Assembly: GCA_049511795.1 (NCBI GenBank)
Contig: JBEKXS010000001.1
Span: 321,497-385,496 of the forward strand
Length of the DNA stretch: 64,000 nucleotides
DNA from: Candidatus Pacearchaeota archaeon
Lineage (GTDB): Archaea > Nanobdellota > Nanobdellia > Pacearchaeales > GW2011-AR1
Reading direction: 5' to 3'
The position numbers were made by a program, and so were the translations under genes. Numbering within the stretch: the first letter of the stretch is position 1; the number at the start of each line of letters is the position of its first letter. The notes below the pieces were generated by a model. It did not search any database. It saw only the letters and a list, made by a program, of their open reading frames with translations, and was not told the DNA's origin. Below are positions 1 to 64,000 of this stretch, piece after piece.

Positions 1-6
1 GTATGT

Positions 7-3000
7 TTGCAGATTGCAGAGGAAATTTCAAAACAAAAATTCTGCAAGTTTGCGAGCCTGAAGGAAGCAATAGAAGCAGGAGCGAGAACAGGAGTTGCAT
101 ACATAACTCTTGGAGTTGTTTCAAGTCCTATAGAAGGACTAACTGAAATAAAAATATGTAAAACAAGAGACGGAAAAGAATATCTTAGCCCTTATTATTC
201 AGGACCGATAAGAAGTGCAGGAGGTTCTGGTGCTGCTTTTTCTTTGGTTATTGTAGATTATCTGCGTGAATTGTTTGGATATAGTAAATATGACCCAACA
301 GAAGATGAAATAAAAAGAAGTGCTGTTGAATTGCATGATTATCATGAAAGAATTACAAATCTTCAATATATGCCAACAGATGATGAATCAAAATTCCTTG
401 CAGCAAATATTCCTGTTCAAATTAATGGAGAACCATCTGAAACCTTGGAAGTTTCAAACTACAAAAATCTTGAAAGGGTAGAAACGAATTTGCTTAGAGG
501 GGGGTTTTGCCTTGTTCTTGGAGAAGGAATTGCACAAAAAGCAAAAAAAATTGCAAGATACATTTCTTCATTAAAGAAAAAAGGATTTAAATTAAGCGAT
601 TGGGAATTTTTGGATGAATATGTAAAGCTTCATGAAAGAAGAGACATGGGAAAAACAGATGCCTCGCCAACATATATTCAAGACCTAGTTGCTGGAAGGC
701 CTGTTTTCGGGCATCCTTCTGAATCAGGAGCTTTCAGATTTAGATATGGCAGAGGAAGATCTTCTGGATTTAGTGCAACGTCAATTCATCCTGCAACAAT
801 GGAGATAACAGACGAATTTATTGCAATAGGAACACAACTTAAGATTGAAAAGCCGACGAAAGGCTGCATTGTCACTAGTTGTGATTCAATAGACGGTCCA
901 ATTGTCAAGCTTTACAATGGTTCTGTCAAAAAAATAAATACAAAAGAGGAGGCAAAGAAATTATATGCTGATGTTGAGGAAATAATCTATCTTGGAGACA
1001 TTCTTTTTCCATTTAGCGATGTTGCCAACAGGAATGCAAATCTTTTGAAGCCAGGATATGTCGAGGAATTCTGGAAATTAGAATTGAGGGAAAAAAATCC
1101 AGAGCTTGAGAAAACAACTGATCCATTTAAAATTGATTTTGAAAAAGCCATTGAAATAAGCAACAAAGAAAAGATTTCCCTTAATCCAAAATACATTTTT
1201 TATTGGACAGAGATATCAAAAGAGCAGCTTTTGAATTTGATAGACTGGCTTAAGCAGGGAAAAACAAGCAAGAAAATAATTCTTCCTTTCACAAAATCAG
1301 ACCAGGAGAAATTTGGCCATGGAAAAAGAGCGCTTGAACTTCTTGGCATTGAGCATGATTTTGTAATAGAACATGTCATAATAAACCAAGAGAACAGCAA
1401 GGCAATGCTTGCAAATCTTGGAACTGATTTTGAAATTGTTAATGAAGAAAAAGAGTTAAGGTGGGAATTTGAAGAATATTCTGAGAAAATCAAGAAAACA
1501 ATTTCTGAAAATCCTGATTTTGGTGTTTTGGAACTGATTAATTCTGCTTCCAAACTAAACATAAGAAACAAAGCAGGAGATTTTATCGGTGCGAGAATGG
1601 GAAGGCCAGAGAAAGCAAAATTAAGAAAGCTTACAGGCAGTCCAAACGTACTTTTTCCTGTTGGAGAAGAAGGAGGAAGATTAAGAAGCTTCCAGTCAGC
1701 TGTTGAAAACGGAAGTGTATCAAGTGTTTTCCCAATATATAAATGTGAAAAATGCAACAAGGAAACTATTTACAGAACATGCGAAACCTGTGGAGAAAAA
1801 AGCAGAAAAATGTTTTATTGTCCAGAATGCGGAATCAACAAAACAGAAAAATGTGAGCAGCATAAAAATTCTTACTCATACTCAAACAATTCAATAGACA
1901 TGAACTATTATTTTGAAAGTGCAAGAGAGAAACTTGGATTGTCAAGCGGAGAAATACCCCCGTTAATTAAAGGAGTAAGAGGAACAATGTCTGAAGGGCA
2001 TATTGTTGAAAATTTAAGCAAGGGAATTTTAAGAGCGATGTTTGACTTGCAAGTAAACAAAGATGGAACAATAAGATTTGATGCAACAGAAATGCCCTTA
2101 GTTGCTTTCAAGCCAAAAGAAATAGGAGTTAGTGTTGAAAAATTACGGGAAATTGGTTATGACAAAGATATTAACGGGGAAGAACTTGTTAATGATAATC
2201 AGATTTTGGAATTAATGCCACATGATATTCTTCTTCCAAGCTCTCCTGAATCGCCAGATGGAAGAGCTGATGATATTTTCATGAGAATATGCCATTTTGT
2301 CGATGATATGCTTGTAAAGCTTTACAGGATGGAACCTATTTACAATGTCAGGAAAAGAGAAGATTTAGTTGGTAAAATTGGTGTTTGTATTGCGCCACAT
2401 AATTGTGCAGGTGTTGTTTGCAGGATTATTGGATTTTCAAATACTTTAGGAATGTTTGCAAGTCCATTCATGCACGCTGCAATCAGAAGAGACTGCGATG
2501 GTGATGAAGCAGCTATAATGCTTTTGGGAGATGTCTTGATAAATTTCTCAAGGGAATTTCTCCCACAGCACAGAGGAGGAAATCAGGATTCGCCACTTGT
2601 CCTTAATGCAAAGATTGACGCAGGAGAAGTTGATGACCAAATAATGGATTTCGAGCTTGTCAAGGAATACCCTATTGAATTATACAGGCTTGCAGAAGAA
2701 AGGAAACACTCTTCTGAAGTTTCAATTAAAGATGTAAGAAAAGCTTTGAAAAATGGAGACGATCCATTCCAAAACATTTTCTTTACGCATAACACAGAGA
2801 ATATCAATGATGGAGTTGCATGCTCAAGCTACAAACTTTTGGAAACAATGCAAGACAAGGTAAATCACCAAATGGAGCTTGTTGAAAAAATAAGGGCTGC
2901 AAACACAAGCGAGACAGCAAGGCTCATAATTGAAAGACATTTCTTGAGAGACATGAGAGGAAACCTGAGAAAATTTTCGATGCAGGAATTTAGGTGTGTT

Positions 3001-3243
3001 GCATGCAATGAGATAATGAGAAGGCCTCCCCTAACAGGTTTTTGCCCAAAATGCGGAGGAAGAGTAATTTTCACGACAAATGAAGGCGGAATCAAAAAAT
3101 ATCTTGAACCTGCTTTGAACCTCGCAAAAAAATATAATCTATCTTCTTACATAAAACAGTCTTTGGAACTGACAAAAAGACAGATTGACTCTCTTTTTGG
3201 AAAAGAAATAGAATCACAAGAAAATCTTGGTAGGTGGTTCTAA
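7..3243 (+). CDS. polC: DNA polymerase II (PolD) large subunit DP2, N-terminus truncated by window edge
   Basis: 1078-aa ORF open to window start; conserved archaeal DP2 blocks; C-terminal CxxC zinc clusters (CEKCNKE..CETCG; CVACNE..CPKCGG); no intein-sized insertion. Confidence 0.9.
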   Translation: MQIAEEISKQKFCKFASLKEAIEAGARTGVAYITLGVVSSPIEGLTEIKICKTRDGKEYLSPYYSGPIRSAGGSGAAFSLVIVDYLRELFGYSKYDPTEDEIKRSAVELHDYHERITNLQYMPTDDESKFLAANIPVQINGEPSETLEVSNYKNLERVETNLLRGGFCLVLGEGIAQKAKKIARYISSLKKKGFKLSDWEFLDEYVKLHERRDMGKTDASPTYIQDLVAGRPVFGHPSESGAFRFRYGRGRSSGFSATSIHPATMEITDEFIAIGTQLKIEKPTKGCIVTSCDSIDGPIVKLYNGSVKKINTKEEAKKLYADVEEIIYLGDILFPFSDVANRNANLLKPGYVEEFWKLELREKNPELEKTTDPFKIDFEKAIEISNKEKISLNPKYIFYWTEISKEQLLNLIDWLKQGKTSKKIILPFTKSDQEKFGHGKRALELLGIEHDFVIEHVIINQENSKAMLANLGTDFEIVNEEKELRWEFEEYSEKIKKTISENPDFGVLELINSASKLNIRNKAGDFIGARMGRPEKAKLRKLTGSPNVLFPVGEEGGRLRSFQSAVENGSVSSVFPIYKCEKCNKETIYRTCETCGEKSRKMFYCPECGINKTEKCEQHKNSYSYSNNSIDMNYYFESAREKLGLSSGEIPPLIKGVRGTMSEGHIVENLSKGILRAMFDLQVNKDGTIRFDATEMPLVAFKPKEIGVSVEKLREIGYDKDINGEELVNDNQILELMPHDILLPSSPESPDGRADDIFMRICHFVDDMLVKLYRMEPIYNVRKREDLVGKIGVCIAPHNCAGVVCRIIGFSNTLGMFASPFMHAAIRRDCDGDEAAIMLLGDVLINFSREFLPQHRGGNQDSPLVLNAKIDAGEVDDQIMDFELVKEYPIELYRLAEERKHSSEVSIKDVRKALKNGDDPFQNIFFTHNTENINDGVACSSYKLLETMQDKVNHQMELVEKIRAANTSETARLIIERHFLRDMRGNLRKFSMQEFRCVACNEIMRRPPLTGFCPKCGGRVIFTTNEGGIKKYLEPALNLAKKYNLSSYIKQSLELTKRQIDSLFGKEIESQENLGRWF

Positions 3244-3247
3244 ATGT

Positions 3248-3757
3248 TCATCGCTGACAACCTGAGGAGCTTCCTCCCCACCAATCCACATCATAATTAG
3301 AATTAATTCCATCAATTTCCCATTGGCCTCCTATTTTTCGTACTGAAGAATCGAAACCAAGTTTATAGTCAACTTCACCCTGATTAGTATTAGGTACAAA
3401 TTGATAATAGTCTGTATTTCCCACCACCTCTCCATATCCTCTAGCTAAATCATCATCAGTCATCCAAACTTCAATACGAAAGATATCATCATACGATTGT
3501 CCACCTAAGTCCCAAATTTGTTTGTGAACTTTTGTTCTTCCCTCGCAATTCGAGCCAGGAACACAGTAGGACATAGCTCCTGCAAAATCTCGAGCAATTA
3601 ATCTTTCTGACCAAGAATGATATGTACTAACAATTTTTTGGCATTCACTTTTTAAAGGATCTTCTGGAGGGGGACTAGTAGACTCACTACCTTTACACCC
3701 TAAAGTAAAGGAACCTATTAAACCAACTCCTACAAATAATTTTTGTGCTAAATTCAT
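3248..3757 (-). CDS. hypothetical secreted lipoprotein (signal peptide with lipobox-like LGC)
   Basis: N-terminal hydrophobic stretch followed by TLGCKGS; Cys/Gly/Trp-rich mature part; locally GC-richer than neighbours by eye. Confidence 0.45.
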   Translation of the reverse strand: MNLAQKLFVGVGLIGSFTLGCKGSESTSPPPEDPLKSECQKIVSTYHSWSERLIARDFAGAMSYCVPGSNCEGRTKVHKQIWDLGGQSYDDIFRIEVWMTDDDLARGYGEVVGNTDYYQFVPNTNQGEVDYKLGFDSSVRKIGGQWEIDGINSNYDVDWWGGSSSGCQR

Positions 3758-3844
3758 TTTTTATCAAGTCTATTTTAGTTTAAATAAACTATTGCATTAG
3801 ATTATGTATAAAACAAAAACATTTAATAATTCTTAACTTTTTAT

Positions 3845-4879
3845 GTGATAATGAATACAGGTCTAACCATCGACGAAAAATTTGAGCTGATTAAGAGAAA
3901 TACAGAGGAAATTGTTACTGAAAAAGAATTGAAATATCTTCTTACAAAAAAAGAAAAGCCAGTTGTTTATCTTGGCACAGCAATAACCGGAAAACCACAT
4001 ATAGCCTATTTTACCTGGGTTTTAAAATTGGCTGATTTTTTAAGAGCAGGATTTAAAGTTAAAATTCTTTTGGCTGATTTGCATGGTGCTTTAGATAATA
4101 CTCCATGGCTTGTTCTTGAAAAAAGATATGATTACTACAAAAAAATAATTCCATTAATATTTGAGGCAGTAGGAGTTAATACAAAAAATCTGGAATTTGT
4201 TAAAGGAAGCGAATTTGAATTAAAACCAGAGTATATGTATGATGTTTTGCAGGTTTCTTCTATGGCTTCCATACATGATCTTAGGAAAGCGGCATCAGAA
4301 GTTGTTAAAATGGGAGACAACCCCAAACTTTCTGGATTTATTTATCCTATAATGCAAGCTTTAGATGAACAATACCTTGGAGTTGACATTCAATATGGTG
4401 GTGCTGACCAAAGGAAAATTTTTATGTTTGCAAGAGAATACCTTCCTAAAATTGGATATAATAGAAGAATAGAGATAATGACACCAATTATTCCAGGTCT
4501 TATTGGAAAAAAAATGTCTGCTTCTGACCCCAAATCAAAAATAGACTTGCTTGATGATGAAAAAACAATAAAATCAAAGATACAAGGAGCAGAATGTGTT
4601 GCAGGAAACCCAGACAATGGATTAATAGCTTTCCTAAAATATGTAATTATGACAATAAAAAAAGACAAAAATGAGAATTTTGTTATAAAAAGAAAAAAAG
4701 AGCATGGTGGAGACAAGATTTATGATAACTATGAGGAAATTGAGAAAGATTTTGTTGATAAAAAAATTCATCCCCTTGATTTGAAGAATAGTGTTGCTGA
4801 GGAAATCACTGAATTGTTAAAACCAATACAAAAACATAGAGCAGAACTTGAAAAACTTGCAGAAAAAGCTTATTCTTAA
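3845..4879 (+). CDS. tyrS: tyrosyl-tRNA synthetase (archaeal type)
   Basis: Class I aaRS HIGH-like motif (PHIAY) and KMSKS-like motif (KMSAS); length and block order of archaeal TyrRS. Confidence 0.88.
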   Translation: MIMNTGLTIDEKFELIKRNTEEIVTEKELKYLLTKKEKPVVYLGTAITGKPHIAYFTWVLKLADFLRAGFKVKILLADLHGALDNTPWLVLEKRYDYYKKIIPLIFEAVGVNTKNLEFVKGSEFELKPEYMYDVLQVSSMASIHDLRKAASEVVKMGDNPKLSGFIYPIMQALDEQYLGVDIQYGGADQRKIFMFAREYLPKIGYNRRIEIMTPIIPGLIGKKMSASDPKSKIDLLDDEKTIKSKIQGAECVAGNPDNGLIAFLKYVIMTIKKDKNENFVIKRKKEHGGDKIYDNYEEIEKDFVDKKIHPLDLKNSVAEEITELLKPIQKHRAELEKLAEKAYS

Positions 4880-5788
4880 TTAATGAGTCTTGAATTCAAT
4901 CACATCCAAGTCTTTAAGCCCGTGATTCAAACCAACAATTTGCCCTGGAAATTTTGAACTTGGGCCCCAGATTCTTGTTTCCTTAACTTTTGTTGTTGTT
5001 TTGAAGATTTTTTCTGCAACATTCTTGACAGTTGTACTTGGATTGAAAATAAAAGGCTTTTCTGATTTATCTTTTCCTGGTTCCTTCGTGAAAATTCTTA
5101 TTTTTCCAAAACTTTTGAAAATCTTTTCCTTAAGCTGCTCCAAACCTTCACCTGTTTCTGTGTTTATTATCAAAGGCTCAATTTTTCTTGTTTTCATTGT
5201 TGCTTCAAGCTTTCTTAAGTCTGTATTTTTATCCATTACATTAAAAACAATAATTTTTTTCCCCACTGAACTTTGCAACTCCTCCTCTATTTCATTTATT
5301 TGCTCAAGACTATTTACAAGAAGAATAATTGAGTCAGCACTATTGACAAGGCCACGATCATAAAATTCTGATTTTACAGGCGGAACTTCAATAATTTGAA
5401 TATTGACACCCGAATATTTCATGATTCCAATAACTGGATTTTTTGTTGCAAAATGATAAGGATTTATTTCTGGAGATGCATTTGTAAGTTGGGAAAGGAG
5501 ACTTGATTTTCCTGAATTTGTCAAGCCGACAATAACTGCCTGCATATCTTCTTTTTTTATTCCCTGTTTACCCTTTCTTGCTTTTTTTGACTTTTCCTGC
5601 TGCTCTAGGAATTTTTTCAGCCTTGCCCTTAATTGCGCCCTTAAGTTTTCTCCTCCTTTATGTTTTGGAGCCACAGAAATCATTTTTTTGAGCTTCTCAA
5701 TTTTCTCTTCCTGCGTTTGGGCCATCAAATATTCTTTTTGGGCAGCCATGTATTCAGGATGTGCATTTATTGGCATTTTAAGGTACAA
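4880..5788 (-). CDS. DRG/Obg-family GTPase with C-terminal TGS domain (shortened)
   Basis: P-loop GLTNSGKSSLL; DRG-like N-terminal helical region; TGS-like C-terminus (IRIFTKEPG...DVIEF). Confidence 0.7.
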   Translation of the reverse strand: MYLKMPINAHPEYMAAQKEYLMAQTQEEKIEKLKKMISVAPKHKGGENLRAQLRARLKKFLEQQEKSKKARKGKQGIKKEDMQAVIVGLTNSGKSSLLSQLTNASPEINPYHFATKNPVIGIMKYSGVNIQIIEVPPVKSEFYDRGLVNSADSIILLVNSLEQINEIEEELQSSVGKKIIVFNVMDKNTDLRKLEATMKTRKIEPLIINTETGEGLEQLKEKIFKSFGKIRIFTKEPGKDKSEKPFIFNPSTTVKNVAEKIFKTTTKVKETRIWGPSSKFPGQIVGLNHGLKDLDVIEFKTH

Positions 5789-5817
5789 CTTTTAAACACA
5801 AAGAACTTAAAAATTTA

Positions 5818-6585
5818 ATGAAGCAAGAATTGTACCAAAAGATAGTTTCAAAGAAAGAATTTTCCCAGCTTCCTGAAGAAGATGTTGAAAAAGCATTTTC
5901 CCACTTTGAAAAAAGGCAGACAAGCGAGGAGGAGAAAATAAGGCTTACAAGGGAGCTTTTACACAAAGTTTTCGGTGCATTTCTAAGCAAAAAACTTCTT
6001 AGCCTGAAAAGTAAGGATGAAGAATGGATTTTGAGAAAACATCTTTCAACAAGGGAAAGACTTGAATTTTACAATGAACTTTACAAAAAACTGCTGAAGG
6101 GACTTGGTAAAAAAATAAGTGTTATTGATTTAGGAGCAGGTGTTAATGGTTTTTCTTACAAAATGTTCAAAAAAGTTGGTTTTGATGTGAACTACATAGG
6201 AGTTGAAGCTATAGGTCAGCTAGTAAACCAAATGAATAAATATTTTAAGAAAAATTTGCTGAATGCCAAAGCAATACACCTTAGCTTGTTTAATTTGGGC
6301 AAACTGAGGGAAATTATTAGCAAAACAAAAACATCAAGAGTTATTTTTTTGTTCAAAGTTGTTGATTCTTTAGAAATGCTTGATAGAGATTATTCAAAAA
6401 ATCTTATTTTAGAAACATCTAAACTTGCTGATAGAACTGTTGTAAGCTTTGCAACAGAAAGCATGATAAAAAGGAAAAGATTTGCTGCAAAAAGAACATG
6501 GCTTATTGATTTTCTTGAAAAGAATTTTGAAATCCTTGATGACTTTGAAATTGGTCATGAAAGATATATTGTTTTCAGAAGGTAA
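5818..6585 (+). CDS. FmrO/ArmA/RmtB-like 16S rRNA (m7G1405-type) methyltransferase homolog
   Basis: Block-wise similarity to Rmt family: HLSTRERLEFYNELY (cf. HASTKERL..LY), SAM motif I VIDLGAGVNG, VIFLFKVVDSLE, VVSFATES, C-terminal FEILDDFEIGHERYIVF. Confidence 0.6.
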   Translation: MKQELYQKIVSKKEFSQLPEEDVEKAFSHFEKRQTSEEEKIRLTRELLHKVFGAFLSKKLLSLKSKDEEWILRKHLSTRERLEFYNELYKKLLKGLGKKISVIDLGAGVNGFSYKMFKKVGFDVNYIGVEAIGQLVNQMNKYFKKNLLNAKAIHLSLFNLGKLREIISKTKTSRVIFLFKVVDSLEMLDRDYSKNLILETSKLADRTVVSFATESMIKRKRFAAKRTWLIDFLEKNFEILDDFEIGHERYIVFRR

Positions 6586-6611
6586 AACTTTATATATAAC
6601 TTTTATTTTTA

Positions 6612-6821
6612 TTGAGCATAATGGCACAGAATCCGATGCAACCAATGCAACAACCTGTTCAACAGCAACCAGCACAAATGCCTCAGCCTAACCCACAACA
6701 GCCAATGCAGATGGGGCAGCCAATGCCTGAGCAAAAGAAAGGTGGATGGATGAAATGGTTATTTATTATTCTGGGAATAGCAATTGTTGTTGGGCTTCTC
6801 TTTGTTTTAAAGATAATTTGA
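6612..6821 (+). CDS. small Q/P/M-rich protein with C-terminal transmembrane anchor
   Basis: Low-complexity QPMQ repeats then WLFIILGIAIVVGLLFVL helix. Confidence 0.35.
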   Translation: MSIMAQNPMQPMQQPVQQQPAQMPQPNPQQPMQMGQPMPEQKKGGWMKWLFIILGIAIVVGLLFVLKII

Positions 6822-6880
6822 ACATTCTGTTTTTTAGTTATATAATTAATCTTTAAATAGCTGCAAATATTATTTGTAAA

Positions 6881-8089
6881 ATGTATGGAAAATATTACAA
6901 GAAAAGAATTAGGAACGGAATGACTGTTATATTTGAAAAAAGAAGCCTTCCAGTAATCAGTGTTGCGTTTGCAGTAAAAACAGGGGGAGTAAATGAATCT
7001 GAGGAAGAAAAAGGGATATCTCATTTCATTGAGCACCTTTTGTACAAAGGAACTCCAAAAAGAAATGCTCAGATGATTGCAGAAGAAATTGAAAAAAACG
7101 GCGGAATCCTTAACGGATTCACAGACCAAGAACTGACCGCTTACTGGTGCAAAATGCCTTCTTCAAAACTGAATATTGCCCTTGAAGTCCTTGGAGACAT
7201 GGTAAAAAATCCTCTTTTTGACGAGAAAGAAATAGAGAAGGAGAGAAAAGTAATTTTTGAGGAAATAAAAATGTACAATGACAGCCCGCATTTGCATGCA
7301 ATTGATGAGATACATAGAAACTTGTATAAAAAACCGTTTGGATCTGCCTTAATAGGTACAGAAAAAACACTTGGAGCCATGACGAGGAAAAAGATTCTTA
7401 CAAGATTCAAAAAGATATACCAGCCAAACAATATGATTTTATGTGTTGTAGGAGACGCTGATTTTAAAGACATTATTTCTTTTGCAGAAAAGAATTTTGG
7501 AAAAACAAAAGGCCAAAACCCAAAATTCCAGATTTTAAAAACAAATAGTTCAAGAACAGAAAAAAGAAAAGGAATAGACCAGGCAAATATTGTCTTTGCA
7601 TACCATGTTCCGCTTGCAAGAGACAAAAAAAGCTATTCTGCATTTGTTTTGAACACTCTGATGGCAGGTGGCATGTCTTCGAGATTATTCCATGAAATAA
7701 GGGAAAAAAGGAACCTTGCATATTCTGTTCAGGGAGAATCTCATTTTTCTAGGAATTTTGCATATAACTTGATTTATGTAGGAACCAAGAAAGAAAATAT
7801 TGACCAAATAAAAGAAATAGTGCTAAAAGAATTTGAAAAAATATCGAAAGAGATTCCAGAAAAAGAATTTGCGCAAGTGAAGGAGCAAATAATTGGAAAT
7901 TATCAAATTTCCTTTGAAGATTCAAACAATCAGATGACAAATCTAATTCTTAATGAAATCAATGGAGACGCAAAAGAAACATATGAATTAGAGAAAAAAA
8001 TAAGAGCTGTCAAATTAAAAGATGTAAAAAAAATGGCAGGAAAAGTCAGGGGAAAGAATTACAGTTTCTTTGCGCTTGTGCCAGAATGA
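6881..8089 (+). CDS. M16-family zinc peptidase (insulinase/pitrilysin-like)
   Basis: Inverted zinc motif HFIEH (HxxEH) near N-terminus; M16 fold-length N-domain. Confidence 0.75.
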   Translation: MYGKYYKKRIRNGMTVIFEKRSLPVISVAFAVKTGGVNESEEEKGISHFIEHLLYKGTPKRNAQMIAEEIEKNGGILNGFTDQELTAYWCKMPSSKLNIALEVLGDMVKNPLFDEKEIEKERKVIFEEIKMYNDSPHLHAIDEIHRNLYKKPFGSALIGTEKTLGAMTRKKILTRFKKIYQPNNMILCVVGDADFKDIISFAEKNFGKTKGQNPKFQILKTNSSRTEKRKGIDQANIVFAYHVPLARDKKSYSAFVLNTLMAGGMSSRLFHEIREKRNLAYSVQGESHFSRNFAYNLIYVGTKKENIDQIKEIVLKEFEKISKEIPEKEFAQVKEQIIGNYQISFEDSNNQMTNLILNEINGDAKETYELEKKIRAVKLKDVKKMAGKVRGKNYSFFALVPE

Positions 8090-8122
8090 TAAACTTATAA
8101 ATAAATCCTTCTCCAAAAAAAT

Positions 8123-8926
8123 ATGTTCATTGTCAAAGTTCCTGGTGTGAATGGAAATGGAAAGACAAAAGGCTGCGAGAAAGCTGGAAATGCAGTAATT
8201 GAAGCTTTGAAAGACATTCATAGTAATGAACAGGGAAAACTAGTTGATGTTAAATTGCTTGATTTAGAGGAAATACATTTTGATAACAATGACCTTAAAC
8301 TGACAAACAAACTTATTTATGAAAATGCACTTGAAACTTTCGAAGAAAAACCCAAAACAATATTTTTAGGTGGGGACCAGTCAATAAGCGGATCACTCGG
8401 AAGAGCTTTTCTGAAACGGTGCAGAGATTCAGGCAATGAACCTTGCTTAATTGTCTTTGATTCAAGACCAAACTGCTTAAGTTTAAAGTCAGATTTTCCA
8501 AATAATGTAACCTGGCTTAGAAATCTAGTTGAAAATGGTTTTCCTGGTGTAAATGTACTATTAGTTGGTGTAAGAGCTCTGGAAAGCCAAGAAATTGAAT
8601 TTTTGAATAAAAACAAGATAAGAAATATTAACATTAACCAATTGATGAACAATTTGGATGATACATGCGATACTATAATGGAATTTTCTTATGGAAAAGA
8701 GCTTTACCTTTCAATTGATCTTGGAATTGTTGACCCTGTATTTGTACCTGCAACAACTTTTCAGGATTCTGGCGGGCTTAGTTCTAGGCAAATCATTTAT
8801 CTTATTCAAAGAATAAACAAAATAAAGAACCTTAAGGCAGTTGATTTGGTTGAAATAAATCCTGAAAAAGAAGGTGGAGATGTTACTGTTAGATTAGGGG
8901 CAAAAATTCTTTCTGAGCTACTTTAA
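8123..8926 (+). CDS. arginase/agmatinase-fold (ureohydrolase) protein with degenerate metal-binding motifs
   Basis: Third ureohydrolase motif well conserved (SIDLGIVDPVFVPATTFQDSGGLSSRQ...VDLVEINP) but GGDHS->GGDQS and DAHxD->DSRPN. Confidence 0.65.
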   Translation: MFIVKVPGVNGNGKTKGCEKAGNAVIEALKDIHSNEQGKLVDVKLLDLEEIHFDNNDLKLTNKLIYENALETFEEKPKTIFLGGDQSISGSLGRAFLKRCRDSGNEPCLIVFDSRPNCLSLKSDFPNNVTWLRNLVENGFPGVNVLLVGVRALESQEIEFLNKNKIRNININQLMNNLDDTCDTIMEFSYGKELYLSIDLGIVDPVFVPATTFQDSGGLSSRQIIYLIQRINKIKNLKAVDLVEINPEKEGGDVTVRLGAKILSELL

Positions 8927-8965
8927 ATTAGTATAATTTATAAATTTCATTTATTTTTTTCCTTT

Positions 8966-9589
8966 ATGAACAAAAAACTTTTGATGCTGATTTTTTCAGA
9001 CCTTTTCATATTAAGCGGCTTTGGATTAATTAGCCCTATTTTTGCAGTATACCTAAATAGTGATCTTGTAGGAGGAAGTTTAGTTGCAATAGGATTGGCA
9101 TCAGCAATTTTTCTTATTGTAAAATGTGCAATACAATTGCCTTTATCAAAATACTTTATTGACAAGCACGACCATAAATCTGTCTTTGTTGTTGTTGGAA
9201 CAATTTTGATTGTCAGTGTTCCCTTTATTTATATGTTTGCTAAAAATATTAGTACAATATATATTGCTCAGGCAATTTATGGTGTTGGTGCCGCACTTGA
9301 CTATCCTGCATGGTTCAGCTTGTTCACAATATATATGGACAAAAAACATAGAGGATATGAATACACTGTTTATACCACTTTGATAGGAATAGGAACAGCC
9401 TTCGCGGCTTATTTCGGAGCAAATATAGCTGCTTTGCTTGGTTTTAAAACACTTTTTTTAGTTGTCGGAATAGTTTCATTCATAGGTTTATTATTCCTAA
9501 TTGCCCTTTATCAAATGGAATTACATAAGGCACGTTCAGGTCTTTTCCCAAATCATCCTTTCAATAAACTGACAAAATGGGTTTTTTAA
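8966..9589 (+). CDS. hypothetical polytopic membrane protein
   Basis: 5-6 predicted hydrophobic helices; no recognisable motifs. Confidence 0.4.
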   Translation: MNKKLLMLIFSDLFILSGFGLISPIFAVYLNSDLVGGSLVAIGLASAIFLIVKCAIQLPLSKYFIDKHDHKSVFVVVGTILIVSVPFIYMFAKNISTIYIAQAIYGVGAALDYPAWFSLFTIYMDKKHRGYEYTVYTTLIGIGTAFAAYFGANIAALLGFKTLFLVVGIVSFIGLLFLIALYQMELHKARSGLFPNHPFNKLTKWVF

Positions 9590-10110
9590 GAGCATTTATT
9601 TCTGTTGATATTCCTGAAAATATCTTAAAAGAGATTGAAAAAATCCAGAAAAAACTACCTGCCTTTGAAGGAAAAATAACTGAATTAGAGAATTTGCACT
9701 TGACATTGAAATTTCTTGGAAATGTTGATGAAAAAATTCTAATTGAAGTAAAAAGAAGGCTTAAAGAAATTAAATATAAGAAATTCGAAGCAAAAATCTC
9801 CGAGATTGGAGTTTTTTCGCCTTCTTACGTAAAAATAGTATGGGTTAAATTAGATAACTGCTATGATCTCCAAAGAATTATTGATGAAAAATTAGAAGAT
9901 ATTTTCAAAAAAGAAGAAAGATTTATGGGCCATATAACAATTGCACGTGTTAAATACATTAAAAACAAGAAATATTTTTTAGGGGAGCTGAAAAAAACAG
10001 AAATTCCTGATGGATTAAAATTTAAAGTCAAAAACTTTAAACTTAAGAAATCAGAACTTAAACCAGAAGGACCCATTCATAAAATTATTGAAGAATATAG
10101 GCTAGAATAA
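9577..10110 (+). CDS. RNA 2',3'-cyclic phosphodiesterase / 2'-5' RNA ligase (LigT/ThpR, 2H family)
   Basis: Two H-x-T/S-x motifs (HLTLKF and HITIAR) at the spacing typical of 2H phosphoesterases. Confidence 0.75.
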   Translation: MGFLRAFISVDIPENILKEIEKIQKKLPAFEGKITELENLHLTLKFLGNVDEKILIEVKRRLKEIKYKKFEAKISEIGVFSPSYVKIVWVKLDNCYDLQRIIDEKLEDIFKKEERFMGHITIARVKYIKNKKYFLGELKKTEIPDGLKFKVKNFKLKKSELKPEGPIHKIIEEYRLE

Positions 10111-10119
10111 AAAATAAGA

Positions 10120-10812
10120 TTAATATTTACTGTTTATTATCCTAATAAAATTTTCTGATTTTTTCCCAAGCTCTTCTTTTAATTCTTCTTCGGGCAGATT
10201 CATTATTTCCTTTATTGTCTTGAATTTTTTAAGAAGTTTTCTTGCTGTTTTTGGGCCTATTCCTGGAAATCCTTCAAGGATATACTGCATTTGCTCCTTC
10301 TTGTTGCGGAATTTTTTTGTCACATTTAAAGGAGATTCCCGCGGTTTCTTCTTTGCAAGGACAGAAATGAATTTTGCTGTATCTTCATAGTTTTTAGTAA
10401 AAACTATCGGTGTTTTGTAATTAAGGAGAATTGAAAGAAGGAAACCACGAATAGAATTAGGATGCATTCCAATTCTTTCTTCTGGCCCGTCATCTGAATA
10501 AAGCTCCTGCTCATCAATACCTTCGATAATTAACAAGCGGGATTCATACTGCTTTAATTCTTCTAACTGATTTACTAAACGTCCAGATTTCATTGAATTT
10601 ATGAAATCAGAAACTGTTTTTCTTTCAATAGCAACTCCTGCAACAATATAATCTGCAACTTTCAGCTCTTTTACTTCTGAATCAACTCCTAACGATACAA
10701 GCTCTGAAATAATTAATGAACTTTTTTCTCTGTAATCTGCTTGTATTCTTGGTTTTTCAATTATTCTTTCTTTAGGTGTTTTTCTCAGGAAAATATTTAG
10801 TATTTCTTTCAT
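10120..10812 (-). CDS. XPF/Hef ERCC4-type nuclease domain with C-terminal HhH2
   Basis: ERCC4 motif GVAIERKTVSDF; C-terminal GFPGIGPKTARKLL helix-hairpin-helix; in frame with upstream helicase after one TAA. Confidence 0.8.
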   Translation of the reverse strand: MKEILNIFLRKTPKERIIEKPRIQADYREKSSLIISELVSLGVDSEVKELKVADYIVAGVAIERKTVSDFINSMKSGRLVNQLEELKQYESRLLIIEGIDEQELYSDDGPEERIGMHPNSIRGFLLSILLNYKTPIVFTKNYEDTAKFISVLAKKKPRESPLNVTKKFRNKKEQMQYILEGFPGIGPKTARKLLKKFKTIKEIMNLPEEELKEELGKKSENFIRIINSKY

Positions 10813-10815
10813 TTT

Positions 10816-12375
10816 TTATTTTAGAGTTTTCTGAAAATCTTGCTTTTGTTTTTCATTAAGACCTTCTTTGATTGAGTTTATTGCAGTGCTCATTTTTCTT
10901 TCTTTTGCCCTTGAACTATAAAAATAGGCTTCATCCCTTGTTTTTCTCGTTATTAACATTATAACTTTTCCTTTCATTAATCTTGCTGTACGTCCAGCTC
11001 GCTGAATAGCCCTTATTGCAGAAGGAACAGGCTCATAAAAAATAACAACATTGACTTCTGGAATGTCAAGCCCCTCCTCGCCTATGCTTGTTGCACATAT
11101 GATATTAATTTTCCTTTCTGAAAACTCTTCTATTATTTTCTTTTGCTCTTTTTGTGTTAATCCAGATATTCCTTCTTTACTCACTTTTTTTGCCTGACCA
11201 ACAAAAACTTTGGATTTTACTTCAGGAATAGTATTTAACATTTTACAAAGAATTCTTGCTGTTTCTCTGAACTGGGAGAAAACAATTATCTTAACTTTTT
11301 CATTTTCCCTGAATTCTTTTTCAACAATTTCGTGGAGAGCCTGAATTTTTGGATGTTCATGACCTCTGGCCAAAAGTTCCTCTGAATTAATCAAAGCAAA
11401 ATTAAATTCCGGTTTTGAAACAAGCCTCATTACTCCTTTATTTTGTTTTTTTGCAGCCTGGCTATAAAGTTCTTTCATATACTTATTGAATCCATACATT
11501 GTCTGAGTTTCAAGAAGTTCCATAGCATGCTGAAGCTTTACTGCCTGAGCGCATGCGCTTGATGCAAGAAGAGTATTAAAATTTTTATTCCCCTGAGAAA
11601 TCATAAACATTAATTTTTTCTGCAGCTTTATTAGCTCTGTTTTTGTAGGAGCACCAAAGAAGACTTTCCTGTTTCTCAGCTCATCTACATATGAATGGAA
11701 GAGTCTTAGGAGAGCTTCGCGTACTTCCTGGAATTTTTTGGGTAAGTCAAGAACAATTTTCTCAAACTTAAGTTCCTGAAGATAAGGAGCTACATCAGCA
11801 CTGTCCCTGTTTCTTAATTCAACTTCTTCTATTGAAAGATTTTTGCAAATGTCCTTTATTTTTGATGCTTCACTTCCTGGAGAAGCTGTCAGACCAAGAA
11901 TTCTTGGATGTTTTGCTGTATCCATGTATTTTCTTGCAAGATAGTTATATGAATAATTTTGAACACAGCGATGAGCCTCATCTTCTATTAAAAGACAAAC
12001 ATCATCTAAATTGTAAAGCCCATTGCTTACATCATTTGCAACACATTGGGGCGTTGAGAAAATTATATCTGCATAACCCCAGATTTTCTGCCTGTTTTCT
12101 GGAGAAACTTCTCCAGTGAATAGTTCAAGAGAACCAAAAAGTTCTGAAAGGTTGCTTTTGAAATATAAAAGATGTTGTTCTGCAAGAGGTTTTGTAGGAG
12201 CCAGAAAAACAACTTTTTCACCTGGAAATTTTTTTATCCTTTCAACAGTAAGCATTAGTGCAATAAGAGTTTTTCCCAAACCTGTAGGAAGAACAACAAG
12301 GCAGTTTTTCTGGACACATGTTTCAAATATTTTCTGCTGGTATTCTCTTGGTGTAACATTGGGCAAAAATTCCAT
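10816..12375 (-). CDS. Hef-type SF2 helicase module (DEAH box)
   Basis: Motif I PTGLGKT, motif II IEDEAHR, motif VI QRAGRTAR; Hef/FANCM-like domain order. Confidence 0.85.
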   Translation of the reverse strand: MEFLPNVTPREYQQKIFETCVQKNCLVVLPTGLGKTLIALMLTVERIKKFPGEKVVFLAPTKPLAEQHLLYFKSNLSELFGSLELFTGEVSPENRQKIWGYADIIFSTPQCVANDVSNGLYNLDDVCLLIEDEAHRCVQNYSYNYLARKYMDTAKHPRILGLTASPGSEASKIKDICKNLSIEEVELRNRDSADVAPYLQELKFEKIVLDLPKKFQEVREALLRLFHSYVDELRNRKVFFGAPTKTELIKLQKKLMFMISQGNKNFNTLLASSACAQAVKLQHAMELLETQTMYGFNKYMKELYSQAAKKQNKGVMRLVSKPEFNFALINSEELLARGHEHPKIQALHEIVEKEFRENEKVKIIVFSQFRETARILCKMLNTIPEVKSKVFVGQAKKVSKEGISGLTQKEQKKIIEEFSERKINIICATSIGEEGLDIPEVNVVIFYEPVPSAIRAIQRAGRTARLMKGKVIMLITRKTRDEAYFYSSRAKERKMSTAINSIKEGLNEKQKQDFQKTLK

Positions 12376-12447
12376 TTTGAGTGAAAACTTTGAGCATTAT
12401 TAAACATTATTCTTGTTAAATTAGACACAAAGAAAAAATAATTTTAT

Positions 12448-13071
12448 TTATGTCAAGAAAAAGACGTAACCAACACCAATCAGGACAAGTGTTGCTAGGA
12501 AGCTCCACAATACAGTGTTTCCAAAGAAAATCTTGTTTCCATCAAGCTCTGATATAGGAAGCATATTAAAGAAAGCATAGAATATGCTTAATTTTGCAAA
12601 TGTTGAAAATCCAATAAGATATCCTACAACAGCTGCCACAAGAGTTATGAAAATTCCTGCTGCAGCAATCAATCCAATATGATACTCTGTCATTTCAGAG
12701 AAAGAGTAAAGACCATGCCTTTTTGCAGCTCTCGAAACTTTTGGCTTCACATCAAAGACAGTAATAGCCATCCAGAAAATATTACCCAGGGTTACAACAG
12801 CAACCAATATTGGAATTATAATTCCCAAAGGGATGTTCATGTACGAAAACTCACCTTTTCTATATCCAGATTTTTCAAAATTCCATATTCTTGTTTCTGC
12901 TTCTGAATCAAGATAGTAAGCTGCAACTTTTTTTGCGGCAACATTTAACACAATTATAATAAAAACAGCGAGGAGAATCCCAAGAAGAGACTGAAATTTC
13001 AGAAAGTTTATTGTAACTGCAAGAACTACTGTGGCAAGAATGATTGTTCCGATTTCTCTCTTTCCTAACAT
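12448..13071 (-). CDS. membrane protein with site-2-protease-like C-terminal motif, lacking HExxH
   Basis: NMLPISELDGNK resembles the M50 NxxPxxxLDG motif; no HExxH found; 5 hydrophobic helices. Confidence 0.35.
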   Translation of the reverse strand: MLGKREIGTIILATVVLAVTINFLKFQSLLGILLAVFIIIVLNVAAKKVAAYYLDSEAETRIWNFEKSGYRKGEFSYMNIPLGIIIPILVAVVTLGNIFWMAITVFDVKPKVSRAAKRHGLYSFSEMTEYHIGLIAAAGIFITLVAAVVGYLIGFSTFAKLSIFYAFFNMLPISELDGNKIFFGNTVLWSFLATLVLIGVGYVFFLT

Positions 13072-13207
13072 AGTTATAACACGAAATATTTTTTTATAAA
13101 GTTTGTTATTTTACGCTTTTACTCATCTTTTTCTCGTTTTTTGATGGTTTTTCTAATATACAGTAAAACGTAGAAAAGTATTTAAATAACTCTTAATAAT
13201 TTTTTAT

Positions 13208-13501
13208 ATGCGAGTCAGAAAAATAACAGAGGTTATAGGTCTTAGGGCCTTCACAGATTCTGGTGAATTCTTCGGAGAAGTTGAAGAAGCAAATCTAAAA
13301 GATAATAGAATAGATGGCTGGAGAATAAAAGTAGGTGGAAATGTTGTTTCTTTGGTTGGTGGAGCAAGAGGAGTCATAATCCCACACCAATTTGTAAAAG
13401 CAATAAGCGATGTTTTCATCATAAACAAGACAGCTATGCCTACTTCTGGTGGAATGGAATCTGCAACAGAAATTGAAGAAGTTCCTGAAGATTTGGTATA
13501 A
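13208..13501 (+). CDS. PRC-barrel domain protein
   Basis: VIGLRAF..GEFFGEVEEANL..GWRIKVGG pattern typical of PRC barrels. Confidence 0.5.
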   Translation: MRVRKITEVIGLRAFTDSGEFFGEVEEANLKDNRIDGWRIKVGGNVVSLVGGARGVIIPHQFVKAISDVFIINKTAMPTSGGMESATEIEEVPEDLV

Positions 13502-13552
13502 AAATATTTAAATAGAGTTCTCCACTTTATAGTTTATAGGACTTAATTTGAA

Positions 13553-14050
13553 ATGGCAGCGACAACAATATTACAAAGCTCAATCTTTACTGATTTTGCA
13601 TTTCCTTTTCTTCTAGTATTTTTCATACTTTTTGGAATTCTTGAAAAACTAAAGGTTTTCGGAGATGACAAGCATATGCTTAATGCAATGATTTCCTTTG
13701 TTGTTGGCTTGATTTTTGTCGCAGCTGTTTTTCCAAAGGCGATTGTCGGCAATCTGATACTTTTCCTTACTGTTGCAATTGTTGTTGTTTTCATAGCGCT
13801 TTTGCTTTGGGGATTTATGGTAGGTGAAATACCTAAAATTCCTAAAGGTCTTCAAGCAGGTTTAGGAATTGTTGTAATAATTGCAGTTGTTATTGCCGTA
13901 CTTTGGGCAATGGGAATTGCTACAAATACATTTGACTTCTTATTTAATTCAAGTTGGAGCTCAAGCTTCTGGACCAACTTTGCATTTATTGCTGTTGTAA
14001 TAATTGGAATGGCTGTTGCAATTGGTGGAAGCAAAGGCGGAAGTCATTAA
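13553..14050 (+). CDS. hypothetical membrane protein (paralog A)
   Basis: Shares FPFLLVFFILFGILEKLKVFGDDKHMLNAMISFVVGL block with the next ORF. Confidence 0.45.
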   Translation: MAATTILQSSIFTDFAFPFLLVFFILFGILEKLKVFGDDKHMLNAMISFVVGLIFVAAVFPKAIVGNLILFLTVAIVVVFIALLLWGFMVGEIPKIPKGLQAGLGIVVIIAVVIAVLWAMGIATNTFDFLFNSSWSSSFWTNFAFIAVVIIGMAVAIGGSKGGSH

Positions 14051-14124
14051 GAAATTCTAGTTTAAAGAGAGATTTTCAAAAATACTTTTCTATACTGTAA
14101 CAGAGAAACATATTTAAAGAATAT

Positions 14125-14697
14125 TTGATAAAATGTAATATGTTTGTGCATATTTTAAGTCTTCAGTTTGCAGGATTTTTTGGAGGCGATATCGGAAATC
14201 TTCTTGCTACATGGGAACAAGCAGGAGTTTTCAGTTATGTATTACCATTCTTGTTGATTTTCGCAGTTGTTTTTGGAATTCTTATGAAGATAAAAGTCTT
14301 TGGAGAAAACAGGGGGATAAATGCAGTCATTGCACTTGTCGTAGGACTTCTTTCACTCCAATTCCAATTAGTTCCTGTATTTTTCTCAGAAATCTTTCCT
14401 CAGCTTGGCGTAGGACTTTCTGTTCTGCTGGCTTTGATAATACTTACAGGATTGTTCTTTAGTTCAGAGGAAAATAAAGTTGTTAATTACCTTCTTTTGG
14501 CAGTTGCAGTAATTATCTTCCTGATTGTTATATACAATACAGCTACAAATCTTGGATTTTATTCAGGATACTGGTGGAGTGCGAATTGGCAATGGGTTAT
14601 ACTTGTTGCAGCAGTTATTGGTATTTTGGCAGCTGTTATAACTTCTGGAGCACCAAAAAAAGAAATGCCCCCAATTAAGCTTAATTGGGGCAAATAA
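14125..14697 (+). CDS. hypothetical membrane protein (paralog B)
   Basis: LPFLLIFAVVFGILMKIKVFGENRGINAVIALVVGL block is paralogous to the previous ORF; true start may be the internal Met. Confidence 0.45.
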   Translation: MIKCNMFVHILSLQFAGFFGGDIGNLLATWEQAGVFSYVLPFLLIFAVVFGILMKIKVFGENRGINAVIALVVGLLSLQFQLVPVFFSEIFPQLGVGLSVLLALIILTGLFFSSEENKVVNYLLLAVAVIIFLIVIYNTATNLGFYSGYWWSANWQWVILVAAVIGILAAVITSGAPKKEMPPIKLNWGK

Positions 14698-14733
14698 AAT
14701 TCTTAGAATTTTATAATTAAGATTTAAAATTAT

Positions 14734-15603
14734 TTATCTTCTCGAAATTTTTTTTATTGTCTTCTTTGATTTTTGCACAAGAATATTTCCTTTATTATCT
14801 TCTTCTCTTTGTATTGGTTGTTGAACAGGTGCTGGTTGTTGCTGCCTGAACACCGGTCTTTTTTCCTCTGCCCTATCTGCTAAATTATTAACAACTTTTC
14901 CAAATGAATCCTGCATCATTCCCATTTCCTTTTTAATAGATTCAAGTCCATCGCCGTAACCTTCAACCTTGTCAAGAATTGATGACTGAAGGCTGTCAAT
15001 TATGCTTTCTATTTTTTTCAGCCTTTCTGAAATGTAATCCACTTTTGACTGAGTAAGAACCTTGAACTCATTCATCTCATCAATTTTTTTCTGTATTGGC
15101 TTGTTTTTTTCAGAGAAAACCTGCTCTGCAACTTCCATCATTGTGTCTGTATCAGGAGCTGCCATTGGTGCATAACCATAACCCTGTTGCTGCGACTGGT
15201 CTTGCATTTCAGGATATTGCTGATATTGCTGTTGTGGATAAAAAGCATTTTGGGGTTCATACATGTCTTCTCCAGGAATTTCTTTTGTTATTTTTGCAGG
15301 CATTCCCATCATTGGCCTACCATATCCCATTCCAGGACTTGGAGGAGTGAGATCTGCATCAGTTATGTCTCCTTCTGTTGGAAGCCTGTCTGGTTCATCT
15401 TCGTTGCCAAGAATTGAATGTTCCATACCCTCTGTCGAGTCTCCTTGCTCATCAAGATTTGAAACAGCGCTTTTTATCTGTGCTCTGCTTAGGGCGTCTG
15501 TTATGTCTGCGGGAGCGAGGCCTTGTTCTGTAAGCTTTTGAATTATTTCTTGATCAGACACACCTTTATTTTTTAAATCAACAACCTGATCTAAAGCACC
15601 CAT
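14734..15603 (-). CDS. hypothetical protein: small N-terminal helical domain, Q/P/M-rich disordered linker, C-terminal coiled coil
   Basis: Compositional features only; divergently oriented to the pilus ATPase operon. Confidence 0.35.
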   Translation of the reverse strand: MGALDQVVDLKNKGVSDQEIIQKLTEQGLAPADITDALSRAQIKSAVSNLDEQGDSTEGMEHSILGNEDEPDRLPTEGDITDADLTPPSPGMGYGRPMMGMPAKITKEIPGEDMYEPQNAFYPQQQYQQYPEMQDQSQQQGYGYAPMAAPDTDTMMEVAEQVFSEKNKPIQKKIDEMNEFKVLTQSKVDYISERLKKIESIIDSLQSSILDKVEGYGDGLESIKKEMGMMQDSFGKVVNNLADRAEEKRPVFRQQQPAPVQQPIQREEDNKGNILVQKSKKTIKKISRR

Positions 15604-15659
15604 TTTTATTTTTTATTTTACCCCTTTTTATTTTGTTTTTCTTGTACTATCTCATTTAA

Positions 15660-16070
15660 TCAATCTTTTAATTTTTTTAAATCTTTTTTTCTTACAAATT
15701 CCAAAGGCTGGAACATTTTTGCCTGTTTTGTAAGTAGTTCAAGGTCCTCTTTTCTTGCAAATTTTGAAAATTCAGCAGATGCGCTTTCAAGGAAGGCTAT
15801 CAATCTTTCCATATTTCTTTTTATTTCCTCTAATTCTTTTTTTATTTCAAGAATGTCTGAAGATGTTTTTTCCTTTGTTTCAATAAGATTTTGGCCTATA
15901 AGAAGAATCCTTTCCCTAAGCATTTTCTGTTTTTCCTCCATGTCCCTGAATCTCATGCTTATGTCTGCCAAAAAAGAATCATTATTTTGCTGGATTTCTG
16001 CCATATTTAGAAGAGCACGAATTGGTTTAAATTTGTTGTGTTTATCGATATATTCGTGTGTAATATACAA
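15660..16070 (-). CDS. hypothetical coiled-coil protein
   Basis: Heptad-rich K/E sequence, 136 aa. Confidence 0.3.
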   Translation of the reverse strand: MYITHEYIDKHNKFKPIRALLNMAEIQQNNDSFLADISMRFRDMEEKQKMLRERILLIGQNLIETKEKTSSDILEIKKELEEIKRNMERLIAFLESASAEFSKFARKEDLELLTKQAKMFQPLEFVRKKDLKKLKD

Positions 16071-16102
16071 AGAATTTTAAACATCTCAAGCTTTTTTTTG
16101 AA

Positions 16103-18385
16103 ATGGCTGAACAAGAGGTGAAAATAGGTAGCTATGAAGTAAAAAGAGAAGGTGGAGAAGATATTCTTTACATAAATTATCTTGGCGCTCCATTTGTGCC
16201 AAACATTGCTGATTCGCCTGATGTTATGGCTAAAACAATTGATGCTCTTATAGAAAACCCAAATGCTTCAAGGGTTGTTTTTGTTCAGCAGAAAAATTAT
16301 AATTACAATCTTGAGGAAACGTCAATGCTTCTTGAGATTGCACAACTTTACAATTATTTTTCAAAACAGGAAAGACTTCTTTCCAGAGAAAAAATAGGAG
16401 GAATTGAACAATTCTTCCCACAAAGATACAATGAAATTTTCACATTCATTATGCTTCTGAAACAGGACCCTCTTGCATCTTATTTTGAAATGAAAAAAAT
16501 CCTGATAAACGCAAGGATTCTTTTGGAAAGTTTGGGAACAAGATACAAAATTGACCAAGCAGGATATATCAATCTTATTGAAAGAACTATTTCCTTGCTT
16601 GAGAATACTGTTTTAATTCAGAAAGCAATGCCCTGGCTTTCTGACTACAGGAAAGGAGATAGAGAAATTTATGGAAGAATTTTCAGTCCTGATGTAATAC
16701 CAAATTTCACATTCACAAGACTTGTTTCAGATCTTCCGGAAGACGCAGAAATAATTGACCAGTATGAAATTTCCGGAGAAGAATATGATGTATCGCTTGT
16801 TACAATCCTCAAAAAAATAGATGAACCAAAGTTAATTTATCATGTGATACCCCCAGAAAATGCATTAAGCGAGGATCATTCTGACTTATTGAATACTGCA
16901 AGAAAGGTTCTTATTGAACACCAACCAAAGGCAGAAGAATTTACAGACACTGAAAGAACAAGACAGGTTTTTTTCAATATTTCAAAAGATTTGTTGCAGG
17001 ATTTAAGCCAAAGCAAAAGAATAAATGTAAATTACTCTGATTTGAACAAACTTGCGACAATTCTTGTAAGACACACAATTGGATTTGGACTTATTGAAGT
17101 CCTTCTTCAGGATAAAAAATTGCAAGATATTTCTCTTAATGCTCCTATTTCAATGATTCCTATTTTTGTAAGACACCAAGATTATGATGAATGCATCTCT
17201 AATATTTTGCCAAGTCAGGAAGATACTGACTCATGGGCTGCAAAATTCAGATTGATTTCTGGAAGACCTTTAGATGAAGCAAATCCAATTCTTGATACGC
17301 AGCTTGAAATAGGAAAAATAAGAGCAAGAATAGCGATAATACAGAGACCATTGAGCCCTGATGGACTTGCTTATGCTATCAGAAGGCACAGAGAAGAGCC
17401 ATGGACACTTCCTTTGTTTGTGCAGAACAAGATGATGAATTCTTTCACAGCAGGTCTTATGAGTTTTTTGATTGATGGCTCAAGAACAATGCTTATTGCA
17501 GGAACAAGGAGCTCTGGAAAAACAAGTATTTTGGGAAGCTTGATGCTTGAAATAATTCCAAAATACAGAATTATTGTAATTGAGGATTCTTTGGAACTTC
17601 CTGTTGAATCTCTAAGAGAATTAAAATATGATATTTTAAGAATGAAAGTAAGAAGCGCACTGCTGAAAACAACAACAGAAGTTTCTGCAGACGATGGAAT
17701 AAGAACAAGTCTTAGGTTGGGAGACAGCTGTTTGATAATTGGTGAAGTCAGAAGTTTGGAAGCTCAGGCACTTTACGAAGCAATGAGAGTAGGTGCTTTG
17801 GCAAATGTTGTTGCAGGAACGATTCATGGAGCAAGCCCTTATGCTGTTTTTGATAGGGTTGTTAATGACCTTGATGTGCCAACAACAAGTTTCAAGGCAA
17901 CAGATATCATAGCTGTTGCAAATCCGATAAAAACTCCAGATGGATTGCACCAGTTCAAAAGGCTTGTGCAACTTTCTGAAGTAAGAAAAGAATGGGACAA
18001 AGATCCTCTTGAAGAAAAGGGTTTTGTTGATTTGCTGAGATACAATGTAGAGAAAGATGAGCTGGAGCCAACAGAGGATTTGATAAACGGCGACAGCGAA
18101 ATTGTGAAAGATATTGCCTCAAATGTCAGGGGCTGGGCAGGAAACTGGGATGCTGTTTATGACAATATTCTTTTAAGAGCAAAAGTTAAGCAGGAAGTAG
18201 TCGATGTTGCAGAAAAAACAAAGAATTACAAAATTTTGGAAGCTGGCTTTAACACAGAAGCAAATCATGCATTTCATAGAATTTCAGATAATATCGTACA
18301 AGAAATAGGACTGCCTTTAGGTGAAAGAGTTTTTCCAGAATGGCAGAAATGGCTCAATCAGAAAATCAAAGGAAAGAGCATATAA
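16103..18385 (+). CDS. type II/IV secretion-family ATPase (archaeal FlaI/PilB-like) with a long N-terminal extension
   Basis: Walker A GTRSSGKTS; conserved GEVRSLEAQALYEAMRVG..GTIHG block of VirB11/FlaI ATPases; 760 aa, about 350 aa longer than typical. Confidence 0.8.
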   Translation: MAEQEVKIGSYEVKREGGEDILYINYLGAPFVPNIADSPDVMAKTIDALIENPNASRVVFVQQKNYNYNLEETSMLLEIAQLYNYFSKQERLLSREKIGGIEQFFPQRYNEIFTFIMLLKQDPLASYFEMKKILINARILLESLGTRYKIDQAGYINLIERTISLLENTVLIQKAMPWLSDYRKGDREIYGRIFSPDVIPNFTFTRLVSDLPEDAEIIDQYEISGEEYDVSLVTILKKIDEPKLIYHVIPPENALSEDHSDLLNTARKVLIEHQPKAEEFTDTERTRQVFFNISKDLLQDLSQSKRINVNYSDLNKLATILVRHTIGFGLIEVLLQDKKLQDISLNAPISMIPIFVRHQDYDECISNILPSQEDTDSWAAKFRLISGRPLDEANPILDTQLEIGKIRARIAIIQRPLSPDGLAYAIRRHREEPWTLPLFVQNKMMNSFTAGLMSFLIDGSRTMLIAGTRSSGKTSILGSLMLEIIPKYRIIVIEDSLELPVESLRELKYDILRMKVRSALLKTTTEVSADDGIRTSLRLGDSCLIIGEVRSLEAQALYEAMRVGALANVVAGTIHGASPYAVFDRVVNDLDVPTTSFKATDIIAVANPIKTPDGLHQFKRLVQLSEVRKEWDKDPLEEKGFVDLLRYNVEKDELEPTEDLINGDSEIVKDIASNVRGWAGNWDAVYDNILLRAKVKQEVVDVAEKTKNYKILEAGFNTEANHAFHRISDNIVQEIGLPLGERVFPEWQKWLNQKIKGKSI

Positions 18386-18457
18386 AACTTGTTTTTACTT
18401 CTAAAGATTTATTAATTGTTTTTGACTGTAATTACCATCTATAAAAAGTGGTGAAAA

Positions 18458-20626
18458 ATGGTTCCTGCAAAAGATATTGATGAAATTATTGAAAAATATA
18501 AAGGTAAAATAGAAACGCAGCTGGATACTTATGAGGAAAAAGATGTTGACTACACGCAGGAATATGTAAAATTCAAGAACGAGATGTCTCCAGAGATTTC
18601 AAGATACGAACGTTGGGCAAAAAGTCTTGGAAATGTGATTAAGCTTAAGATTTCTGACAAAGATGCTGCAGTTGTTAAAAAAAATCTCGATATTGCTCAT
18701 CTTGACTTAGAGCCATGGCAGCCTGTTACTCTTAGTGTTATGGCTTTTATGAGCGTTCTTCTTCTTGGTGTTTTGATTTCTGTTGCATGGCTTCTTATTT
18801 CAGGAGGTTTTCCATTCCTTTTCTTTTTGCTTGTCTTGATGTTTTGTTTCTTTGTATTTTATTTTGTAAATGGTTATCCTGCAAGACTTGCAAATTCATG
18901 GAGGTTGAAAGCAAGCAGCCAAATGGTTCCTGCAATACTTTATATAGTTGTTTACATGAGGCATACATCAAATCTTGAAAGAGCTGTTGCATTTGCTTCA
19001 GAGCATCTTGAATATCCTCTTGCCCTTGATTTCAAAAAAGTTTTTTATGATGTGCAAATAGGAAAATTCCCAACAATAAAAGATAGCCTTGACAATTATC
19101 TTGAAACATGGAGAGACTATTCAATTGAGTTCATAGAATCGTTCCATCTTATTGAAAACAGTCTTTTTGAGCCAGATGATGCAAGAAGAATACAAACGCT
19201 AGAGAAAGCATTGACTGTTGTTCTTGATGGTGTTTATGAAAAAATGCTTAGATTCACCTATGAAGTGAAAAACCCATTGACAAACGTTTACATGCTTGGA
19301 GTTGTTCTTCCAACACTTGGACTTGCTCTTCTTCCATTGGCTTCTGCAATGCTTGGAGGATTGTTAACATGGGTTCATGTTTTTATCTTATTTGATTTAA
19401 TAATCCCATTCTTGGTTTTTTATCTGACAGACAAAGTTTTATTCTTAAGGCCTGGCGGAAATGGAGAATCAAACCTTCTTGAAAAAAATCCATTATATCC
19501 TAAGTATAATAGCAAAAAACCTTATATCAAAGCATTTCTGATTACCTTTCCTCTCTTGCTGATTGGTTTGCTGCCATTTATTTTCCAGTTTACCCCGATC
19601 CCCGGAGCACTTGGCATTCCAAATGATTTCACTTTTTCACAATTAGGATTAGGTTTGATTGGCGGCGATGCAAAATTCTTTGATTTCAGGACAAATGATG
19701 CGGGCGGGCTTGTAGGACCATTTGGAATTGGGGCATTGTTATTAAGCATGCTAATTCCATTGAGCATTGCATTATTTTTCTCAATGGCATACAAAGAAAA
19801 AACAAAAGAGCTAATAATTGAAAGGAAGAAAACAAACCAACTTGAAGATGAATTTAATAATTCTTTATTCCAACTTGGAAACACAATTGGAAATGGAACA
19901 CCTCCTGAAATAGCATTCGGAAAAGTTGCAGAAGCTTCAAAAGGTCTGATGACAGAGGATTTCTTCAACAGAGTTAATTATAATATAAGGCAAATGGGTA
20001 TGAGCATTGAAAGAGCATTATTTGATTCAAAAAGAGGAGCTGTAATTTACTATCCTTCTGATTTAATTTCAACGAGTATGAAAATACTTGTTGAGGCTTC
20101 CAAAAAAGGATTGCAGATTGCAGCATTAAGCTTGATGAGCATCTCTGAATATGTTAAAAACATGAACAAAGTCACTGCAAGGCTTAAAGATTTGCTTGCA
20201 GAAGTTATTTCTGACATGAAATCAAACATGTCTTTCCTTGCTCCTTTGCTTTCAGGTGTTGTTGTTGGCTTAGCTGCAATGATAACATCTATTTTAGTCA
20301 AACTAGATATAATAAAATCAATTGGAGGAAGCGCTGCGCAAAGTTTGGGAAGTTTAGGAAATATAGTCAGTATATTCCAAGTGTCTAACATGATTCCTCC
20401 ATACTTTTTGCAGGTAATAATTGGAATTTATCTTATTGAAATTGTATTTATCTTAACTCGTGCCCTTGTTGTTATAGATTCAGGAGAAGACAAGCTTGAG
20501 AGGACAAGCAAGACAGGAAAAAATCTCACGAGCGCGATTCTTCTTTACACAATAACTGCATTCTTGTCAGTGATTGCCCTATTTATTCTTGTATCAATAG
20601 TTGTCGGTAACTTGGGTGCTGCATAA
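18458..20626 (+). CDS. type IV pilus/archaellum assembly membrane platform protein (FlaJ/PilC/TadC-like)
   Basis: 722-aa polytopic membrane protein immediately downstream of the ATPase; duplicated helical-bundle architecture. Confidence 0.55.
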   Translation: MVPAKDIDEIIEKYKGKIETQLDTYEEKDVDYTQEYVKFKNEMSPEISRYERWAKSLGNVIKLKISDKDAAVVKKNLDIAHLDLEPWQPVTLSVMAFMSVLLLGVLISVAWLLISGGFPFLFFLLVLMFCFFVFYFVNGYPARLANSWRLKASSQMVPAILYIVVYMRHTSNLERAVAFASEHLEYPLALDFKKVFYDVQIGKFPTIKDSLDNYLETWRDYSIEFIESFHLIENSLFEPDDARRIQTLEKALTVVLDGVYEKMLRFTYEVKNPLTNVYMLGVVLPTLGLALLPLASAMLGGLLTWVHVFILFDLIIPFLVFYLTDKVLFLRPGGNGESNLLEKNPLYPKYNSKKPYIKAFLITFPLLLIGLLPFIFQFTPIPGALGIPNDFTFSQLGLGLIGGDAKFFDFRTNDAGGLVGPFGIGALLLSMLIPLSIALFFSMAYKEKTKELIIERKKTNQLEDEFNNSLFQLGNTIGNGTPPEIAFGKVAEASKGLMTEDFFNRVNYNIRQMGMSIERALFDSKRGAVIYYPSDLISTSMKILVEASKKGLQIAALSLMSISEYVKNMNKVTARLKDLLAEVISDMKSNMSFLAPLLSGVVVGLAAMITSILVKLDIIKSIGGSAAQSLGSLGNIVSIFQVSNMIPPYFLQVIIGIYLIEIVFILTRALVVIDSGEDKLERTSKTGKNLTSAILLYTITAFLSVIALFILVSIVVGNLGAA

Positions 20627-20646
20627 GAAAAAACATTTATTAACTA

Positions 20647-20829
20647 TTGTTATTTTTATTGGATATGCATGAAAAAAGAGGCCGAAATAAGAAAAAAGGC
20701 ATTGTTTCTGATTATTTGCCTTGGCTGCTGATAGCTATTGCAATTCTTGTTATATTAATGATTGCAATTTTTGTACTGAAGAATCAGGGAACTTCACTCA
20801 TAGACAAAATAAAAGGGATCTTTGGATAA
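20647..20829 (+). CDS. small pilin-like protein (class III signal peptide candidate)
   Basis: KKKG then IVSDYLPWLLIAIAILVILMIAIFVL hydrophobic segment. Confidence 0.4.
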   Translation: MLFLLDMHEKRGRNKKKGIVSDYLPWLLIAIAILVILMIAIFVLKNQGTSLIDKIKGIFG

Positions 20830-20830
20830 A

Positions 20831-20998
20831 ATGCTGACAGAAGAGCAACTGATAAAAATTATTCTTGGGATTCTTGTTTTTGTAGCAGTTGTTGTTGGGG
20901 TTTATCTTATTTTTAAGAATAACATTTTGGATTTTTTCAATAACCTGGGAGGAAATGCAACAAATACTGGAGGATTAATTATTTCATTGATAAAATAA
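20831..20998 (+). CDS. 55-aa single-pass membrane mini-protein (not in supplied ORF track)
   Basis: ATG at 20831; translates MLTEEQLIKIILGILVFVAVVVGVYLIFKNN...; resembles the 33-aa ORF at 21480. Confidence 0.35.
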   Translation: MLTEEQLIKIILGILVFVAVVVGVYLIFKNNILDFFNNLGGNATNTGGLIISLIK

Positions 20999-20999
20999 A

Positions 21000-21476
21000 A
21001 TGAGCAAAAAAGGATTTCTTCTTGCAGAGGAGACATTAAAGATAATAATTGCCATTATTGCAATTGGATTTCTGGTTTATTTTCTTGTTTCACTTTACTT
21101 GTCTGCTAAAACATCTGCTGAATCAGAACAGGCTAAAGCAACTTTGCCATTTATCATAAATGCGATAAACCAATCAAGCTCAAGTGTGGATATTTACAAT
21201 CCAAAAGGGTGGATTATTGGAATATGGCCGCATGCAGTAACCTCTGGCTTTGGGCCATTTCAATCAACTCAAATCGAAAATCCTAAAACATGTAACAATA
21301 TAGGACTGCAAACATGCATATGTATTTGCAGTTCAGACAGCGCAGACAGTTGCAATAGCAATGGGGTTTGTGCAGACAATATGGGCTTTTCAATACAAGG
21401 AACATCTATAACAATAAATAACCCCCCAACGACTCTTATTATTGACAAAACAACTAAAACAATAAGCAAAAAATAA
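21000..21476 (+). CDS. pilin-like protein with class III (prepilin) signal
   Basis: MSKKG|FLLAEETLKIIIAIIAIGFLV: KG cleavage motif, Glu at +5 and 20-aa hydrophobic helix; Cys-rich C-terminal part. Confidence 0.55.
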   Translation: MSKKGFLLAEETLKIIIAIIAIGFLVYFLVSLYLSAKTSAESEQAKATLPFIINAINQSSSSVDIYNPKGWIIGIWPHAVTSGFGPFQSTQIENPKTCNNIGLQTCICICSSDSADSCNSNGVCADNMGFSIQGTSITINNPPTTLIIDKTTKTISKK

Positions 21477-21479
21477 AAA

Positions 21480-21581
21480 ATGGATTTAGATGAGATAATG
21501 AAGTATGTAATATGGATAATTTTTTTTGCAGTTGTACTTGTTGGATTGTATTTATTGCTTAAAAGACTAGGAATCATGTAA
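21480..21581 (+). CDS. 33-aa membrane mini-protein (not in supplied ORF track)
   Basis: MDLDEIMKYVIWIIFFAVVLVGLYLLLKRLGIM; similar to the 20831 ORF. Confidence 0.3.
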   Translation: MDLDEIMKYVIWIIFFAVVLVGLYLLLKRLGIM

Positions 21582-21589
21582 ATAATAAA

Positions 21590-22336
21590 ATGAAAAAAAT
21601 TGAACTTAAAAACAAAAAAGGTGAACTAACAACACAGGAAATTGTTATACTTATAGTATTAATTATTAGTTTTGTTATAATCCTCTTTTTATTACTTAGA
21701 TTGAATTTAGGAGGAACAACAAATGAAGAAATCTGCCATAATTCTGTTGTTTTGAATGGCCAATCAAGTCTTGCTTCAGGACCATTAAATTGCAAAACAG
21801 ACTATCTTTGCATTTCAGGAGGTAGTAGCAACTGTATTAATTTTTTTTCATCAAACAAAATAAGCGTTGTGCAAAACAATAAAACACAAGTAATGAAAGT
21901 ACTTGCTGATAAAATGTCTACATGCTGGTCTGAATTCGGAGAAGGACAGATTGATTACGCAAGTGGAAGTGTATTTGGAAATAAACTATGCGCTCTTTGT
22001 TCAATTGTCAATTTTGATTCAAGCCTTAAGAATTCCCAAATTTCTTATAAAGATTTTTATACCTATTTACAAACAACAAAGAAAACAGATACCCAGACAT
22101 ATTTGCAGTATCTTTATTCCACAAATAATCTGGATGATTTCAACAGTTTTTATTTAACAAATTATTTATCAAATAGCATAGACACAAGCAAGGAATATTT
22201 CATACTAACTGGGATATCAAAAAAATCTGTTTGGGGCTTGTTTGGAAAGGCAAACCAGATTCCTGTTACAATAATGGAAAAGACTCCTGAAAATTATAAT
22301 ACAATAGGCTGTGACCAATTTATAACGAAAGCTTAA
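21590..22336 (+). CDS. pilin-like protein (class III signal candidate)
   Basis: NKKG|ELTTQEIVILIVLIISFVIILFLLL. Confidence 0.5.
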   Translation: MKKIELKNKKGELTTQEIVILIVLIISFVIILFLLLRLNLGGTTNEEICHNSVVLNGQSSLASGPLNCKTDYLCISGGSSNCINFFSSNKISVVQNNKTQVMKVLADKMSTCWSEFGEGQIDYASGSVFGNKLCALCSIVNFDSSLKNSQISYKDFYTYLQTTKKTDTQTYLQYLYSTNNLDDFNSFYLTNYLSNSIDTSKEYFILTGISKKSVWGLFGKANQIPVTIMEKTPENYNTIGCDQFITKA

Positions 22337-22337
22337 A

Positions 22338-22739
22338 ATGATAAAAGCGAGAAAAGGCAATATACTTACTGAAAATGTGATTTTTATTGTACTTAATCTT
22401 GTTTTTATCGCAATTCTCCTTGTTTTTATCTTTTTGAAAGCAGGAAGCGCTGCTGTTCTTGAGGAAAAATATGCAAAACAAATAGCTTTAGCAATTGATT
22501 CTGCTGAACCGGGAATGGTAATACACCTTAATATGCAGGATGCACTTAGCACTGCGAAAAGCAATGGCATCCAACCTGTAGCAGCAGTAAGAATAATTGG
22601 AAACGTTGTTACAGTTAAACTTAGGGATAATGGGGGTTATAGCTATTCTTTCTTCAATAATCTTAATTTTGATAATGGAATATCAAAATATCATCCTGAT
22701 GAAACTAGCACAGGATTTGTCTTTATAATTGGAGGATAA
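22338..22739 (+). CDS. pilin-like protein (class III signal candidate)
   Basis: ARKG|NILTENVIFIVLNLVFIAILLVFIFL. Confidence 0.5.
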   Translation: MIKARKGNILTENVIFIVLNLVFIAILLVFIFLKAGSAAVLEEKYAKQIALAIDSAEPGMVIHLNMQDALSTAKSNGIQPVAAVRIIGNVVTVKLRDNGGYSYSFFNNLNFDNGISKYHPDETSTGFVFIIGG

Positions 22740-23256
22740 AATGAAAAACAAAAAAGGAGCTGACAAAGTAATTTCAGTATACTGGTTTTTCATACTTTTT
22801 TTAGTGGCAGCTGCTATTGTTTACATGGTTTCCTCTTTTTACGGAAAACCATATGACGTAAGGAGCATTGAAGCAGGCTTGCTTGCAGACAAGGCATCTG
22901 ATTGCGTTTCTTATGCAGGATATTTGAGAGATGGAGTTTTAACCCCTGATTTTCAACAGAACATACTTACAAAATGCAATTTAAATTTTAATACAGAAGA
23001 TATTTATGACTGGAAACAGCAAGGGCAATATTTTTTAGATATAAGCTTTTACAAGTTCACTACTTATCCAACTAATCCAAATTTATTGTTTGAAGCTTCT
23101 GCAGGAAATTCAAATTTAAAAGATTTTTGCGGCATTAGTGGTGATACTAATCCTTTTTGTCTTCAAAGAGAATTTTATACTATAGACAAAACAGGGAATC
23201 AATATGCAATAAAAATAACAGCTGTTGTAAGGAAGACTGAAAAAAATGTACAATAA
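22729..23256 (+). CDS. pilin-like protein (class III signal candidate)
   Basis: NKKG|ADKVISVYWFFILFLVAAAIVYMV. Confidence 0.5.
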   Translation: MEDKMKNKKGADKVISVYWFFILFLVAAAIVYMVSSFYGKPYDVRSIEAGLLADKASDCVSYAGYLRDGVLTPDFQQNILTKCNLNFNTEDIYDWKQQGQYFLDISFYKFTTYPTNPNLLFEASAGNSNLKDFCGISGDTNPFCLQREFYTIDKTGNQYAIKITAVVRKTEKNVQ

Positions 23257-23794
23257 TCTTAGAAAAAACAAAAAAGCGCAGGTAGGAGATACAATGACAT
23301 GGGTGGTTGCAACAATAATAATTATAATTATATTAGGAATTTCAATTTTCATTGCTTCAAATTATTTAGGGAATATAAAGAAGATAACAACGCCTTCTGG
23401 CCAGACATATGATATCCCCATTGCAAAATCATTTTATTCCTATCTTTTGACAAAAAATGATGCAGGCCAGTCAGTTTATTCTCAACTGCAAGCAGATAAA
23501 AATCTTAATGATTTTAACGGAAATTTGTCCCTTGATTTGTTTAATGGACAAAGAAAGATTAAAACTTATCAAGGAGCTGGTATTGAAGGCACATTGCTCT
23601 CTGTCAATACAGTTTGGGTTGGCGTAATGAATTATACTACACAAAGCTCTTATGGGATAGTAAACAAATATTTTGGAAGTCAGGGAGTTAAATCCCCCAC
23701 AGCGACAGATTTGATATCTGAATCATTTTGGCTTGATGCAAATCAGAACCAATCTATAAATTTAATCGTTACAAATAATCCGCCAACAAAATGA
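23246..23794 (+). CDS. pilin-like protein (class III signal candidate, Ala at -1)
   Basis: NKKA|QVGDTMTWVVATIIIIIILGISIFIA. Confidence 0.45.
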   Translation: MYNNLRKNKKAQVGDTMTWVVATIIIIIILGISIFIASNYLGNIKKITTPSGQTYDIPIAKSFYSYLLTKNDAGQSVYSQLQADKNLNDFNGNLSLDLFNGQRKIKTYQGAGIEGTLLSVNTVWVGVMNYTTQSSYGIVNKYFGSQGVKSPTATDLISESFWLDANQNQSINLIVTNNPPTK

Positions 23795-24132
23795 TGAAAC
23801 TAATGAAAAATAAAAAAGGAGACATACCTGTCACAATTCTTGTACTTGGAATAGTATTGATTTGCATACTTACTATTGCTAGTTTTTATGTTTCTGCACT
23901 AATCATGAAGAGCAATTTTGATATAGGGGCAATTAAACAAGTAAAACTTATGAGAGAAAAAATAGATGTTTATCAAAATCTTGGAATTCCCGAACCACAG
24001 GCTGAGATTATCATGGGAGTAAAAACTTTAGCACAGGGAAATGCCCAGATAAAATACCTATCTGTTGATTATGGATATATTGCAGTAAATTACACAGTTT
24101 CTTCAGTTAACTCCCCTTCGCCGGTTCCTTGA
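23791..24132 (+). CDS. pilin-like protein (class III signal candidate)
   Basis: NKKG|DIPVTILVLGIVLICILTIASF. Confidence 0.5.
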   Translation: MMKLMKNKKGDIPVTILVLGIVLICILTIASFYVSALIMKSNFDIGAIKQVKLMREKIDVYQNLGIPEPQAEIIMGVKTLAQGNAQIKYLSVDYGYIAVNYTVSSVNSPSPVP

Positions 24133-24169
24133 TAAAAACATTTTTAAACAAAATAAACCTGAATTAAAT

Positions 24170-24505
24170 ATGGAAAGCAAAAGAGGTCAGGAGCTAAGCA
24201 CAAACGCAATTATTATGATTGTTATTGGAATAATTGTTCTTGTTGTTCTTGTTCTTGGATTTACAATAGGCTGGGATAAACTTCTTCCATTCTTTTCAAC
24301 AAACAATGTTCAGAATTTGCAGACAACATGCAATTCAGCATGCGCACAAGGGGACCAGTACAATTTCTGCGCTCTCCCAAGAACTGTTAATGATGGTGTA
24401 AATCCTAAGTTTACAGATAGCTGTTTCAATTTATCTACAAAAGCACAATACACTAGCAGAAACTATGGTATAACGCCGTGCTCATCAATAACTTGCAGCT
24501 CTTAA
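24170..24505 (+). CDS. pilin-like protein with canonical archaeal class III signal
   Basis: SKRG|QELSTNAIIMIVIGIIVLVVLVLGF; Cys-rich C-terminal domain. Confidence 0.6.
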   Translation: MESKRGQELSTNAIIMIVIGIIVLVVLVLGFTIGWDKLLPFFSTNNVQNLQTTCNSACAQGDQYNFCALPRTVNDGVNPKFTDSCFNLSTKAQYTSRNYGITPCSSITCSS

Positions 24506-24672
24506 TTATTATCTGAAATATTTTTAAAGAAACTTCTTCTTAATGTTTTATGGACTATGGATTTTCTGAAAGAAGGAATAAAAGAAAGGTAAAAAAGAAG
24601 GAAAACAAGAAATACCCTTATAAGAAAGGCGGCGGGTATAGGGTAAGGGAAACTGAGGTAAAGAGGTAGATT

Positions 24673-25518
24673 ATGTTTGAAATTATATTTTTGTTTGTTC
24701 TCGGGCTTGCTTGGATTATCTTTGCGACTGTCCAGGATGTGAGGACAAAGGAAATAGCGAACTGGCTTAACTTTTCGCTAATTATTTTTGCTCTTGGCTT
24801 CAGATTTTTTTATTCACTCTTTTTTGCAGGCAATTTCAGCTTTTTTTATCAAGGTCTTATAGGATTTGTAATTTTTATTATTCTTGGGAATCTTCTTTAT
24901 TATGGAAGAATGTTTGCAGGTGGTGATGCAAAACTTCTCATTGCTCTTGGTCCAGTAATTCCATTTTCAGATGCTTTCTCTGTAAATCTTGGAAGTCTTA
25001 TGGTGTTTTTACTTGTTTTCCTTTTCACAGGAGCTATTTACAGCATAATTGTAAGCATTAGCCTAGGAATAAGAAACAGGAAGAAATTTGGAAAAGAATT
25101 CAGAAAACAGTTTAAGATGGGAAAAAGAATAATTATTTCATTCCTAATATTCAGCATAATACTTATTGTTTTGAGTTATTTAGATGGATTGTTTTTGTAT
25201 TTGGGAATACTAACGTTTATTCTGCCTTATCTTTATATTTATGCAAAAAGTGTTGATGAAATTTCAATGGTAAGGGATGTTCCTGTTTTTTCTTTAAGAG
25301 AAGGAGATTGGCTTTATCATGACATTCATGTTGGAAAGAAGACAATAAAAGCAAATTGGGATGGATTGAGCAGGGGAGATATAACTTTGCTAAGAAAAAA
25401 ACGCGAAAAAGGGAAAGTAAAAATAAGAGAAGGCGTTTTTTTCACGCCCGTCTTTTTGATTAGCTATGTTGTTTTCTTCTATTTGTGGAACAAAGGATTA
25501 GGGTATTCTTTTTGGTAG
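24673..25518 (+). CDS. prepilin/preflagellin peptidase (A24 family, PibD/FlaK-like)
   Basis: First catalytic Asp region IFATVQDVRTKEIANW and second Asp in the conserved FAGGDAKLLIALGP (GxGDxKL) motif; polytopic. Confidence 0.75.
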   Translation: MFEIIFLFVLGLAWIIFATVQDVRTKEIANWLNFSLIIFALGFRFFYSLFFAGNFSFFYQGLIGFVIFIILGNLLYYGRMFAGGDAKLLIALGPVIPFSDAFSVNLGSLMVFLLVFLFTGAIYSIIVSISLGIRNRKKFGKEFRKQFKMGKRIIISFLIFSIILIVLSYLDGLFLYLGILTFILPYLYIYAKSVDEISMVRDVPVFSLREGDWLYHDIHVGKKTIKANWDGLSRGDITLLRKKREKGKVKIREGVFFTPVFLISYVVFFYLWNKGLGYSFW

Positions 25519-26163
25519 CCAGAGCTTTTCCATTTCTTTAACAATTTTTTTGTGCAGCTTTTCTTTTTCTGGCTTTTTCTCTGCATTTTTTTCTTTCTTA
25601 TCTGAAAATGTTTTTTTCGTAAGTATTTTTTGAATTTCCTCAAGCTCTTCTTTTTCTGCTGGTTTTCTTTCAGTTGGTTTTTTCTCGTTATATAAAGGGA
25701 TTACATTTATGATTTCATGACCAAGAATATTTGAATAAGAAATATCAACGCTTTCAGGTTTTAATCTTATTTTTATCAAATCAGAAATCTTTTTTGCTAA
25801 GCCCATTACCTGAGGAGAAAGCTCGCCTTCAGATGTAACATGTTCTTTTGGGATAATTATTACATGGCCTTTTGAAAAAGGATTTATTTCCAATACAGCA
25901 ATTGCCTTTGAATTCTGTGCTATTTTATAAGATTCTATGTTCCCTGCAATAATTGAGCAGAAAACACATTGGTCAGAAGAAGAGATATTTTTTCCAGAAC
26001 CTGGCTTCAAAAGATTATTTTTTATAAGAAATGCTTCGAGTTGCTCTGAATCCATGCCGTTTATCTGGTTTATTGCGAATTCCTTCTTGTCTTCTGGAAA
26101 AGAATGATCTATTTGTTCAATCAGTTTTCGTTTTATTGATTCTGTCTGTTCTTCTGTGAGCAT
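25498..26163 (-). CDS. HIT-superfamily protein with divergent histidine triad and K/E-rich C-terminal tail
   Basis: N-terminal HIT motif INPFSKGHVIIIPKEHV present; triad position reads HEIINVI instead of HxHxHxx. Confidence 0.55.
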   Translation of the reverse strand: MLTEEQTESIKRKLIEQIDHSFPEDKKEFAINQINGMDSEQLEAFLIKNNLLKPGSGKNISSSDQCVFCSIIAGNIESYKIAQNSKAIAVLEINPFSKGHVIIIPKEHVTSEGELSPQVMGLAKKISDLIKIRLKPESVDISYSNILGHEIINVIPLYNEKKPTERKPAEKEELEEIQKILTKKTFSDKKEKNAEKKPEKEKLHKKIVKEMEKLWLPKRIP

Positions 26164-26202
26164 TTTTACCTCTTTTATGTTAGTTATGCTGTTTTTCTAA
26201 AT

Positions 26203-26475
26203 TTATCCTATTGCCCTTCTTATATCAATAACCTGAACAGAACTTACACTAGGAATTTTTCTTAACTCTTCTTCCAAATCTTCAAGCTCTTTTTCTTCAG
26301 GCCATCCAAACATTATTACCAATGCCTTCAATCCAAATGCTATTGGCTGAATTTCAAAATTAGGATTTTGTACATTCTGTTCTTTGAGAATTTTATTCAC
26401 ATTATCCTTTATATCATCTATACTTGTGTCAGGAGACTCAGGCATTATTTTTATTTTTACAGCTATAACACTCAT
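26203..26475 (-). CDS. translation elongation factor 1-beta (aEF-1beta)
   Basis: 90-aa protein with the archaeal EF-1beta signature (AVKIKIMPESPD...AFGLKAL...WPEE). Confidence 0.85.
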   Translation of the reverse strand: MSVIAVKIKIMPESPDTSIDDIKDNVNKILKEQNVQNPNFEIQPIAFGLKALVIMFGWPEEKELEDLEEELRKIPSVSSVQVIDIRRAIG

Positions 26476-26577
26476 GATTTACCCTAATGGAATTTGTTTA
26501 TAAATGTAATTGTAATCCATTTTTAACTAACATAAAAACATCATAATACTTAAAAACCTTGGCTATTTTTCGTTGAT

Positions 26578-27531
26578 ATGTCACAAGGCAATGGAAATTA
26601 TGAAAGAATTCTTGGAAAAATTTCAAAAGCATCTGGCTTGGAGAAAACAGAAATTGAACGAAGAATTGAAGCAAAAAAAGCAAAACTTTCTGGCTTGATA
26701 AGTATGGAAGGCGCTGCACAGGTTGTTGCAGCAGAACTTGGAATTTCTTTTGAAAATGAAAAACTGAAAATTGATGAGCTTCTTCCAGGAATGAGGAAAG
26801 TTAATACAATTGGAAAAGTAATGAACATTTCTCCTGTAAGGACATTCACAACAAAGAAAGGCGAAGCAAGCAAAGTTGTTAATTTTTGGATTGCAGATGA
26901 AACTTCAAACATAAAAGTTGTTCTCTGGGACACAAATCTTATTTCTCTTATTGAATCTGGAAAAATAGGAGTTGATACTGTTGTCGAAATTGCAAATGGC
27001 TCAATGAGGGACAGTGAAATACATCTCGGGAGTTTTTCACAGCTAAAACCAAGCACAGAAGTTATTGAAAATGCAAAGACAGAGAAAGTTGTAAGACATA
27101 AAAATATAGCTGATTTGAAAACAGGGGAAAACACAGGCTTGCGTGCATTTGTCTTGCAAGTTTTTGAGCCAAGATTTTTTAATGTCTGCCCCGAATGCAG
27201 CAAAAAAGTAACGCAGGAAGGAGAAGTTTTCATATGTGAGAAACACGGAAAAATAATGCCTGAGAAAAGAGCTGTTTCGAGCATTGTCATAGATGATGGT
27301 ACTGATTCTGTAAGAGCTGTTCTTTTTAATGAAGCATTGTCAAAGCTTGGTTTTTCACAGGTTGATGATGCTGACAAGTTTTCAGTAGAGAAAGAAGGAA
27401 TTATTGGCAAAGAGCTTGTTTTTACAGGAAATGTGAGAAATAATGCTTTTTTTAACAACCACGAGATTATTGTTGATGACATAAAGGAAGTCAATCCTGA
27501 TGAGATTATAGCAGAGCTTGAGAAGAATTAA
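26578..27531 (+). CDS. replication protein A-like ssDNA-binding protein (OB folds + zinc ribbon)
   Basis: OB-fold-like segments and CPECSKK..CEKHG zinc finger typical of archaeal RPA. Confidence 0.7.
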   Translation: MSQGNGNYERILGKISKASGLEKTEIERRIEAKKAKLSGLISMEGAAQVVAAELGISFENEKLKIDELLPGMRKVNTIGKVMNISPVRTFTTKKGEASKVVNFWIADETSNIKVVLWDTNLISLIESGKIGVDTVVEIANGSMRDSEIHLGSFSQLKPSTEVIENAKTEKVVRHKNIADLKTGENTGLRAFVLQVFEPRFFNVCPECSKKVTQEGEVFICEKHGKIMPEKRAVSSIVIDDGTDSVRAVLFNEALSKLGFSQVDDADKFSVEKEGIIGKELVFTGNVRNNAFFNNHEIIVDDIKEVNPDEIIAELEKN

Positions 27532-27614
27532 GGAATCAAAGTATTTTACTGGCTATTGCAAGATATATCTAATATTGAAATAATCTTTATAAAGAAGTTA
27601 CTTCTTGATTTTTT

Positions 27615-28628
27615 ATGGCTCCAAAATTAGATGAGGCAAGTCAGATTAAAGAAGCTGTTTCTGAGGAAAGTAAAGAGGCTAAACTTACAGACCTTCCAGG
27701 AGTAGGGCCTGCTGTTGCTGCAAAGCTTGAATCTGCGGGCATTTATGACCTTATGTCAATAGCTGTAATGACTCCAACAGACCTTTCAGAAATCTCTGGC
27801 GTAAGTCCTGCTGTTGCTAGGAAGATTATACAGGCTGCAAGAAAAATGCTTGACCTTGGATTTGTTGAAGGCACAGAATATGCAAAAAAAAGGGAAAATA
27901 TAAGCCATATTAGCACAGGAAGCAAAAGTTTTGACGAATTGCTTGGAGGAAGAGGCGTTGAATCAAGGTCAATAACAGAAGCATTTGGAGCATTTGGCTC
28001 TGGAAAGACACAGGTTGGCTTGACTCTTAGCGTGAATGTGCAGCTGCCTATTGAAAGCGGTGGTGCAAATGGAAAATGTGTTTTCATAGACACAGAAGGA
28101 ACATTCAGGCCCGCAAGAATAAAACAAATTGCAGAAAAAAGAGGCTTGAATCCTGAGCAAGTACTGAAAAATATTTTTGTTGCTCGTGCATTTAATTCAG
28201 ACCACCAGATTCTTTTGTTGGACAAAATTTCTGAAATGATAAAAGCAGGAGAACCAATAAAGATGCTTATTATTGATTCCTTAACAGCACATTTTCGTGC
28301 TGAGTTTACAGGACGTGGACAGTTAGCAGATAGACAGCAGAAACTGAACAGATATATTCATAATTTAATGAAACTTGCAGAGACTTATAATCTTGCAGTT
28401 TATGTAACAAACCAGGTTATGGCAAACCCTGCACAAATGTTTGGAGACCCAACAACAGCTATTGGGGGGCATATTGTCGGGCATGCTTCAACTTACAGAA
28501 TTTATTTGAGGAGAGGAAAAAAAGATTCCCGAGTTGCAAAATTAATTGACTCACCAAATCTTCCTGATAATGAATGCATTTTCTTTGTAAGTGATGCAGG
28601 CGTTGTTGATGGAAAAACAGAAGAATAA
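27615..28628 (+). CDS. radA: DNA repair and recombination protein RadA
   Basis: N-terminal HhH (LPGVGPAVAAKL), Walker A GAFGSGKTQ, RecA-core blocks. Confidence 0.92.
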   Translation: MAPKLDEASQIKEAVSEESKEAKLTDLPGVGPAVAAKLESAGIYDLMSIAVMTPTDLSEISGVSPAVARKIIQAARKMLDLGFVEGTEYAKKRENISHISTGSKSFDELLGGRGVESRSITEAFGAFGSGKTQVGLTLSVNVQLPIESGGANGKCVFIDTEGTFRPARIKQIAEKRGLNPEQVLKNIFVARAFNSDHQILLLDKISEMIKAGEPIKMLIIDSLTAHFRAEFTGRGQLADRQQKLNRYIHNLMKLAETYNLAVYVTNQVMANPAQMFGDPTTAIGGHIVGHASTYRIYLRRGKKDSRVAKLIDSPNLPDNECIFFVSDAGVVDGKTEE

Positions 28629-28629
28629 A

Positions 28630-28701
28630 TGCCCCCACGAGGATTCGAACCCCGATTACAACCTCCGCAAGGTCGTGTTCTATCCGTTGAACTATAGGGG
28701 C
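28630..28701 (-). tRNA. tRNA-Arg (anticodon GCG)
   Basis: Manual cloverleaf fold: acceptor GCCCCTA/TGGGGGC, anticodon stem CGACC/GGTTG, loop TTGCGGA, T-loop TTCGAAT; no encoded CCA. Confidence 0.8.
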
Positions 28702-28743
28702 TAGTTATGTTAGAATAGAAATATTTATAATCTTTTTTAAATT

Positions 28744-29655
28744 ATGAATAAGATGAAAAGAGGGATAGTTATTGCCCTTGTTTTGTCATTTATCTTAATA
28801 TCTTCCGTCGCTTTTTCTTCTGCTTATATTTTTCCAGATGCATGGAAGCAAATAAATGGGCATGTAATTATTGCTCCTACAGCTCCAACTACTGCTCCTA
28901 CAGCTCCAACAACTACTAAAGGAACTACAGCTCCAACTACTGCTCCTACAGCTCCAACAACTACTAAAGGAACTACAGCTCCAACTACTGCTCCTACAGC
29001 TCCAACAAATTCAGGCAGAGAATCAAAAACTAAAACCATTCCGTTAGTAACTATAGTTATCCCTCCACCGGCAGTTGCACCACCTACACCTTCAACAACA
29101 AATGCAAATAAAGGTGGAAATTCCCCTACTCCAGCTCCTACAACTCCAGCTGTTCCTGTTTCAACAACACCCAACGCAGTTACAACAGTGGTACCACCAA
29201 CAAATGTAACTGAACCAACTAAAACTATTGTAACTACTTATAATAATCAAATTGATAATAAAACTAAAAATGTTACTTCTGTATCTCAAACAAGCATAAC
29301 TTCTACTTGTGAAAATGGATTTAATTTATGCGATAACAATAATGTAACTTTTTGTTCTAACACTGCTTGTCCTTCAGGGAGCGTTTCTAATAGTAGTACT
29401 GCAACTATAACAACTAATACTACTAGTTCTCCACAAGTAATTAAGAATGTAAATTCTACTATTACTATGGTTGCAACACAACTAAATCCTACTACAACAC
29501 TTGTAACAATTTATACTACTCCTACTATTCCTCAAGGAGCAACAAATACTGTAACTCCAACAACTATAGTAACCCAGCTGTATGTAGTTGATTTAGGGTG
29601 TGGGTCTGGGTTTACATTAAAAACCGTTAATAATATAGCAACTTGCTCTAGATAA
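28744..29655 (+). CDS. secreted Thr/Pro-rich (mucin-like) surface protein
   Basis: Signal peptide; TAPTTAPTAPTTTKGT repeats; T/N/S-rich low complexity with scattered Cys pairs. Confidence 0.5.
   Translation: MNKMKRGIVIALVLSFILISSVAFSSAYIFPDAWKQINGHVIIAPTAPTTAPTAPTTTKGTTAPTTAPTAPTTTKGTTAPTTAPTAPTNSGRESKTKTIPLVTIVIPPPAVAPPTPSTTNANKGGNSPTPAPTTPAVPVSTTPNAVTTVVPPTNVTEPTKTIVTTYNNQIDNKTKNVTSVSQTSITSTCENGFNLCDNNNVTFCSNTACPSGSVSNSSTATITTNTTSSPQVIKNVNSTITMVATQLNPTTTLVTIYTTPTIPQGATNTVTPTTIVTQLYVVDLGCGSGFTLKTVNNIATCSR
28872..29010. repeat. 48-nt tandem repeat (about 2.7 copies) encoding TAPTTAPTAPTTTKGT
   Basis: Near-perfect nucleotide tandem copies visible in the sequence. Confidence 0.8.
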
Positions 29656-29733
29656 ATTTTTATAATTTATTTTTATCCCCTTTTTTATTTTAAATAACTA
29701 AATCCTTAAAAATAAGATTCTGTTCATCACAAA

Positions 29734-30957
29734 ATGGAAATAATCGCTGATTTGCAGATACATTCAAAATATGCAAGAGCAACAAGCAAAAACATTTCTA
29801 TTGAAAATCTTGAGAAATATGCAAGGATGAAAGGTCTTGACCTTTTGGGTGTTGGAGATTTTCAGCATCCTTTAAGAAGAAAAGAAATTGATGAAAAGCT
29901 TACAGAAGATGACAAGGGAATTTTAAGAACTGTCAATGGTTTTCCTTTTTTATGGCAGACAGAAGTAAGCCTTATGTACAAGCAGAATGATAAAAGAAGA
30001 GCTGTTCATTTGCTGATTTTTGCGCCAAACAGAAAAACAGCTGATGAAATAACAAAATTTCTTGGAAGCAAAGGCCGCCTGGATTATGATGGAAGGCCGA
30101 TTTTTGGAATGACTGCGCGTGATCTTGTTTTTGAAATGAAAAAAATAAATGATAAAATTGAAATAATTCCTGCGCATTGTATGACTCCTTGGTTCGGACT
30201 TTTTGGTTCGAAATCAGGATTTGATAGCTTGAAAGATTGCTTTTTGGATCAAACAGAAAAAGTTTATGCTATTGAATCAGGAATGAGTGCTGACCCTGCA
30301 ATGCTTTGGAGATTTTCAGAAGTTTCAAATGGAATTAATGTTGTAAGTTTTTCAGATGCACATAGTTTTTGGCCTTGGAGGCTCGGAAGAGAGGCAACTA
30401 TATTTGACATTCCTGAATTGTCTTATGATAATGTAATAAAGGCAATAAGAACAGGAGAAGGGCTAAAGGCAACTATTGAAACTCCGCCTGAATATGGAAA
30501 ATATCATTGGGATGGACACAGGCTTTGCAATTTTTCTTGCGGACCAGAAGAAACAAAAAAACTAAATGGAATTTGTCCTGTATGCAAGAAGCCATTGATT
30601 ATTGGAGTTGACAATAGAGTTGAAGAAATCGCTAAATTTCCAGCTGGACACAAGGCAAAAAGCTCAAAACCATTTTACAAACTGCTTCCTTTGCATGAAG
30701 TTATTGTTCTTGCAGAAGGCACAAGACTTGAAAGCCCTAAAACTTGGGAAATTTACAACGAACTTATAAAAAATTTCGGAAACGAACTTAATATTTTGCT
30801 TAAAGTTTCCAAAGAAAGTCTTCTGGGAAAAAATGTTAATGAAAAACTGGCTGAGTTAATTTTACTCAACAGGGATGCAAAAATAAAAGTTGCTCCGGGT
30901 TATGACGGAGAATATGGAAAAGCTTTATTGGGAGAAAAACAGGGAACTTTACTCTAA
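29734..30957 (+). CDS. PHP-domain metal-dependent phosphoesterase-like protein with zinc ribbon
   Basis: N-terminal IADLQIHSKYA PHP signature; CGPEE..CPVCKK zinc ribbon. Confidence 0.55.
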   Translation: MEIIADLQIHSKYARATSKNISIENLEKYARMKGLDLLGVGDFQHPLRRKEIDEKLTEDDKGILRTVNGFPFLWQTEVSLMYKQNDKRRAVHLLIFAPNRKTADEITKFLGSKGRLDYDGRPIFGMTARDLVFEMKKINDKIEIIPAHCMTPWFGLFGSKSGFDSLKDCFLDQTEKVYAIESGMSADPAMLWRFSEVSNGINVVSFSDAHSFWPWRLGREATIFDIPELSYDNVIKAIRTGEGLKATIETPPEYGKYHWDGHRLCNFSCGPEETKKLNGICPVCKKPLIIGVDNRVEEIAKFPAGHKAKSSKPFYKLLPLHEVIVLAEGTRLESPKTWEIYNELIKNFGNELNILLKVSKESLLGKNVNEKLAELILLNRDAKIKVAPGYDGEYGKALLGEKQGTLL

Positions 30958-31071
30958 CTTGGTTTTTGTCTTAACAAATTTGTAATGGGCATCCATTGTT
31001 TTGTTCTTGCATTTATCACATACATCTTTTAATGTGTAAGAATTACAATTTTTGCACTTTTTTAGTTTCAT
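30949..31071 (-). CDS. nop10: H/ACA ribonucleoprotein component Nop10 (short form from internal Met)
   Basis: MKLKKCKNCNSYTLKDVCDKCKNKT matches the Nop10 zinc-ribbon consensus; its ATG overlaps the NUDIX stop (ATGA). Confidence 0.7.
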   Translation of the reverse strand: MKLKKCKNCNSYTLKDVCDKCKNKTMDAHYKFVKTKTKLE

Positions 31072-31505
31072 CCTATATGAAGAAGATATTCCTTTAATCT
31101 TGGATGGAATGATGTTGCAAATAAATCTTCTAATTCTGTAGCTTTTGCCCACTTAAGTTCCTTAATCTTTTCACCTGCTTTTGGCTTGTTTCCGTTTTTT
31201 GCTTCACACAGGAAATAAATTGCAAGAATGTCTCTCCTTTCCTCATATGTTTTTGAAAATACAGCTCCAAGGTTTTTAACGTCCAAGCCTGTTTGTGCTT
31301 TAATTCTGTCCTTTAATGCCTTGTTTATTTCTCCATCTGCAGTTAGCCTCCCTCCAGGAAAAACCCATTTTAGGTTAGGCATGTAAGGGTCATTTTCCCT
31401 TTTTCCAACAAGGATTTTCCTTTCTTTAGGGTCAAAAATTATCCCAAGAACAATAACCTGAAAGTTGTTTATCTTTTCTTCTTTTTTCATAAAAACATAT
31501 CTCAA
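31068..31505 (-). CDS. NUDIX hydrolase
   Basis: Nudix box GGRLTADGEINKALKDRIKAQTGL. Confidence 0.65.
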   Translation of the reverse strand: MRYVFMKKEEKINNFQVIVLGIIFDPKERKILVGKRENDPYMPNLKWVFPGGRLTADGEINKALKDRIKAQTGLDVKNLGAVFSKTYEERRDILAIYFLCEAKNGNKPKAGEKIKELKWAKATELEDLFATSFHPRLKEYLLHIG

Positions 31506-31578
31506 AAATCCTTTTTAAGTTTTATGTATCATTAATCAATTGCAGGGAAAACATACAACCTGATTATAATACAATTAT

Positions 31579-32286
31579 TTACTTCTTTACAATACTAAAA
31601 ATTGTATCTTTTGACTTACTCTTTTTTTCAATTGCATCAAGAATCTCGCGCAGTTTCTGGTCAGCTTCCTTTATGTCGCTATCCTCTCTTTTCAAGGAAT
31701 ACTTTCCTGCAGAAATATACTTTACTTCTGTGCCTTCAATTTTCCCCAAAATTTCCTTTATGACTTCAACACCATTTGGAGCAGTGCTTCTTAGAATTAT
31801 TTCTTTTTTCACAATGCCTTTTTTCTGCTTTTGCTGGGAGTTTATTATTTCAAGAATCTTTTTTGAATTTTCCAGGCCAACAATCTTTTCAAGCTCTTTT
31901 GGATTTGATTTTGCCTCCTGAAGAAAATCAAAGACCTTTTCTTTTTTTTCTATTTCATCAAGAACATTATTAGCATTTTCTCCAAGAACACCCTTTATTA
32001 TACTTTCATAACTTTTCTCCATCTTGTCTTTTTCCCTGACTTCTTTCTGTTCTTTTTGGGTTACACGCCTTAATGAAAGGTCAATTCTGTCGCCAGAAAC
32101 ACGAAGAACCTTGCAGACAATCTTTTTTTTAGGAACAACATAATCTCTTATGTTCCTTATTCTTCCTGGTGCAATCTCAGAAAAGACTATAGAGCCTTCA
32201 CCGTTGCCTTCTATTGTAACAAAAACAGTAGTTCCAACTATGCTTTCTACTGTGCAAAGTACAATATCTCCTGTTTCAAGTACCAT
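31579..32286 (-). CDS. translation initiation factor 2 alpha subunit (aIF2alpha)
   Basis: S1 domain with highly conserved IAPGRIRNIRDYV..KVLRV..IDLSLRRV block. Confidence 0.9.
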   Translation of the reverse strand: MVLETGDIVLCTVESIVGTTVFVTIEGNGEGSIVFSEIAPGRIRNIRDYVVPKKKIVCKVLRVSGDRIDLSLRRVTQKEQKEVREKDKMEKSYESIIKGVLGENANNVLDEIEKKEKVFDFLQEAKSNPKELEKIVGLENSKKILEIINSQQKQKKGIVKKEIILRSTAPNGVEVIKEILGKIEGTEVKYISAGKYSLKREDSDIKEADQKLREILDAIEKKSKSKDTIFSIVKK

Positions 32287-32310
32287 TTTAATAGAAAAAG
32301 TGACTGGTTT

Positions 32311-33684
32311 TTAAATCTTAACCAACTCTATCTCGCAGCTTTCCTTCAGGGCATTTATGAACTCAGATTCTTTGTCTTTCTGCACAACACAGCCTGCTGC
32401 AAATTCATGGCCTCCAACTTCTCCACCTATTTTTTTCACGATTGTGTCAAGAATTTCGCGTACATTTCTTCCTTTTCTTCCAACACCACGTGCAGAGACT
32501 TTTATTTTGTCTTCATAATAAGCCATTGTTACAATAATTGTTCCCTCATCGTACAATGAGGAGTTAGAAAGTATGCTTGCTATTGTTCCTATAATTGTAT
32601 CTTTGACGCTGTCTCTTGCATTTATTATTAAAAAGCCCTTTCCCTGTATTTTTTCAATCTTTTCTGAAGAATTTTTAACAGAATCCAGACCAGCAATAAG
32701 ATGCTGCTTGTATTTTGCATGTATTGATTCTGCTTTTTTTCTTGCTCCTGGAACTTCCATGCAGAATTGGAGGGCAACTTCTGGCTCATCAAGGCGTGAG
32801 CATGCATTTATCATTGCGCTGAGTTCACGCGCATCTTCAAGCTTATTGAAAAATTTCAGCAGAAAAATATCGCCAACAAGTTCTTTATTTTTTGTGTTTG
32901 GATTTCTCAGCATTATTGATGTGACAAGTTTTTTCATTTCTTCATCATTTAAATCAATAAGACTTTTGTATTTTCCATTGACTGGTTCTATTCCTGAATG
33001 TCTGAGCAATTCTGTTATTCCTGTAGGATTTCCAGTAATTCCTGGTATGTATGGATCTGAATTATATTCAAGGACTTTGTTTACAGGGCGGGTGTAAGGA
33101 TAAATCAGCAATCCGCGCCTTCTTTTTATTTCTCCATCTTCAAGAATTCCATTGTTTAGCTTGTCAATGTTAGCTTCCATCAAATCACCAATCATTCCGA
33201 GAACAGCAAGCTTTGCGAACTCTTTATTTTCATTGTTCATTTTCTTGCAAAAAAGATAAACAAGCCCTGAGGAACTTATATTTTCCTTTCCATAAATCAT
33301 TGGATTTACCATTGTGACATTTTCCGGAATTTCCTGCACAAGTTCATGATGGTCTATAATGAAAACTTCCTTTATTTCTGCCTCTTTTATGTAATTAAGC
33401 ATTCCTGATCCCAAATCAAGAAAAATAACTGGCTTGTTTTTTTCCAAGCTGAAGATAAATTCTTTTTCAAGCCTTTTTAGAATCCTTACAGAAAATTTTC
33501 TGTCCATTCTTTTCATTGCCTGAACCATTATTGCTGCAGAAGAAATCCCATCTGTATCAAAATGGCTGACAACAAGAACTTCTCTATTTTTTGGAATTGC
33601 AATAAGTTTTTCAACAGCATTATTCATGCTTTCATCAAATTCAATATTACCTCTTTTTTCCATTTTAAAAACAAAACTTAACAC
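32311..33684 (-). CDS. DHH-family phosphoesterase (archaeal RecJ/Cdc45/GAN-like)
   Basis: DHH motif VSHFDTDGISS and DHHA1-like C-terminus. Confidence 0.7.
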   Translation of the reverse strand: MLSFVFKMEKRGNIEFDESMNNAVEKLIAIPKNREVLVVSHFDTDGISSAAIMVQAMKRMDRKFSVRILKRLEKEFIFSLEKNKPVIFLDLGSGMLNYIKEAEIKEVFIIDHHELVQEIPENVTMVNPMIYGKENISSSGLVYLFCKKMNNENKEFAKLAVLGMIGDLMEANIDKLNNGILEDGEIKRRRGLLIYPYTRPVNKVLEYNSDPYIPGITGNPTGITELLRHSGIEPVNGKYKSLIDLNDEEMKKLVTSIMLRNPNTKNKELVGDIFLLKFFNKLEDARELSAMINACSRLDEPEVALQFCMEVPGARKKAESIHAKYKQHLIAGLDSVKNSSEKIEKIQGKGFLIINARDSVKDTIIGTIASILSNSSLYDEGTIIVTMAYYEDKIKVSARGVGRKGRNVREILDTIVKKIGGEVGGHEFAAGCVVQKDKESEFINALKESCEIELVKI

Positions 33685-33687
33685 TAT

Positions 33688-34080
33688 TTAAGCAAAATTG
33701 TGGTATTGTTCCTGTTTTCTTAAAAGAGAGAAAATTCTTTCCCTTTCTCTCATTGCTCTTTTGTCCTGAGCATTTTTTTCCTTGTGTTTTGTAACCCTTT
33801 CCAGCTTTTCCCTTATGTTCTTGATATCCGGGTTCTGGTAAAGTTTCTTTTCCTTGAGAATTTTTGATATTTTTCCATGCTCTTTAGGATGAATTCCTTC
33901 ATGCCTTAGAGCTTCACCTATTTTTTCTGAAGTCAAACCGGTTTTTGCAAGCTCAACTATCTTTGCCTCGTATTCTTTTTCTGTAATTTTCTTTTTTTCT
34001 TCTTTTTTTACTTCAGGAACTTCCTTTTTGCTTGCTTCCTGTTCTTTTTTTTCTGCTTTCTCTGATTTTTCTTTTGGCAT
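33688..34080 (-). CDS. ribosomal protein uS15 (S15P/S13e) with K/E-rich N-terminus
   Basis: IVELAKTGLTSEKIG..LR..G matches the S13e/S15 core. Confidence 0.65.
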   Translation of the reverse strand: MPKEKSEKAEKKEQEASKKEVPEVKKEEKKKITEKEYEAKIVELAKTGLTSEKIGEALRHEGIHPKEHGKISKILKEKKLYQNPDIKNIREKLERVTKHKEKNAQDKRAMRERERIFSLLRKQEQYHNFA

Positions 34081-34184
34081 CTGATTAGATGAAGAAGTTC
34101 GTTTTTAAAGTTTTTTATGTATTTTAAAGTAAAAATTTCCCACGAAGGTAAAAGATATTTAAATACGAAAAACTTTCACTCATT

Positions 34185-34982
34185 ATGGGTAAAACCATAG
34201 GAATTGTAAGTCTTAAAGGGGGTGTTGGCAAGACAAGCATTGTTGCTGCACTTGGAGGAGCTTTCTCAAACCTGGGAAAAAAAGTCCTTCTTGTTGACGG
34301 AAACCTTTCCTCACCAAGCCTTGGACTGCATCTTAACCTTGTAGAACCAAAGGCAACGCTTCATGATGTTCTTAATAGGACTGCAGGAATAAAAGATGCC
34401 ATATACAAGCTGGATAATTTTGATATAATGCCAGCATCTGTTTTTACCAATTTGAAAGTCAATCCGTTTCTTCTGAAAAGCCAGTTAAAAGAAGTAAAAA
34501 AGAAATATGATGTGATTTTGCTTGACTCTTCTCCTTCTCTTGATGCAGAAACGCTTGGAGTAATGCTTGCTTCTGATGAAATCTTTGTTGTCACAACTCC
34601 AGACCATCCAACAATGAGCGCAAGCATCAAGGCTGCGAAGATTGCAAAGCAGAGAGGAAATCCAATAACTGGAATAATTCTCAATAAAGTCCATAAGAAA
34701 GATTTTGAATTGCCTTTGTCAACTGTTGAAGATACTTTGGAAATGCCTGTTCTTGCTGTTGTTCCTTATGACACAAATGTTCTCCGCGCCTTGGCAAACA
34801 TGCAGCCATATACTGTTTACAAGCCAAGAAGCGAAGGCAGCGAGGAATTAATGAAGCTTGCTGCAACCCTTTCTGGAGAGAAATATTCTGGAAAACCTTC
34901 TTTTATGAATTTCTTCAGAGGATTTATTCCGACAAAACAAGATGTAAACAGAGAAATATTCTATGAAGGTTTTTTTAAATAA
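34185..34982 (+). CDS. ParA/MinD-family P-loop ATPase
   Basis: Deviant Walker A LKGGVGKTS. Confidence 0.8.
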   Translation: MGKTIGIVSLKGGVGKTSIVAALGGAFSNLGKKVLLVDGNLSSPSLGLHLNLVEPKATLHDVLNRTAGIKDAIYKLDNFDIMPASVFTNLKVNPFLLKSQLKEVKKKYDVILLDSSPSLDAETLGVMLASDEIFVVTTPDHPTMSASIKAAKIAKQRGNPITGIILNKVHKKDFELPLSTVEDTLEMPVLAVVPYDTNVLRALANMQPYTVYKPRSEGSEELMKLAATLSGEKYSGKPSFMNFFRGFIPTKQDVNREIFYEGFFK

Positions 34983-34985
34983 AAA

Positions 34986-35058
34986 TAGCCCTGCCAGGAT
35001 TCGAACCTGGGTCTAAGGCGCCAAAGGCCTTCATACTTGACCGCTATACTACAGGGCT
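34986..35058 (-). tRNA. tRNA-Gln (anticodon TTG)
   Basis: Manual fold: acceptor AGCCCTG/CAGGGCT (A1-U72 as in archaeal tRNA-Gln), anticodon stem AAGGC/GCCTT, loop CTTTGGC, T-loop TTCGAAT. Confidence 0.75.
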
Positions 35059-35165
35059 ATAGCCAGAAAACAAAGTATTAATTTATAAGGGTTTTGATTA
35101 ATCTGAATTGCTAACTCTACGGGACTTTTAGTAAGTCTTAAAAATATCCAAGCCGTTCAGATTTT

Positions 35166-35714
35166 ATGAAGATTGGAGAAACAGAACTTAATATAAACGG
35201 CAAGACAATTAAAGCTTTAGTAACAAAATCTGAAAAGGGAGATAGAGAGCTTTTGAAAAGCCTTTATTCTGATTGGAAGAAACTTAATGATAGATTGAAG
35301 GCTATTTCAACAAGAGGGATAAATATTCCTGAAGCAATAACTGAAAATGCCTTTGCGTTGTTCTTTCCAGACTGTATAAGAGTTGTCAGTCTTAAAGGAA
35401 TGAAATGCTCTTTTGATTGCATAAACACTAAGACAGGCTCAAGAATACAGATTAAGGCTTCAAGCATAGCTTCTGACCTGACTTCTTTCGGGCCGCGCTC
35501 TGAATGGGACGAGCTGTTCTTTCTGGATTTCTCTGCAGGAAACGGCAGTTTCAAAGTATACAAAATAGAGCCAGACTGGGTTTACAAGCATAATGTAAAC
35601 AGAAATCAAACCTTTGAACAACAACAAGCACAGGGAAAAAGACCAAGGTTTTCTATAACAGAGAACATCATTAAGACAAGGAAACTAACACCAGTGAAAA
35701 TCTGCAAATTATAG
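35166..35714 (+). CDS. hypothetical protein, possible nuclease (weak PD-x(n)-QxK pattern)
   Basis: FFPDC...SRIQIKASS; island context next to the MTase/IS genes. Confidence 0.2.
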   Translation: MKIGETELNINGKTIKALVTKSEKGDRELLKSLYSDWKKLNDRLKAISTRGINIPEAITENAFALFFPDCIRVVSLKGMKCSFDCINTKTGSRIQIKASSIASDLTSFGPRSEWDELFFLDFSAGNGSFKVYKIEPDWVYKHNVNRNQTFEQQQAQGKRPRFSITENIIKTRKLTPVKICKL

Positions 35715-35784
35715 AAAATTATATATACTAATTCAACTTTGATTTTTCAGAGGCAAAGGGTTTATAAATATCAAAAGAGGAAAA

Positions 35785-36003
35785 ATGAATATGACAAGTA
35801 AGTATACAAAAATAGAATACATGAAAAGAAAAGAAATAAATTTGGATGCTGGAAATGCTTCTCCAAAAGCGAGAGCTATAATTGAAGCTACTGGAGCAGA
35901 GGATAATTTAATTCTTAGAATTAGTATAAACTCTCCAGTTTTCATAGAAGATGCAGCACCCTTAACAGCAGAAGGTATTACTTCTATCTGTCAAGAAAAT
36001 TAA
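35785..36003 (+). CDS. hypothetical protein
   Basis: ORF only. Confidence 0.25.
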   Translation: MNMTSKYTKIEYMKRKEINLDAGNASPKARAIIEATGAEDNLILRISINSPVFIEDAAPLTAEGITSICQEN

Positions 36004-36005
36004 AA

Positions 36006-36437
36006 ATGAGCTATGATTTCATAATCATAGACACCATAATTTGTGATTCTTATAACGAGGCTATGTATGATTTAAGTAATCCTTTTAGAGCTTCATTATT
36101 AAAATTACAAGAAATATCTGGGAATAAAGTTGCCGATAAAAAGAGACCTTTATTGTTCATAACTCTTGACACAAAAGGATTAGTAGAAAAAAAGTGTGTC
36201 AATGTTAATAATGAACTTCCGATAACTTATAGTTGTTTATTAGGGGCTTGTGGAAACATTGATATTTTTGGTAAGGATGAAGCAGATTCTATATTAAAAA
36301 GTTCAAGCTTCTTAAAATGGATGGAAAGGAAATTTTGTATTCTCACTGGAAATTCTTTATTAAAAACAATGTTATCTGAGAATGGATTTGAAGTTTACGA
36401 TTTATCCCAAGTAGACACTTTAATAGGAAAATTATGA
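36006..36437 (+). CDS. hypothetical protein
   Basis: ORF only. Confidence 0.3.
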   Translation: MSYDFIIIDTIICDSYNEAMYDLSNPFRASLLKLQEISGNKVADKKRPLLFITLDTKGLVEKKCVNVNNELPITYSCLLGACGNIDIFGKDEADSILKSSSFLKWMERKFCILTGNSLLKTMLSENGFEVYDLSQVDTLIGKL

Positions 36438-36581
36438 TTTCTTTTTCTTAGGCTCTTTATCCCAACGGGAACTTTTACATTTAGGGCATATAAGAGGCTT
36501 CTCTTTCTCTGAACGAGGCTGCCATTTATATCCACAGTTATTGCACTTGTATCCTTTGACTTTAATCTCAATTTCTGGCAT
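36432..36581 (-). CDS. 49-aa zinc-ribbon mini-protein (not in ORF track)
   Basis: Translates MPEIEIKVKGYKCNNCGYKWQPRSEKEKPLICPKCKSSRWDKEPKKKKS; two CxxC pairs. Confidence 0.35.
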   Translation of the reverse strand: MPEIEIKVKGYKCNNCGYKWQPRSEKEKPLICPKCKSSRWDKEPKKKKS

Positions 36582-36666
36582 ATCCTTTCTAAGAAATCAC
36601 ACCTTATAAATCTTACTAATCATAGTAATACTTTACAATAGAAATGTTTATAAAGGTGGTATTACT

Positions 36667-37581
36667 ATGTATAGTATGACTAATCATAGTAATAAGAAGA
36701 TGGAACAAAAAATAAAATGTCCGTATTGTAAGAATGAAAACATAGTTAGACGAGGACAGAGAAAGACGCAGAATAGAGGCATAATTCAAAGATACGGCTG
36801 TCAAGATTGCGGTAGGCGTTTTGTAGTTGATGATGGTTTTTGGAAAATGAAAAACGCTCCGCAGAAAGTAACCTTATGCCTTGACTTGTTTTATAGAGGA
36901 ATTTCAACAAGAAAAGTGCAGGAGCACCTTCAGGCTTTCTATCCGCATAATAGCTCTAATGTTTCTATCTATAAATGGATTGTAAAATATTCAAAGATGA
37001 TTTCAAGATTTACAGATAATCTTAAATTGAAAGTTGGAAAAGAGCTTCAGGTTGATGAAATGGAATTTAAGACTTCAGGAAGAAGGGCTTGGTTTATTGA
37101 CAGCATAGATACTGAAACAAGATTTATGGTTTCTTCTGAATTTTCAAAAAGAAGAGGCAGAAAAGAAATAATAAAAGTAATTGCAAGAGCAAAGAATAAT
37201 ACAGAAAATCAAATTAAGATATGCACAACTGACGGCTATACTGCATACGATAATGTTGTAAAAAAGATTTTTGGATATTGCCTTAAAACACATACTTGGA
37301 ATGTTGTTCATAACAAAGTAACACAGCTTAGAGGACAGGGCTTTAATCACAAAGTTGAAAGAATGCACAGCAATATAAGAGCAAGAACAAAAACTTTCAG
37401 AAGTTTTCACGGCTCTGTTAATTCTGCAAATGCAGTTATGAAAGGGCTTTCAGTTTATTACAACTTCATAAGAGAACATCAAGCCATAGGAAAATGTCCT
37501 TATGAATTAGCTGTTCCAGAATTGAAACTTGGAATTAACAAATGGCACGATTTAATTAAACTTTCAAAGCAAAATAATTAA
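36667..37581 (+). mobile_element. IS6-family DDE transposase with N-terminal zinc ribbon
   Basis: IS6 blocks: HTH SIYKWIVKY, DEMEFKTSGRRAWFIDSID (cf. DETYVKVNGRWAYLYRAVD), TTDGYTAY, and C-terminal HN..ER..S..R...R..F block. Confidence 0.8.
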
Positions 37582-37584
37582 AAG

Positions 37585-38550
37585 ATGGTAAGATATAGGG
37601 CTGGTATGGAACGAGGATTAAGGACATTAGATTTATTTGCAGGTGTTGGTGGAATAAGACTGGGTTTTGAAAATGCAGGATTTAATACTATTTTTGCAAA
37701 TGATTTTGATAAGACCTGCAAAGATACTTATGACTTGAATTTTTCAGAGCCTAAGCTTAATACAGAAGATATATGGAAATTAAATATAAGCAAAATTCCA
37801 GACTTTGATATATTGCTCGGTGGCTTTCCTTGTCAGGCTTTTTCTATTGCAGGATACAGAAAAGGGTTTAATGAAGAAAGAGGGAATTTATTTTTTAGAA
37901 TTGCAGAGATTTTAGAAGAAAGAAGACCAGAAGCTTTTTTATTAGAGAATGTAAAAAATCTTAAAGGACACGATAAAGGAAACACTTTCAAAGTTATTGA
38001 AAAGACTTTAAGAGAATTAGGCTATCACATTAAATCAAAGGTGCTTAATAGTATGGAATATGGGAATGTTCCACAGAACAGAGAAAGAATATTTATTGTT
38101 GGATTTTTAGATAAAAAGAAAGAAGAAGCTTTTGAGTTTCCAGAGCCCATCAAATTAACAAAATCCTTTAAAGAGTTTACAGCAAAGGAAGCAGAAGATA
38201 AATATTATTACAACGATAAGCCTCTTTATGAAAGAATAAAGAATGATATTAACTCTGAAGAAACAGTTTATCAGTGGCGTAGAAAATATGTAAGAGCAAA
38301 TAAGAAAGGCGTTGTTCCAACATTAACAGCAAATATGGGATTAGGCGGTCATAATGTTCCTATAATCAAAAATCATAAAGGAATAAGAAAGCTAACACCA
38401 AAAGAAACCTTTATGCTCCAAGGTTTTCCAAAAGAGTTTAAGCTCCCTGAAAATCTTGCAGACAGCAAATTATATCATCAAGCAGGGAATAGCGTAACCG
38501 TTCCAGTAATTCAAAGGATAGCGGAAAATATGATTAAAGTATTATCTTAA
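37585..38550 (+). CDS. DNA (cytosine-5)-methyltransferase
   Basis: Motif I LFAGVGG, motif IV GGFPCQAFS, motif VI ENV, C-terminal QAGNSV; start more likely at the internal Met (37606). Confidence 0.9.
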   Translation: MVRYRAGMERGLRTLDLFAGVGGIRLGFENAGFNTIFANDFDKTCKDTYDLNFSEPKLNTEDIWKLNISKIPDFDILLGGFPCQAFSIAGYRKGFNEERGNLFFRIAEILEERRPEAFLLENVKNLKGHDKGNTFKVIEKTLRELGYHIKSKVLNSMEYGNVPQNRERIFIVGFLDKKKEEAFEFPEPIKLTKSFKEFTAKEAEDKYYYNDKPLYERIKNDINSEETVYQWRRKYVRANKKGVVPTLTANMGLGGHNVPIIKNHKGIRKLTPKETFMLQGFPKEFKLPENLADSKLYHQAGNSVTVPVIQRIAENMIKVLS

Positions 38551-38689
38551 TTTTTTTGGGAGATTAAGTCCCGAAGAATTAACAATACATGATTAATCAG
38601 ACTTTGCACGACAAAGTAATTCTGCACGAGAATAAAGGTTTCTGCACGGAAATGCAAATGGTTAAAAGTTAAGGAATCTTTCTTGATTT

Positions 38690-39405
38690 ATGAATTTTAA
38701 AAGCATCGAAAACCTTAAGGTTAATCTTAAAGAAATATCTGAAAAAGGGTTTATTGAGAATCATAGAGAAGGAGATAATGGAGGAGTTGGAAGGACTTTA
38801 GAAGATGAAATGGGTATTATAGAGAATAATCTAAAAACAGGAGATTTTAAGGTTGGAGATGAATGGGTGGAATTAAAAACACAAAGAAGAAAGGCCGCAA
38901 ATAGGATTACTCTATCAACAAAAGAACCTCAATGGATTATTAATAAGTTTGAAGCAGTTAAGAAAACTGGTTATAAAGATCATAAAGGAGAATTGGATTA
39001 AAAATTACTTTGAGTGCTTTATCTTTTAATGCTAAAGGATATAAATTAGAAATTAAGGGAAATAAAATATCTATAATAAATAAAGTGTTAGGAGAAGTTT
39101 GTTTCTTTGATAAGAAGAAGTTAATTGAAATAATTAAAGAGAAATTAGGAGAAAATATGTTGTTTGTAATTGCGGATGCGAAAAAGAAGAATGATAAAGA
39201 ATATTTCCACTTTGTTGAAGCAGAATATTTTTCCCAATTTGATGAAGATGCATTTGAAGAAATGATAAAAGATGGAAAGATAATTTGGGAATTTAGATTA
39301 CATCTAAAGTCAGATACTGCATTTAGAGATCATGGTTCTGGTTTTAGAGTTAATAGGAAATATTTGCATGAGATGTATAAAAAGAAAATTATTCTTCTTT
39401 CTTAG
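38690..39405 (+). pseudogene. candidate restriction endonuclease gene split by a frameshift (ORFs 38690-39001 and 39010-39405)
   Basis: Second frame is open from 38986 and overlaps the first ORF's end; possible D..ExK element (VGDEWVELK); sits between two DNA MTase genes. Confidence 0.4.
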
Positions 39406-40267
39406 CTGGTCTCCAGAAATCCAATATATATTCGAAGGTTGTTCCCATTGTAATATAATTATTGGGCCAACCAAAGATACCAGCTTTATTCACAAGATTC
39501 CTTCTATCCCATATTATTATATTTCTTAATTCATAACCAACTTTTTCCATTTCTTCTATTACATAAAGATGCATTGGAATTCTTTTATTTTCCCACCATA
39601 AATCAGTTATATTAATTACACAATGAGCTTTATGTTTTAATAAAGGAAGAATTTTTTCATATATTTTTGCTAACTCTTGCGAATACTGCTTAGGTTCCAT
39701 TGTTCCTAAATCTCTTGGATTATTAGAATATTGTTGAACTTTTTTAAAATGAACATTTTGTCTATCTTTTCCCCTCATGCTTTTATTTAATCTTGGTCTA
39801 TTCAGCATATTTGCATATGGAGGAGAAGTAACACATAAAGAAACAGATTCTTTTTCTAAATATTCTGGAATATTTAATGCATCATCATTTATTACAATCT
39901 GTTTAGAATTTCCAACAGAAGGTGTTTCTTCCAGTCTTTTTAATGCAAAATCAGTATATTGTTTGCTTAAATCTACTCCAACAGCATTTCTGTCTAAATC
40001 CCTTGCGGCAATGAGGGTGGTCCCTATTCCTACAAAAGGATCAAGAACCAATTCTCCTTTATGTGTAAATAGTTCAATACATCTTTGTGGGAGTTCAATA
40101 GGGAAAACAGCAGGATGTATGCTTTTGTCTCTTATGTCTCTTTTCCTGTAATAAAGTTCCCATAGAGCAACTTGAGCTTTCATCCATTCTTTTGCAGTTA
40201 AACAATTAATATGATTATCTTGACAATCACAAGTTTTTTTGTATTTTATATCTAATTTCTTATTCAT
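39389..40267 (-). CDS. N4-cytosine/N6-adenine DNA methyltransferase (amino-MTase)
   Basis: AdoMet motif LDPFVGIGTT preceded by FPIELPQRCIELFT; catalytic motif IV SPPY. Confidence 0.85.
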   Translation of the reverse strand: MNKKLDIKYKKTCDCQDNHINCLTAKEWMKAQVALWELYYRKRDIRDKSIHPAVFPIELPQRCIELFTHKGELVLDPFVGIGTTLIAARDLDRNAVGVDLSKQYTDFALKRLEETPSVGNSKQIVINDDALNIPEYLEKESVSLCVTSPPYANMLNRPRLNKSMRGKDRQNVHFKKVQQYSNNPRDLGTMEPKQYSQELAKIYEKILPLLKHKAHCVINITDLWWENKRIPMHLYVIEEMEKVGYELRNIIIWDRRNLVNKAGIFGWPNNYITMGTTFEYILDFWRPAKKEE

Positions 40268-40524
40268 TTTTTATTCAATTCATTTATCTCTTCTAATATT
40301 GCTTGTTTTGGGTTTTTCAATTTATAGATTGTTTTACGGGCATCTTTTTCAGACATTCTCATTTCAAGCCAGTCTGCTTTTCTTAATTCAGAAAGAAGGA
40401 CTGCTATAGCATTATCATTATTAAGAATTTTTAAAGCTTGATCTTTAGTGAACTCTTTATCTTTTAATTTACTCCAGAGTTTAGCATAACGTTTCATTAT
40501 CCATTCAGGAAGATGTTGGGCCAT
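40264..40524 (-). CDS. small protein co-transcribed with the amino-MTase (4-nt overlap)
   Basis: ORF only; helical; possible regulator. Confidence 0.3.
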   Translation of the reverse strand: MAQHLPEWIMKRYAKLWSKLKDKEFTKDQALKILNNDNAIAVLLSELRKADWLEMRMSEKDARKTIYKLKNPKQAILEEINELNKK

Positions 40525-40771
40525 TTTATAAGTTATTAACTTATATAATAATCTATCATTTATAAAATTTTGTTATTACTGTTTTTCTCAGAAAGAAATT
40601 TAAACATCAATTGTGTTTGTATAATAAGGGATGAATTGAAAAAGAGGGTGGAGTGGCTTTAGCTTGATTTTTCTGTCGCTTCAAATTTGATAGTGTAAAC
40701 TGAATTTTGACAAGATTCTTTAGTATAGAAGTATTTATAAAGATAATCGTATAGTAAGATACTATAGTAAA

Positions 40772-41344
40772 ATGGTCGATTATAAATGTGAAGATGTAAC
40801 TCATCCTGAGACTGATCTCAAAATAGAAGTCTATGCTCCACAATGGTACAAAAGAGGGCACCATGATGATGTTTACTCTCAAAAAGTTATAGACTCAAAA
40901 TTAACAGATGAATCTGACTATTTCAAACCTTACATTGAACATTTGATACAAGAGCTTTTAGCTGAACATAAAATAAAAAAAGCAGATCTTATAATTATAA
41001 TCCCAAGAAGTGGAGGAACTTTTTCTCCAACACTGGAAAAGCTTGGCAATTTTCTCGCATCAAAATTTGGAGGAACCTTTGACAAAATTATAAGGAAAAA
41101 ACCATCTGACAGAAAAAATATAAGCAGCAGCACATTTTCTGAAAGGTTGAAAAAATCAGAAGAAGAGTTCGCTCTAATCAGAAGAGTTGGGCCAGATGAG
41201 AAGACTATATGGATTTTAGATGATCAAAAAACGACTGGGAGCACATTATTAGTCTGTACACAACTTTTAAAAAAATCAAGAGATTGTGAAGTTTATTGTT
41301 TTGCTCTAAGCATAAATAGAAATGTAGAACTGTTTGGAGAATAA
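40772..41344 (+). CDS. ComF-like phosphoribosyltransferase-domain protein (no zinc finger)
   Basis: PRTase motif IWILDDQKTTGSTL followed by a ComFC-like C-terminus. Confidence 0.6.
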   Translation: MVDYKCEDVTHPETDLKIEVYAPQWYKRGHHDDVYSQKVIDSKLTDESDYFKPYIEHLIQELLAEHKIKKADLIIIIPRSGGTFSPTLEKLGNFLASKFGGTFDKIIRKKPSDRKNISSSTFSERLKKSEEEFALIRRVGPDEKTIWILDDQKTTGSTLLVCTQLLKKSRDCEVYCFALSINRNVELFGE

Positions 41345-41358
41345 AGAGGGGAGGGTTT

Positions 41359-42279
41359 ATGGAGAAACAAGAATTAATTGACTGGCTTAAATTTTGTAAA
41401 GTAAGAAAAATAGGATCAAGTAAAGTATTAAAGTTGTTTGGTATTTTTGGAACTTTTGATAAACTGTTTAATGCAAAAGATGAAGAACTGTATAGGACCA
41501 GAGTTTTCGATGAAGAGATGATTAAACAATTTTCTGAAGTTAAATCTGAAGATGGATTAATTGAAAATTTTACTTTAGACATCTGCGAAAGAGAAAAAAT
41601 AAAAGTAATCCCTATCTATTCTGAAGATTATCCTTCTAACCTAAAGAACTTGCCTGATGCTCCATTAACATTATATATGCAAGGAAATACAAATCTTCTC
41701 AAAGTAAGAAAAATAGCAATAGTTGGAAGCAGAAAATCAGATGAAAATGCTTTAAGGTGGGCCTTAAATGCCTCTAAGGGGTTAGTTAAAGAAGGAATTG
41801 TAATTGTAAGTGGTGGAGCAAAAGGAATTGATTATCAGGCTCATCAAGGAGCATTAAAACTTGGAGGAAAAACAATATGTGTTTTTGGTTCTGGTCTTTT
41901 AAAATTATATCCCCCAGAAAATAGAGAAATGTTTGCTGAAATAAAAAATAATGGTGGTCTTTTCATAAGTGAACATTCTCCAGCAGATAAGGGGAGCAGA
42001 TTATCTTTATTAAGAAGAAATAGAATCATCTCTGGAATTTCTGATAGTATTATTATAGTTACAAGTGCAAAAGAGGGAGGATCTCGAACTCAAATAGAAA
42101 TAGCTAATAAACAAAGAATCCCAATTTTTGTTCCAAAAATATCTTTAAACTTTACACCAAATGAGGGAATTAGCGATGCCATAAAACAACATAGAATTAA
42201 AGATATAGAAAATTATGAAGAAGTTTTTATGGAAACCTATTCTAATAAGAAAAAGTTCTCAATACAGAAAACTTTATAA
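41359..42279 (+). CDS. dprA: DNA processing protein DprA/Smf
   Basis: N-terminal SAM/HhH-like segment; Rossmann core VGSRKSDENALRWA...VSGGAKGID...GSRTQIEIA. Confidence 0.8.
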   Translation: MEKQELIDWLKFCKVRKIGSSKVLKLFGIFGTFDKLFNAKDEELYRTRVFDEEMIKQFSEVKSEDGLIENFTLDICEREKIKVIPIYSEDYPSNLKNLPDAPLTLYMQGNTNLLKVRKIAIVGSRKSDENALRWALNASKGLVKEGIVIVSGGAKGIDYQAHQGALKLGGKTICVFGSGLLKLYPPENREMFAEIKNNGGLFISEHSPADKGSRLSLLRRNRIISGISDSIIIVTSAKEGGSRTQIEIANKQRIPIFVPKISLNFTPNEGISDAIKQHRIKDIENYEEVFMETYSNKKKFSIQKTL

Positions 42280-42332
42280 ATAGCTATATACTTATATAAT
42301 AAGTAAATAACTTATGTTATTTTATATAGAAT

Positions 42333-43331
42333 ATGGAAAACCAAAAAATACTTGCAGATTATGATAGACAGTTTAGTTGGCACAATTATAATATAAGTCA
42401 AACAAATGAGAAAGCATTATTTGTTAATATCCTTGCTGATTTATGCTCTTTAATAGAAGAACCAACTCATTCTAAGGGAAGAAAGCCAACAAAAACAAGA
42501 GATGTTATCTTTTCCATAGTAATGCAGCAATATCTTAATACTTCTTCAAGAAGAGTTCAAAGCGACTTAAAGCTGTTTAAGGAAGCAAATTTCATTGACT
42601 CTGAAATTCCATTTAATACATTACTTGATCATTTGGAAAGACCTGAATTAAAGTACATCTTAAAAGAACTTATAGAGATTTCTTCATTGCCTTTAAAACA
42701 GATAGAGCTTGATTTTGCTATTGATTCAACGGGATTTGGAACTTCAAGATATAAGACTTTCTTTAATATGAAACATATGGGAGAGGGAAAATGGAAGCAG
42801 TATAGAAAATGTCATGCTGTCTGCGGTATCAAGAGCAATATTATAACTTCAGTGGATATAACAGAAGGTTATGTTAATGATCAAACACAATTTATTCCTC
42901 TTGCAGAAGATACAGCAAGAAATTTCAAAATAAGAGACTTCTGTGCTGATAAGGGGTATTTATCTTCACATAATTTTAGATTGATAAAAGAGCTTGGAGG
43001 ACAAGCATTCATTCCATTCAAGAAAAACACAAGTGGAAATTCTTCTGATAATGAAAGAAGTTATTTTAGATCAGCATTCAGGTTTTTTAAACAAAACAAA
43101 GAAAGTTATATGAAACATTATCATAAAAGAAGTAATATAGAAAGTGCATTTTCAATGATTAAAAGAAGATTCGGAAACAATGTAAAATGCAAGAAAGAAA
43201 CCTCTCAAGATAATGAAATTTTAGCTAAGGTTCTTGCTCATAATCTTTGTGTTTTAGCTCAAGAATTGTTTCTAAATAATATAAGTTTAGATTTTAATTT
43301 TCATACAAAGAGATATATTGCACGGAATTAG
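42333..43331 (+). mobile_element. IS5/IS4-superfamily DDE transposase
   Basis: DSTGF, CHAVCG, DKGY and YHKRSNIESAFSMIKRRFG (Y-R-E-K signature) blocks. Confidence 0.85.
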
Positions 43332-43358
43332 GTTTAGTTCTCGTGCAAAGCCGATTAA

Positions 43359-43973
43359 TCAGTAAGAATCCTTGTACCTTCCGCGGGCTTCAACTTTCTT
43401 GAACTGTTCCAAAACACTTTTGGTATTTTTTGAAGAAGAATAACCTTTTTCAACTTCATGGAAAAGGATTTGCCAGTGTATGAAATGTTTTGCCTCCAAA
43501 GCTTGCTTAAGAAGATGCAAATCAACTGCCTTGTCTTCTGTTTTGTGGCTGTGAAATCCAAGACCAAAATCAATGAAAAAAACTTCATTGTCTTTCAAAA
43601 TCATATTGCTTGTCGTCAAATCTCCATGAATTATGTCCGCATCATGGAGTTTTGCAATATTTTCCCCTATTTGTCTGCAGATTTCTTTTTGCTTTTTAAG
43701 AGAAAAAGAATCAAGATTGTCTGAAAGTTTTTTTCCATTGATGAATTCCATTGTTATCTCTTTTGTTTTTTCATCAACTTTCTTAACATGAGGAACACTT
43801 GCAACTTTTCCAGCTTTTTCAATTAGTTTTGCTTCTGATCTTGTTCTTAACTTTCTTATTTCCTCATCAATTTCAGGAAGCCTGTAAGATTTTTTTATTC
43901 TTTTTTTTATAACAGAATTATCATCTAACAAAATTACAGCTTCTGCACCTTGCTGAATTACTTTTTCTGCCAT
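43359..43973 (-). CDS. Bud32/PRPK (KEOPS) RIO-type kinase
   Basis: IIHGDLTTSNMIL catalytic loop, DFGLG; about 200 aa. Confidence 0.8.
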   Translation of the reverse strand: MAEKVIQQGAEAVILLDDNSVIKKRIKKSYRLPEIDEEIRKLRTRSEAKLIEKAGKVASVPHVKKVDEKTKEITMEFINGKKLSDNLDSFSLKKQKEICRQIGENIAKLHDADIIHGDLTTSNMILKDNEVFFIDFGLGFHSHKTEDKAVDLHLLKQALEAKHFIHWQILFHEVEKGYSSSKNTKSVLEQFKKVEARGRYKDSY

Positions 43974-43984
43974 TTTTGTTTAAT

Positions 43985-44377
43985 TTAATGGTCCCAAAGA
44001 TAAATAAGAAAGACTAAGCCAACAAGTAAACCAAAATCTACTAACAGACAGAATTCACAAATAGCTTTTATAACAAAAATCTGGATGAATAAAAAATAAA
44101 GTGAGATCAGGGAACCAATTATGACTGCCGCATGAATAATATTTCTTGTATGCCTACTTGGATTATTTATATGAAACAAAGTCAATAAAATCATGAAAGA
44201 GAAAATGAAAATGCCGTAAACCGAATTTTTTATCCCAAATAAAGAAGCATAAGGAGAGCTGTTGACTATTGAGCATCCCTGGCCTGGAGCACATATTCCT
44301 GTAGAAGGATTTGTTGTAATTATTATAGAGCTTATCAAACCAATAACAAAAACAAAAAGGAAGACTTTGTATTTCAT
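43985..44377 (-). CDS. VKOR-family (vitamin K epoxide reductase-like) membrane oxidoreductase
   Basis: Loop Cys pair CAPGQGC, SPYASLFGI motif, redox CEFC in last helix. Confidence 0.6.
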   Translation of the reverse strand: MKYKVFLFVFVIGLISSIIITTNPSTGICAPGQGCSIVNSSPYASLFGIKNSVYGIFIFSFMILLTLFHINNPSRHTRNIIHAAVIIGSLISLYFLFIQIFVIKAICEFCLLVDFGLLVGLVFLIYLWDH

Positions 44378-44925
44378 CTTATAAATTGAAGAATCTCTGG
44401 GATTTTTTCAGTTTTATTAAAATGTTCTTCATCCTTTTTAATTATTACTTTTGCTCCTAAATTTTTTCTAAATTTTTTAACTTCATCAAGATGAACAAAA
44501 GGGTCATTGTCTGAAAAAATAGCTAAAAATTCATTGCAATGGCTAAGAACTCTTGAAAAATCAATTTCAGTGCTTGTCCAGGGATGAGCAATTTTCATTT
44601 CTTCCTCACCTTGATTAATCAAATCAAACCACGGAGCAATAAAAGCACATTTTCCAATTTTTACATGTTTAGGCAGTTTTTCAAGATATCTTAAAATTGT
44701 CTGGCAACCTATGCTATGACCAATAAAATAAGTCTGTTCATCAACATCTTTGATATTTTCCTTCATATAATTAACCCATTCTTCTATTTTTGGCTTATCT
44801 GTATTGGGCATATCAAAAATAATTAATTTTATATCTATTTTATCAAATTCCTCTTTAAGCCAGGAAAACCAAGGCTCACTTGAAGAGTTTCCACCCCATC
44901 CATGAATTAAATATACTTTTTTCAT
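44374..44925 (-). CDS. alpha/beta serine hydrolase (YdeN/RBBP9-like)
   Basis: HGWGG oxyanion region and GHSIG nucleophile elbow. Confidence 0.65.
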   Translation of the reverse strand: MKKVYLIHGWGGNSSSEPWFSWLKEEFDKIDIKLIIFDMPNTDKPKIEEWVNYMKENIKDVDEQTYFIGHSIGCQTILRYLEKLPKHVKIGKCAFIAPWFDLINQGEEEMKIAHPWTSTEIDFSRVLSHCNEFLAIFSDNDPFVHLDEVKKFRKNLGAKVIIKKDEEHFNKTEKIPEILQFIR

Positions 44926-45374
44926 TTTTTGATAAATCTTACCTTTAAAGTTTCAAAGTCTTCTTCTTTATTTGGTCCTGTGAAATGAAAGACTTCAAAA
45001 TGTAAATGTGGAGCAAATGTGAACCCAGTATTTCCAGAATAACCTATTAATTGCCCTCTTTTTACTCTTTCTCCTACTTTTACCAAAACTCCTTTATATT
45101 TTAGATGCTCATAACCAGTAAATTCTTCATTTATGTGCCTTATTACAATTCTATTGCCATCATTCCAATATTTTTTATCTGGACCACCAATATTTGAGTT
45201 ATTTTTAACCCATACTACCTCTCCATCTAAAGCAGCAAAAACAGGTGTCCCTTCTTTACACAAAAAATCAACAGCATTTTCTAATTTTCCTGTATGTGCA
45301 GGAGGTTCTTTACTTAATATTTTGCTGACGTCTTTTTTTTTGATAGGAAAGCTATATTGATTTTTACTTTTCAT
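44922..45374 (-). CDS. M23/LytM-family metallopeptidase domain protein
   Basis: HTGKLENAVD (HxxxD) and HLHFEV (HxH) motifs. Confidence 0.7.
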   Translation of the reverse strand: MKSKNQYSFPIKKKDVSKILSKEPPAHTGKLENAVDFLCKEGTPVFAALDGEVVWVKNNSNIGGPDKKYWNDGNRIVIRHINEEFTGYEHLKYKGVLVKVGERVKRGQLIGYSGNTGFTFAPHLHFEVFHFTGPNKEEDFETLKVRFIKK

Positions 45375-45375
45375 G

Positions 45376-46743
45376 TTAAAACCTTATTTTTTTGATTTTG
45401 CCGAATTTCTTTGCGAGCTTTTGCATTTGTCTTTGATCAAGTCCTTTTGACATATCCATTCCACTGCCTGATTTAACCATTTCATTAAGGAGCTTGTACT
45501 GTTTGAGAAGAGAACGAACATCACTTCCATGAACACCTGCACCCTGGGCAACACGAGAAATTCTGCTTGTCTGCTTTTCCAGCAATTCTGGATTTTCTTT
45601 TTCCTCTTTTGTCATTGACTTGAGAATATGTTCCCATTTTGCAAGTTTTGCTTCTTGGCTTTCAAGAACATTTTCTGGAATTTTTGCTGAACCAAAGCCT
45701 GGAATCATTGATTTTATTTTTTCAAATCCACCCATTGAATTCATTGAACGAACCTGTTCTATAACATCTTCAAGACTGAGTTTTCCTTCTGCAATCTGTG
45801 CCTGCATTTTTTTCTGCTTTTTTTCATCTGTTACAGAGCGTATTTTTTCCATTAAAGCTTCCAAGTCCCCCATACCAAGAAGTCTTGAAAGGAAAGATGA
45901 TGGATTGAATTCTTCAATATCATTTATTTTTTCACCTGTTGTTATAAAATAAACAGGAGCTTTTGTTTCAGCGCAGGCAGTTAATGCTCCGCCTCCTTTA
46001 GCTGTTGAGTCCATTCTTGTTATGATAACTCCGGTAATTTTCAATGCTGCAAGAAATTCTTGAGCTTGCTTTTTAGCAGCCTGTCCAATATCGGCAGGCA
46101 TTACAAGTATTGTTTCTGTAGGCTTGATTTCCTTGTCAAGCGCTTTTATTTCTTCGATTAAATCTTTGTCTAGAGTATGCCTTCCTGCTGTATCAATAAC
46201 AACAACATTGTAATCTTTCAGCTGTTTTTCAAAACTTTTCCAAAGCTTCACAGCATTTTTTTCTTTTAAATCCACAAAACAATTCAGGTGATTTCTTTCT
46301 GCAAGTTGCTGCAATTGTTCTGGGGCTGCTGGCCTGTAAACATCAAGACCAACAAGTGCTGACTTGTTTCCACGTTTTGCATAATAATTTCCTAATTTTG
46401 CTATAGTTGTTGTTTTACCTGCTCCATACAAACCAAGAAGCATAATTCTGTTCTGTGTTTTTTTCAATTCAAGAGGCTTGTATTCACCAAGAATTTTTGT
46501 AAGCTCGTCATGAAGAAGCTTGATTATGTGCTCTTTTTTTTCTATGCCCTTAATTCTTTCATCGAGAGCTGCTTTTCTTATCTTTTCGCTGAGCTCTTTT
46601 ACAAGAAGAACATTAACGTCTGCTTCAATAAGCGCACGCTGCAGGTCTTTTATTATAGAATCAACCATATCTTTGTCAAGAAATATGGCATTTGCTATCT
46701 TGTTTGTTGTTCTTCTTAACAAGTCTCCTAATTTTTCTAGCAT
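45376..46743 (-). CDS. srp54: signal recognition particle protein SRP54
   Basis: N, G (GLYGAGKTT; DTAGR) and Met-rich M domains. Confidence 0.93.
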   Translation of the reverse strand: MLEKLGDLLRRTTNKIANAIFLDKDMVDSIIKDLQRALIEADVNVLLVKELSEKIRKAALDERIKGIEKKEHIIKLLHDELTKILGEYKPLELKKTQNRIMLLGLYGAGKTTTIAKLGNYYAKRGNKSALVGLDVYRPAAPEQLQQLAERNHLNCFVDLKEKNAVKLWKSFEKQLKDYNVVVIDTAGRHTLDKDLIEEIKALDKEIKPTETILVMPADIGQAAKKQAQEFLAALKITGVIITRMDSTAKGGGALTACAETKAPVYFITTGEKINDIEEFNPSSFLSRLLGMGDLEALMEKIRSVTDEKKQKKMQAQIAEGKLSLEDVIEQVRSMNSMGGFEKIKSMIPGFGSAKIPENVLESQEAKLAKWEHILKSMTKEEKENPELLEKQTSRISRVAQGAGVHGSDVRSLLKQYKLLNEMVKSGSGMDMSKGLDQRQMQKLAKKFGKIKKIRF

Positions 46744-46838
46744 GTTTTAGCAACGCTGGGAAGAGTTATTAAAGTTTTGGTTAATTTATGTTTGTACCAT
46801 TCATAAGCTTTTTATAGCGAAAACTACCTGAAAATCTT

Positions 46839-47105
46839 ATGAATAAAGAAAGCCAAGTAGAAAGATTAGAATTAGTTAAAAGAGCTCTAACTATTTTATC
46901 TAGTGATAACGAAAAATATTTTTCTGTTGGTAAAATATACAGGCATGGAAAGAGAAAAATGTGGAAACATGGAGATAACTCTCCTGGAACAATTTCTGGT
47001 CTAGAACAATGTCTTGATGAATTAGTTGGAACTGGTTTTGCACAAAGAGTAACCGCAGACTTAGGTGATACTACTAATCATTTAAAACTTTATAGAGTAT
47101 ATTAA
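46839..47105 (+). CDS. hypothetical protein
   Basis: ORF only. Confidence 0.25.
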   Translation: MNKESQVERLELVKRALTILSSDNEKYFSVGKIYRHGKRKMWKHGDNSPGTISGLEQCLDELVGTGFAQRVTADLGDTTNHLKLYRVY

Positions 47106-47115
47106 TTTTACAACT

Positions 47116-47517
47116 CTAAACTTTGTAGATAATCCACTGAGCCTTTCCAGGAAGTTTCTTTTCAAAACCAGCATTTACAGGGTTTAAATTAGGATAATTA
47201 ACCCAAGGATTCATCCAACCTTTGTTTGTTTTCAGAACATAATGCCCAATATCATATTTTTTAGAACGCTCGACAAAAACAATTGTTCCTGGTTTTTGTA
47301 AAAACTTTTTCGTTTTATTATTTACTTTAACATACTGATAGTTTAGTCCATTTTTATTAAGAGCCTTTACTATCTCATTACAATAATAACCTCTTCTTGA
47401 AACATATTTTTTATTAAAAAATTTCAATGCTTTTTTATAATTAATATTTAAAATACTTGCAGTACAAGCAATACCGCAACCAGCAGTATGTTCCTGCATT
47501 ATTGGTTTTAAATTCAT
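47116..47517 (-). CDS. standalone C39-like cysteine peptidase domain protein
   Basis: QEHTAGCGIACTASI matches the C39 Q..CG.AC motif; GHYVL matches the His motif. Confidence 0.5.
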   Translation of the reverse strand: MNLKPIMQEHTAGCGIACTASILNINYKKALKFFNKKYVSRRGYYCNEIVKALNKNGLNYQYVKVNNKTKKFLQKPGTIVFVERSKKYDIGHYVLKTNKGWMNPWVNYPNLNPVNAGFEKKLPGKAQWIIYKV

Positions 47518-47518
47518 T

Positions 47519-48589
47519 TTATAGTCCTAGCTTTTCAGTGAACTTTCTCTTGTCAAAAGGCTCTAGGTCCTGGTAGTTTTGACCTGTTCCAAGGAAAAGA
47601 ATAGGTCTTCGTGTTACATAGCTTACAGAAACAGCTGTTCCGCCTTTTTCATCGACATCTACCTTTGTGAGAATTATTCCGTCAATTCCAACAGCTTCAT
47701 TGAAACTTTTTGCTTGCTCAACTGAATCATTTCCTGTTATACTTTCTCCTATGAAGAGCTTTAGGTCAGGCTTGCAGACATTTGAAATTTTCTCAATTTC
47801 TTTCATGAGATTTTTTGCAGTGTGCATTCTTCCTGCTGTATCGATAAGGACAACAGGAATATGATTTTTCTTTGCATAGCTTATTGCATCAAAACCAACT
47901 GCAGCAGGATCAGAGCCATATTGCTGGCTGATGATTTTTATATTGAGCTTTTCCCCGTGTTTTTTCAGCTGTTCAATGCTTGCTGCACGAAAAGTATCTG
48001 CAGCTGCAATAACACTTTGCAATTTTTTGCCTTTAAGATATTCTGCAATTTTGGCGATTGTTGTTGTTTTTCCTGTTCCGTTTATTCCGACAAAAAGGAT
48101 TACAAACGGATCTTTTGAATTTGCCTGCTTTTCTGCTACTTTAACCACGATGTCAAAAGGATTCATCATCATTTCTTCAATTGTGTCTCTGAGCGTGTTT
48201 TTTATCTCAGATTCTATTTCTTTTTTAATAAGCTCTTTTCCCAAAACATGCCTTTTCAGCTCCCAAATTATTTTTTCAACAGCAGTATAAGCAACATTAT
48301 TTTCAAGAAGAAGATTTTGAAGGTCTTCACTGTATTTATTGAAATCCTGCTCTGAAATTTCTGTTTTTGATATTTTTGACTTTATTCTTTCAAAAAACCC
48401 TTCCTTTTTTTCAGTCACTTCTATCTTTTTTTGCTGTTTTTCTGATTTTTCTCTGATTTCTTCTCTTGGTTCTGGCTTTTTTGCTTCTTCTTTTGAGAAC
48501 TTTTTAGCCCAGCTGCTTATTTTTTCCTTTAAAAACTTAAACATACTTTTCACATGTTTTGCACGTTTATAACTTTTTTTAGTGAACAT
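47519..48589 (-). CDS. ftsY: signal recognition particle receptor FtsY
   Basis: NG domain: GINGTGKTTT, DTAGR, TKVD. Confidence 0.92.
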   Translation of the reverse strand: MFTKKSYKRAKHVKSMFKFLKEKISSWAKKFSKEEAKKPEPREEIREKSEKQQKKIEVTEKKEGFFERIKSKISKTEISEQDFNKYSEDLQNLLLENNVAYTAVEKIIWELKRHVLGKELIKKEIESEIKNTLRDTIEEMMMNPFDIVVKVAEKQANSKDPFVILFVGINGTGKTTTIAKIAEYLKGKKLQSVIAAADTFRAASIEQLKKHGEKLNIKIISQQYGSDPAAVGFDAISYAKKNHIPVVLIDTAGRMHTAKNLMKEIEKISNVCKPDLKLFIGESITGNDSVEQAKSFNEAVGIDGIILTKVDVDEKGGTAVSVSYVTRRPILFLGTGQNYQDLEPFDKRKFTEKLGL

Positions 48590-48623
48590 AAATTTTTATA
48601 AATAAAGTAAGCTGTCTTAGTGA

Positions 48624-49931
48624 ATGAAAGGGATTTTGGTCATTCTTGACGGTCTGGGAGACCTTGATTGCAAACAACTCGACGGAAAAACTCCACTTGA
48701 AGCAGCTGAAATGCCAAACCTAGATTTCTTGGCAAATCGGGGACATATGGGATTTATGTACCCCGTAAGACCTGGCTTTGTGCCTGAATCAGATGAAGCT
48801 GTTGTTTCTATTTTTGGAAATGATATTATGGATAGTTCAAGAGGGCAGCTTGAGGCAAGAGGAGCAGGCATTAATTTAACACGAGGAGATTTTGCAATAA
48901 GGGTCAATTTTGCAACAATAGACAATATTGAATCAGGAAAAATTATTGACCGAAGAGCTGGAAGAACACTTACAACAAATGAAGCAGAGATTCTTGCTAA
49001 GGCGCTTAACAAAATAAAACTTCCTTGCGAGTTTGAATTCAAATCAACAGTACAACACAGAGCTGTTCTTGTTTTGAAGGGAGGCTTTTCAGACAATGTT
49101 TCTGGAAATGATTACACTTACACAGGAGGATCTGCAATAGCTGCTGAAAAAATAGGCGTTTTCAAGCCACTTGATGAAGAAGACAATTCAACATACACTG
49201 CAAACGTATTAAAGGAATTTGTTGATAAGGCATATGAAGTTCTTGACAAGCATCCTGTGAATGAAGAAAGGAGAAGGCGCGGATTGCTACCTGCAAACTT
49301 CTTGCTTATGAGAGATCCTGGTATTGAGCCTCCAAAACTTAAATTCTACAAAAGATGGATGGCTGTTGCCTATATGCCTCTTGAAAAAGGATTTTCAAAA
49401 ATTTGTGGTATGACAAATTTTTCATTTGATTATCCAAAACTGAAAAATCTTGATGCATATTCTAATTTGTGGGACGGATTGAAGAAAGCATGCGAGTTCT
49501 CTGAAAAATCATTAAGAAAAAATTTCAAGGATTTTGATTATGCCTATATTCATTTTAAGGAAACAGATTTTCCAGGGCATGATAATAAACCATTTGAGAA
49601 GAAACATATGTTGGAATATATTGACAAAACATTCTTCAAGTTTTTGGTTTCTTTTGCGCCACCGAATAAAATAAAGGTGATTGTTACAGGGGATCATTCA
49701 ACACCTTGCAGACTGAAGGCGCACAGCGCAGATCCTGTCCCTATAATGTTTTACAACCAGTCCTTACCAAAAACAAGAAGCTTTGGTTTTGGAAGATTTT
49801 TTAGGAAACAAATTTCTGAAGAGGGAGAAAAAGAACAGAATAAAGTAAAGTTCTCTGAAAGAGAGGCAAGAAAAGGCACTTTGGGAAGAATTCTTGGGAA
49901 GGATCTTTTGGAAAGGTTAGGATTTATTTGA
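48624..49931 (+). CDS. apgM: 2,3-bisphosphoglycerate-independent phosphoglycerate mutase, archaeal type
   Basis: N-terminal ILVILDGLGD and overall ApgM length and blocks. Confidence 0.8.
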   Translation: MKGILVILDGLGDLDCKQLDGKTPLEAAEMPNLDFLANRGHMGFMYPVRPGFVPESDEAVVSIFGNDIMDSSRGQLEARGAGINLTRGDFAIRVNFATIDNIESGKIIDRRAGRTLTTNEAEILAKALNKIKLPCEFEFKSTVQHRAVLVLKGGFSDNVSGNDYTYTGGSAIAAEKIGVFKPLDEEDNSTYTANVLKEFVDKAYEVLDKHPVNEERRRRGLLPANFLLMRDPGIEPPKLKFYKRWMAVAYMPLEKGFSKICGMTNFSFDYPKLKNLDAYSNLWDGLKKACEFSEKSLRKNFKDFDYAYIHFKETDFPGHDNKPFEKKHMLEYIDKTFFKFLVSFAPPNKIKVIVTGDHSTPCRLKAHSADPVPIMFYNQSLPKTRSFGFGRFFRKQISEEGEKEQNKVKFSEREARKGTLGRILGKDLLERLGFI

Positions 49932-49996
49932 ATGCTTCTTAATTATGATTTTTTAATACAGTAATCATTAAAAACGCCATGTGTTTTTGAGGCTTA

Positions 49997-50551
49997 ATGA
50001 TAACTTACAACGATATTTATGAAGCTGCAAGGAAAGAGCGATATTCAGAGCAATTGCAGCAAATTTCCAAGAATTTTGTAGAGGAAGTTGCAGAGTATTT
50101 GAAAGACAAGAAGGAAATGGCTTCCAAGGAAGATGATGTTTTTTCAGAGGCAATTGCAAAGACAAAAAAACAGCTGGAAAATGCCATAACTCTTTTCAAA
50201 GAACTTTTGCTTAGAAGAAGGAAAAAAATACTTGCCCTTGTTCTGATTGCAACTGAAACAGGCATTTCAAAACAAGATTTTGAGAACATGCTTGGATTTG
50301 AAAAAGAGCTTTTTGAAGCATTAATGAAAAACATAGACCTGACTGATAAAAGCATCCAGGAAATATTAAACGGCAGAAAGAAGGAAGAAACAAATAACGA
50401 TCTTATCATATTTAAGACAAATGTTGATGAGTTTATGGATATGGAAGGCGGAAAACTTGGACCGTTTGAAAAAGGCCAGATGGCGAACATTCCAAAAAGC
50501 ATTGCTAAAATTCTAATTGATGACGGGAAAGCAGAAATCGTGCAGAGATAG
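49997..50551 (+). CDS. hypothetical protein, possibly GINS (Gins51-like) subunit
   Basis: Helical N-terminus DIYEAARKERYSEQL..FVEEVAEYL resembles the GINS A-domain pattern; weak. Confidence 0.3.
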   Translation: MITYNDIYEAARKERYSEQLQQISKNFVEEVAEYLKDKKEMASKEDDVFSEAIAKTKKQLENAITLFKELLLRRRKKILALVLIATETGISKQDFENMLGFEKELFEALMKNIDLTDKSIQEILNGRKKEETNNDLIIFKTNVDEFMDMEGGKLGPFEKGQMANIPKSIAKILIDDGKAEIVQR

Positions 50552-50554
50552 ACA

Positions 50555-50651
50555 AGCCTGTGGAGGGAGTTGAACCCTCGACCCCCGGTTATTTTGGATT
50601 TTTATTGAAAAATCATACAAAACCGATGCTCTGCCACTGAGCTACACAGGC
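50555..50651 (-). tRNA. tRNA-Thr (anticodon TGT) with an intron of about 25 nt at 37/38
   Basis: Manual fold: acceptor GCCTGTG/CACAGGC, D-stem GCTC/GAGC, anticodon stem TCGGT/ACCGG interrupted after loop TTTGTA by TGATTTTTCAATAAAAATCCAAAAT, T-loop TTCAACT. Confidence 0.65.
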
Positions 50652-50697
50652 GTTATTTTTAGTAAAATCAACTGCTTTAAAATGTTTTCCTTTGGTA

Positions 50698-51105
50698 TTA
50701 AAAATATTCATATTTATCCGCTAACCTTACCCCTTTAGTTTGATTATTTTTTGTTTTTTCTAATCTTAATATTGCTTCAGTCATTCCCTCCATATCTTCT
50801 ATAGGAATAAAATACCCCTTTTTATTCAAGTAGTCATAAATAGCAAAATAATCTATTTCTTTTTTAGTATACCTTTTAACTTGCCAATTATTAGAAGATT
50901 TAATTCTGCAGTGAATTGCCCCTTTAATTGGAGAAGTTGATTTTACTTGAACTCTCTTAAAATTTCCTTCTTTTTCTATCAACAAATCTATTGGACTATC
51001 TTCACCATAAGGTAAGAAAATTTGCCACCCGTTTCTTAAAAACTCAGCAGCGAAACGCATTTCACCTTCTTTTGCAAGCTGTTTTTTTGTTGTCATACCT
51101 ATCAC
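50698..51105 (-). CDS. PD-(D/E)xK-fold nuclease-like protein (Hjc-like size and motif spacing)
   Basis: E..(n)..PIDLLIEKEG..RVQVKS resembles the Hjc E-PD-ExK arrangement (Gln in place of second acid). Confidence 0.35.
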   Translation of the reverse strand: MIGMTTKKQLAKEGEMRFAAEFLRNGWQIFLPYGEDSPIDLLIEKEGNFKRVQVKSTSPIKGAIHCRIKSSNNWQVKRYTKKEIDYFAIYDYLNKKGYFIPIEDMEGMTEAILRLEKTKNNQTKGVRLADKYEYF

Positions 51106-51161
51106 TAACTATGTGACTGGTCTTTATATAATTTATGTTATCAATTTAAAAGATTTAGTAT

Positions 51162-51653
51162 TTACAGCTTCTTTTTCCACTCTTCTAACTTTTGGCCCTT
51201 AAGGTGTTTGTCCAAAATCTCTAATTCCTCATAAATACCCTCTATTAAATCATAATTTTTTGCTTCTTCTAAAGAGACCCATGCATAATCTGTTAATGAA
51301 TTACAAAGTTTTACATCACCGTCGTCATAATCAGCAAATAAACTTACTATTATTGTTGGGATATTATCTGGGCGTATATAAGATAAGCTAGTTACATACC
51401 CTATATTTTTTACTTTTAATGCTGTTTCTTCCTCAACTTCTCTTTTAAGGAGATTCTCAAAAATATTATACCAATGAGAAGACGTGTCTTTTGGGCGAGA
51501 AGAATAATCTTTTAATTCAAGCTTTCCGCCAGGAACAGTCCATTGGTTTGGGAAAGCTTTCTCAGTCGGCGCTCTTTTTGTAATAAGATATTTCCCATCT
51601 TTGATAATAATTCCAGTCACAACAAGATAATGGGCTTTATTCTCGTCATACAT
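51162..51653 (-). CDS. NUDIX hydrolase
   Basis: Nudix box GGKLE...REVEEETAL. Confidence 0.7.
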   Translation of the reverse strand: MYDENKAHYLVVTGIIIKDGKYLITKRAPTEKAFPNQWTVPGGKLELKDYSSRPKDTSSHWYNIFENLLKREVEEETALKVKNIGYVTSLSYIRPDNIPTIIVSLFADYDDGDVKLCNSLTDYAWVSLEEAKNYDLIEGIYEELEILDKHLKGQKLEEWKKKL

Positions 51654-51694
51654 TAAAATAAAGAATTTAGCAATTATATAAAATTAATTGTTGT

Positions 51695-52231
51695 CTACAG
51701 CTTTTTTACAACCCTGAAAATTCTGATTTCACAGAGTGCAAGAGGGTAAATCTTCTTAAGTTTAAGGCTTAAGGGCCTTTGCATTCTGCCCTGTATTAAT
51801 TCTTCAAACAAAGATTCTGCTGTCTTATCTTTTACATAATTTATTATTTCTTCTTTTGCTTTTTCCCTCAAGGCTTTCCTGATTTCTCTTGAGACTTTTT
51901 TTCTTGTAAGCAAAAAAGGCTTTATTTCAACTATAGCATCCTTTGTTTCTGCAGTGAAAGAATCTTCAACATAATTTGCTCCCTTTCTTATCATTCTTCT
52001 TATGAAATATGGAAGAATTACAAACTCCTTTGGATATGCCTTTGCCTTATTATCCTCGACTTTGACGTCCATTGTAAGAAGAACACTCTTTCCTCTCAAC
52101 ATTCTTGTCAAATCATATTGTATTGTCCTTCCATTAAGTTCTGGAAGCTCAAAAGCATAAAGCTGTGTTTCCCTGCCTAGTATCGGCATATCTACATCAA
52201 AAAATTTCTGTTTTTTCTTTGCCTGTGCCAT
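51695..52231 (-). CDS. ribosomal protein eS1 (S3Ae)
   Basis: N-terminal KKKQKFFDV.P and overall S3Ae pattern. Confidence 0.7.
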   Translation of the reverse strand: MAQAKKKQKFFDVDMPILGRETQLYAFELPELNGRTIQYDLTRMLRGKSVLLTMDVKVEDNKAKAYPKEFVILPYFIRRMIRKGANYVEDSFTAETKDAIVEIKPFLLTRKKVSREIRKALREKAKEEIINYVKDKTAESLFEELIQGRMQRPLSLKLKKIYPLALCEIRIFRVVKKL

Positions 52232-52243
52232 TTTTATTTATTT

Positions 52244-52558
52244 TTACTCCTGTTGTATTTTTCCTGCCCTTTTGTTTCTTCTGCCTTGCCTGTATTTTGA
52301 TTTACCGCATTTTTCACATGTGTACATTATGTTTGTCTTTTTTGTTGTTTTGGATTTTCTTTTGAATTTTGAAACAGCTGGTTTTGAATATTTTCCTTTG
52401 TTTCCAATGCCCCTGTTCTGTCCTCTTAACCTTGCCCTATCTTTTGAACCTCTTGTTAAAGCTCCCCTTTTTCCTCCTGTTCCTACTAATTTTATTTTCT
52501 GCTTTGTTTTTTCATTGCAGTAAGGGCAATACCTATTCACTGTTTTTGGTATCTTCAT
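52244..52558 (-). CDS. ribosomal protein eL42 (L44e)
   Basis: CPYCNEKT...GIGNKGKYSK...CEKCGK zinc-ribbon pattern of L44e. Confidence 0.85.
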   Translation of the reverse strand: MKIPKTVNRYCPYCNEKTKQKIKLVGTGGKRGALTRGSKDRARLRGQNRGIGNKGKYSKPAVSKFKRKSKTTKKTNIMYTCEKCGKSKYRQGRRNKRAGKIQQE

Positions 52559-52610
52559 GATTTGAAAAGAAAAAATGTCTTTTTAAAGGTTATCAAGAGA
52601 TGGAAACAAA

Positions 52611-52681
52611 TGGCCCTGCCCAGGATCGAACTGGGGCCTTGTCCACGTCAAGGACATGTTCTACCATTAGACTACAAGGCC
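52611..52681 (-). tRNA. tRNA-Val (anticodon GAC)
   Basis: Manual fold: acceptor GGCCTTG/CAGGGCC, anticodon stem TGTCC/GGACA, loop TTGACGT, T-loop TTCGATC. Confidence 0.75.
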
Positions 52682-52785
52682 TGTAATCTGCAATTCTAAA
52701 CCAATCAGGGCATTACAGCTTATATAAATTTTGTTGGTTAATAATGATAAGTTAAATTTAAATAGAATATTAATTAAATTAACTT

Positions 52786-53010
52786 ATGGCATCGTATCCA
52801 GGAACATATCCCAAAAAAAGTGGTTCAGGATTTTTAGTTGTGATTTATCTATTGTTTGGTATATATTTCATCAATTATGCAATCCAGTTTGTTATTATAC
52901 CTACAGTAGTTACTCAATTTGATAAGTGGATAATTCTTGTTGGAGGAGTTCTTCTTATTATAGGCGCAATAAACCAACTGCGATTAAACAGATACACGAG
53001 AGGATATTAA
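52786..53010 (+). CDS. small two-helix membrane protein
   Basis: ORF with two hydrophobic segments. Confidence 0.3.
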   Translation: MASYPGTYPKKSGSGFLVVIYLLFGIYFINYAIQFVIIPTVVTQFDKWIILVGGVLLIIGAINQLRLNRYTRGY

Positions 53011-53145
53011 TTTTTCAGTCTTATTTGAAAATTTATTTCTATTTTAAGATATTTTATTCTAAGTAACTAACTTAGTAAATAACTAATTTATTAAGAAACA
53101 TTTAAATATGAGAAACCTTTTTTAGATTAAAATTAGGTGGAGCTA

Positions 53146-53283
53146 TGAAAAAATATTTACTTCTTGTAGAAGATGAAAAACTCTGGGAAAAATTTAAGCA
53201 GAATATAAAAAAAGACCTTAATACAGAAATAATAGAACTTATCAGAAAAAAAATTGAAGAGGTGAAGAAGCATGAGAAATAAA
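53146..53283 (+). CDS. 45-aa possible ribbon-helix-helix regulator overlapping the start of the 609-aa gene (not in ORF track)
   Basis: MKKYLLLVEDEKLWEKFKQNIKKDLNTEIIELIRKKIEEVKKHEK: beta-strand then two helices pattern. Confidence 0.25.
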
Positions 53284-55101
53284 AAGGGTCAGGTTACTAT
53301 ATTCATAATCATTGCAGTTGTCATTGTTGCTCTGGTTTTGGGTTATCTTTTGCTAAGAAACTCTATTGCACCACAGAGCATTCCAGGCGACATACAGCCA
53401 GTTTATGACAGTTTTGTTTCCTGTCTGCAAGACAACACCCAAACAGGAATTAGTGTTCTTGAAAGTCAAGGAGGTTACATAAACCTCCCTGCATTTGAGC
53501 CAGGAAATACATACATGCCATTTTCTTCACAGCTTAATTTTGCAGGAACTCAGATACCTTACTGGTATTATGTATCTGGGAATAACATACCAAAAACACA
53601 AATACCCTCTCTTAATGATATGCAAATCGCATTAAGTAGCTTTGTTTCCCAGAAAATAAGAAGCTGCGACTTGAGCTCTTACTATGACCAAGGTTTTGTT
53701 GTCAAAATGGGAAATCCAAGCAGCTCTGTCAATATAAAAAACAGCGAAGTTGATGTTAGTTTGTCAATGCCTCTTACAATACAAAAAGGAAATGAGACAG
53801 CTGTTGTAAACACGCATAAAATTGTAGTTACATCTTCTTTAGGAGAATTATATAATTCTGCGCAAACTGTTTATAATGATGAACAAAAAAATATGTTTTT
53901 GGAAAATTATACAATTGATGAGTTGAGAACTTATGCGCCCGTTGATGGAGTCCAAGTTACATGCGGACCTTTAATTTGGAATGCAAATGATATTTTTGAC
54001 ACATTGCAAAATGCAATAACAGCAAACACTCTTGAATTAAAATCAAATGGGGCTACAAATGACTACTTTGCATTGCATCTTCCTATAAATGATAATGTTA
54101 GATTTTTGACTTCGCAAAACTGGTCAAATAGCTTTGAAGTTTCTCCAGCAGATGGACCAATATTAACTGCTTTGCCCGTAGGAAATCAACAAGGATTAGG
54201 CATTCTTGGATTCTGTTATGTCCCTTACCATTTTGTTTACAATATAAAATACCCTGTTTTGATACAAGTATACAACCAAAATGAAATTTTCCAGTTCCCA
54301 TTTGCAGTTGTTATACAAGGAAACAATCCAAGACAGCCATTGCCAGGAACAGCAACATCTGAAACTCCTAATGATCTTTGCCAATATAATAATACACAAA
54401 TACAAGTTACGACAGTTGATAAAAATCTGAATCCAATAATAAACGCAACAGTTTCATATGAATGCATTCAGCAGGAATGTTCAATTGGTTCAACAGATAT
54501 CTCTGGAAGCTTAAGTGCAAATTTCCCACAATGCGCTAATGGATATGTAATTGCAACAGCACCAGGATTTAAAGATACAAAATATCTTTTCTCAACAGTG
54601 CAGCAAGGTTCTTTAGAAATTATTATGGATAAAGTTTACCAAACAAACATCCAATTACTTGTTGATGGACAGCAATATACAGGCATAGCAATGATAACAT
54701 TTAGTTCAGACTCTTCAACACAAACACTTGCATGGCCTGACCAGAGAACAGTAAACTTAAGTGAAGGTAATGAAAATATAACTGTCCAAGTATATAAGAA
54801 CAGTTCAATAACAATACCTGCAACAACAACACAACAATGTGTGACTGTTCCAAATGGAATTTTGGGAATAATTGGATTGACAAGACAAGATTGTTTTGAG
54901 GTAAAAGTCCCCCAGCAAATAATTTCAAATGCTCTTGCTGGAGGAGGAAATATAGAACAATATTTCCTTGAGACCGATTTGGCGCAAGGAAAAACTTTGC
55001 AGATAAATGCGCCAGGCTTGCCGACACCAACAACAATAGATGATGTTCAAAATAATTATAATTTATTTGACCAAAATCAATTAACTGTTAATTTAGTATA
55101 A
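53272..55101 (+). CDS. large secreted protein with class III (prepilin-type) signal peptide
   Basis: MRNKKG|QVTIFIIIAVVIVALVLGYLLL; 609 aa; Cys pairs; no known domains recognised. Confidence 0.55.
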   Translation: MRNKKGQVTIFIIIAVVIVALVLGYLLLRNSIAPQSIPGDIQPVYDSFVSCLQDNTQTGISVLESQGGYINLPAFEPGNTYMPFSSQLNFAGTQIPYWYYVSGNNIPKTQIPSLNDMQIALSSFVSQKIRSCDLSSYYDQGFVVKMGNPSSSVNIKNSEVDVSLSMPLTIQKGNETAVVNTHKIVVTSSLGELYNSAQTVYNDEQKNMFLENYTIDELRTYAPVDGVQVTCGPLIWNANDIFDTLQNAITANTLELKSNGATNDYFALHLPINDNVRFLTSQNWSNSFEVSPADGPILTALPVGNQQGLGILGFCYVPYHFVYNIKYPVLIQVYNQNEIFQFPFAVVIQGNNPRQPLPGTATSETPNDLCQYNNTQIQVTTVDKNLNPIINATVSYECIQQECSIGSTDISGSLSANFPQCANGYVIATAPGFKDTKYLFSTVQQGSLEIIMDKVYQTNIQLLVDGQQYTGIAMITFSSDSSTQTLAWPDQRTVNLSEGNENITVQVYKNSSITIPATTTQQCVTVPNGILGIIGLTRQDCFEVKVPQQIISNALAGGGNIEQYFLETDLAQGKTLQINAPGLPTPTTIDDVQNNYNLFDQNQLTVNLV

Positions 55102-55102
55102 A

Positions 55103-58100
55103 ATGAAGAAAAAAATGTCAAAGAAAGAGAGAATTTTAACTAGGAAGAACTTTAGCGCTATTCCAATAATTGGGCTATTTTTAATATTAACATTATTTTT
55201 TGTATCATTTGTTTCTGCACAAGGCTCTTATGTAAGGGCAGCACCTGCATACACTTATGGTCAGCAGACAAGCTCGTTCTTTGGATTGCAAAATTATCCG
55301 CAGATTGATCCTAACATGTGCAATAATAGACAAGATTTTATTTTACAAGTAGATCCTCTTGGCTGCACACCAAGTGTTGTTACAAGTGACCTTCTGGGAC
55401 AGCAAAATGTTCCTGTATTTTGCCCTATTGTTGCAACACAATTAAATCCGCTTATGAGCGTAAATGCGATAAATAATATGATATTAACACAGCAGCCTGG
55501 AACAAGCTTTTCAAATAATATTGCTGGTGTAAATTATTTTCCTGCACAAGCTGCACTTGGTCAATATAACCCATCGATAACTTCTCAATATCTGGGGAAT
55601 ATAGGATATGCAACAATAGTTTTAAGACAGCAGCCAAATGAATCTGCAATGCCTAGTTTTGTCCAAGGAAATATTACAGCGCAAATAAGCTATAATATAC
55701 AGAATGCATTTGGCGTGGGAAATGCAGCATATTATTTGCAAACATTAAATGACAGTGATTTTAATAATAATATAAATGCTTACAGTTTCTGGAACGGAAA
55801 AGGGTTTGTAAGACTGGATAGCGCTGATAATACAGGTGCAACTGTTTCTATTTATTCAGGAGTAAGCGGTGCTGCAAGCCAAAGTACTGCCAAACAAAAA
55901 ATTGCTACACTAAATCTAAAACCAGGCGAAACCTCTTCTGATGTTTATCTTCCTGGATTTGGATTATGCATGGGAGGCTTGAAAGTGCAGTTAAACGACC
56001 TTGAAAATCCAGATACAGTTGCAAAAATTGTTGTTGATTCAAATGTTGTTGATTTGAAAGCAGGAGATTCATTCCTTGATGGAAAATGTACTGTTAATAC
56101 TATTACCAAATACGGAATTAATCAGAATGTGCAGATTTCTTGCAGTGAGGATCAACAACATAGTAGCTTTGCACTTGGCATAAATCCTAAAATAAACCTT
56201 ACAATTTCAAACCCAACTATGGGAACAGTAACAAGACCATACAGTGTAGGCGACCATTTATTTGATTTCCAGGACGGGTCAAAAACATATGGGGTTTATC
56301 TTGGGTTCATAGGCAACAACGGGAAAACTGGCTCAATAAATGATGCTTACCTTTGGCTTCTTACAGTTCCTTCTGATGTGAGCACTGAAACATCTTTGTC
56401 AAATGATGAAGTTGCTTCTATAGCTAGTCTTGACAGTCATTTAGTTACTCCAACTGTAGGACAGGGATTTTGGGGTGCAGCAATAACTATTGGAAGTGAC
56501 CTTCTTAGAGGCGCAGGCCAGGGCATAAAAACAATTGTTACTGGAAAGGGCCTTACTCCTATTTCTTATTCAAGTTCTGGAACAAGTGTTGGTGGGACAA
56601 ATATACAGATTCTTGGTTATGCAGGAGCTTATAATGCTGATATTTCCAAATTGCCAGGAAATGTATTTACGTCTTACACAAATGCAATGAATGATTATCA
56701 GACAATTGTCCAAAATTATGGAGGAGAAACAAGTGCTACGGGTTCATCACAGACTACTTATGGAGAACAGGCACTTGAACAAGAAATAAATCTTGCAGGA
56801 AGTTTCAACCAGAAAAAAACTGCGCTGCAACTTTGTCAGCAATATTCACAAAGTTATGGACCTGCTCCTGATAATATATGCAACGACCCTGTTCTTTTGT
56901 CAAGCACGTCTACATCTGAGCAGAGTGTTATTATTAATGGACAGACACATACAATTTCATTTGAAGGAATAACAGCACCAAGTTTTGATCAGTTTGGAGT
57001 AAAACTCACTATAGGATACCCAAATAATGGGGTTCCTATAACTGTTACGTTACAGAAAAATCAGATATATTATGTTAATGAAACAACAGGAGAATATATA
57101 CAGCTTACTGATTTAACTCCTACATCTGCAACTTTTACTACAAACTTAGTGCTTGCAGGAACAACATTGCAGAACATAAAGAATTTTGCATCAAGCACAG
57201 GAAGCCATACACTTAAAGTTGGAACTCAGGATAATTTCGGAGGTGCTTATACATTTGCAATTCAACAGATAAATTTGCAACAGGTAGCAAAAGTTTCAAT
57301 ACAATCTGATATAAATTATGCACACTCAAATGCGAGCTTCAGTTTTAAGATTGGAATTGAAAAGAGCGCAATACAACTAACCCCAAACCAGACAAAACAA
57401 AGAATTAGTGATTTAAACAAAACAATTAATCAATGGCAAAGTCTTCAGAACGATCTTAATACTGTTGTTAAGGTAGGAAAAACAGCATGCCTTATTACAG
57501 AAGTTGGACTACTTGCAAAAAACTTTGTTGCAAACCTCGGCGGTGCAGGAGTTGCAAGACAAGCTGTTATGAGAAATTCTGGAGGATGGGATGACAAGTG
57601 TGCAGCTATGGTTAAGGCAGGGCAGTATACAAGTGTTGAAAATTGCCTTCAAGCAAATTCTGCTGCTGTCGATGCATCTGTAAATACATATGATGCACAG
57701 GTTCAAGCTCAAAACCAAAATATACAGACTCTTAGCCAGGGACTTCCAACAACTACTGTTGCAGGAGAGAAAGTTGCAGATAGTGGGCAGCTTTTCAATA
57801 AGATAAATTCTTCTGTAATAACAGGCCTTTCAAACAACGCCAATGCAATATCTTCTAATGGACAGATAAAAGTTGGTAACCAAAATGTGAATATTGCAGA
57901 TGCAGCCCAAAGAATAAACTCTAACACAGCTACACTTTCACAGGTGGAACAGCTTCAATTAAACTTAGGATTAATAAATTCAAATGATCCTACTGTAAAA
58001 GCTGTTGCGCAAAACCAAGTTCAAAACATTCTTGGGCAGATTTACAGCAATTCAAATCTTTATACTCAGCAAAATGATTTGACAAAACAATATGGTGCAC

Positions 58101-61100
58101 AATTTGTCATAAGCAGTAATGAAAAACTTATAAACATCCCATTAAGCGGAGAAACATTCTCTCAATTACAAAATGTTAAAGGACTTTCTCTTCCTGGAAC
58201 CACACCTGTTCAGCTTTATAGAGATCAAGTTACTGGCCAAAATTATCTTTTAGTTTTGAATAGCGCCAATGTTATAACACAAACATATCAAATAGCAGGT
58301 GATGGAACATTGAGCATAGTTAATCAAAATATTGCAAATCCATTAAAGCTTAATCCTGTTACAGCTAATTCATTTAATAACAAATACTTGAATCCAACCG
58401 TTCAATATTTTGAAACAGGACAGTATGCTGGATTGCCTGCAATTGTTCCATTTGATATCCAAAATGGTTGGTATGCCGCAATAAAATCAAATCTTCCAAA
58501 TATTCCAGTAGTTGGCACTACAGGTAATATAAATTCTTACGAATCTTCCACAAGAGTTTCAAGTTTTTTTATCTGCAATGTTGGTCAAAATGGCAAAGAG
58601 GATAATATGGGTGTAGATGACAATTGTGAACAGTTCACTCCAGGTTCAAGCCAGCAGCCACCTCTTTTCTCAGGCGCTTTGACAGCAACACAGTCCCAGG
58701 CATTAGAAACAAAAGCCATAAATGCAATCCAGCAGGCAACATCACAGAAAAAATCAGGCATTACTCAGATAGCAATAAATGGTGTAGGAAAGATAAATGT
58801 AGGCCAACCATCTGCAGGCACACCTGCTATACAATGTGAAGACTTTGAGTCTCCAAGTGATTGCAACATTTTGTTCAATGTTTGTGACCCTGTCATATGC
58901 CCTTCGAGCAGATGCAATTTAGGGGGTGCATATACTGTTCAGGACGTGATACAGTCAGGAATAATTGGGAGCCTTGCACTTTGCTATCCAAATTTCCCAC
59001 AAATAAAAATTCCAATTTGTTTGTCAGGAGTTAATGCTGGATTGCAAGGTTATATCAGTGTTTTAAAATCCTATCAACAATGCCTGCAAACTAACCTAAA
59101 TACAGGTCAACAAGTAGGAATCTGTGATGAAGTCAATAGTGTTTATCAATGCCAATTCTTTTGGAAGCAACTTATACCTGTTGTGAATTATGCTCTTCCA
59201 AAAATAGCTGGAAATGTTTTAGGACAAAATTCAGGGACGGGTGGCGGAGAATATTTAGCAGGTACAGATGCTCTGACAAATGCACAGAAATCAGTTGATT
59301 ACTTCAGCCAATATTATGCTGCAAATTCATACAAAGCTTTCCAGGAAAGGTCAACAGAAAGTGTTGGAGATTCTGTTTGCCAGAACTTTATGTCTCTTTC
59401 AACACCAAATGGAGGAAATCTTTTTGATGCGTTAATCACGCCTGATTCGCCTGTGCAATTCTATGGACAATTTAATGAAGCTCCTTATACAACTGCAACA
59501 AATCCACCAACATCACAATACAATGTTTTCTATCATATTTATGCAGGAACAGATTTCCCTGCTTACTATCAGGTTTATCTGAAGGGTTCTGCAAGTTCAT
59601 TTTATCAAGATACCGGAGTGAGCAGAGTTGTTGCAACAGGTGTAGTTCCTGTTGGGCAATTTATGACTAACACAAGTGTATTCACAGCCCCTTCTGGTTA
59701 TCAGCAATTGTGCATTGTAGTTAATGGGCAAGAACAATGCGGCTTCAAACAGGTAACAACTGATTTTGGAGTTAATTATGTGCAGCAGCAATATCTTTCT
59801 TCCCAAGCATCGCAGACAAATATAACCTCTCAAGCAAACTGTAACTCTGGAACACCAAGTCTTTATAGTTTATTAAATCCAAATGCACAAGCAGGTGTTA
59901 CAAATGCTGCAAATCCTGCAATTTACAACCAGGGAATAATAAGAATATGTTCTACAAATAATCCAGCACAGGGAACAGACCCAAACTGGAATACACCAAA
60001 TGCAAGATGGCAGAAAGTTGGTTATTGTGATACACAAAATATTGGATGCTGGCTTGATACACAAAGCGTTTCAAATGTAATACAAAACCAAAATATTCTG
60101 AATGCAACATTACAACCAGTAACTTCACAATTTGTAAATGCTTTGCAGGCTCAAAATGGATTCTTTGATAATCAAGGATTCTCTTCTTATTTATTGTCTT
60201 TGGATACGTTGAGAGATCAACATCAGGATTCTCAGATAATATCATCAATAACACAAAATCTTTCAAAAGCTTCATTGAGTATTCAGAAAGCAGAGTTATA
60301 TTTGAGAAGAGGGAATGCTTATGGTGATATATCACTTGCAGGAAATCCAAATGCGCCTTCTCCTCCTGTAAACCCAAATGCTAAACCAGATGGTGCTAGC
60401 TGTGCTCAAGCCTCAGATTGTCAGTCAAATTATTGTGATCAGACTGCAAGTCCACCTACATGTTCTTCGCCAACTCTTCCAACAATAAATGTAAATTCTG
60501 GAACGAGTTTTGAATCACCAGTATTCCAATTCCATGATGGTACAGTATACATTAAATATGTAAGTGGGTCTTCTAACCTTTATTATAAATTCACAAATGG
60601 GCAATGGTACTGGTCTTCTGACCAAAATAATTGGTTTAATACTGTTGCAAGTCCAACAGAACAATCACAATCTGGTTTACCTGGCGCAACACTTTCATCA
60701 ACAAATCAATATTTCATTACAAATTTATTAAATAATTACGGAACTTCATATTCTGGAGGATTATCTCAGTTATTAAAAAGAACTACTGATAATAAAGAGG
60801 GAGTTTTTGGCACTTCACTTACTACAGATAATGTACAATTTTCTAATGATGGAACTTTTACAGTTAATGGAATTCATATGTCACCTGGATCTTTCCCATT
60901 ACAAACAAAATTCAGATTTTCATACACACAAAATCAATGGCAATGGTCCCCTGCGAGCGCTAATGACTGGACATCTGTATCTCAGTATGCAATACAGGGA
61001 ACAAGTGGGGATACATTTTCAGGCCAGTTAGCGAAAGGAGATGTTAATACTTTATTAAATGCTTTAAATGCTATGCAGGGCAGTGATGCTTATGCACAAG

Positions 61101-61861
61101 GAGCCGCAGTAATTTTTAGTATAGATGCACCAAACTCAATAATCTCTTCTGGAACACAAACTGGAACAGGAAATACTGGAGGAAGTTCAAGTGGGACTAC
61201 AGGAACAACTGGAACAGGAAATATTATTTCATGCACAGATCAGCAAAGTTGTCAAACTGCATTGCAACAAAGAGTTGGTTCAACTTCTATTACATGTGTG
61301 AATACACTCGATTGCCAAAATAAATTATCAGAAAGAATACAAGGAGAAAAAATCCTTCAATTAGCAGAGCAAATTAAACAAAACTTTCCTGGCATTTCTG
61401 ATTCAGATGTGCAAAGCCAGACTGGCGCACAATCATTTGAATGCCTTGCCTTGCAAATTTCAATGACAGAAAGCGGGATGCACCAATGTGCTTTATATTT
61501 TGACTCAAATGGAAACCCCCTGTATTGTGAAGGAAATCCGGATGAAGTTATTTTCAATGGGAATGGTAATGAAGGCAGTTTTGGAATAATGCAAATAAAT
61601 TCAAAAGTTCATACAGATATATCAACTAGTGATTTAAGCTACTTGGATAAAGATGTAAACTATGGATTAAATCTTTTAATAAGTGGATATAATGCACAAT
61701 CAACAAACTTATACTCAACATGTATCCCAGGCCAAACTTATATAGGATGGAACAGGGCAATTAGAAATTATAATGGTTGGGGTTGCCAAAATCCAGGGTA
61801 TGTAGATTCTGTTGAGGGTGCAAGAAGTAAAGTTGGTTTGTTATTCCCTCAATGCGCTTAG
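55103..61861 (+). CDS. giant (2252 aa) secreted surface protein with Cys-rich module and C-terminal lysozyme-like/lytic transglycosylase (SLT) domain
   Basis: Sec-type signal (..FVSFVSAQG); N/Q/S/T-rich beta-like repeats; Cys cluster about residues 1240-1330; C-terminal MTESGMHQC...SFGIMQINSKVH...LLISGYNAQ matches the SLT E-S / G-L-M-Q / A-Y-N-x-G motifs. Confidence 0.7.
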   Translation: MKKKMSKKERILTRKNFSAIPIIGLFLILTLFFVSFVSAQGSYVRAAPAYTYGQQTSSFFGLQNYPQIDPNMCNNRQDFILQVDPLGCTPSVVTSDLLGQQNVPVFCPIVATQLNPLMSVNAINNMILTQQPGTSFSNNIAGVNYFPAQAALGQYNPSITSQYLGNIGYATIVLRQQPNESAMPSFVQGNITAQISYNIQNAFGVGNAAYYLQTLNDSDFNNNINAYSFWNGKGFVRLDSADNTGATVSIYSGVSGAASQSTAKQKIATLNLKPGETSSDVYLPGFGLCMGGLKVQLNDLENPDTVAKIVVDSNVVDLKAGDSFLDGKCTVNTITKYGINQNVQISCSEDQQHSSFALGINPKINLTISNPTMGTVTRPYSVGDHLFDFQDGSKTYGVYLGFIGNNGKTGSINDAYLWLLTVPSDVSTETSLSNDEVASIASLDSHLVTPTVGQGFWGAAITIGSDLLRGAGQGIKTIVTGKGLTPISYSSSGTSVGGTNIQILGYAGAYNADISKLPGNVFTSYTNAMNDYQTIVQNYGGETSATGSSQTTYGEQALEQEINLAGSFNQKKTALQLCQQYSQSYGPAPDNICNDPVLLSSTSTSEQSVIINGQTHTISFEGITAPSFDQFGVKLTIGYPNNGVPITVTLQKNQIYYVNETTGEYIQLTDLTPTSATFTTNLVLAGTTLQNIKNFASSTGSHTLKVGTQDNFGGAYTFAIQQINLQQVAKVSIQSDINYAHSNASFSFKIGIEKSAIQLTPNQTKQRISDLNKTINQWQSLQNDLNTVVKVGKTACLITEVGLLAKNFVANLGGAGVARQAVMRNSGGWDDKCAAMVKAGQYTSVENCLQANSAAVDASVNTYDAQVQAQNQNIQTLSQGLPTTTVAGEKVADSGQLFNKINSSVITGLSNNANAISSNGQIKVGNQNVNIADAAQRINSNTATLSQVEQLQLNLGLINSNDPTVKAVAQNQVQNILGQIYSNSNLYTQQNDLTKQYGAQFVISSNEKLINIPLSGETFSQLQNVKGLSLPGTTPVQLYRDQVTGQNYLLVLNSANVITQTYQIAGDGTLSIVNQNIANPLKLNPVTANSFNNKYLNPTVQYFETGQYAGLPAIVPFDIQNGWYAAIKSNLPNIPVVGTTGNINSYESSTRVSSFFICNVGQNGKEDNMGVDDNCEQFTPGSSQQPPLFSGALTATQSQALETKAINAIQQATSQKKSGITQIAINGVGKINVGQPSAGTPAIQCEDFESPSDCNILFNVCDPVICPSSRCNLGGAYTVQDVIQSGIIGSLALCYPNFPQIKIPICLSGVNAGLQGYISVLKSYQQCLQTNLNTGQQVGICDEVNSVYQCQFFWKQLIPVVNYALPKIAGNVLGQNSGTGGGEYLAGTDALTNAQKSVDYFSQYYAANSYKAFQERSTESVGDSVCQNFMSLSTPNGGNLFDALITPDSPVQFYGQFNEAPYTTATNPPTSQYNVFYHIYAGTDFPAYYQVYLKGSASSFYQDTGVSRVVATGVVPVGQFMTNTSVFTAPSGYQQLCIVVNGQEQCGFKQVTTDFGVNYVQQQYLSSQASQTNITSQANCNSGTPSLYSLLNPNAQAGVTNAANPAIYNQGIIRICSTNNPAQGTDPNWNTPNARWQKVGYCDTQNIGCWLDTQSVSNVIQNQNILNATLQPVTSQFVNALQAQNGFFDNQGFSSYLLSLDTLRDQHQDSQIISSITQNLSKASLSIQKAELYLRRGNAYGDISLAGNPNAPSPPVNPNAKPDGASCAQASDCQSNYCDQTASPPTCSSPTLPTINVNSGTSFESPVFQFHDGTVYIKYVSGSSNLYYKFTNGQWYWSSDQNNWFNTVASPTEQSQSGLPGATLSSTNQYFITNLLNNYGTSYSGGLSQLLKRTTDNKEGVFGTSLTTDNVQFSNDGTFTVNGIHMSPGSFPLQTKFRFSYTQNQWQWSPASANDWTSVSQYAIQGTSGDTFSGQLAKGDVNTLLNALNAMQGSDAYAQGAAVIFSIDAPNSIISSGTQTGTGNTGGSSSGTTGTTGTGNIISCTDQQSCQTALQQRVGSTSITCVNTLDCQNKLSERIQGEKILQLAEQIKQNFPGISDSDVQSQTGAQSFECLALQISMTESGMHQCALYFDSNGNPLYCEGNPDEVIFNGNGNEGSFGIMQINSKVHTDISTSDLSYLDKDVNYGLNLLISGYNAQSTNLYSTCIPGQTYIGWNRAIRNYNGWGCQNPGYVDSVEGARSKVGLLFPQCA

Positions 61862-61920
61862 ATTAATTCTTGATTTAAATTTCTAAAGCTTTTTATACAG
61901 ACAGAAAGTTGTAAATCCAA

Positions 61921-62004
61921 GCGGAGATGCCGGAGTGGTCAAACGGGTCAGGCTTAGGACCTGATAGCTTAGTGCTTACCTAGGTTCGAATCCTAGTCTC
62001 CGCA
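61921..62004 (+). tRNA. tRNA-Leu (anticodon TAG), long variable arm
   Basis: Manual fold: acceptor GCGGAGA/TCTCCGC, anticodon stem TCAGG/CCTGA, loop CTTAGGA, extra arm, T-loop TTCGAAT; followed by a T6 run. Confidence 0.8.
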
Positions 62005-62014
62005 TTTTTTAGAA

Positions 62015-62953
62015 TTATTTTGTCTTTACTCTTATCTCGTTTTCTTTTTGCTTTATCTTTTCCTCTAAATCAAGCTTTTCTATTAGCTCTTTGTAACGGT
62101 TTCTTATTGTGACTTCTGTTATTCCTGCAATGTCTGCAACTTCTCTTTGCGTCTTTTTCTCGTCGTTAATGAGGGCTGCGACATACAAAGCAGCAGCAGC
62201 AATTCCTGCAGGCCCACGGCCAGAAGTCAATTCAACATCTTCTGCACGCTTCAAAACCTTTAAAGCATCATTCTGTGTTTTTGGAGAAAGTTTTAGAACA
62301 GATGAGAATCTTGAGATGTAGTCTTTTGGAGAACTCTGATTTACCTTTATTCCAAGCTTTCTTATGATGAACCTGTATGTTCTTCCGATTTCTTTTCTTT
62401 CAACATCAGAAGCTGTTGCCATTTCATCAAGTGTTCTTGGAATGTTGTATGACCTGCAAGCTGCATAAAGACAAGCTGCTATAACTGATTCCATAGATCT
62501 TCCACGAACAAGACCACGCTGAAGAACATAATTGTAGATTCTTGCTGCATCATCTCTTATTACATTTGGCAGATTCAAGTAAGATGAAATAACCCTAAGC
62601 TCTGCCATTGCAAGCCTAAGATTTCTTTCAATGCTTGTTGAAACACGCTCTTGCCATTTTTTAAGCCTAAGGAATTTTCTTGTTTGCTTTGGTTCAAGCC
62701 TATAGATATCTGAAATTTCTCCAACGTTTGTTGTAAGACCTTTGTCAAATTTCTGGATGCTTGTTGGAGCTCCACCACGTCCTTTTTTCTCGCTTTTATC
62801 AAACTTTCCCTGCAGATCAACACCTGTGTCCACCATCTTTTCTTCGACGACAAGACCACAGTCATTGCAGATAACTTCTCCCAAATGAGAATCATAAGTA
62901 AGATTAATGCTTCCACATTCAGGACATTTTCTTATAGAAGATGATGCTGGCAT
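62015..62953 (-). CDS. tfb: transcription initiation factor TFB (TFIIB)
   Basis: N-terminal zinc ribbon CPECGS..CNDCG and two cyclin-like repeats. Confidence 0.92.
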   Translation of the reverse strand: MPASSSIRKCPECGSINLTYDSHLGEVICNDCGLVVEEKMVDTGVDLQGKFDKSEKKGRGGAPTSIQKFDKGLTTNVGEISDIYRLEPKQTRKFLRLKKWQERVSTSIERNLRLAMAELRVISSYLNLPNVIRDDAARIYNYVLQRGLVRGRSMESVIAACLYAACRSYNIPRTLDEMATASDVERKEIGRTYRFIIRKLGIKVNQSSPKDYISRFSSVLKLSPKTQNDALKVLKRAEDVELTSGRGPAGIAAAALYVAALINDEKKTQREVADIAGITEVTIRNRYKELIEKLDLEEKIKQKENEIRVKTK

Positions 62954-63083
62954 TTTTTGATGATTTTTTAGATTTTAGTTTAATAGAACATGCATTTAGA
63001 CAAATATTTTTAAATGTTTTGGTTATATAAACCTTTTGATTTTTTCCGACGAGGCTGGTTTCTGCCTTTTTAAGAATTACGGT

Positions 63084-63443
63084 TTATTCAACTAAAACAC
63101 CATTAACCATTCCTTCCTGTGAAGGTCGGTTTGTTATTCTGACTTTGCCTTTGTCTGTCTGGACAATGTTTCCTTTGCTCAGTATGTTTTGTCTTGCCAA
63201 GAATCTGTTTGATGGAGTTTCAAGAACATTTTTTATCTCAAGCTTTTCTGTTTTTTTTCCTATTTTTACATTAACCATATTTCCTTTCAGTAAAAATGTT
63301 TTAAGGTTTCCACCAAGAACTTTCTGGGTTTTTCTTTTTTCTGTTCCAAGCTTAACATCTCTTTTTTGGCCTTTCAGCTCGTAAAGTCTTTTCTTTCTGC
63401 CTTTCTTGTACTTACCACCAGATATTTTTCTTCCGTGCTTCAT
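63084..63443 (-). CDS. ribosomal protein eS8 (S8e)
   Basis: GRKISGGK..KKR N-terminus and C-terminal RITNRPSQEGMVNGVLV block. Confidence 0.8.
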   Translation of the reverse strand: MKHGRKISGGKYKKGRKKRLYELKGQKRDVKLGTEKRKTQKVLGGNLKTFLLKGNMVNVKIGKKTEKLEIKNVLETPSNRFLARQNILSKGNIVQTDKGKVRITNRPSQEGMVNGVLVE

Positions 63444-63561
63444 ATGAGAAAGTCAGGTTTTTCGTTTAAATATGTTTCTGTCAATGTTTTAGTGCGTCGA
63501 TATGATTAAACAGAAAAATTTTTAACGAAATATTTATAAACAATTTTTGTAAAGATAGTTT

Positions 63562-63813
63562 ATGGTTAATGGAATTGAAAGACCTTTGGATTTGCTTAAC
63601 AACTCCAAGGGGAAAGAAGTGTTAGTCCATTTGAAAGGAGATAAACAGTTTGTCGGAACTTTGTTGGCATTTGATATACATATCAACCTTGTTCTTGACA
63701 ACATAAAGGAAATGGAAAACAATGAGATAAAAAGAAATCTCGGTTTGACATTCCTTAGGGGAGATACGATAATCTTCATTTCTCCTGCTTCTACTGCTTT
63801 AAAAAAAGAATAG
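63562..63813 (+). CDS. archaeal Sm-like protein (SmAP/LSm)
   Basis: Sm1/Sm2 motifs (VLVHLKGDKQFVGTLLAFDIHINLVL; LGLTFLRGDTIIFI). Confidence 0.8.
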   Translation: MVNGIERPLDLLNNSKGKEVLVHLKGDKQFVGTLLAFDIHINLVLDNIKEMENNEIKRNLGLTFLRGDTIIFISPASTALKKE

Positions 63814-63908
63814 GCGTTTTTAATTTAATTTTCGCAAATTAATTGCGGATTAAACATAGTCAGCGCTTTCTTAAGTTACCTTTATTAATTATAATTCCTT
63901 AATAAAAA

Positions 63909-64000
63909 TATGACAGAAAAAATAAAAATTACATTTTTAGGAACAAGTGACGCAATTCCTACAGCAGAAAGAAACCATACATCTATTTGGCTGAATTTTG
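63909..64000 (+). CDS. ribonuclease Z / metallo-beta-lactamase fold protein, 3'-truncated at window edge
   Basis: N-terminal ITFLGTSDAIPTAERNHTSIWL matches the tRNase Z start. Confidence 0.55.

Follow-up and report, generated by a model that had tools for sequence, protein, structure and literature searches.

The window, a 64,000-nucleotide stretch of DNA from a Candidatus Pacearchaeota archaeon, encodes a 255-residue protein that is a genuine but distant member of the FmrO/Arm/Rmt family, and its gene is native, belongs to the core genome and is inherited vertically in Pacearchaeota and across the wider Nanoarchaeota/Woesearchaeota radiation. We propose, with a probability of about 0.6, that this native core gene encodes an active, SAM-dependent housekeeping methyltransferase of the 16S rRNA decoding centre with a non-resistance role. 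The m7G1405 methyltransferases ArmA and RmtA-H are among the most worrying determinants of aminoglycoside resistance, and we know of no evolutionary source and no native, non-resistance role for enzymes of this specificity. The gene is part of a large archaeal branch of the family that resembles core genes of the translation apparatus in being vertically inherited, strongly constrained and, in sister lineages, located in small-subunit biogenesis operons.

Family membership, fold and residue conservation

The gene lies exactly where the sequence-only reading had placed it (Table 1). Its ATG start agrees with the N-termini of 20 homologs, and the product is 100% identical to the NCBI entry 'hypothetical protein ABSG05_02225 [Candidatus Pacearchaeota archaeon]'. 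All five sequence blocks quoted in that reading are found in the protein, and the strings it had set beside them (DLALIFKLLPLLE, RMAVSFPTRS and FEIEDKKTIGTELIYLI) are real RmtB sequence, as seen in the translation of a plasmid-borne rmtB.

Table 1 Features of the methyltransferase gene and its divergent flank. Nucleotide positions are those of the window; residues (aa) are those of the 255-residue protein.
Feature	Residues (aa)	Position (nt)	Strand	Description
DRG-type GTPase (MMR_HSR1 + TGS)		4880..5788	-	Pfam; divergent conserved neighbour; likely true start ATG at 5776
Divergent intergenic region		5777..5817	.	41 bp, AT-rich, between the DRG GTPase and methyltransferase genes
Methyltransferase gene, complete	1-255	5818..6585	+	ATG start; FmrO/Arm/Rmt-family SAM-dependent methyltransferase, Pacearchaeal subfamily
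N-terminal helical domain	1-70	5818..6027	+	Counterpart of the Rmt N1/N2 30S-docking domain
HLSTRERLEFYNELY block	75-89	6040..6084	+	Quoted in the sequence-only reading
HLSTRER, family-specific HxSTxER	75-81	6040..6060	+	Counterpart of RmtC S107 and R111 and of Sgm R108
VIDLGAGVNG block, motif I	102-111	6121..6150	+	Predicted SAM-binding glycine loop; aligns with RmtC D134-N140; quoted in the sequence-only reading
E130, motif II acidic residue	130	6205..6207	+	Counterpart of RmtC D160 and Sgm D156
S156, motif III position	156	6283..6285	+	Ser where RmtC D188 and Sgm D182 are acidic
Subfamily-specific insertion, extra helix LGKLREIISK	about 160-169	6295..6324	+	Between strands beta3 and beta4
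VIFLFKVVDSLE block with K180	175-186	6340..6375	+	K180 is the counterpart of RmtC K204; quoted in the sequence-only reading
VVSFATES block	208-215		+	Quoted in the sequence-only reading
Strand beta6 and loop, VVSFATESMIKRKRFAAKRTW	208-228	6439..6501	+	Counterpart of RmtC Loop237-246
FEILDDFEIGHERYIVF block	237-253	6526..6576	+	Quoted in the sequence-only reading

The proposed family assignment was borne out by profile searches. Pfam FmrO (PF07091) matched the protein at 30.2 bits (E 3.9e-7), above the gathering score of 27, and is precomputed for most of its 120 closest homologs. The generic NCBIfam Rmt model NF000466 aligned its positions 1-251 of 254 with residues 3-251 (E 2.2e-26). This match scored 92.7 bits and missed the equivalog cut-off of 250, and the individual RmtA-H models gave 25-39 bits versus cut-offs of 500-550; the protein is not a resistance-type Rmt equivalog. 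In phmmer searches of the PDB, RmtC was matched at 3.6e-9 and Sgm at 3e-3, and alignment of the family profile with the Rmt profile by hhalign gave a probability of 100% (E 2.5e-46) over 244 columns spanning both domains.

The AlphaFold model of the protein (pLDDT 88, pTM 0.86) has the two-domain architecture of the family, with an N-terminal helical (N1/N2) domain followed by a C-terminal class I Rossmann methyltransferase domain. When this model was compared with the PDB by Foldseek, the 16 best matches were all m7G1405 methyltransferases (RmtC, Sgm, RmtB, RmtF and ArmA; E 6e-15 to 1e-8, TM up to 0.77, 259-279 alignment columns), and the matches that followed were generic Rossmann folds (E about 7e-7, query-normalised TM up to 0.53). 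The homology thus extends over the N-terminal 30S-docking domain and the Rossmann domain, and the similarity to Rmt/ArmA goes far beyond chance and generic SAM motifs. A generic Rossmann methyltransferase was rejected because the Methyltransf_31/23/4 matches are below cut-off (E 3e-4 to 1.5e-2) and cover the SAM-binding core only, whereas the Rmt homology includes the N-terminal domain. The Kam/NpmA 16S rRNA (m1A1408) family was likewise rejected, with NpmA/KamB absent from the phmmer PDB matches at E<=1 and from the top 50 Foldseek PDB matches. A neighbour-joining tree was built without bootstrap support and with actinomycete sequences left out, and for these reasons no conclusion on rooting or ancestry is drawn from it.

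Residue conservation was assessed over 215 homologs, 153 of them belonging to the Pacearchaeal subfamily and the Woesearchaeal sequences making up tier 2. The HxSTxER motif, motif I, the lysine (K180) and the aromatic residue (F55) are all present and 85-100% conserved. In the N-terminal domain, which carries K12-K13-E14-F15, R33, R42, R45, H49 and F55, helices are modelled at residues 3-10, 20-28, 37-55 and 58-61, and hhalign aligns the domain with RmtC residues 8-64. R45, at the position of RmtC R50 (essential for docking, like K20, Y21 and H54), and F55 are each 98% conserved in the subfamily; the F55 counterpart, RmtC Y60, is stacked against both SAM and the flipped G. The position of RmtC K20 is occupied by E14 in an ungapped alignment (91% E in the subfamily), with K12-K13 preceding it, and that of Y21 by F15 (92% F); a Y21F change cripples RmtC. 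RmtC H54 corresponds to H49, a position that is R in 49% and H in 46% of the subfamily.

The predicted SAM site is largely, not entirely, that of the known enzymes. H75, S77, T78, E80 and R81 of the HxSTxER motif, whose residues bind the carboxyl/amino end of SAM in Sgm and RmtC (PMC2896518, PMC10288597), are invariant in A1, with S77 and R81 100% conserved across the 215 homologs, and D104, G106, G108 and N110 of motif I are 99-100% conserved. The acidic SAM-binding pair of motifs II and III is not fully kept and consists of a conservative Glu (E130) and a non-acidic Ser (S156). The ribose hydroxyls of SAM are bound in RmtC and Sgm by the acidic residue of motif II (PMC2896518, PMC10288597); this position is E in 97% of the subfamily and D 64%/E 33% in the Woesearchaeal tier. 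At the motif III position, where D182A abolishes SAM binding by Sgm (PMC2896518), 81% of the subfamily has S and 15% has D, and tier 2 has D in 82%. The subfamily-specific insertion falls opposite an 8-residue gap in RmtC (hhalign) and forms a helix (residues 160-169) in the AlphaFold model.

RmtC K204, a universally conserved residue, contacts N7 of the target guanine (PMC10288597). Its counterpart K180 is present in the protein, in 120/120 close homologs and in 85% of the whole subfamily; a syntenic, orthologous sub-clade lacks this 'universal' Lys (K->Q/N). Close by lie E186, 99% conserved, and D183, which is 100% conserved and stands where the clinical enzymes have P/T (RmtC T207). RmtC Loop237-246 pries open h44, with M245 as the hydrophobic wedge. 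Within the archaeal counterpart of this loop, R219 (RmtC R241) is R in 73% and K in 20% of the subfamily (R/K 93%), and F222 (F 90%) lies at or next to M245, which faces a one-residue gap adjoining F222 in the hhalign alignment. W228, the family Trp, is W in 98%, the RmtC K236 position (E214) is variable (E37/R30/K14), and that of R211 is M in archaeal members. Since residues essential for RmtC action on E. coli 30S are systematically changed (K20, Y21, H54, K236, R211 and the Asp of motif III), the mode of docking may differ, and possibly the target as well.

Genomic context and distribution in DPANN archaea

The flanks had been described as a DRG GTPase and housekeeping genes, and Pfam identified a DRG-type GTPase, TyrRS, an M16 peptidase and PolD DP2. 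The window also carries RadA, RPA, aIF2alpha, GINS51, TFB, S3Ae and a probably intron-containing tRNA; an rRNA gene was not found in it (Rfam). The intergenic region between the DRG GTPase and methyltransferase genes, with a TATA-like TTTTAAA about 27 nt upstream of the methyltransferase ATG, probably contains back-to-back promoters for leaderless mRNAs. The composition of the gene is indeed native-looking: GC content (0.312 versus 0.338 for the window) and codon usage (correlation 0.82, with a range of 0.66-0.93 for its neighbours) match those of the surrounding genes.

Database searches yielded 1103 homologs of the protein, with 1012 clusters at 50% identity (E<=1e-3), and at least 199 species genomes, virtually all of them with a DPANN label, carry relatives. 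The protein belongs to a tight Pacearchaeal subfamily, distinct from a Woesearchaeal/Nanoarchaeal tier. The order TyrRS/DRG/methyltransferase/M16 peptidase is kept in about 71/80 loci and the divergent DRG/methyltransferase arrangement in 71/80, as part of a conserved core-genome order (TyrRS/DRG/methyltransferase/M16/arginase/LigT/ERCC4/Hef) that persists at protein identities of only 55-70%. Across at least 80 DPANN genomes the gene is conserved at 55-79% identity, with its synteny kept. The whole region of 12 kb around the gene is syntenic, so adjacency to DRG by itself is weak evidence of function. One related locus (L010) is labelled 'Bacillota bacterium', and since it has the archaeal order TyrRS/DRG/methyltransferase/M16/ERCC4/Hef, this label is probably a binning error. 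The methyltransferase gene is under strong purifying selection (dN/dS 0.05-0.08).

Relatives in Woesearchaeota and Nanoarchaeota often directly follow eIF1A-RIO1-KH(Dim2) or a Pelota-like gene. In 17/80 tier-2 loci, the co-directional gene immediately upstream encodes KH/PNO1(Dim2), in most cases with eIF1A before it; RIO1 may be present or absent in these contexts, and NMD3 and eIF2beta also occur. At about 19 loci, the gene directly upstream of the relative is of the Pelota/eRF1 family. The universal 1392-1406 16S motif was absent from the 171 sequences searched (170 fetched loci and the window; 1.45 Mb).

The best identity to any plasmid-borne gene was 23.6%, the only plasmid matches being rmtC, and the search for viral relatives found none that were close. 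Across 160 loci, there was no association with mobile elements, aminoglycoside biosynthesis genes or other resistance genes; sampled rmtC, rmtB and armA genes adjoin IS1, blaTEM-1 and IS26, respectively. Synteny, purifying selection, native composition and the lack of close plasmid or viral relatives all agree with the initial suggestion of an endogenous gene rather than a recent acquisition.

The family had been described as known from aminoglycoside producers and Gram-negative pathogens, which is incomplete, as NEQ545 of Nanoarchaeum equitans was reported in 2010 as the 'first archaeal ortholog' of the Arm family, a strongly diverged protein that keeps the C-terminal motifs but departs from the family in its N-terminal domain (PMC2896518). 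NEQ545 and its Nst1 ortholog were listed in 2013 as one of 15 Nanoarchaeota signature genes (PMC3655853). The archaeal branch is therefore not new. Literature searches for DPANN with aminoglycoside and methyltransferase, or for FmrO with archaea, returned no description of an archaeal FmrO/Arm homolog.

Proposed function and target site

The gene is an old, vertically inherited core gene of DPANN archaea and therefore most likely serves routine ribosome modification, not drug resistance. We infer a 16S rRNA substrate, N7-guanine chemistry, the exact nucleotide and the timing of the reaction. In the proposed mechanism, the N-terminal helical domain would dock near h44/h45 on the interface side of a 30S subunit that is mature or nearly so. 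Helix 44 would then be deformed at its top by the beta6/7 loop (R219 and F222) and residues around it, causing a guanine to flip into the active site. Stacked on F55 and positioned by K180, this base would receive a methyl group at N7. Residues H75/S77/R81, E130 and the DLGAGxNG loop would hold SAM. The modification would be constitutive and contribute to small-subunit maturation or decoding-centre tuning. By homology only, the default target would be the G1405 equivalent, with a displaced site, for example G1401, as a serious alternative.

Such a shift is the subject of the first alternative, in which the Nanoarchaeota/Pacearchaeota clade methylates another decoding-centre nucleotide, at or adjacent to G1401/C1402, instead of G1405; we hold this reading tentatively, as possible. 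In 16S rRNA from N. equitans, a carrier of NEQ545, the T1 fragment 1406-1410 was observed by mass spectrometry, so RNase T1 cut 3' of G1405, and because m7G1405 blocks this nuclease, stoichiometric m7G1405 is excluded in that organism. Fragments with nt 1402 were missing from the expected mass range, RiboMeth-seq showed a 'sequence ambiguity at G1401', and the authors of that study placed base modifications 'at, or adjacent to, C1402', with the enzyme not assigned. If G1401 were m7G, fragments 1393-1401 and 1402-1405 would appear as one and the modified base would be alkali-labile, which could account for both oddities. NEQ545 is the orphan Arm-family enzyme of N. equitans (PMC2896518), and a change of binding register would be compatible with the fact that both archaeal tiers systematically have E, F/L, R and D in place of K20, Y21, H54 and T207. 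However, NEQ545 is strongly diverged and its link to the G1401/C1402 modification is circumstantial, the flipped guanine is gripped by the same active-site residues as in the G1405 enzymes, partial m7G1405 in N. equitans is compatible with the data, and modification of C1402 could be another cause of the missing fragment.

In a more far-reaching version, which we consider rather unlikely, the FmrO/Arm enzymes of Nanoarchaeota, Woesearchaeota and Pacearchaeota would form the missing housekeeping branch of the aminoglycoside-resistance methyltransferase family, acting phylum-wide in late 30S maturation, co-transcribed in many genomes with Pelota or with eIF1A, RIO1 and Dim2, and installing a G1401/C1402-adjacent modification and not m7G1405, and might take the checkpoint role of KsgA/Dim1 where the latter is reported absent. 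To our knowledge, N. equitans is without KsgA/Dim1 and its ribosome maturation pathway is unusual. If this version were true, an orphan modification would gain its orphan enzyme, NEQ545 with its relatives, and we would have an example of the type of native function from which resistance enzymes could have been recruited.

It is improbable, in our view, that the protein is a true m7G1405 enzyme giving intrinsic protection against 4,6-deoxystreptamine aminoglycosides from neighbouring microbes, that is, a resistance gene fixed in the lineage. Aminoglycoside resistance is the only demonstrated phenotype of the family (PMC2896518, PMC10288597), and JGI pipelines automatically name some relatives '16S rRNA (guanine(1405)-N(7))-methyltransferase'. 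Against this stand the placement of the gene in translation and ribosome-biogenesis contexts, the change of several residues needed for high-level resistance by RmtC, the N. equitans data that argue against full G1405 methylation, and the lack of any association with aminoglycoside biosynthesis, resistance genes or mobile elements in the 160 loci. Conservation at the phylum level across groundwater, sediment, marine and hot-spring habitats is also hard to explain by antibiotic pressure alone.

A diverged methyltransferase acting on a non-ribosomal substrate (tRNA, protein or small molecule), or a catalytically dead assembly factor, is very improbable. The loss of the motif III Asp (S156), the K->Q/N change of the catalytic Lys in a syntenic sub-clade and a Pfam FmrO score barely above threshold would fit such a protein. 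Yet the RNA-docking N-terminal domain is kept, with its highly conserved R45 and F55, all other SAM-contacting residues are invariant, the 16 best fold matches are exclusively 16S rRNA enzymes, and the gene contexts are ribosome-linked. Finally, although the family was first known from bacteria and one related locus bears a Bacillota label, a recently acquired bacterial resistance gene or contaminating bacterial contig is effectively refuted by the archaeal gene content of the window (PolD DP2, RadA, RPA, aIF2alpha, GINS51, TFB and S3Ae), the synteny in about 71/80 genomes, the native composition and the low identity to plasmid-borne genes.

If constitutive methylation of the decoding centre by this native core enzyme is correct, it would be the first housekeeping role for the FmrO/Arm/Rmt family, it would add a lineage-specific rRNA modification to DPANN ribosomes, and it would provide a candidate enzyme for the N. 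equitans 16S modification at or next to G1401/C1402. Automated pipelines already give relatives the name of G1405 resistance enzymes, and 'resistome' counts from environmental metagenomes may be inflated by such labels.

Comparison with known systems

The protein shares its two-domain architecture and fold with RmtB, RmtC, RmtF and ArmA of Gram-negative pathogens (TM 0.72-0.77 with RmtB, RmtF and Sgm) and is similar in length to RmtB (255 versus 251 residues), although it is only 22-24% identical to RmtB/RmtC. Common to both groups are HxSTxER, the DxGxGxN motif I, FK...LE with the catalytic Lys, the SF(P/A)T strand, the basic residue and hydrophobic wedge of the beta6/7 loop, the family Trp and a C-terminal E. 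The archaeal proteins differ in having E, F and H/R in place of RmtC K20, Y21 and H54, an invariant Asp in place of T/P207, Ser for the motif III Asp, Glu for the motif II Asp, and the 8-residue helix insertion. Whereas acquired Rmt/ArmA genes are plasmid- or transposon-borne, the window gene is chromosomal, syntenic and archaeal.

With the enzymes of actinomycete producers (Sgm, KgmB, GrmA and FmrO), the protein shares family, fold and a chromosomal, intrinsic gene, and in the fold comparison Sgm (3lcu) ranks second among the PDB matches (E 5e-14, TM 0.73). Unlike the producer genes, the window gene is not linked to an aminoglycoside biosynthetic cluster; Sgm D182 is not conserved, and the sequence similarity to Sgm is weaker than that to RmtC (phmmer 3e-3 versus 3.6e-9).

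KsgA/Dim1 (RsmA) is the universal late-stage 30S checkpoint dimethylase of h45. The analogy with it is functional only: KsgA/Dim1 is a class I SAM methyltransferase that docks on the h44/h45/h24/h27 interface of the late pre-30S, and in tier-2 genomes the FmrO homolog is co-oriented with the late small-subunit factors RIO1 and KH/Dim2, but KsgA/Dim1 belongs to another family and performs another chemistry (m6,2A1518/1519). An approximate E. coli RsmA query gave no KsgA/Dim1 match in the fetched DPANN DNA, which says little, as this DNA comprises local regions only.

An archaeal precedent is NEQ545/Nst1, compared here by published description. Like the window protein, it is an archaeal, chromosomally encoded and diverged Arm-family member from DPANN; the window protein differs in belonging to the Pacearchaeal subfamily, apart from the Woesearchaeal/Nanoarchaeal tier, and its gene is best seen as the Pacearchaeal counterpart of NEQ545.

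Family membership and archaeal relatives

The methyltransferase gene begins with ATG and encodes 255 amino acids at the position that the sequence-only reading had given, and its product matches 'hypothetical protein ABSG05_02225' (Candidatus Pacearchaeota archaeon) at 100% identity. That reading quoted five sequence blocks, and each of them is present (aa 75–89, 102–111, 175–186, 208–215 and 237–253), and the strings they were compared with are true RmtB sequence, as checked against translated plasmid rmtB. Pfam FmrO (PF07091) matched the protein with 30.2 bits (E 3.9e-7), just exceeding the gathering score of 27, and generic methyltransferase families of Pfam all stayed under cut-off. The generic Rmt model of NCBIfam matched end to end (aa 3–251 versus model positions 1–251 of 254, E 2.2e-26) with 92.7 bits, far under the equivalog cut-off of 250. 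Searched against the PDB with phmmer, the protein retrieved RmtC (3.6e-9), RmtB, RmtF, Sgm and ArmA; compared in pairs, it shares 22% identity with RmtB and 23.6% with RmtC. An hhalign comparison of 21 family members with a profile of RmtC, RmtB, ArmA, RmtF and relatives gave 100% probability and E 2.5e-46 across 244 columns over both domains. The best 16 PDB matches of an AlphaFold model (pLDDT 88.3, pTM 0.86) are all m7G1405 methyltransferases (TM ≤0.77, 259–272 columns); after the sixteenth, E worsens at least about fifty-fold and generic Rossmann folds follow, aligned over the C-terminal domain only. The proposed FmrO/Rmt assignment thus holds, since the FmrO match is significant and the homology spans both domains instead of generic SAM motifs only. 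The protein is almost certainly a member of the FmrO/Arm family, a true relative by evolution and not an Rmt equivalog.

Archaeal relatives were sorted into two tiers. Tier 1, the Pacearchaeal subfamily into which the window protein falls, scores at least 140 bits against a Pacearchaeal profile and only 21–86 bits against an HMM of four clinical enzymes; tier 2 scores 95–130 bits against the Pacearchaeal profile and mostly near-equally against both HMMs. Named tier-2 proteins are all from Woesearchaeota, Nanoarchaeota, Nanoarchaeia or plain 'archaeon'. The clinical enzymes group apart from both tiers in a crude neighbour-joining tree, from which no rooting is concluded because it lacks support values and actinomycete sequences. 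Some tier-2 proteins (P0207, P0227, P0273, P0288, P0315 and others) are auto-named '16S rRNA (guanine(1405)-N(7))-methyltransferase' by JGI/IMG, a label that, on archaeal homologs of putative function, could inflate environmental resistome counts.

Gene order, inheritance and surroundings

The window is archaeal DNA, encoding PolD DP2, TyrRS, RadA, RPA, aIF2alpha, GINS51, SRP54/FtsY, TFB and S3Ae; NCBI taxonomy places Pacearchaeota under Archaea; Nanobdellati, that is, DPANN. Among 5.8 billion proteins searched, 1103 are homologs at E ≤1e-3. Of these, the best 120 are 59–79% identical and about 255 aa long, and their named organisms are Pacearchaeota, Nanoarchaeota and Nanoarchaeia, the sole exception being a 'Bacillota bacterium' MAG label on the same protein as that of locus L010. 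When 1.84 billion cluster representatives were searched exhaustively with a profile, 1012 clusters reached E ≤1e-3 (65 at E ≤1e-30). At least 199 species have a relative in a scan that took a single genome for each GTDB species, a lower bound because the scan relies on peptide patterns.

Across 80 loci the order TyrRS(+), DRG GTPase(−), methyltransferase(+), M16 peptidase(+), arginase-family(+), LigT(+), ERCC4(−), Hef helicase(−) recurs, with DRG upstream in 71 and M16 downstream in 71 (exceptions are mostly contig ends), and the proteins encoded are only 55–70% identical. Two loci labelled otherwise, L010 (DATKUW010000085.1, 'Bacillota bacterium') and L080 (JBDRJG010000010.1, 'Candidatus Iainarchaeum'), have this Pacearchaeal gene order at 59–63% identity, sharing TyrRS, DRG and methyltransferase, to which L010 adds M16, ERCC4 and Hef; the labels are therefore probably binning or labelling errors. 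Against three orthologs, dN/dS of the gene is 0.05–0.08, and its GC, GC3 and codon usage lie inside the range of neighbouring genes. No relative was found in the viral contigs searched, and rmtC itself was the only match in the plasmid search. The native-looking composition and housekeeping neighbourhood noted earlier are borne out, and synteny, constraint, composition and the lack of close plasmid or viral relatives argue for an endogenous gene rather than a recent acquisition. This is an old, strongly constrained core gene of its lineage, and native, vertical inheritance is very likely.

Several further features of the window were recorded. The peptide encoded just 3' of the methyltransferase gene is Gln/Pro-rich (MAQNPMQPMQQPVQQQP...) with a hydrophobic, transmembrane-like C-terminal tail, and has tblastn matches in related loci L001 and L015 only. 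A Hef-like repair enzyme is divided between two adjacent genes 3 bp apart; the nuclease occurs in 48 and the helicase in 39 of 80 related loci, and since many loci hold both it looks like a stable split gene. An island of low GC (~0.30) inside the otherwise core region looks like a mobile restriction-modification island. The tRNA matched by Rfam went unreported by ARAGORN, probably because of an intron within an archaeal tRNA. Two large successive ORFs, without a Pfam match at E ≤1e-3, may encode giant surface proteins as in DPANN episymbionts.

Features of the window (positions in nt)
Feature	Position	Strand	Remark
FmrO/Arm-family methyltransferase	5818–6585	+
Small ORF	6612–6821	+	Likely ATG at 6621
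Hef-like pair	10120–12375	−
ERCC4 nuclease with HhH domain	10120–10812	−
Hef-like helicase	10816–12375	−
Low-GC island	~35166–43331		Bsp6I-like restriction endonuclease, IS240-type and IS4-type transposases, C5 cytosine DNA methylase, N4/N6 DNA methylase, DprA
tRNA match	50555–50651	−	97 nt
Two large ORFs	53272–61861	+	609 aa and 2252 aa

Adjacency of the window gene to DRG weighs little by itself, because the whole 12-kb region is syntenic. In tier 2, in a Nanoarchaeota MAG (L086, 3358–5789), eIF2beta, DUF424, NMD3, eIF1A, RIO1 kinase and KH/PNO1(Dim2) precede the methyltransferase gene, which overlaps the cluster end by 4 bp and is followed by S15 and S3Ae; eIF2beta, DUF424, NMD3, eIF1A, (RIO1) and KH constitute a late small-subunit biogenesis gene set. 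A KH/PNO1-like gene lies directly upstream on the same strand in 17 of 80 tier-2 metagenome loci, most often after eIF1A, RIO1 being present or absent (besides L086: L089–L092, L104, L108, L109, L112, L120, L121, L123, L126, L129, L137 and L146–L148). The linkage, sometimes an overlap in Woesearchaeal/Nanoarchaeal loci, persists with methyltransferases merely 36–55% identical. In about 19 further tier-2 loci a Pelota/eRF1-family gene is directly upstream, same strand, and in about 21 the gene directly downstream encodes a TrmB-family transcriptional regulator (L093, L094, L096–L099, L102, L107, L113, L118, L119, L144 and others); these counts include some near-duplicate contigs from sister samples. 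A few loci adjoin Rpp21 (Pfam-confirmed) or genes resembling ABCE1 or NAC by eye. As contextual evidence, the recurrent partners, including the Pacearchaeal DRG GTPase, are all translation or ribosome-biogenesis factors.

Catalytic and docking residues

Residues were mapped in an alignment of 153 tier-1 and 62 tier-2 sequences with four clinical enzymes, cross-checked by phmmer and hhalign. Roles in RmtC are from a 30S–RmtC cryo-EM and MIC study (PMC10288597) and those in Sgm from PMC2896518.

Correspondence of RmtC residues to the window protein
RmtC	Role	Window	Conservation
R50	30S docking	R45	98% in subfamily
Y60	Stacks on flipped G and SAM	F55	98%
H105, S107, T108, E110, R111	SAM binding	H75, S77, T78, E80, R81	100% for S and R
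D134 to N140	Motif I	D104 to N110	99–100%
D160	Motif II, ribose	E130	97%, conservative change
K204	Universal Lys, contacts target G N7	K180	All 120 close homologs
R241	Distorts h44	R219	R or K 93%
M245	Hydrophobic wedge	F222, at or adjacent to M245	90% F
K252	Trp in family	W228	98%
K20		E14	Changed; 91% E; one-residue shift possible because a KK pair directly precedes E14
Y21		F15	Changed; 92% F; in tier 2 usually Leu
H54		H49	R in 49% of tier 1, 79% of tier 2
T207		D183	Changed; Asp 100% in both tiers
R211		M187	Changed
K236		E214	Changed; variable E/R/K
D188 (Sgm D182)	Motif III	S156	Changed; 81% Ser

We read the guanine-flipping and N7-methylating machinery as apparently intact and the 30S-reading surface as apparently remodelled, as expected for an archaeal ribosome. 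The K20E substitution kills RmtC (PMC10288597), and the window protein carries an 8-residue helix insertion (aa 160–169); the remodelled surface possibly reflects a different binding register.

A Pacearchaeal-type sub-clade lacks the catalytic Lys in 22 of 33 full-length representatives of 50%-identity clusters (P0132, P0133, P0141–P0176; loci L169:5001–5771 and L170:5001–5768). The position of K180 is occupied by Q, N, R or L (as in 'FQVVDALE'), and the Glu of HxSTxER is replaced in the same proteins, by Lys in about half. P0146 and P0160 look like orthologs because their locus is syntenic, running from DRG to the methyltransferase, then an M16 (L169) or M3 peptidase (L170), then ERCC4. A relocated Lys or altered chemistry is possible.

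Target site and relation to known enzymes

The gene is native and constrained, and its product is a probably active FmrO/Arm-family methyltransferase whose most likely role is a housekeeping modification of 16S rRNA helix 44 at its decoding-centre end; we put action on small-subunit rRNA at about 0.75. Family match and native status support the sequence-only reading of an endogenous rRNA-modification enzyme, the modification itself being predicted.

The G1405 equivalent is the leading candidate base, tentatively and at somewhat under even odds. Since m7G1405 blocks RNase T1, its stoichiometric presence gives a composite 1402–1415 fragment, and the fragment starting at 1406 is gone (Savic et al.). 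Nanoarchaeum equitans has a family member; from isolated nt 1390–1446 of its 16S rRNA, T1 digestion yielded UC(Am)(Am)Gp, nt 1406–1410 (Seistrup et al. 2016); T1 therefore cut 3' of G1405, which speaks against stoichiometric N7-methylation there, lowers confidence in G1405 for the archaeal clade and motivates a shifted target. Fragments with nt 1402 were undetected in that study, RiboMeth-seq showed 'sequence ambiguity at G1401', and base modifications were concluded 'at, or adjacent to, C1402', without an assigned enzyme. A neighbouring base such as G1401 is an unlikely target overall. We infer that m7G at G1401 would block T1, merging 1393–1401 with 1402–1405, and, being alkali-labile, would together with that block explain both oddities. 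KsgA/Dim1 is missing from N. equitans and also from some other nano-sized archaea. Resistance, the role of the bacterial RmtA–H, ArmA and Sgm, is very improbable as the main selective value of this syntenic core gene.

Searchable papers held no description of the family's breadth across Pacearchaeota and Woesearchaeota, its conserved synteny, its place within operons for small-subunit biogenesis and with Pelota, or the systematic replacement of docking residues in archaeal members. NEQ545 of N. equitans, presented as the Arm family's 'first archaeal ortholog', with perfectly conserved C-terminal motifs and a diverged N-terminal domain (Husain et al. 2010, PMC2896518), had no other mention in that literature. 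The archaeal branch is known in outline from Husain et al. and Podar et al., and the finding is no surprise given the 2010 note and a 2013 listing of NEQ545 as a Nanoarchaeota signature gene (PMC3655853). The window gene nonetheless offers a concrete, testable way to approach both an orphan rRNA modification and the native function of an enzyme family of clinical importance. Compared with the family and archaeal presence already known, it represents a separate core-genome subfamily whose docking residues are remodelled and whose function is putative.

Follow-up and report, generated by a model that had tools for sequence, protein, structure and literature searches.

A tight, single-strand run of genes occupies positions 16103-25518, on the forward (+) strand, of the window, by which we mean the whole 64,000-nucleotide stretch of DNA that was analysed. 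These genes encode an ATPase of the T2SSE family, a platform protein of 722 aa, eight prepilin-like proteins, two conserved membrane mini-proteins, a tiny basic protein and an A24-family peptidase. The initial annotation had described a contiguous, same-strand, pilus-like locus, and every ORF that it described is present on the + strand with its coordinates; only the starting point had to be corrected, since position 15660 belongs to a minus-strand ORF for a coiled-coil protein (15660-16070), and the operon itself begins at 16103. Intergenic spacing ranges from -11 to +72 nt, with the maximum of 72 nt between the ATPase and platform genes and at most 44 nt downstream of the platform, which is consistent with a single transcript. 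Gene models called independently for identical contigs in public records agree with this layout, giving products of 54, 55, 158, 33, 248, 133, 171, 182, 112/113, 111, 39 and 281 aa.

Synteny of the whole locus is found in about 35 long contigs of metagenome-assembled genomes of Pacearchaeota, Woesearchaeota and Nanoarchaeota, and a relative whose platform protein is only about 24% identical still keeps the order of ATPase, platform and small ORFs. The conserved block also takes in housekeeping neighbours (HIT, EF-1beta and RPA), and synteny alone is thus no proof of a functional link for every ORF. Over 80 fetched loci, the median identity is 67% for the ATPase, 59% for the platform, 59% for the shortest pilin and 31-39% for the other pilins.

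Assembly machinery

The first gene (16103-18385) encodes a 760-aa assembly ATPase of the T2SSE/VirB11-FlaI-GspE-TadA superfamily, placed there by Pfam, PDB matches and motifs: its score against the Pfam T2SSE model, a check proposed at the outset, is 48.2 bits (cutoff 24.9). All four nucleotide-binding motifs are present (Walker A at residues 467-474, Asp box at 493-496, Walker B at 547-550 and His box at 572-575), and the enzyme is predicted from its sequence to be catalytically intact. Among PDB sequences, it is nearer to afGspE (2oap, E 7e-29) and CpaF (E 5e-20) than to FlaI (E 1e-13). A database protein identical to it bears the name "ATPase, T2SS/T4P/T4SS family [Ca. Pacearchaeota archaeon]", and identity is 75-95% among the best 120 of its 5537 homologues. 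An unusual N-terminal extension of about 350 aa had been noted; the extension is indeed present, but its length beyond an N domain of the FlaI/GspE type is about 190 aa (16103-16678), upstream of the part that aligns to afGspE and FlaI. Residues 216-607 of the ATPase align with afGspE residues 29-398, and residues 246-702 with positions 54-502 of the FlaI model. The extension is lineage-specific, and 57 of 62 related loci keep it at full length; a PDB search with a profile built from 30 orthologues gave no match at E <= 10, and the only Pfam hit was a sub-threshold, chance-level one to SpoIIP (E 0.084).

At the other end of the operon, as initially proposed, lies the system's own class III signal (prepilin) peptidase, a 281-aa protein of the A24 family (24673-25518) with orthologues in 42 loci. 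It scores 44.3 bits against Pfam Peptidase_A24 (cutoff 26.5) and has a FlaK/PibD-like form, with about six hydrophobic segments. In an alignment to FlaK (3s0x, E 6e-9), D22 (VQDVRTKEI) and D85 (AGGDAKLL) fall on both conserved Asp motifs, which we take to be the catalytic pair. The second of these had been reported as GxGDxKL; the Asp motif stands, but its literal reading is FAGGDAKLL, that is, A-G-G-D rather than GxGD.

Annotation in the style of KEGG would assign these genes to flaI, flaJ and flaK and the locus to archaellum-based motility, and studies of Woesearchaeota have counted the three among motility genes. The best NCBIfam matches do point that way, the ATPase matching the FlaI model at 117.6 bits and the peptidase the FlaK model at 40.5 bits, yet the equivalog cutoffs are 550 and 330, respectively, and the ATPase scores nearly as high, again far under the cutoff, with a TadA-family model (113.3 bits). 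The archaellin family is matched by none of the nine putative substrates (searched at E <= 1 for the eight in the operon and at E <= 0.01 for a 609-aa protein encoded elsewhere in the window). Furthermore, FlaH, FlaF, FlaG and FlaC/D/E/X, all seven of which have been described as required in every archaellum-bearing archaeon, have no homologue encoded by the operon or by any of the 46 window ORFs that were scanned. With the ATPase, too, resembling FlaI less than it does afGspE and CpaF, we regard an archaellum as very improbable.

The platform protein (18458-20626) is a polytopic protein with about nine hydrophobic segments and two cytoplasmic helical domains, recognised through distant homologues and a structure model. 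Its description as FlaJ/PilC-like had been tied to the T2SSF model, which its own sequence fails: it matches no Pfam or NCBIfam family at E <= 1 and no PDB entry at E <= 10. That failure is overturned by two lines of evidence. Pfam T2SSF is matched by 36 of 62 distant full-length homologues (23-32% identity; best E 1.1e-15), and the AF2 model (pLDDT 90.3) matches the EpsF/OutF cytoplasmic domains in Foldseek with probabilities of 0.98-1.0 and TM scores of 0.68-0.75, other high-probability matches being absent. The best PDB hit of the family profile, at E 0.24, is again a cytoplasmic domain, that of GspF. The N- and C-terminal halves align to each other in hhalign (E 7e-4). Transitive homology and the predicted structure, through which alone it is T2SSF-like, thus support a single-gene, fused two-domain and highly divergent protein of the T2SSF/GspF/TadC/FlaJ type. 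Identity is 67-90% among its top 120 database homologues.

Prepilin-like proteins and small ORFs

Between the platform and the peptidase lie eight short ORFs for which prepilin-type signals had been claimed, and each does combine a basic leader, a [KR][GA] motif and a hydrophobic stretch of at least 15 residues. The shortest (20665-20829; a slash marks the predicted cleavage site) has 54 aa from ATG, or 60 aa from a TTG at 20647, and reads MHEKRGRNKKKG/IVSDYLPWLL. It is followed by proteins of 158 aa (21000-21476; MSKKG/FLLAEETLKIII; orthologues in 40 loci), 248 aa (21590-22336; MKKIELKNKKG/ELTTQEIVIL) and 133 aa (22338-22739; MIKARKG/NILTENVIFIV; 49 loci), and then by one of 171 aa from ATG, or 175 aa from a TTG at 22729 (22741-23256; MKNKKG/ADKVISVYWFF; 42 loci). 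The last three have 182 aa (23246-23794; MYNNLRKNKKA/QVGDTMTWVV; tblastn orthologues in 16 loci), 109 aa from the third ATG or 113 aa from 23791 (23803-24132; MKNKKG/DIPVTILVLG; 20 loci) and 111 aa (24170-24505; 38 loci); the leader cited as an example, SKRG/QELSTNAIIM, is that of the 111-aa protein, which starts MESKRG at 24170. Several had been called Cys-rich, and the 158-, 248-, 175- and 111-aa ORFs contain 6, 8, 4 and 6 Cys.

The signal occurs in 8 of the 11 small ORFs of the locus but in one or two of the roughly 60 genes that make up the rest of the window (Fisher p of about 5e-7, with approximate gene counts), and 5-10 such ORFs (median 8) lie from platform to peptidase in 42 related loci; the pattern is therefore not due to chance. 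The leader consensus over related loci is M-x-N-K-[KR]-[GA]. Several of the residues at +2 to +4 (E, D, G and P) would presumably not fit the FlaFind motif, and none of the proteins matches a pilin, archaellin or class-III-signal family in Pfam or NCBIfam. The 158-aa protein belongs to no Pfam or NCBIfam family at all, and the 210 homologues of the 248-aa protein are all "hypothetical", none with a Pfam match. An alignment of the latter shows an invariant leader and helix and eight conserved, invariant Cys, and its AF2 model (pLDDT 87.7) has a transmembrane helix at residues 15-38 and a compact globular alpha/beta domain. As Foldseek finds no fold match for the model in the PDB (probability < 0.06), the label "pilin" rests on the N terminus and the context.

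The 54-aa protein is the best conserved of the pilins, with orthologues in 37 loci at a median identity of 59% that keep [KR][KR]G/I[VI][ST][DE]YLPW. Its predicted mature form of about 42 aa is a helix without a globular domain and in this resembles the Flp and EpdE pilins; helix-only pilins have been described for Epd/Tad systems. From its conservation and size, it is most likely the major subunit.

Two membrane mini-proteins of 55 and 33 aa had been reported among the pilin genes, and both are present and conserved. The 55-aa protein (20831-20998; orthologues in 20 loci) is single-pass and lacks a basic leader; its N terminus, M(S)ELTIEQLIK, resembles the mature N terminus of the 248-aa pilin, and it matches Pfam Flp1_like weakly (E 1.7e-4, 21.4 bits against a cutoff of 33.5); of 19 orthologues, 5 match that model at E <= 0.01. 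The 33-aa protein (21480-21581; 25 loci, median identity 55%) has one transmembrane segment, an acidic N terminus and a basic C terminus, a charge pattern that predicts a topology opposite to that of a pilin. A very basic 39-aa ORF (24550-24669; MDYGFSERRNK...YPYKKGG) ends 3 nt before the peptidase start; it is kept at the same position in at least nine loci and is gene-called in the public record as well.

A probable type IV filament system and its possible roles

An ATPase, a platform, a pilin and a class III peptidase have been described as the minimal archaeal type IV system. The operon holds an ATPase, a platform, substrates with class III signals and a dedicated A24 peptidase, conserved across the lineage, and bears out the original proposal of a complete archaeal type IV pilus-like locus. 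We put at about 0.75 the probability that these genes form a complete operon for type IV filament biogenesis, passed down vertically, in a Pacearchaeota-type DPANN archaeon. The system is real and ordinary in kind: a lineage-specific, poorly annotated version of a well-known sort of machine. It is unlike an archaellum, and its architecture does not fit Epd/Tad either, although its best-conserved pilin, with a mature form of about 42 aa and no globular domain, is an Epd/Tad-like trait.

By analogy with type IV filament systems that have been characterised, the prepilins would enter the membrane with the basic leader on the cytoplasmic side, and the peptidase would cleave them after the G or A. 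A hexameric ATPase would dock on the platform's cytoplasmic domains and drive the extraction of mature subunits from the membrane, and these would polymerise helically by way of the helices at their N termini. The 54-aa precursor would most likely provide the bulk subunit, as it is the best-conserved pilin and its mature form lacks a globular domain, like Flp and EpdE. The seven larger proteins, with unrelated C-terminal domains and Cys in four of them, would most likely be minor, priming or tip subunits. Since the pilins have only the N-terminal segment in common, it is reasonable to picture a multi-subunit fibre that includes minor or tip pilins.

The fibre would most likely serve to attach the cell to a surface, a host or a partner cell. 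Outside the operon, the pilin-like 609-aa gene that had been noted at 53 kb is indeed found (53272-55101, + strand; MRNKKG/QVTIFIIIAVV) and adds a ninth protein with a prepilin signal, and directly after it a 2252-aa surface protein with a Sec signal is encoded (55103-61861). Neither has a Pfam or NCBIfam match. The 609-aa protein could possibly act as a pilus-associated adhesin.

The main task of the same machine might instead be the uptake, from a host or the environment, of DNA or other macromolecules, which would make it a competence-type pilus and not an adhesin. DPANN organisms such as this one are presumed to have minimal biosynthesis, and an essential acquisition function would go well with an ATPase that is so highly conserved. 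At 41359-42279 the window contains a homologue of dprA (PF02481, E 1.4e-59), and the literature proposes DNA import through pili in DPANN and notes that ultra-small cells have pilin genes alongside comEC/dprA. However, the dprA homologue is 16 kb from the locus, in a low-GC island rich in IS elements and R-M genes, and has no synteny with the locus; nor was a ComEC-like channel, a DNA-binding pilin or a retraction ATPase seen in the operon or the window. We consider uptake as the main function unlikely.

In another alternative, the operon would make no long extracellular fibre but just a short pseudopilus, or a stalk for surface anchoring, serving as a secretion-type or bindosome-like device for the display or export of proteins. 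Many distinct pilin-like subunits beside one helix-only subunit recall pseudopilin sets. Two relatives encode large Sec-signal surface proteins inside the operon, between the ATPase and the platform: one of 1535 aa in L021, which contains a PQQ_2 beta-propeller and matches S_layer_C weakly, and one of 628 aa in L022. The window itself pairs the 609-aa prepilin-signal protein with the 2252-aa surface protein, and archaeal type IV machineries functionalised with binding proteins that bear class III signals (SPIII) have been proposed. However, the locus encodes no substrate-binding protein with such a signal: its substrates have 54-248 aa and none matches an SBP family. The ATPase scores 59 bits against the NCBIfam model of the bindosome ATPase BasE, whose cutoff is 1000, and at the level of sequence nothing tells a pseudopilus from a pilus. 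A stalk or display device thus seems distinctly improbable, and a pilus for attachment is the reading that we prefer.

Such a pilus system may also have cytoplasmic accessory proteins. Beside the ATPase and divergently transcribed (14734-16070, minus strand) are genes for two soluble coiled-coil proteins of 289 aa and 136 aa, the latter counted from TTG and 114 aa long in public gene calls. They have no transmembrane segments, and their database matches are sub-threshold and of coiled-coil type. The pair adjoins the ATPase in 53-54 loci, including a clade with an inverted platform gene, and possibly fills that accessory role.

Gene content and layout

All genes between positions 16103 and 25518 lie on the forward strand and are spaced by -11 to +72 nt, the widest gap falling between the first two, which encode an ATPase of 760 aa (16103-18385) and a platform protein of 722 aa (18458-20626). 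They are followed by a 54/60-aa prepilin, a 55-aa mini-protein (20831-20998), a 158-aa prepilin, a 33-aa mini-protein (21480-21581), prepilins of 248, 133, 171/175, 182, 109/113 and 111 aa, a basic ORF of 39 aa and, last, a 281-aa peptidase (24673-25518). The initial annotation had the locus begin at 15660; that coordinate belongs to a minus-strand coiled-coil ORF outside the operon, which starts at 16103. Public gene calls made independently on identical contigs agree with these gene models, and the exact platform protein is present on 20 public contigs; samples carrying the identical contig include JGI 3300038427 and ENA ERZ27250124. The window has a GC content of ~33% and carries the archaeal genes for PolD large subunit, RadA, TFIIB, eIF2-alpha, S3Ae, SRP54/FtsY, EF-1beta and an RPA-like protein. 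A scan for sigma-70 promoters and intrinsic terminators was uninformative, its models not being applicable to archaea. None of the four core parts of a type IV filament (TFF) system is missing: ATPase, platform, peptidase and signal-bearing subunits all occur in intact form and are conserved in cis.

The ATPase and its N-terminal extension

With 48.2 bits against the Pfam T2SSE model (cutoff 24.9), the ATPase belongs to the family to which it had been assigned from the sequence alone, and its Walker A (residues 467-474), Asp box (493-496), Walker B (547-550) and His box (572-575) motifs are intact. The best solved relative is Archaeoglobus GspE (2oap; E 7e-29), followed by bacterial CpaF (5e-20) and FlaI (1e-13). 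The curated NCBIfam models scored 117.6 bits for FlaI (cutoff 550), 113 bits for the TadA family (cutoff 373) and 59 bits for the bindosome ATPase BasE (cutoff 1000); as the FlaI and TadA scores are far under their cutoffs, the protein is placed in the superfamily and in none of the curated equivalogs. A 100% identical public protein is titled 'ATPase, T2SS/T4P/T4SS family [Candidatus Pacearchaeota archaeon]'.

Residues 29-398 of GspE align with query residues 216-607, and positions 54-502 of the FlaI model with 246-702. The points at which these alignments begin leave an extra N-terminal piece of ~190 aa; an extension is thus present, as initially noted, but is much shorter than the ~350 aa then proposed. 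It is found at full length in 57 of 62 related loci, and a profile search with the N-terminal 220 aa returned no PDB relative at E≤10. Subsystem-specific N-terminal domains are described as general in archaeal TFF ATPases and as typical of the diversification of subsystems, and the protein resembles these in having a lineage-specific one (Sivabalasarma & Albers 2026, bioRxiv 10.64898/2026.04.22.720090).

ATPase homologues number 5537, the best 120 of which are 75-95% identical to the window protein. Some orthologues contain an intein: one of 1279 aa (P0306) has Pfam intein and LAGLIDADG domains, and in the related locus L052 (12366-16109) the tblastn match is interrupted at the Asp box by ~1.5 kb, the split corresponding to residues ~491-497 of the window ATPase (about 17573-17593). 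Inteins tend to occupy highly conserved proteins, and their occurrence in ATPase orthologues would therefore fit the high identity among the best matches.

A divergent platform protein

The platform's own sequence matched nothing in Pfam, NCBIfam or the PDB, even at permissive thresholds, and so failed the T2SSF HMM, an outcome that the initial annotation itself had named as speaking against its platform assignment; the relatives, the family profile and the modelled structure overturn this failure. When 1.84 billion cluster representatives were scanned in full, 1044 relatives emerged, and 36 of 62 full-length ones (23-32% identity) match Pfam T2SSF, with a best E of 1.1e-15. The top PDB match of the family profile, at E 0.24 only, is the cytoplasmic domain of GspF, which covers a helical segment of the platform's second cytoplasmic domain that we take to be the conserved T2SSF core. 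An AlphaFold2 model built from 71 sequences (pLDDT 90.3, pTM 0.87) retrieved the cytoplasmic domains of EpsF and OutF with Foldseek at a probability of 0.98-1.0 and TM scores of 0.68-0.75, all other matches having a probability of at most 0.21. The protein has ~9 hydrophobic segments, which separate two predicted cytoplasmic helical domains; its N- and C-terminal halves align in hhalign with E 7e-4, and, as the probability is just 26%, an internal duplication is suggestive only. By transitive homology and predicted fold, and not by a direct HMM match, the protein is assigned as a fused, highly divergent platform of the GspF/TadC/FlaJ type.

The platform is encoded by one gene in all 80 of 80 related loci. 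It has more than 3268 close homologues, the best 120 at 67-90% identity, two of which have been titled 'Flp pilus assembly protein TadB' by JGI. In one sub-clade (L043-L079; e.g., L045, L054 and L062), the platform gene alone is flipped, such that the pilins (-), platform (+) and ATPase (-) otherwise keep their order. A search of the window for inverted repeats around the platform gene, which could have indicated an invertible switch, found none, and the inversion therefore looks like a fixed, single-gene event.

The peptidase and a small basic ORF

The closing gene had been described as an A24 prepilin peptidase, and this is supported by its Pfam Peptidase_A24 score (44.3 bits; cutoff 26.5) and by its alignment to FlaK (3s0x; E 6e-9), in which D22 (VQDVRTKEI) and D85 (AGGDAKLL) fall in the two conserved Asp motifs and are taken to be the putative catalytic pair. 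With ~6 hydrophobic segments and best matches to FlaK, the enzyme appears to be of the FlaK/PibD-like form and not of the 9-TM form. The extremely basic 39-aa ORF at 24550-24669 (+), MDYGFSERRNKRKVKKKENKKYPYKKGGGYRVRETEVKR, has its stop 3 nt ahead of the peptidase start codon; it is kept at the same position in at least nine related loci and is a gene in a public record.

Signal-bearing subunits

Class III signals were scored by our own regular expression and hydropathy criteria. In eight ORFs of the operon, a short basic leader closes with [KR][GA] and is succeeded by a few polar or acidic residues and then by a hydrophobic stretch of at least 15 residues; elsewhere in the 64 kb, the sole convincing signal belongs to a 609-aa ORF at 53272. 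All nine prepilin-signal proteins proposed in the initial annotation, eight in the locus and one at 53 kb, thus hold up by leader and helix. The enrichment of signals among the small ORFs of the operon has a p value of about 5e-7, and the twin-Arg motif is absent from the operon's signal-bearing ORFs. The 42 related loci with both platform and peptidase genes contain 5-10 signal ORFs between the two (median 8), and the 335 ORFs of these loci define a leader consensus M-x-N-K-[KR]-[GA], the next residue being mostly Q, E or D. All-against-all BLAST found the pilins to be alike in the N-terminal leader and helix only and gave no evidence of paralogy among their ectodomains; none of the operon pilins matches a Pfam or NCBIfam family.

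The 54-aa pilin is the best conserved, with a median identity of 59% as against 31-39% for the others, and its orthologues share [KR][KR]G/I[VI][ST][DE]YLPW (the slash marking the cleavage site). Its predicted mature peptide is only ~42 aa long and has no globular domain, and we consider it the most likely bulk subunit. The 248-aa pilin has 210 homologues, all titled 'hypothetical', in which the leader, the helix and eight cysteines are invariant or almost so. In its model (pLDDT 87.7), a TM helix leads into a compact alpha/beta domain for which Foldseek found no meaningful fold match in the PDB.

The two mini-proteins are also conserved genes. The one of 55 aa has no basic leader, and its start, M(S)ELTIEQLIK, closely resembles the mature N-terminus predicted for the 248-aa pilin; it matches Flp1_like in 5 of 19 orthologues, below the gathering score. 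The one of 33 aa is acidic at its N-terminus and basic at its C-terminus, giving it a predicted topology opposite to that of a pilin.

Another ORF at 28744-29655 (+; 303 aa, or 300 aa counted from 28753), MKRGIVIALVLSFILISSVAFSSAY, passed a loose prepilin filter with the N-terminus MKRG/IVIALVLSF...SSA/Y. Its h-region is short and SSA/Y is a Sec-type site, and given this Sec-like signal it was left uncounted; it has no family match. The 609-aa prepilin-leader protein outside the operon (53272-55101, +) is followed by a 2252-aa protein (55103-61861, +) with a Sec-type signal, MKKKMSKKERILTRKNFSAIPIIGLFLILTLFFVSFVSAQG. Neither matches a Pfam or NCBIfam family, and the two could be a pair of an adhesin and a giant surface protein.

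Conservation and genomic neighborhood

With one genome scanned per species, 186 loci were recovered, from metagenome-assembled genomes labelled Pacearchaeota, Woesearchaeota, Nanoarchaeota or Nanoarchaeia. The whole neighborhood is syntenic in ~35 long contigs, in the order two paralogous membrane-protein genes, two divergently oriented coiled-coil genes, ATPase, platform, pilins, peptidase, HIT, EF-1beta and RPA, and the layout of ATPase, platform and many small ORFs with [K]G leaders is retained even in a relative whose platform is ~24% identical. It follows that the radiation to which these genomes belong has inherited the operon vertically, as an ancestral trait.

Directly upstream of the ATPase, two paralogous proteins with 4-5 TM segments are encoded on the forward strand (13553-14050 and 14125-14697), and two soluble coiled-coil proteins on the reverse strand (14734-15603 and 15660-16070) adjoin it; one of these four has a Q/P/M-rich linker. 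More than 40 related loci keep these four genes beside the ATPase, and the genes could encode accessory pilus parts or be mere syntenic neighbors. As the synteny spans housekeeping genes too, adjacency alone is insufficient to count them as parts of the machine, and, since family and PDB searches with them returned only sub-threshold coiled-coil or hydrophobic noise, we left them outside the claimed system.

Some relatives carry additional genes between the ATPase and the platform. In the locus L021 (5315-9922, +) this is a 1535-aa Sec-signal protein that contains a PQQ_2 beta-propeller (E 2.8e-13) and weakly matches S_layer_C; in the locus L022 (7587-9911, +) there are two proteins, one of 127 aa in the membrane and one of 628 aa that is secreted. 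The large inserted proteins recall the PilY-like adhesins reported in the literature and may be pilus-associated adhesins.

Relationship to known filament systems

The operon shares the minimal set of archaeal TFF systems, namely ATPase, TadC/FlaJ-type platform, subunits with class III signals and A24 peptidase (Makarova, Koonin & Albers 2016, PMC4858521), and, as judged from the encoded proteins, its ATPase, platform, peptidase and signal-bearing subunits would qualify it as one. It differs from a generic archaeal TFF in its single 722-aa platform that escapes the T2SSF HMM, in placing the peptidase and two mini-proteins in the same operon as all eight pilins, and in pilin ectodomains without known family.

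Another related layout is that of the Epd pilus of Methanococcus maripaludis, the archaeal TFF 'system 1' that has been reported in some DPANN too: like Epd, the operon is large and single, combines numerous pilin-like genes with a peptidase of its own, and includes a helix-only pilin resembling the Epd major pilin in its predicted lack of a globular domain; its ATPase is also a better match to Tad-type CpaF than to FlaI. System 1 is, however, defined by two separate platform genes, and the Epd peptidase is of the 9-TM EppA/EpdA type (arCOG02300); the one fused platform gene and the FlaK-like peptidase with ~6 hydrophobic segments rule out this assignment. With the bacterial Tad/Flp (type IVc) pilus the locus has in common the short helix-only pilin, the similarity to CpaF, the TadB titles of two platform homologues and a weak, sub-threshold Flp1_like match, that of the leaderless 55-aa mini-protein. 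The processing motif of Flp pilins is G/xxxxEY, and in the I-V-S-[DE]-Y of the 54-aa pilin the acidic-Tyr pair lies near that position but one residue earlier; the pilin has no Flp-family Pfam match. The fused platform in place of TadB and TadC, the sub-threshold TadA-family score and the archaeal organism rule out Tad, and, as one would expect of an archaeon, the scanned ORFs of the window include neither a secretin nor outer-membrane components.

For an archaellum, FlaH, FlaF, FlaG and FlaC/D/E or FlaX are required in all archaellated archaea. Neither the operon nor the 46 scanned ORFs of the window yielded FlaH, FlaF, FlaG or FlaC/D/E/X, and no archaellin-family match was obtained for the eight signal proteins at E≤1 to 10 or for the 609-aa protein at E≤0.01; together with FlaI and FlaK equivalog scores far below their cutoffs, this rules out an archaellum, and KEGG flaI/flaJ/flaK matches in these lineages should not be read as motility. 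A bindosome was rejected as well, there being no SBP family among the class III substrates and the BasE score being far short of its cutoff.

There is likeness in organism and gene content to the type IV pilus loci of other DPANN (Mia14 Micrarchaeota, Nanohaloarchaeota, Undinarchaeota and LFWA lineages), ultra-small, host-dependent archaea in which pili have been proposed to mediate host contact or exchange. These loci have a TadA/FlaI-like ATPase, a platform and a FlaK-like peptidase, and, as in other DPANN reports, the pilins of our operon are poorly conserved and unannotated. In the DPANN loci, however, platforms are TadB plus TadC and pilins are often unidentifiable, whereas here a full conserved pilin set stands in cis with a defined leader consensus.

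The operon is a lineage-specific archaeal TFF system and, in kind, expected biology. Type IV pilus loci have been reported before for several DPANN groups. What is distinctive is the fused platform invisible to the T2SSF HMM, the 190-aa ATPase N-domain, the leader consensus, and the helix-only pilin with the leaderless mini-proteins. Standard annotation recognizes only the ATPase and the peptidase, the platform and all pilins being 'hypothetical', and DPANN pilins have repeatedly been described as unidentifiable; a 2020 preprint went as far as to declare DPANN devoid of type IV pilus components, a statement absent from its published version. We found no description of the Pacearchaeota operon in the literature searched, the coverage of which was incomplete. 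The full operon, the N-K-[KR]-[GA] consensus and the candidate helix-only subunit provide targets for metaproteomics, subtomogram fitting in cryo-ET and heterologous processing assays.

Assembly and possible roles

By analogy with known type IV filaments, the peptidase would cleave the leaders at the cytoplasmic face, and an ATPase hexamer, acting via the cytoplasmic domains of the platform, would raise the mature subunits from the membrane and assemble them, through contacts between their N-terminal helices, into a helical fibre. The shaft would be built from the short 54-aa pilin, and the larger pilins, four of them Cys-containing, might prime the assembly or decorate the tip. That the assembly instead works as a pseudopilus or for display strikes us as unlikely.

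Pacearchaeota/Woesearchaeota-type DPANN archaea abound, have not been cultivated and are presumed to depend on hosts, and how they attach to their partners is poorly understood. The fibre most plausibly serves to attach the cell to a host or a surface, given the presumed episymbiotic lifestyle of the group, the Sec-signal surface proteins in the operons of relatives and the placement of the 609-aa prepilin-leader protein beside the 2252-aa one. A more far-reaching reading, which we hold to be unlikely, is that the operon encodes an essential host-interaction organelle of the Pacearchaeota/Woesearchaeota radiation, an unclassified TFF branch whose fibre bridges to or penetrates hosts for DNA or metabolites. 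Its hallmarks could be the fused platform, the ATPase N-domain, the Flp-like helix-only subunit and the leaderless Flp-like mini-subunits, and it draws support from the near-housekeeping conservation of the ATPase among its best 120 homologues, the Asp-box inteins in some relatives and the fixed synteny with core genes. If it were true, the operon would account for some of the 'pili' on ultra-small groundwater cells.

Beside adhesion, a role in DNA uptake has been proposed for DPANN in the literature, and the window holds dprA (41359-42279), the sole competence-related gene seen there; we regard this role as a serious, though rather unlikely, alternative. The gene lies in a low-GC stretch (~35100-43400; GC 0.30-0.32) together with a Bsp6I-type restriction endonuclease (35166), an IS240-type DDE transposase (36667), a C5 DNA methylase (37585), an N6/N4 methylase on the reverse strand (39389) and a DDE_Tnp_1 transposase (42333), and this stretch looks like a mobile or defence island. 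A MinD/ParA-family ATPase (34185-34982, +; AAA_31, CbiA, ParA) is encoded 8.7 kb from the operon, and the literature connects ATPases of the FleN/MinD type with certain type IV pilus systems of euryarchaea.
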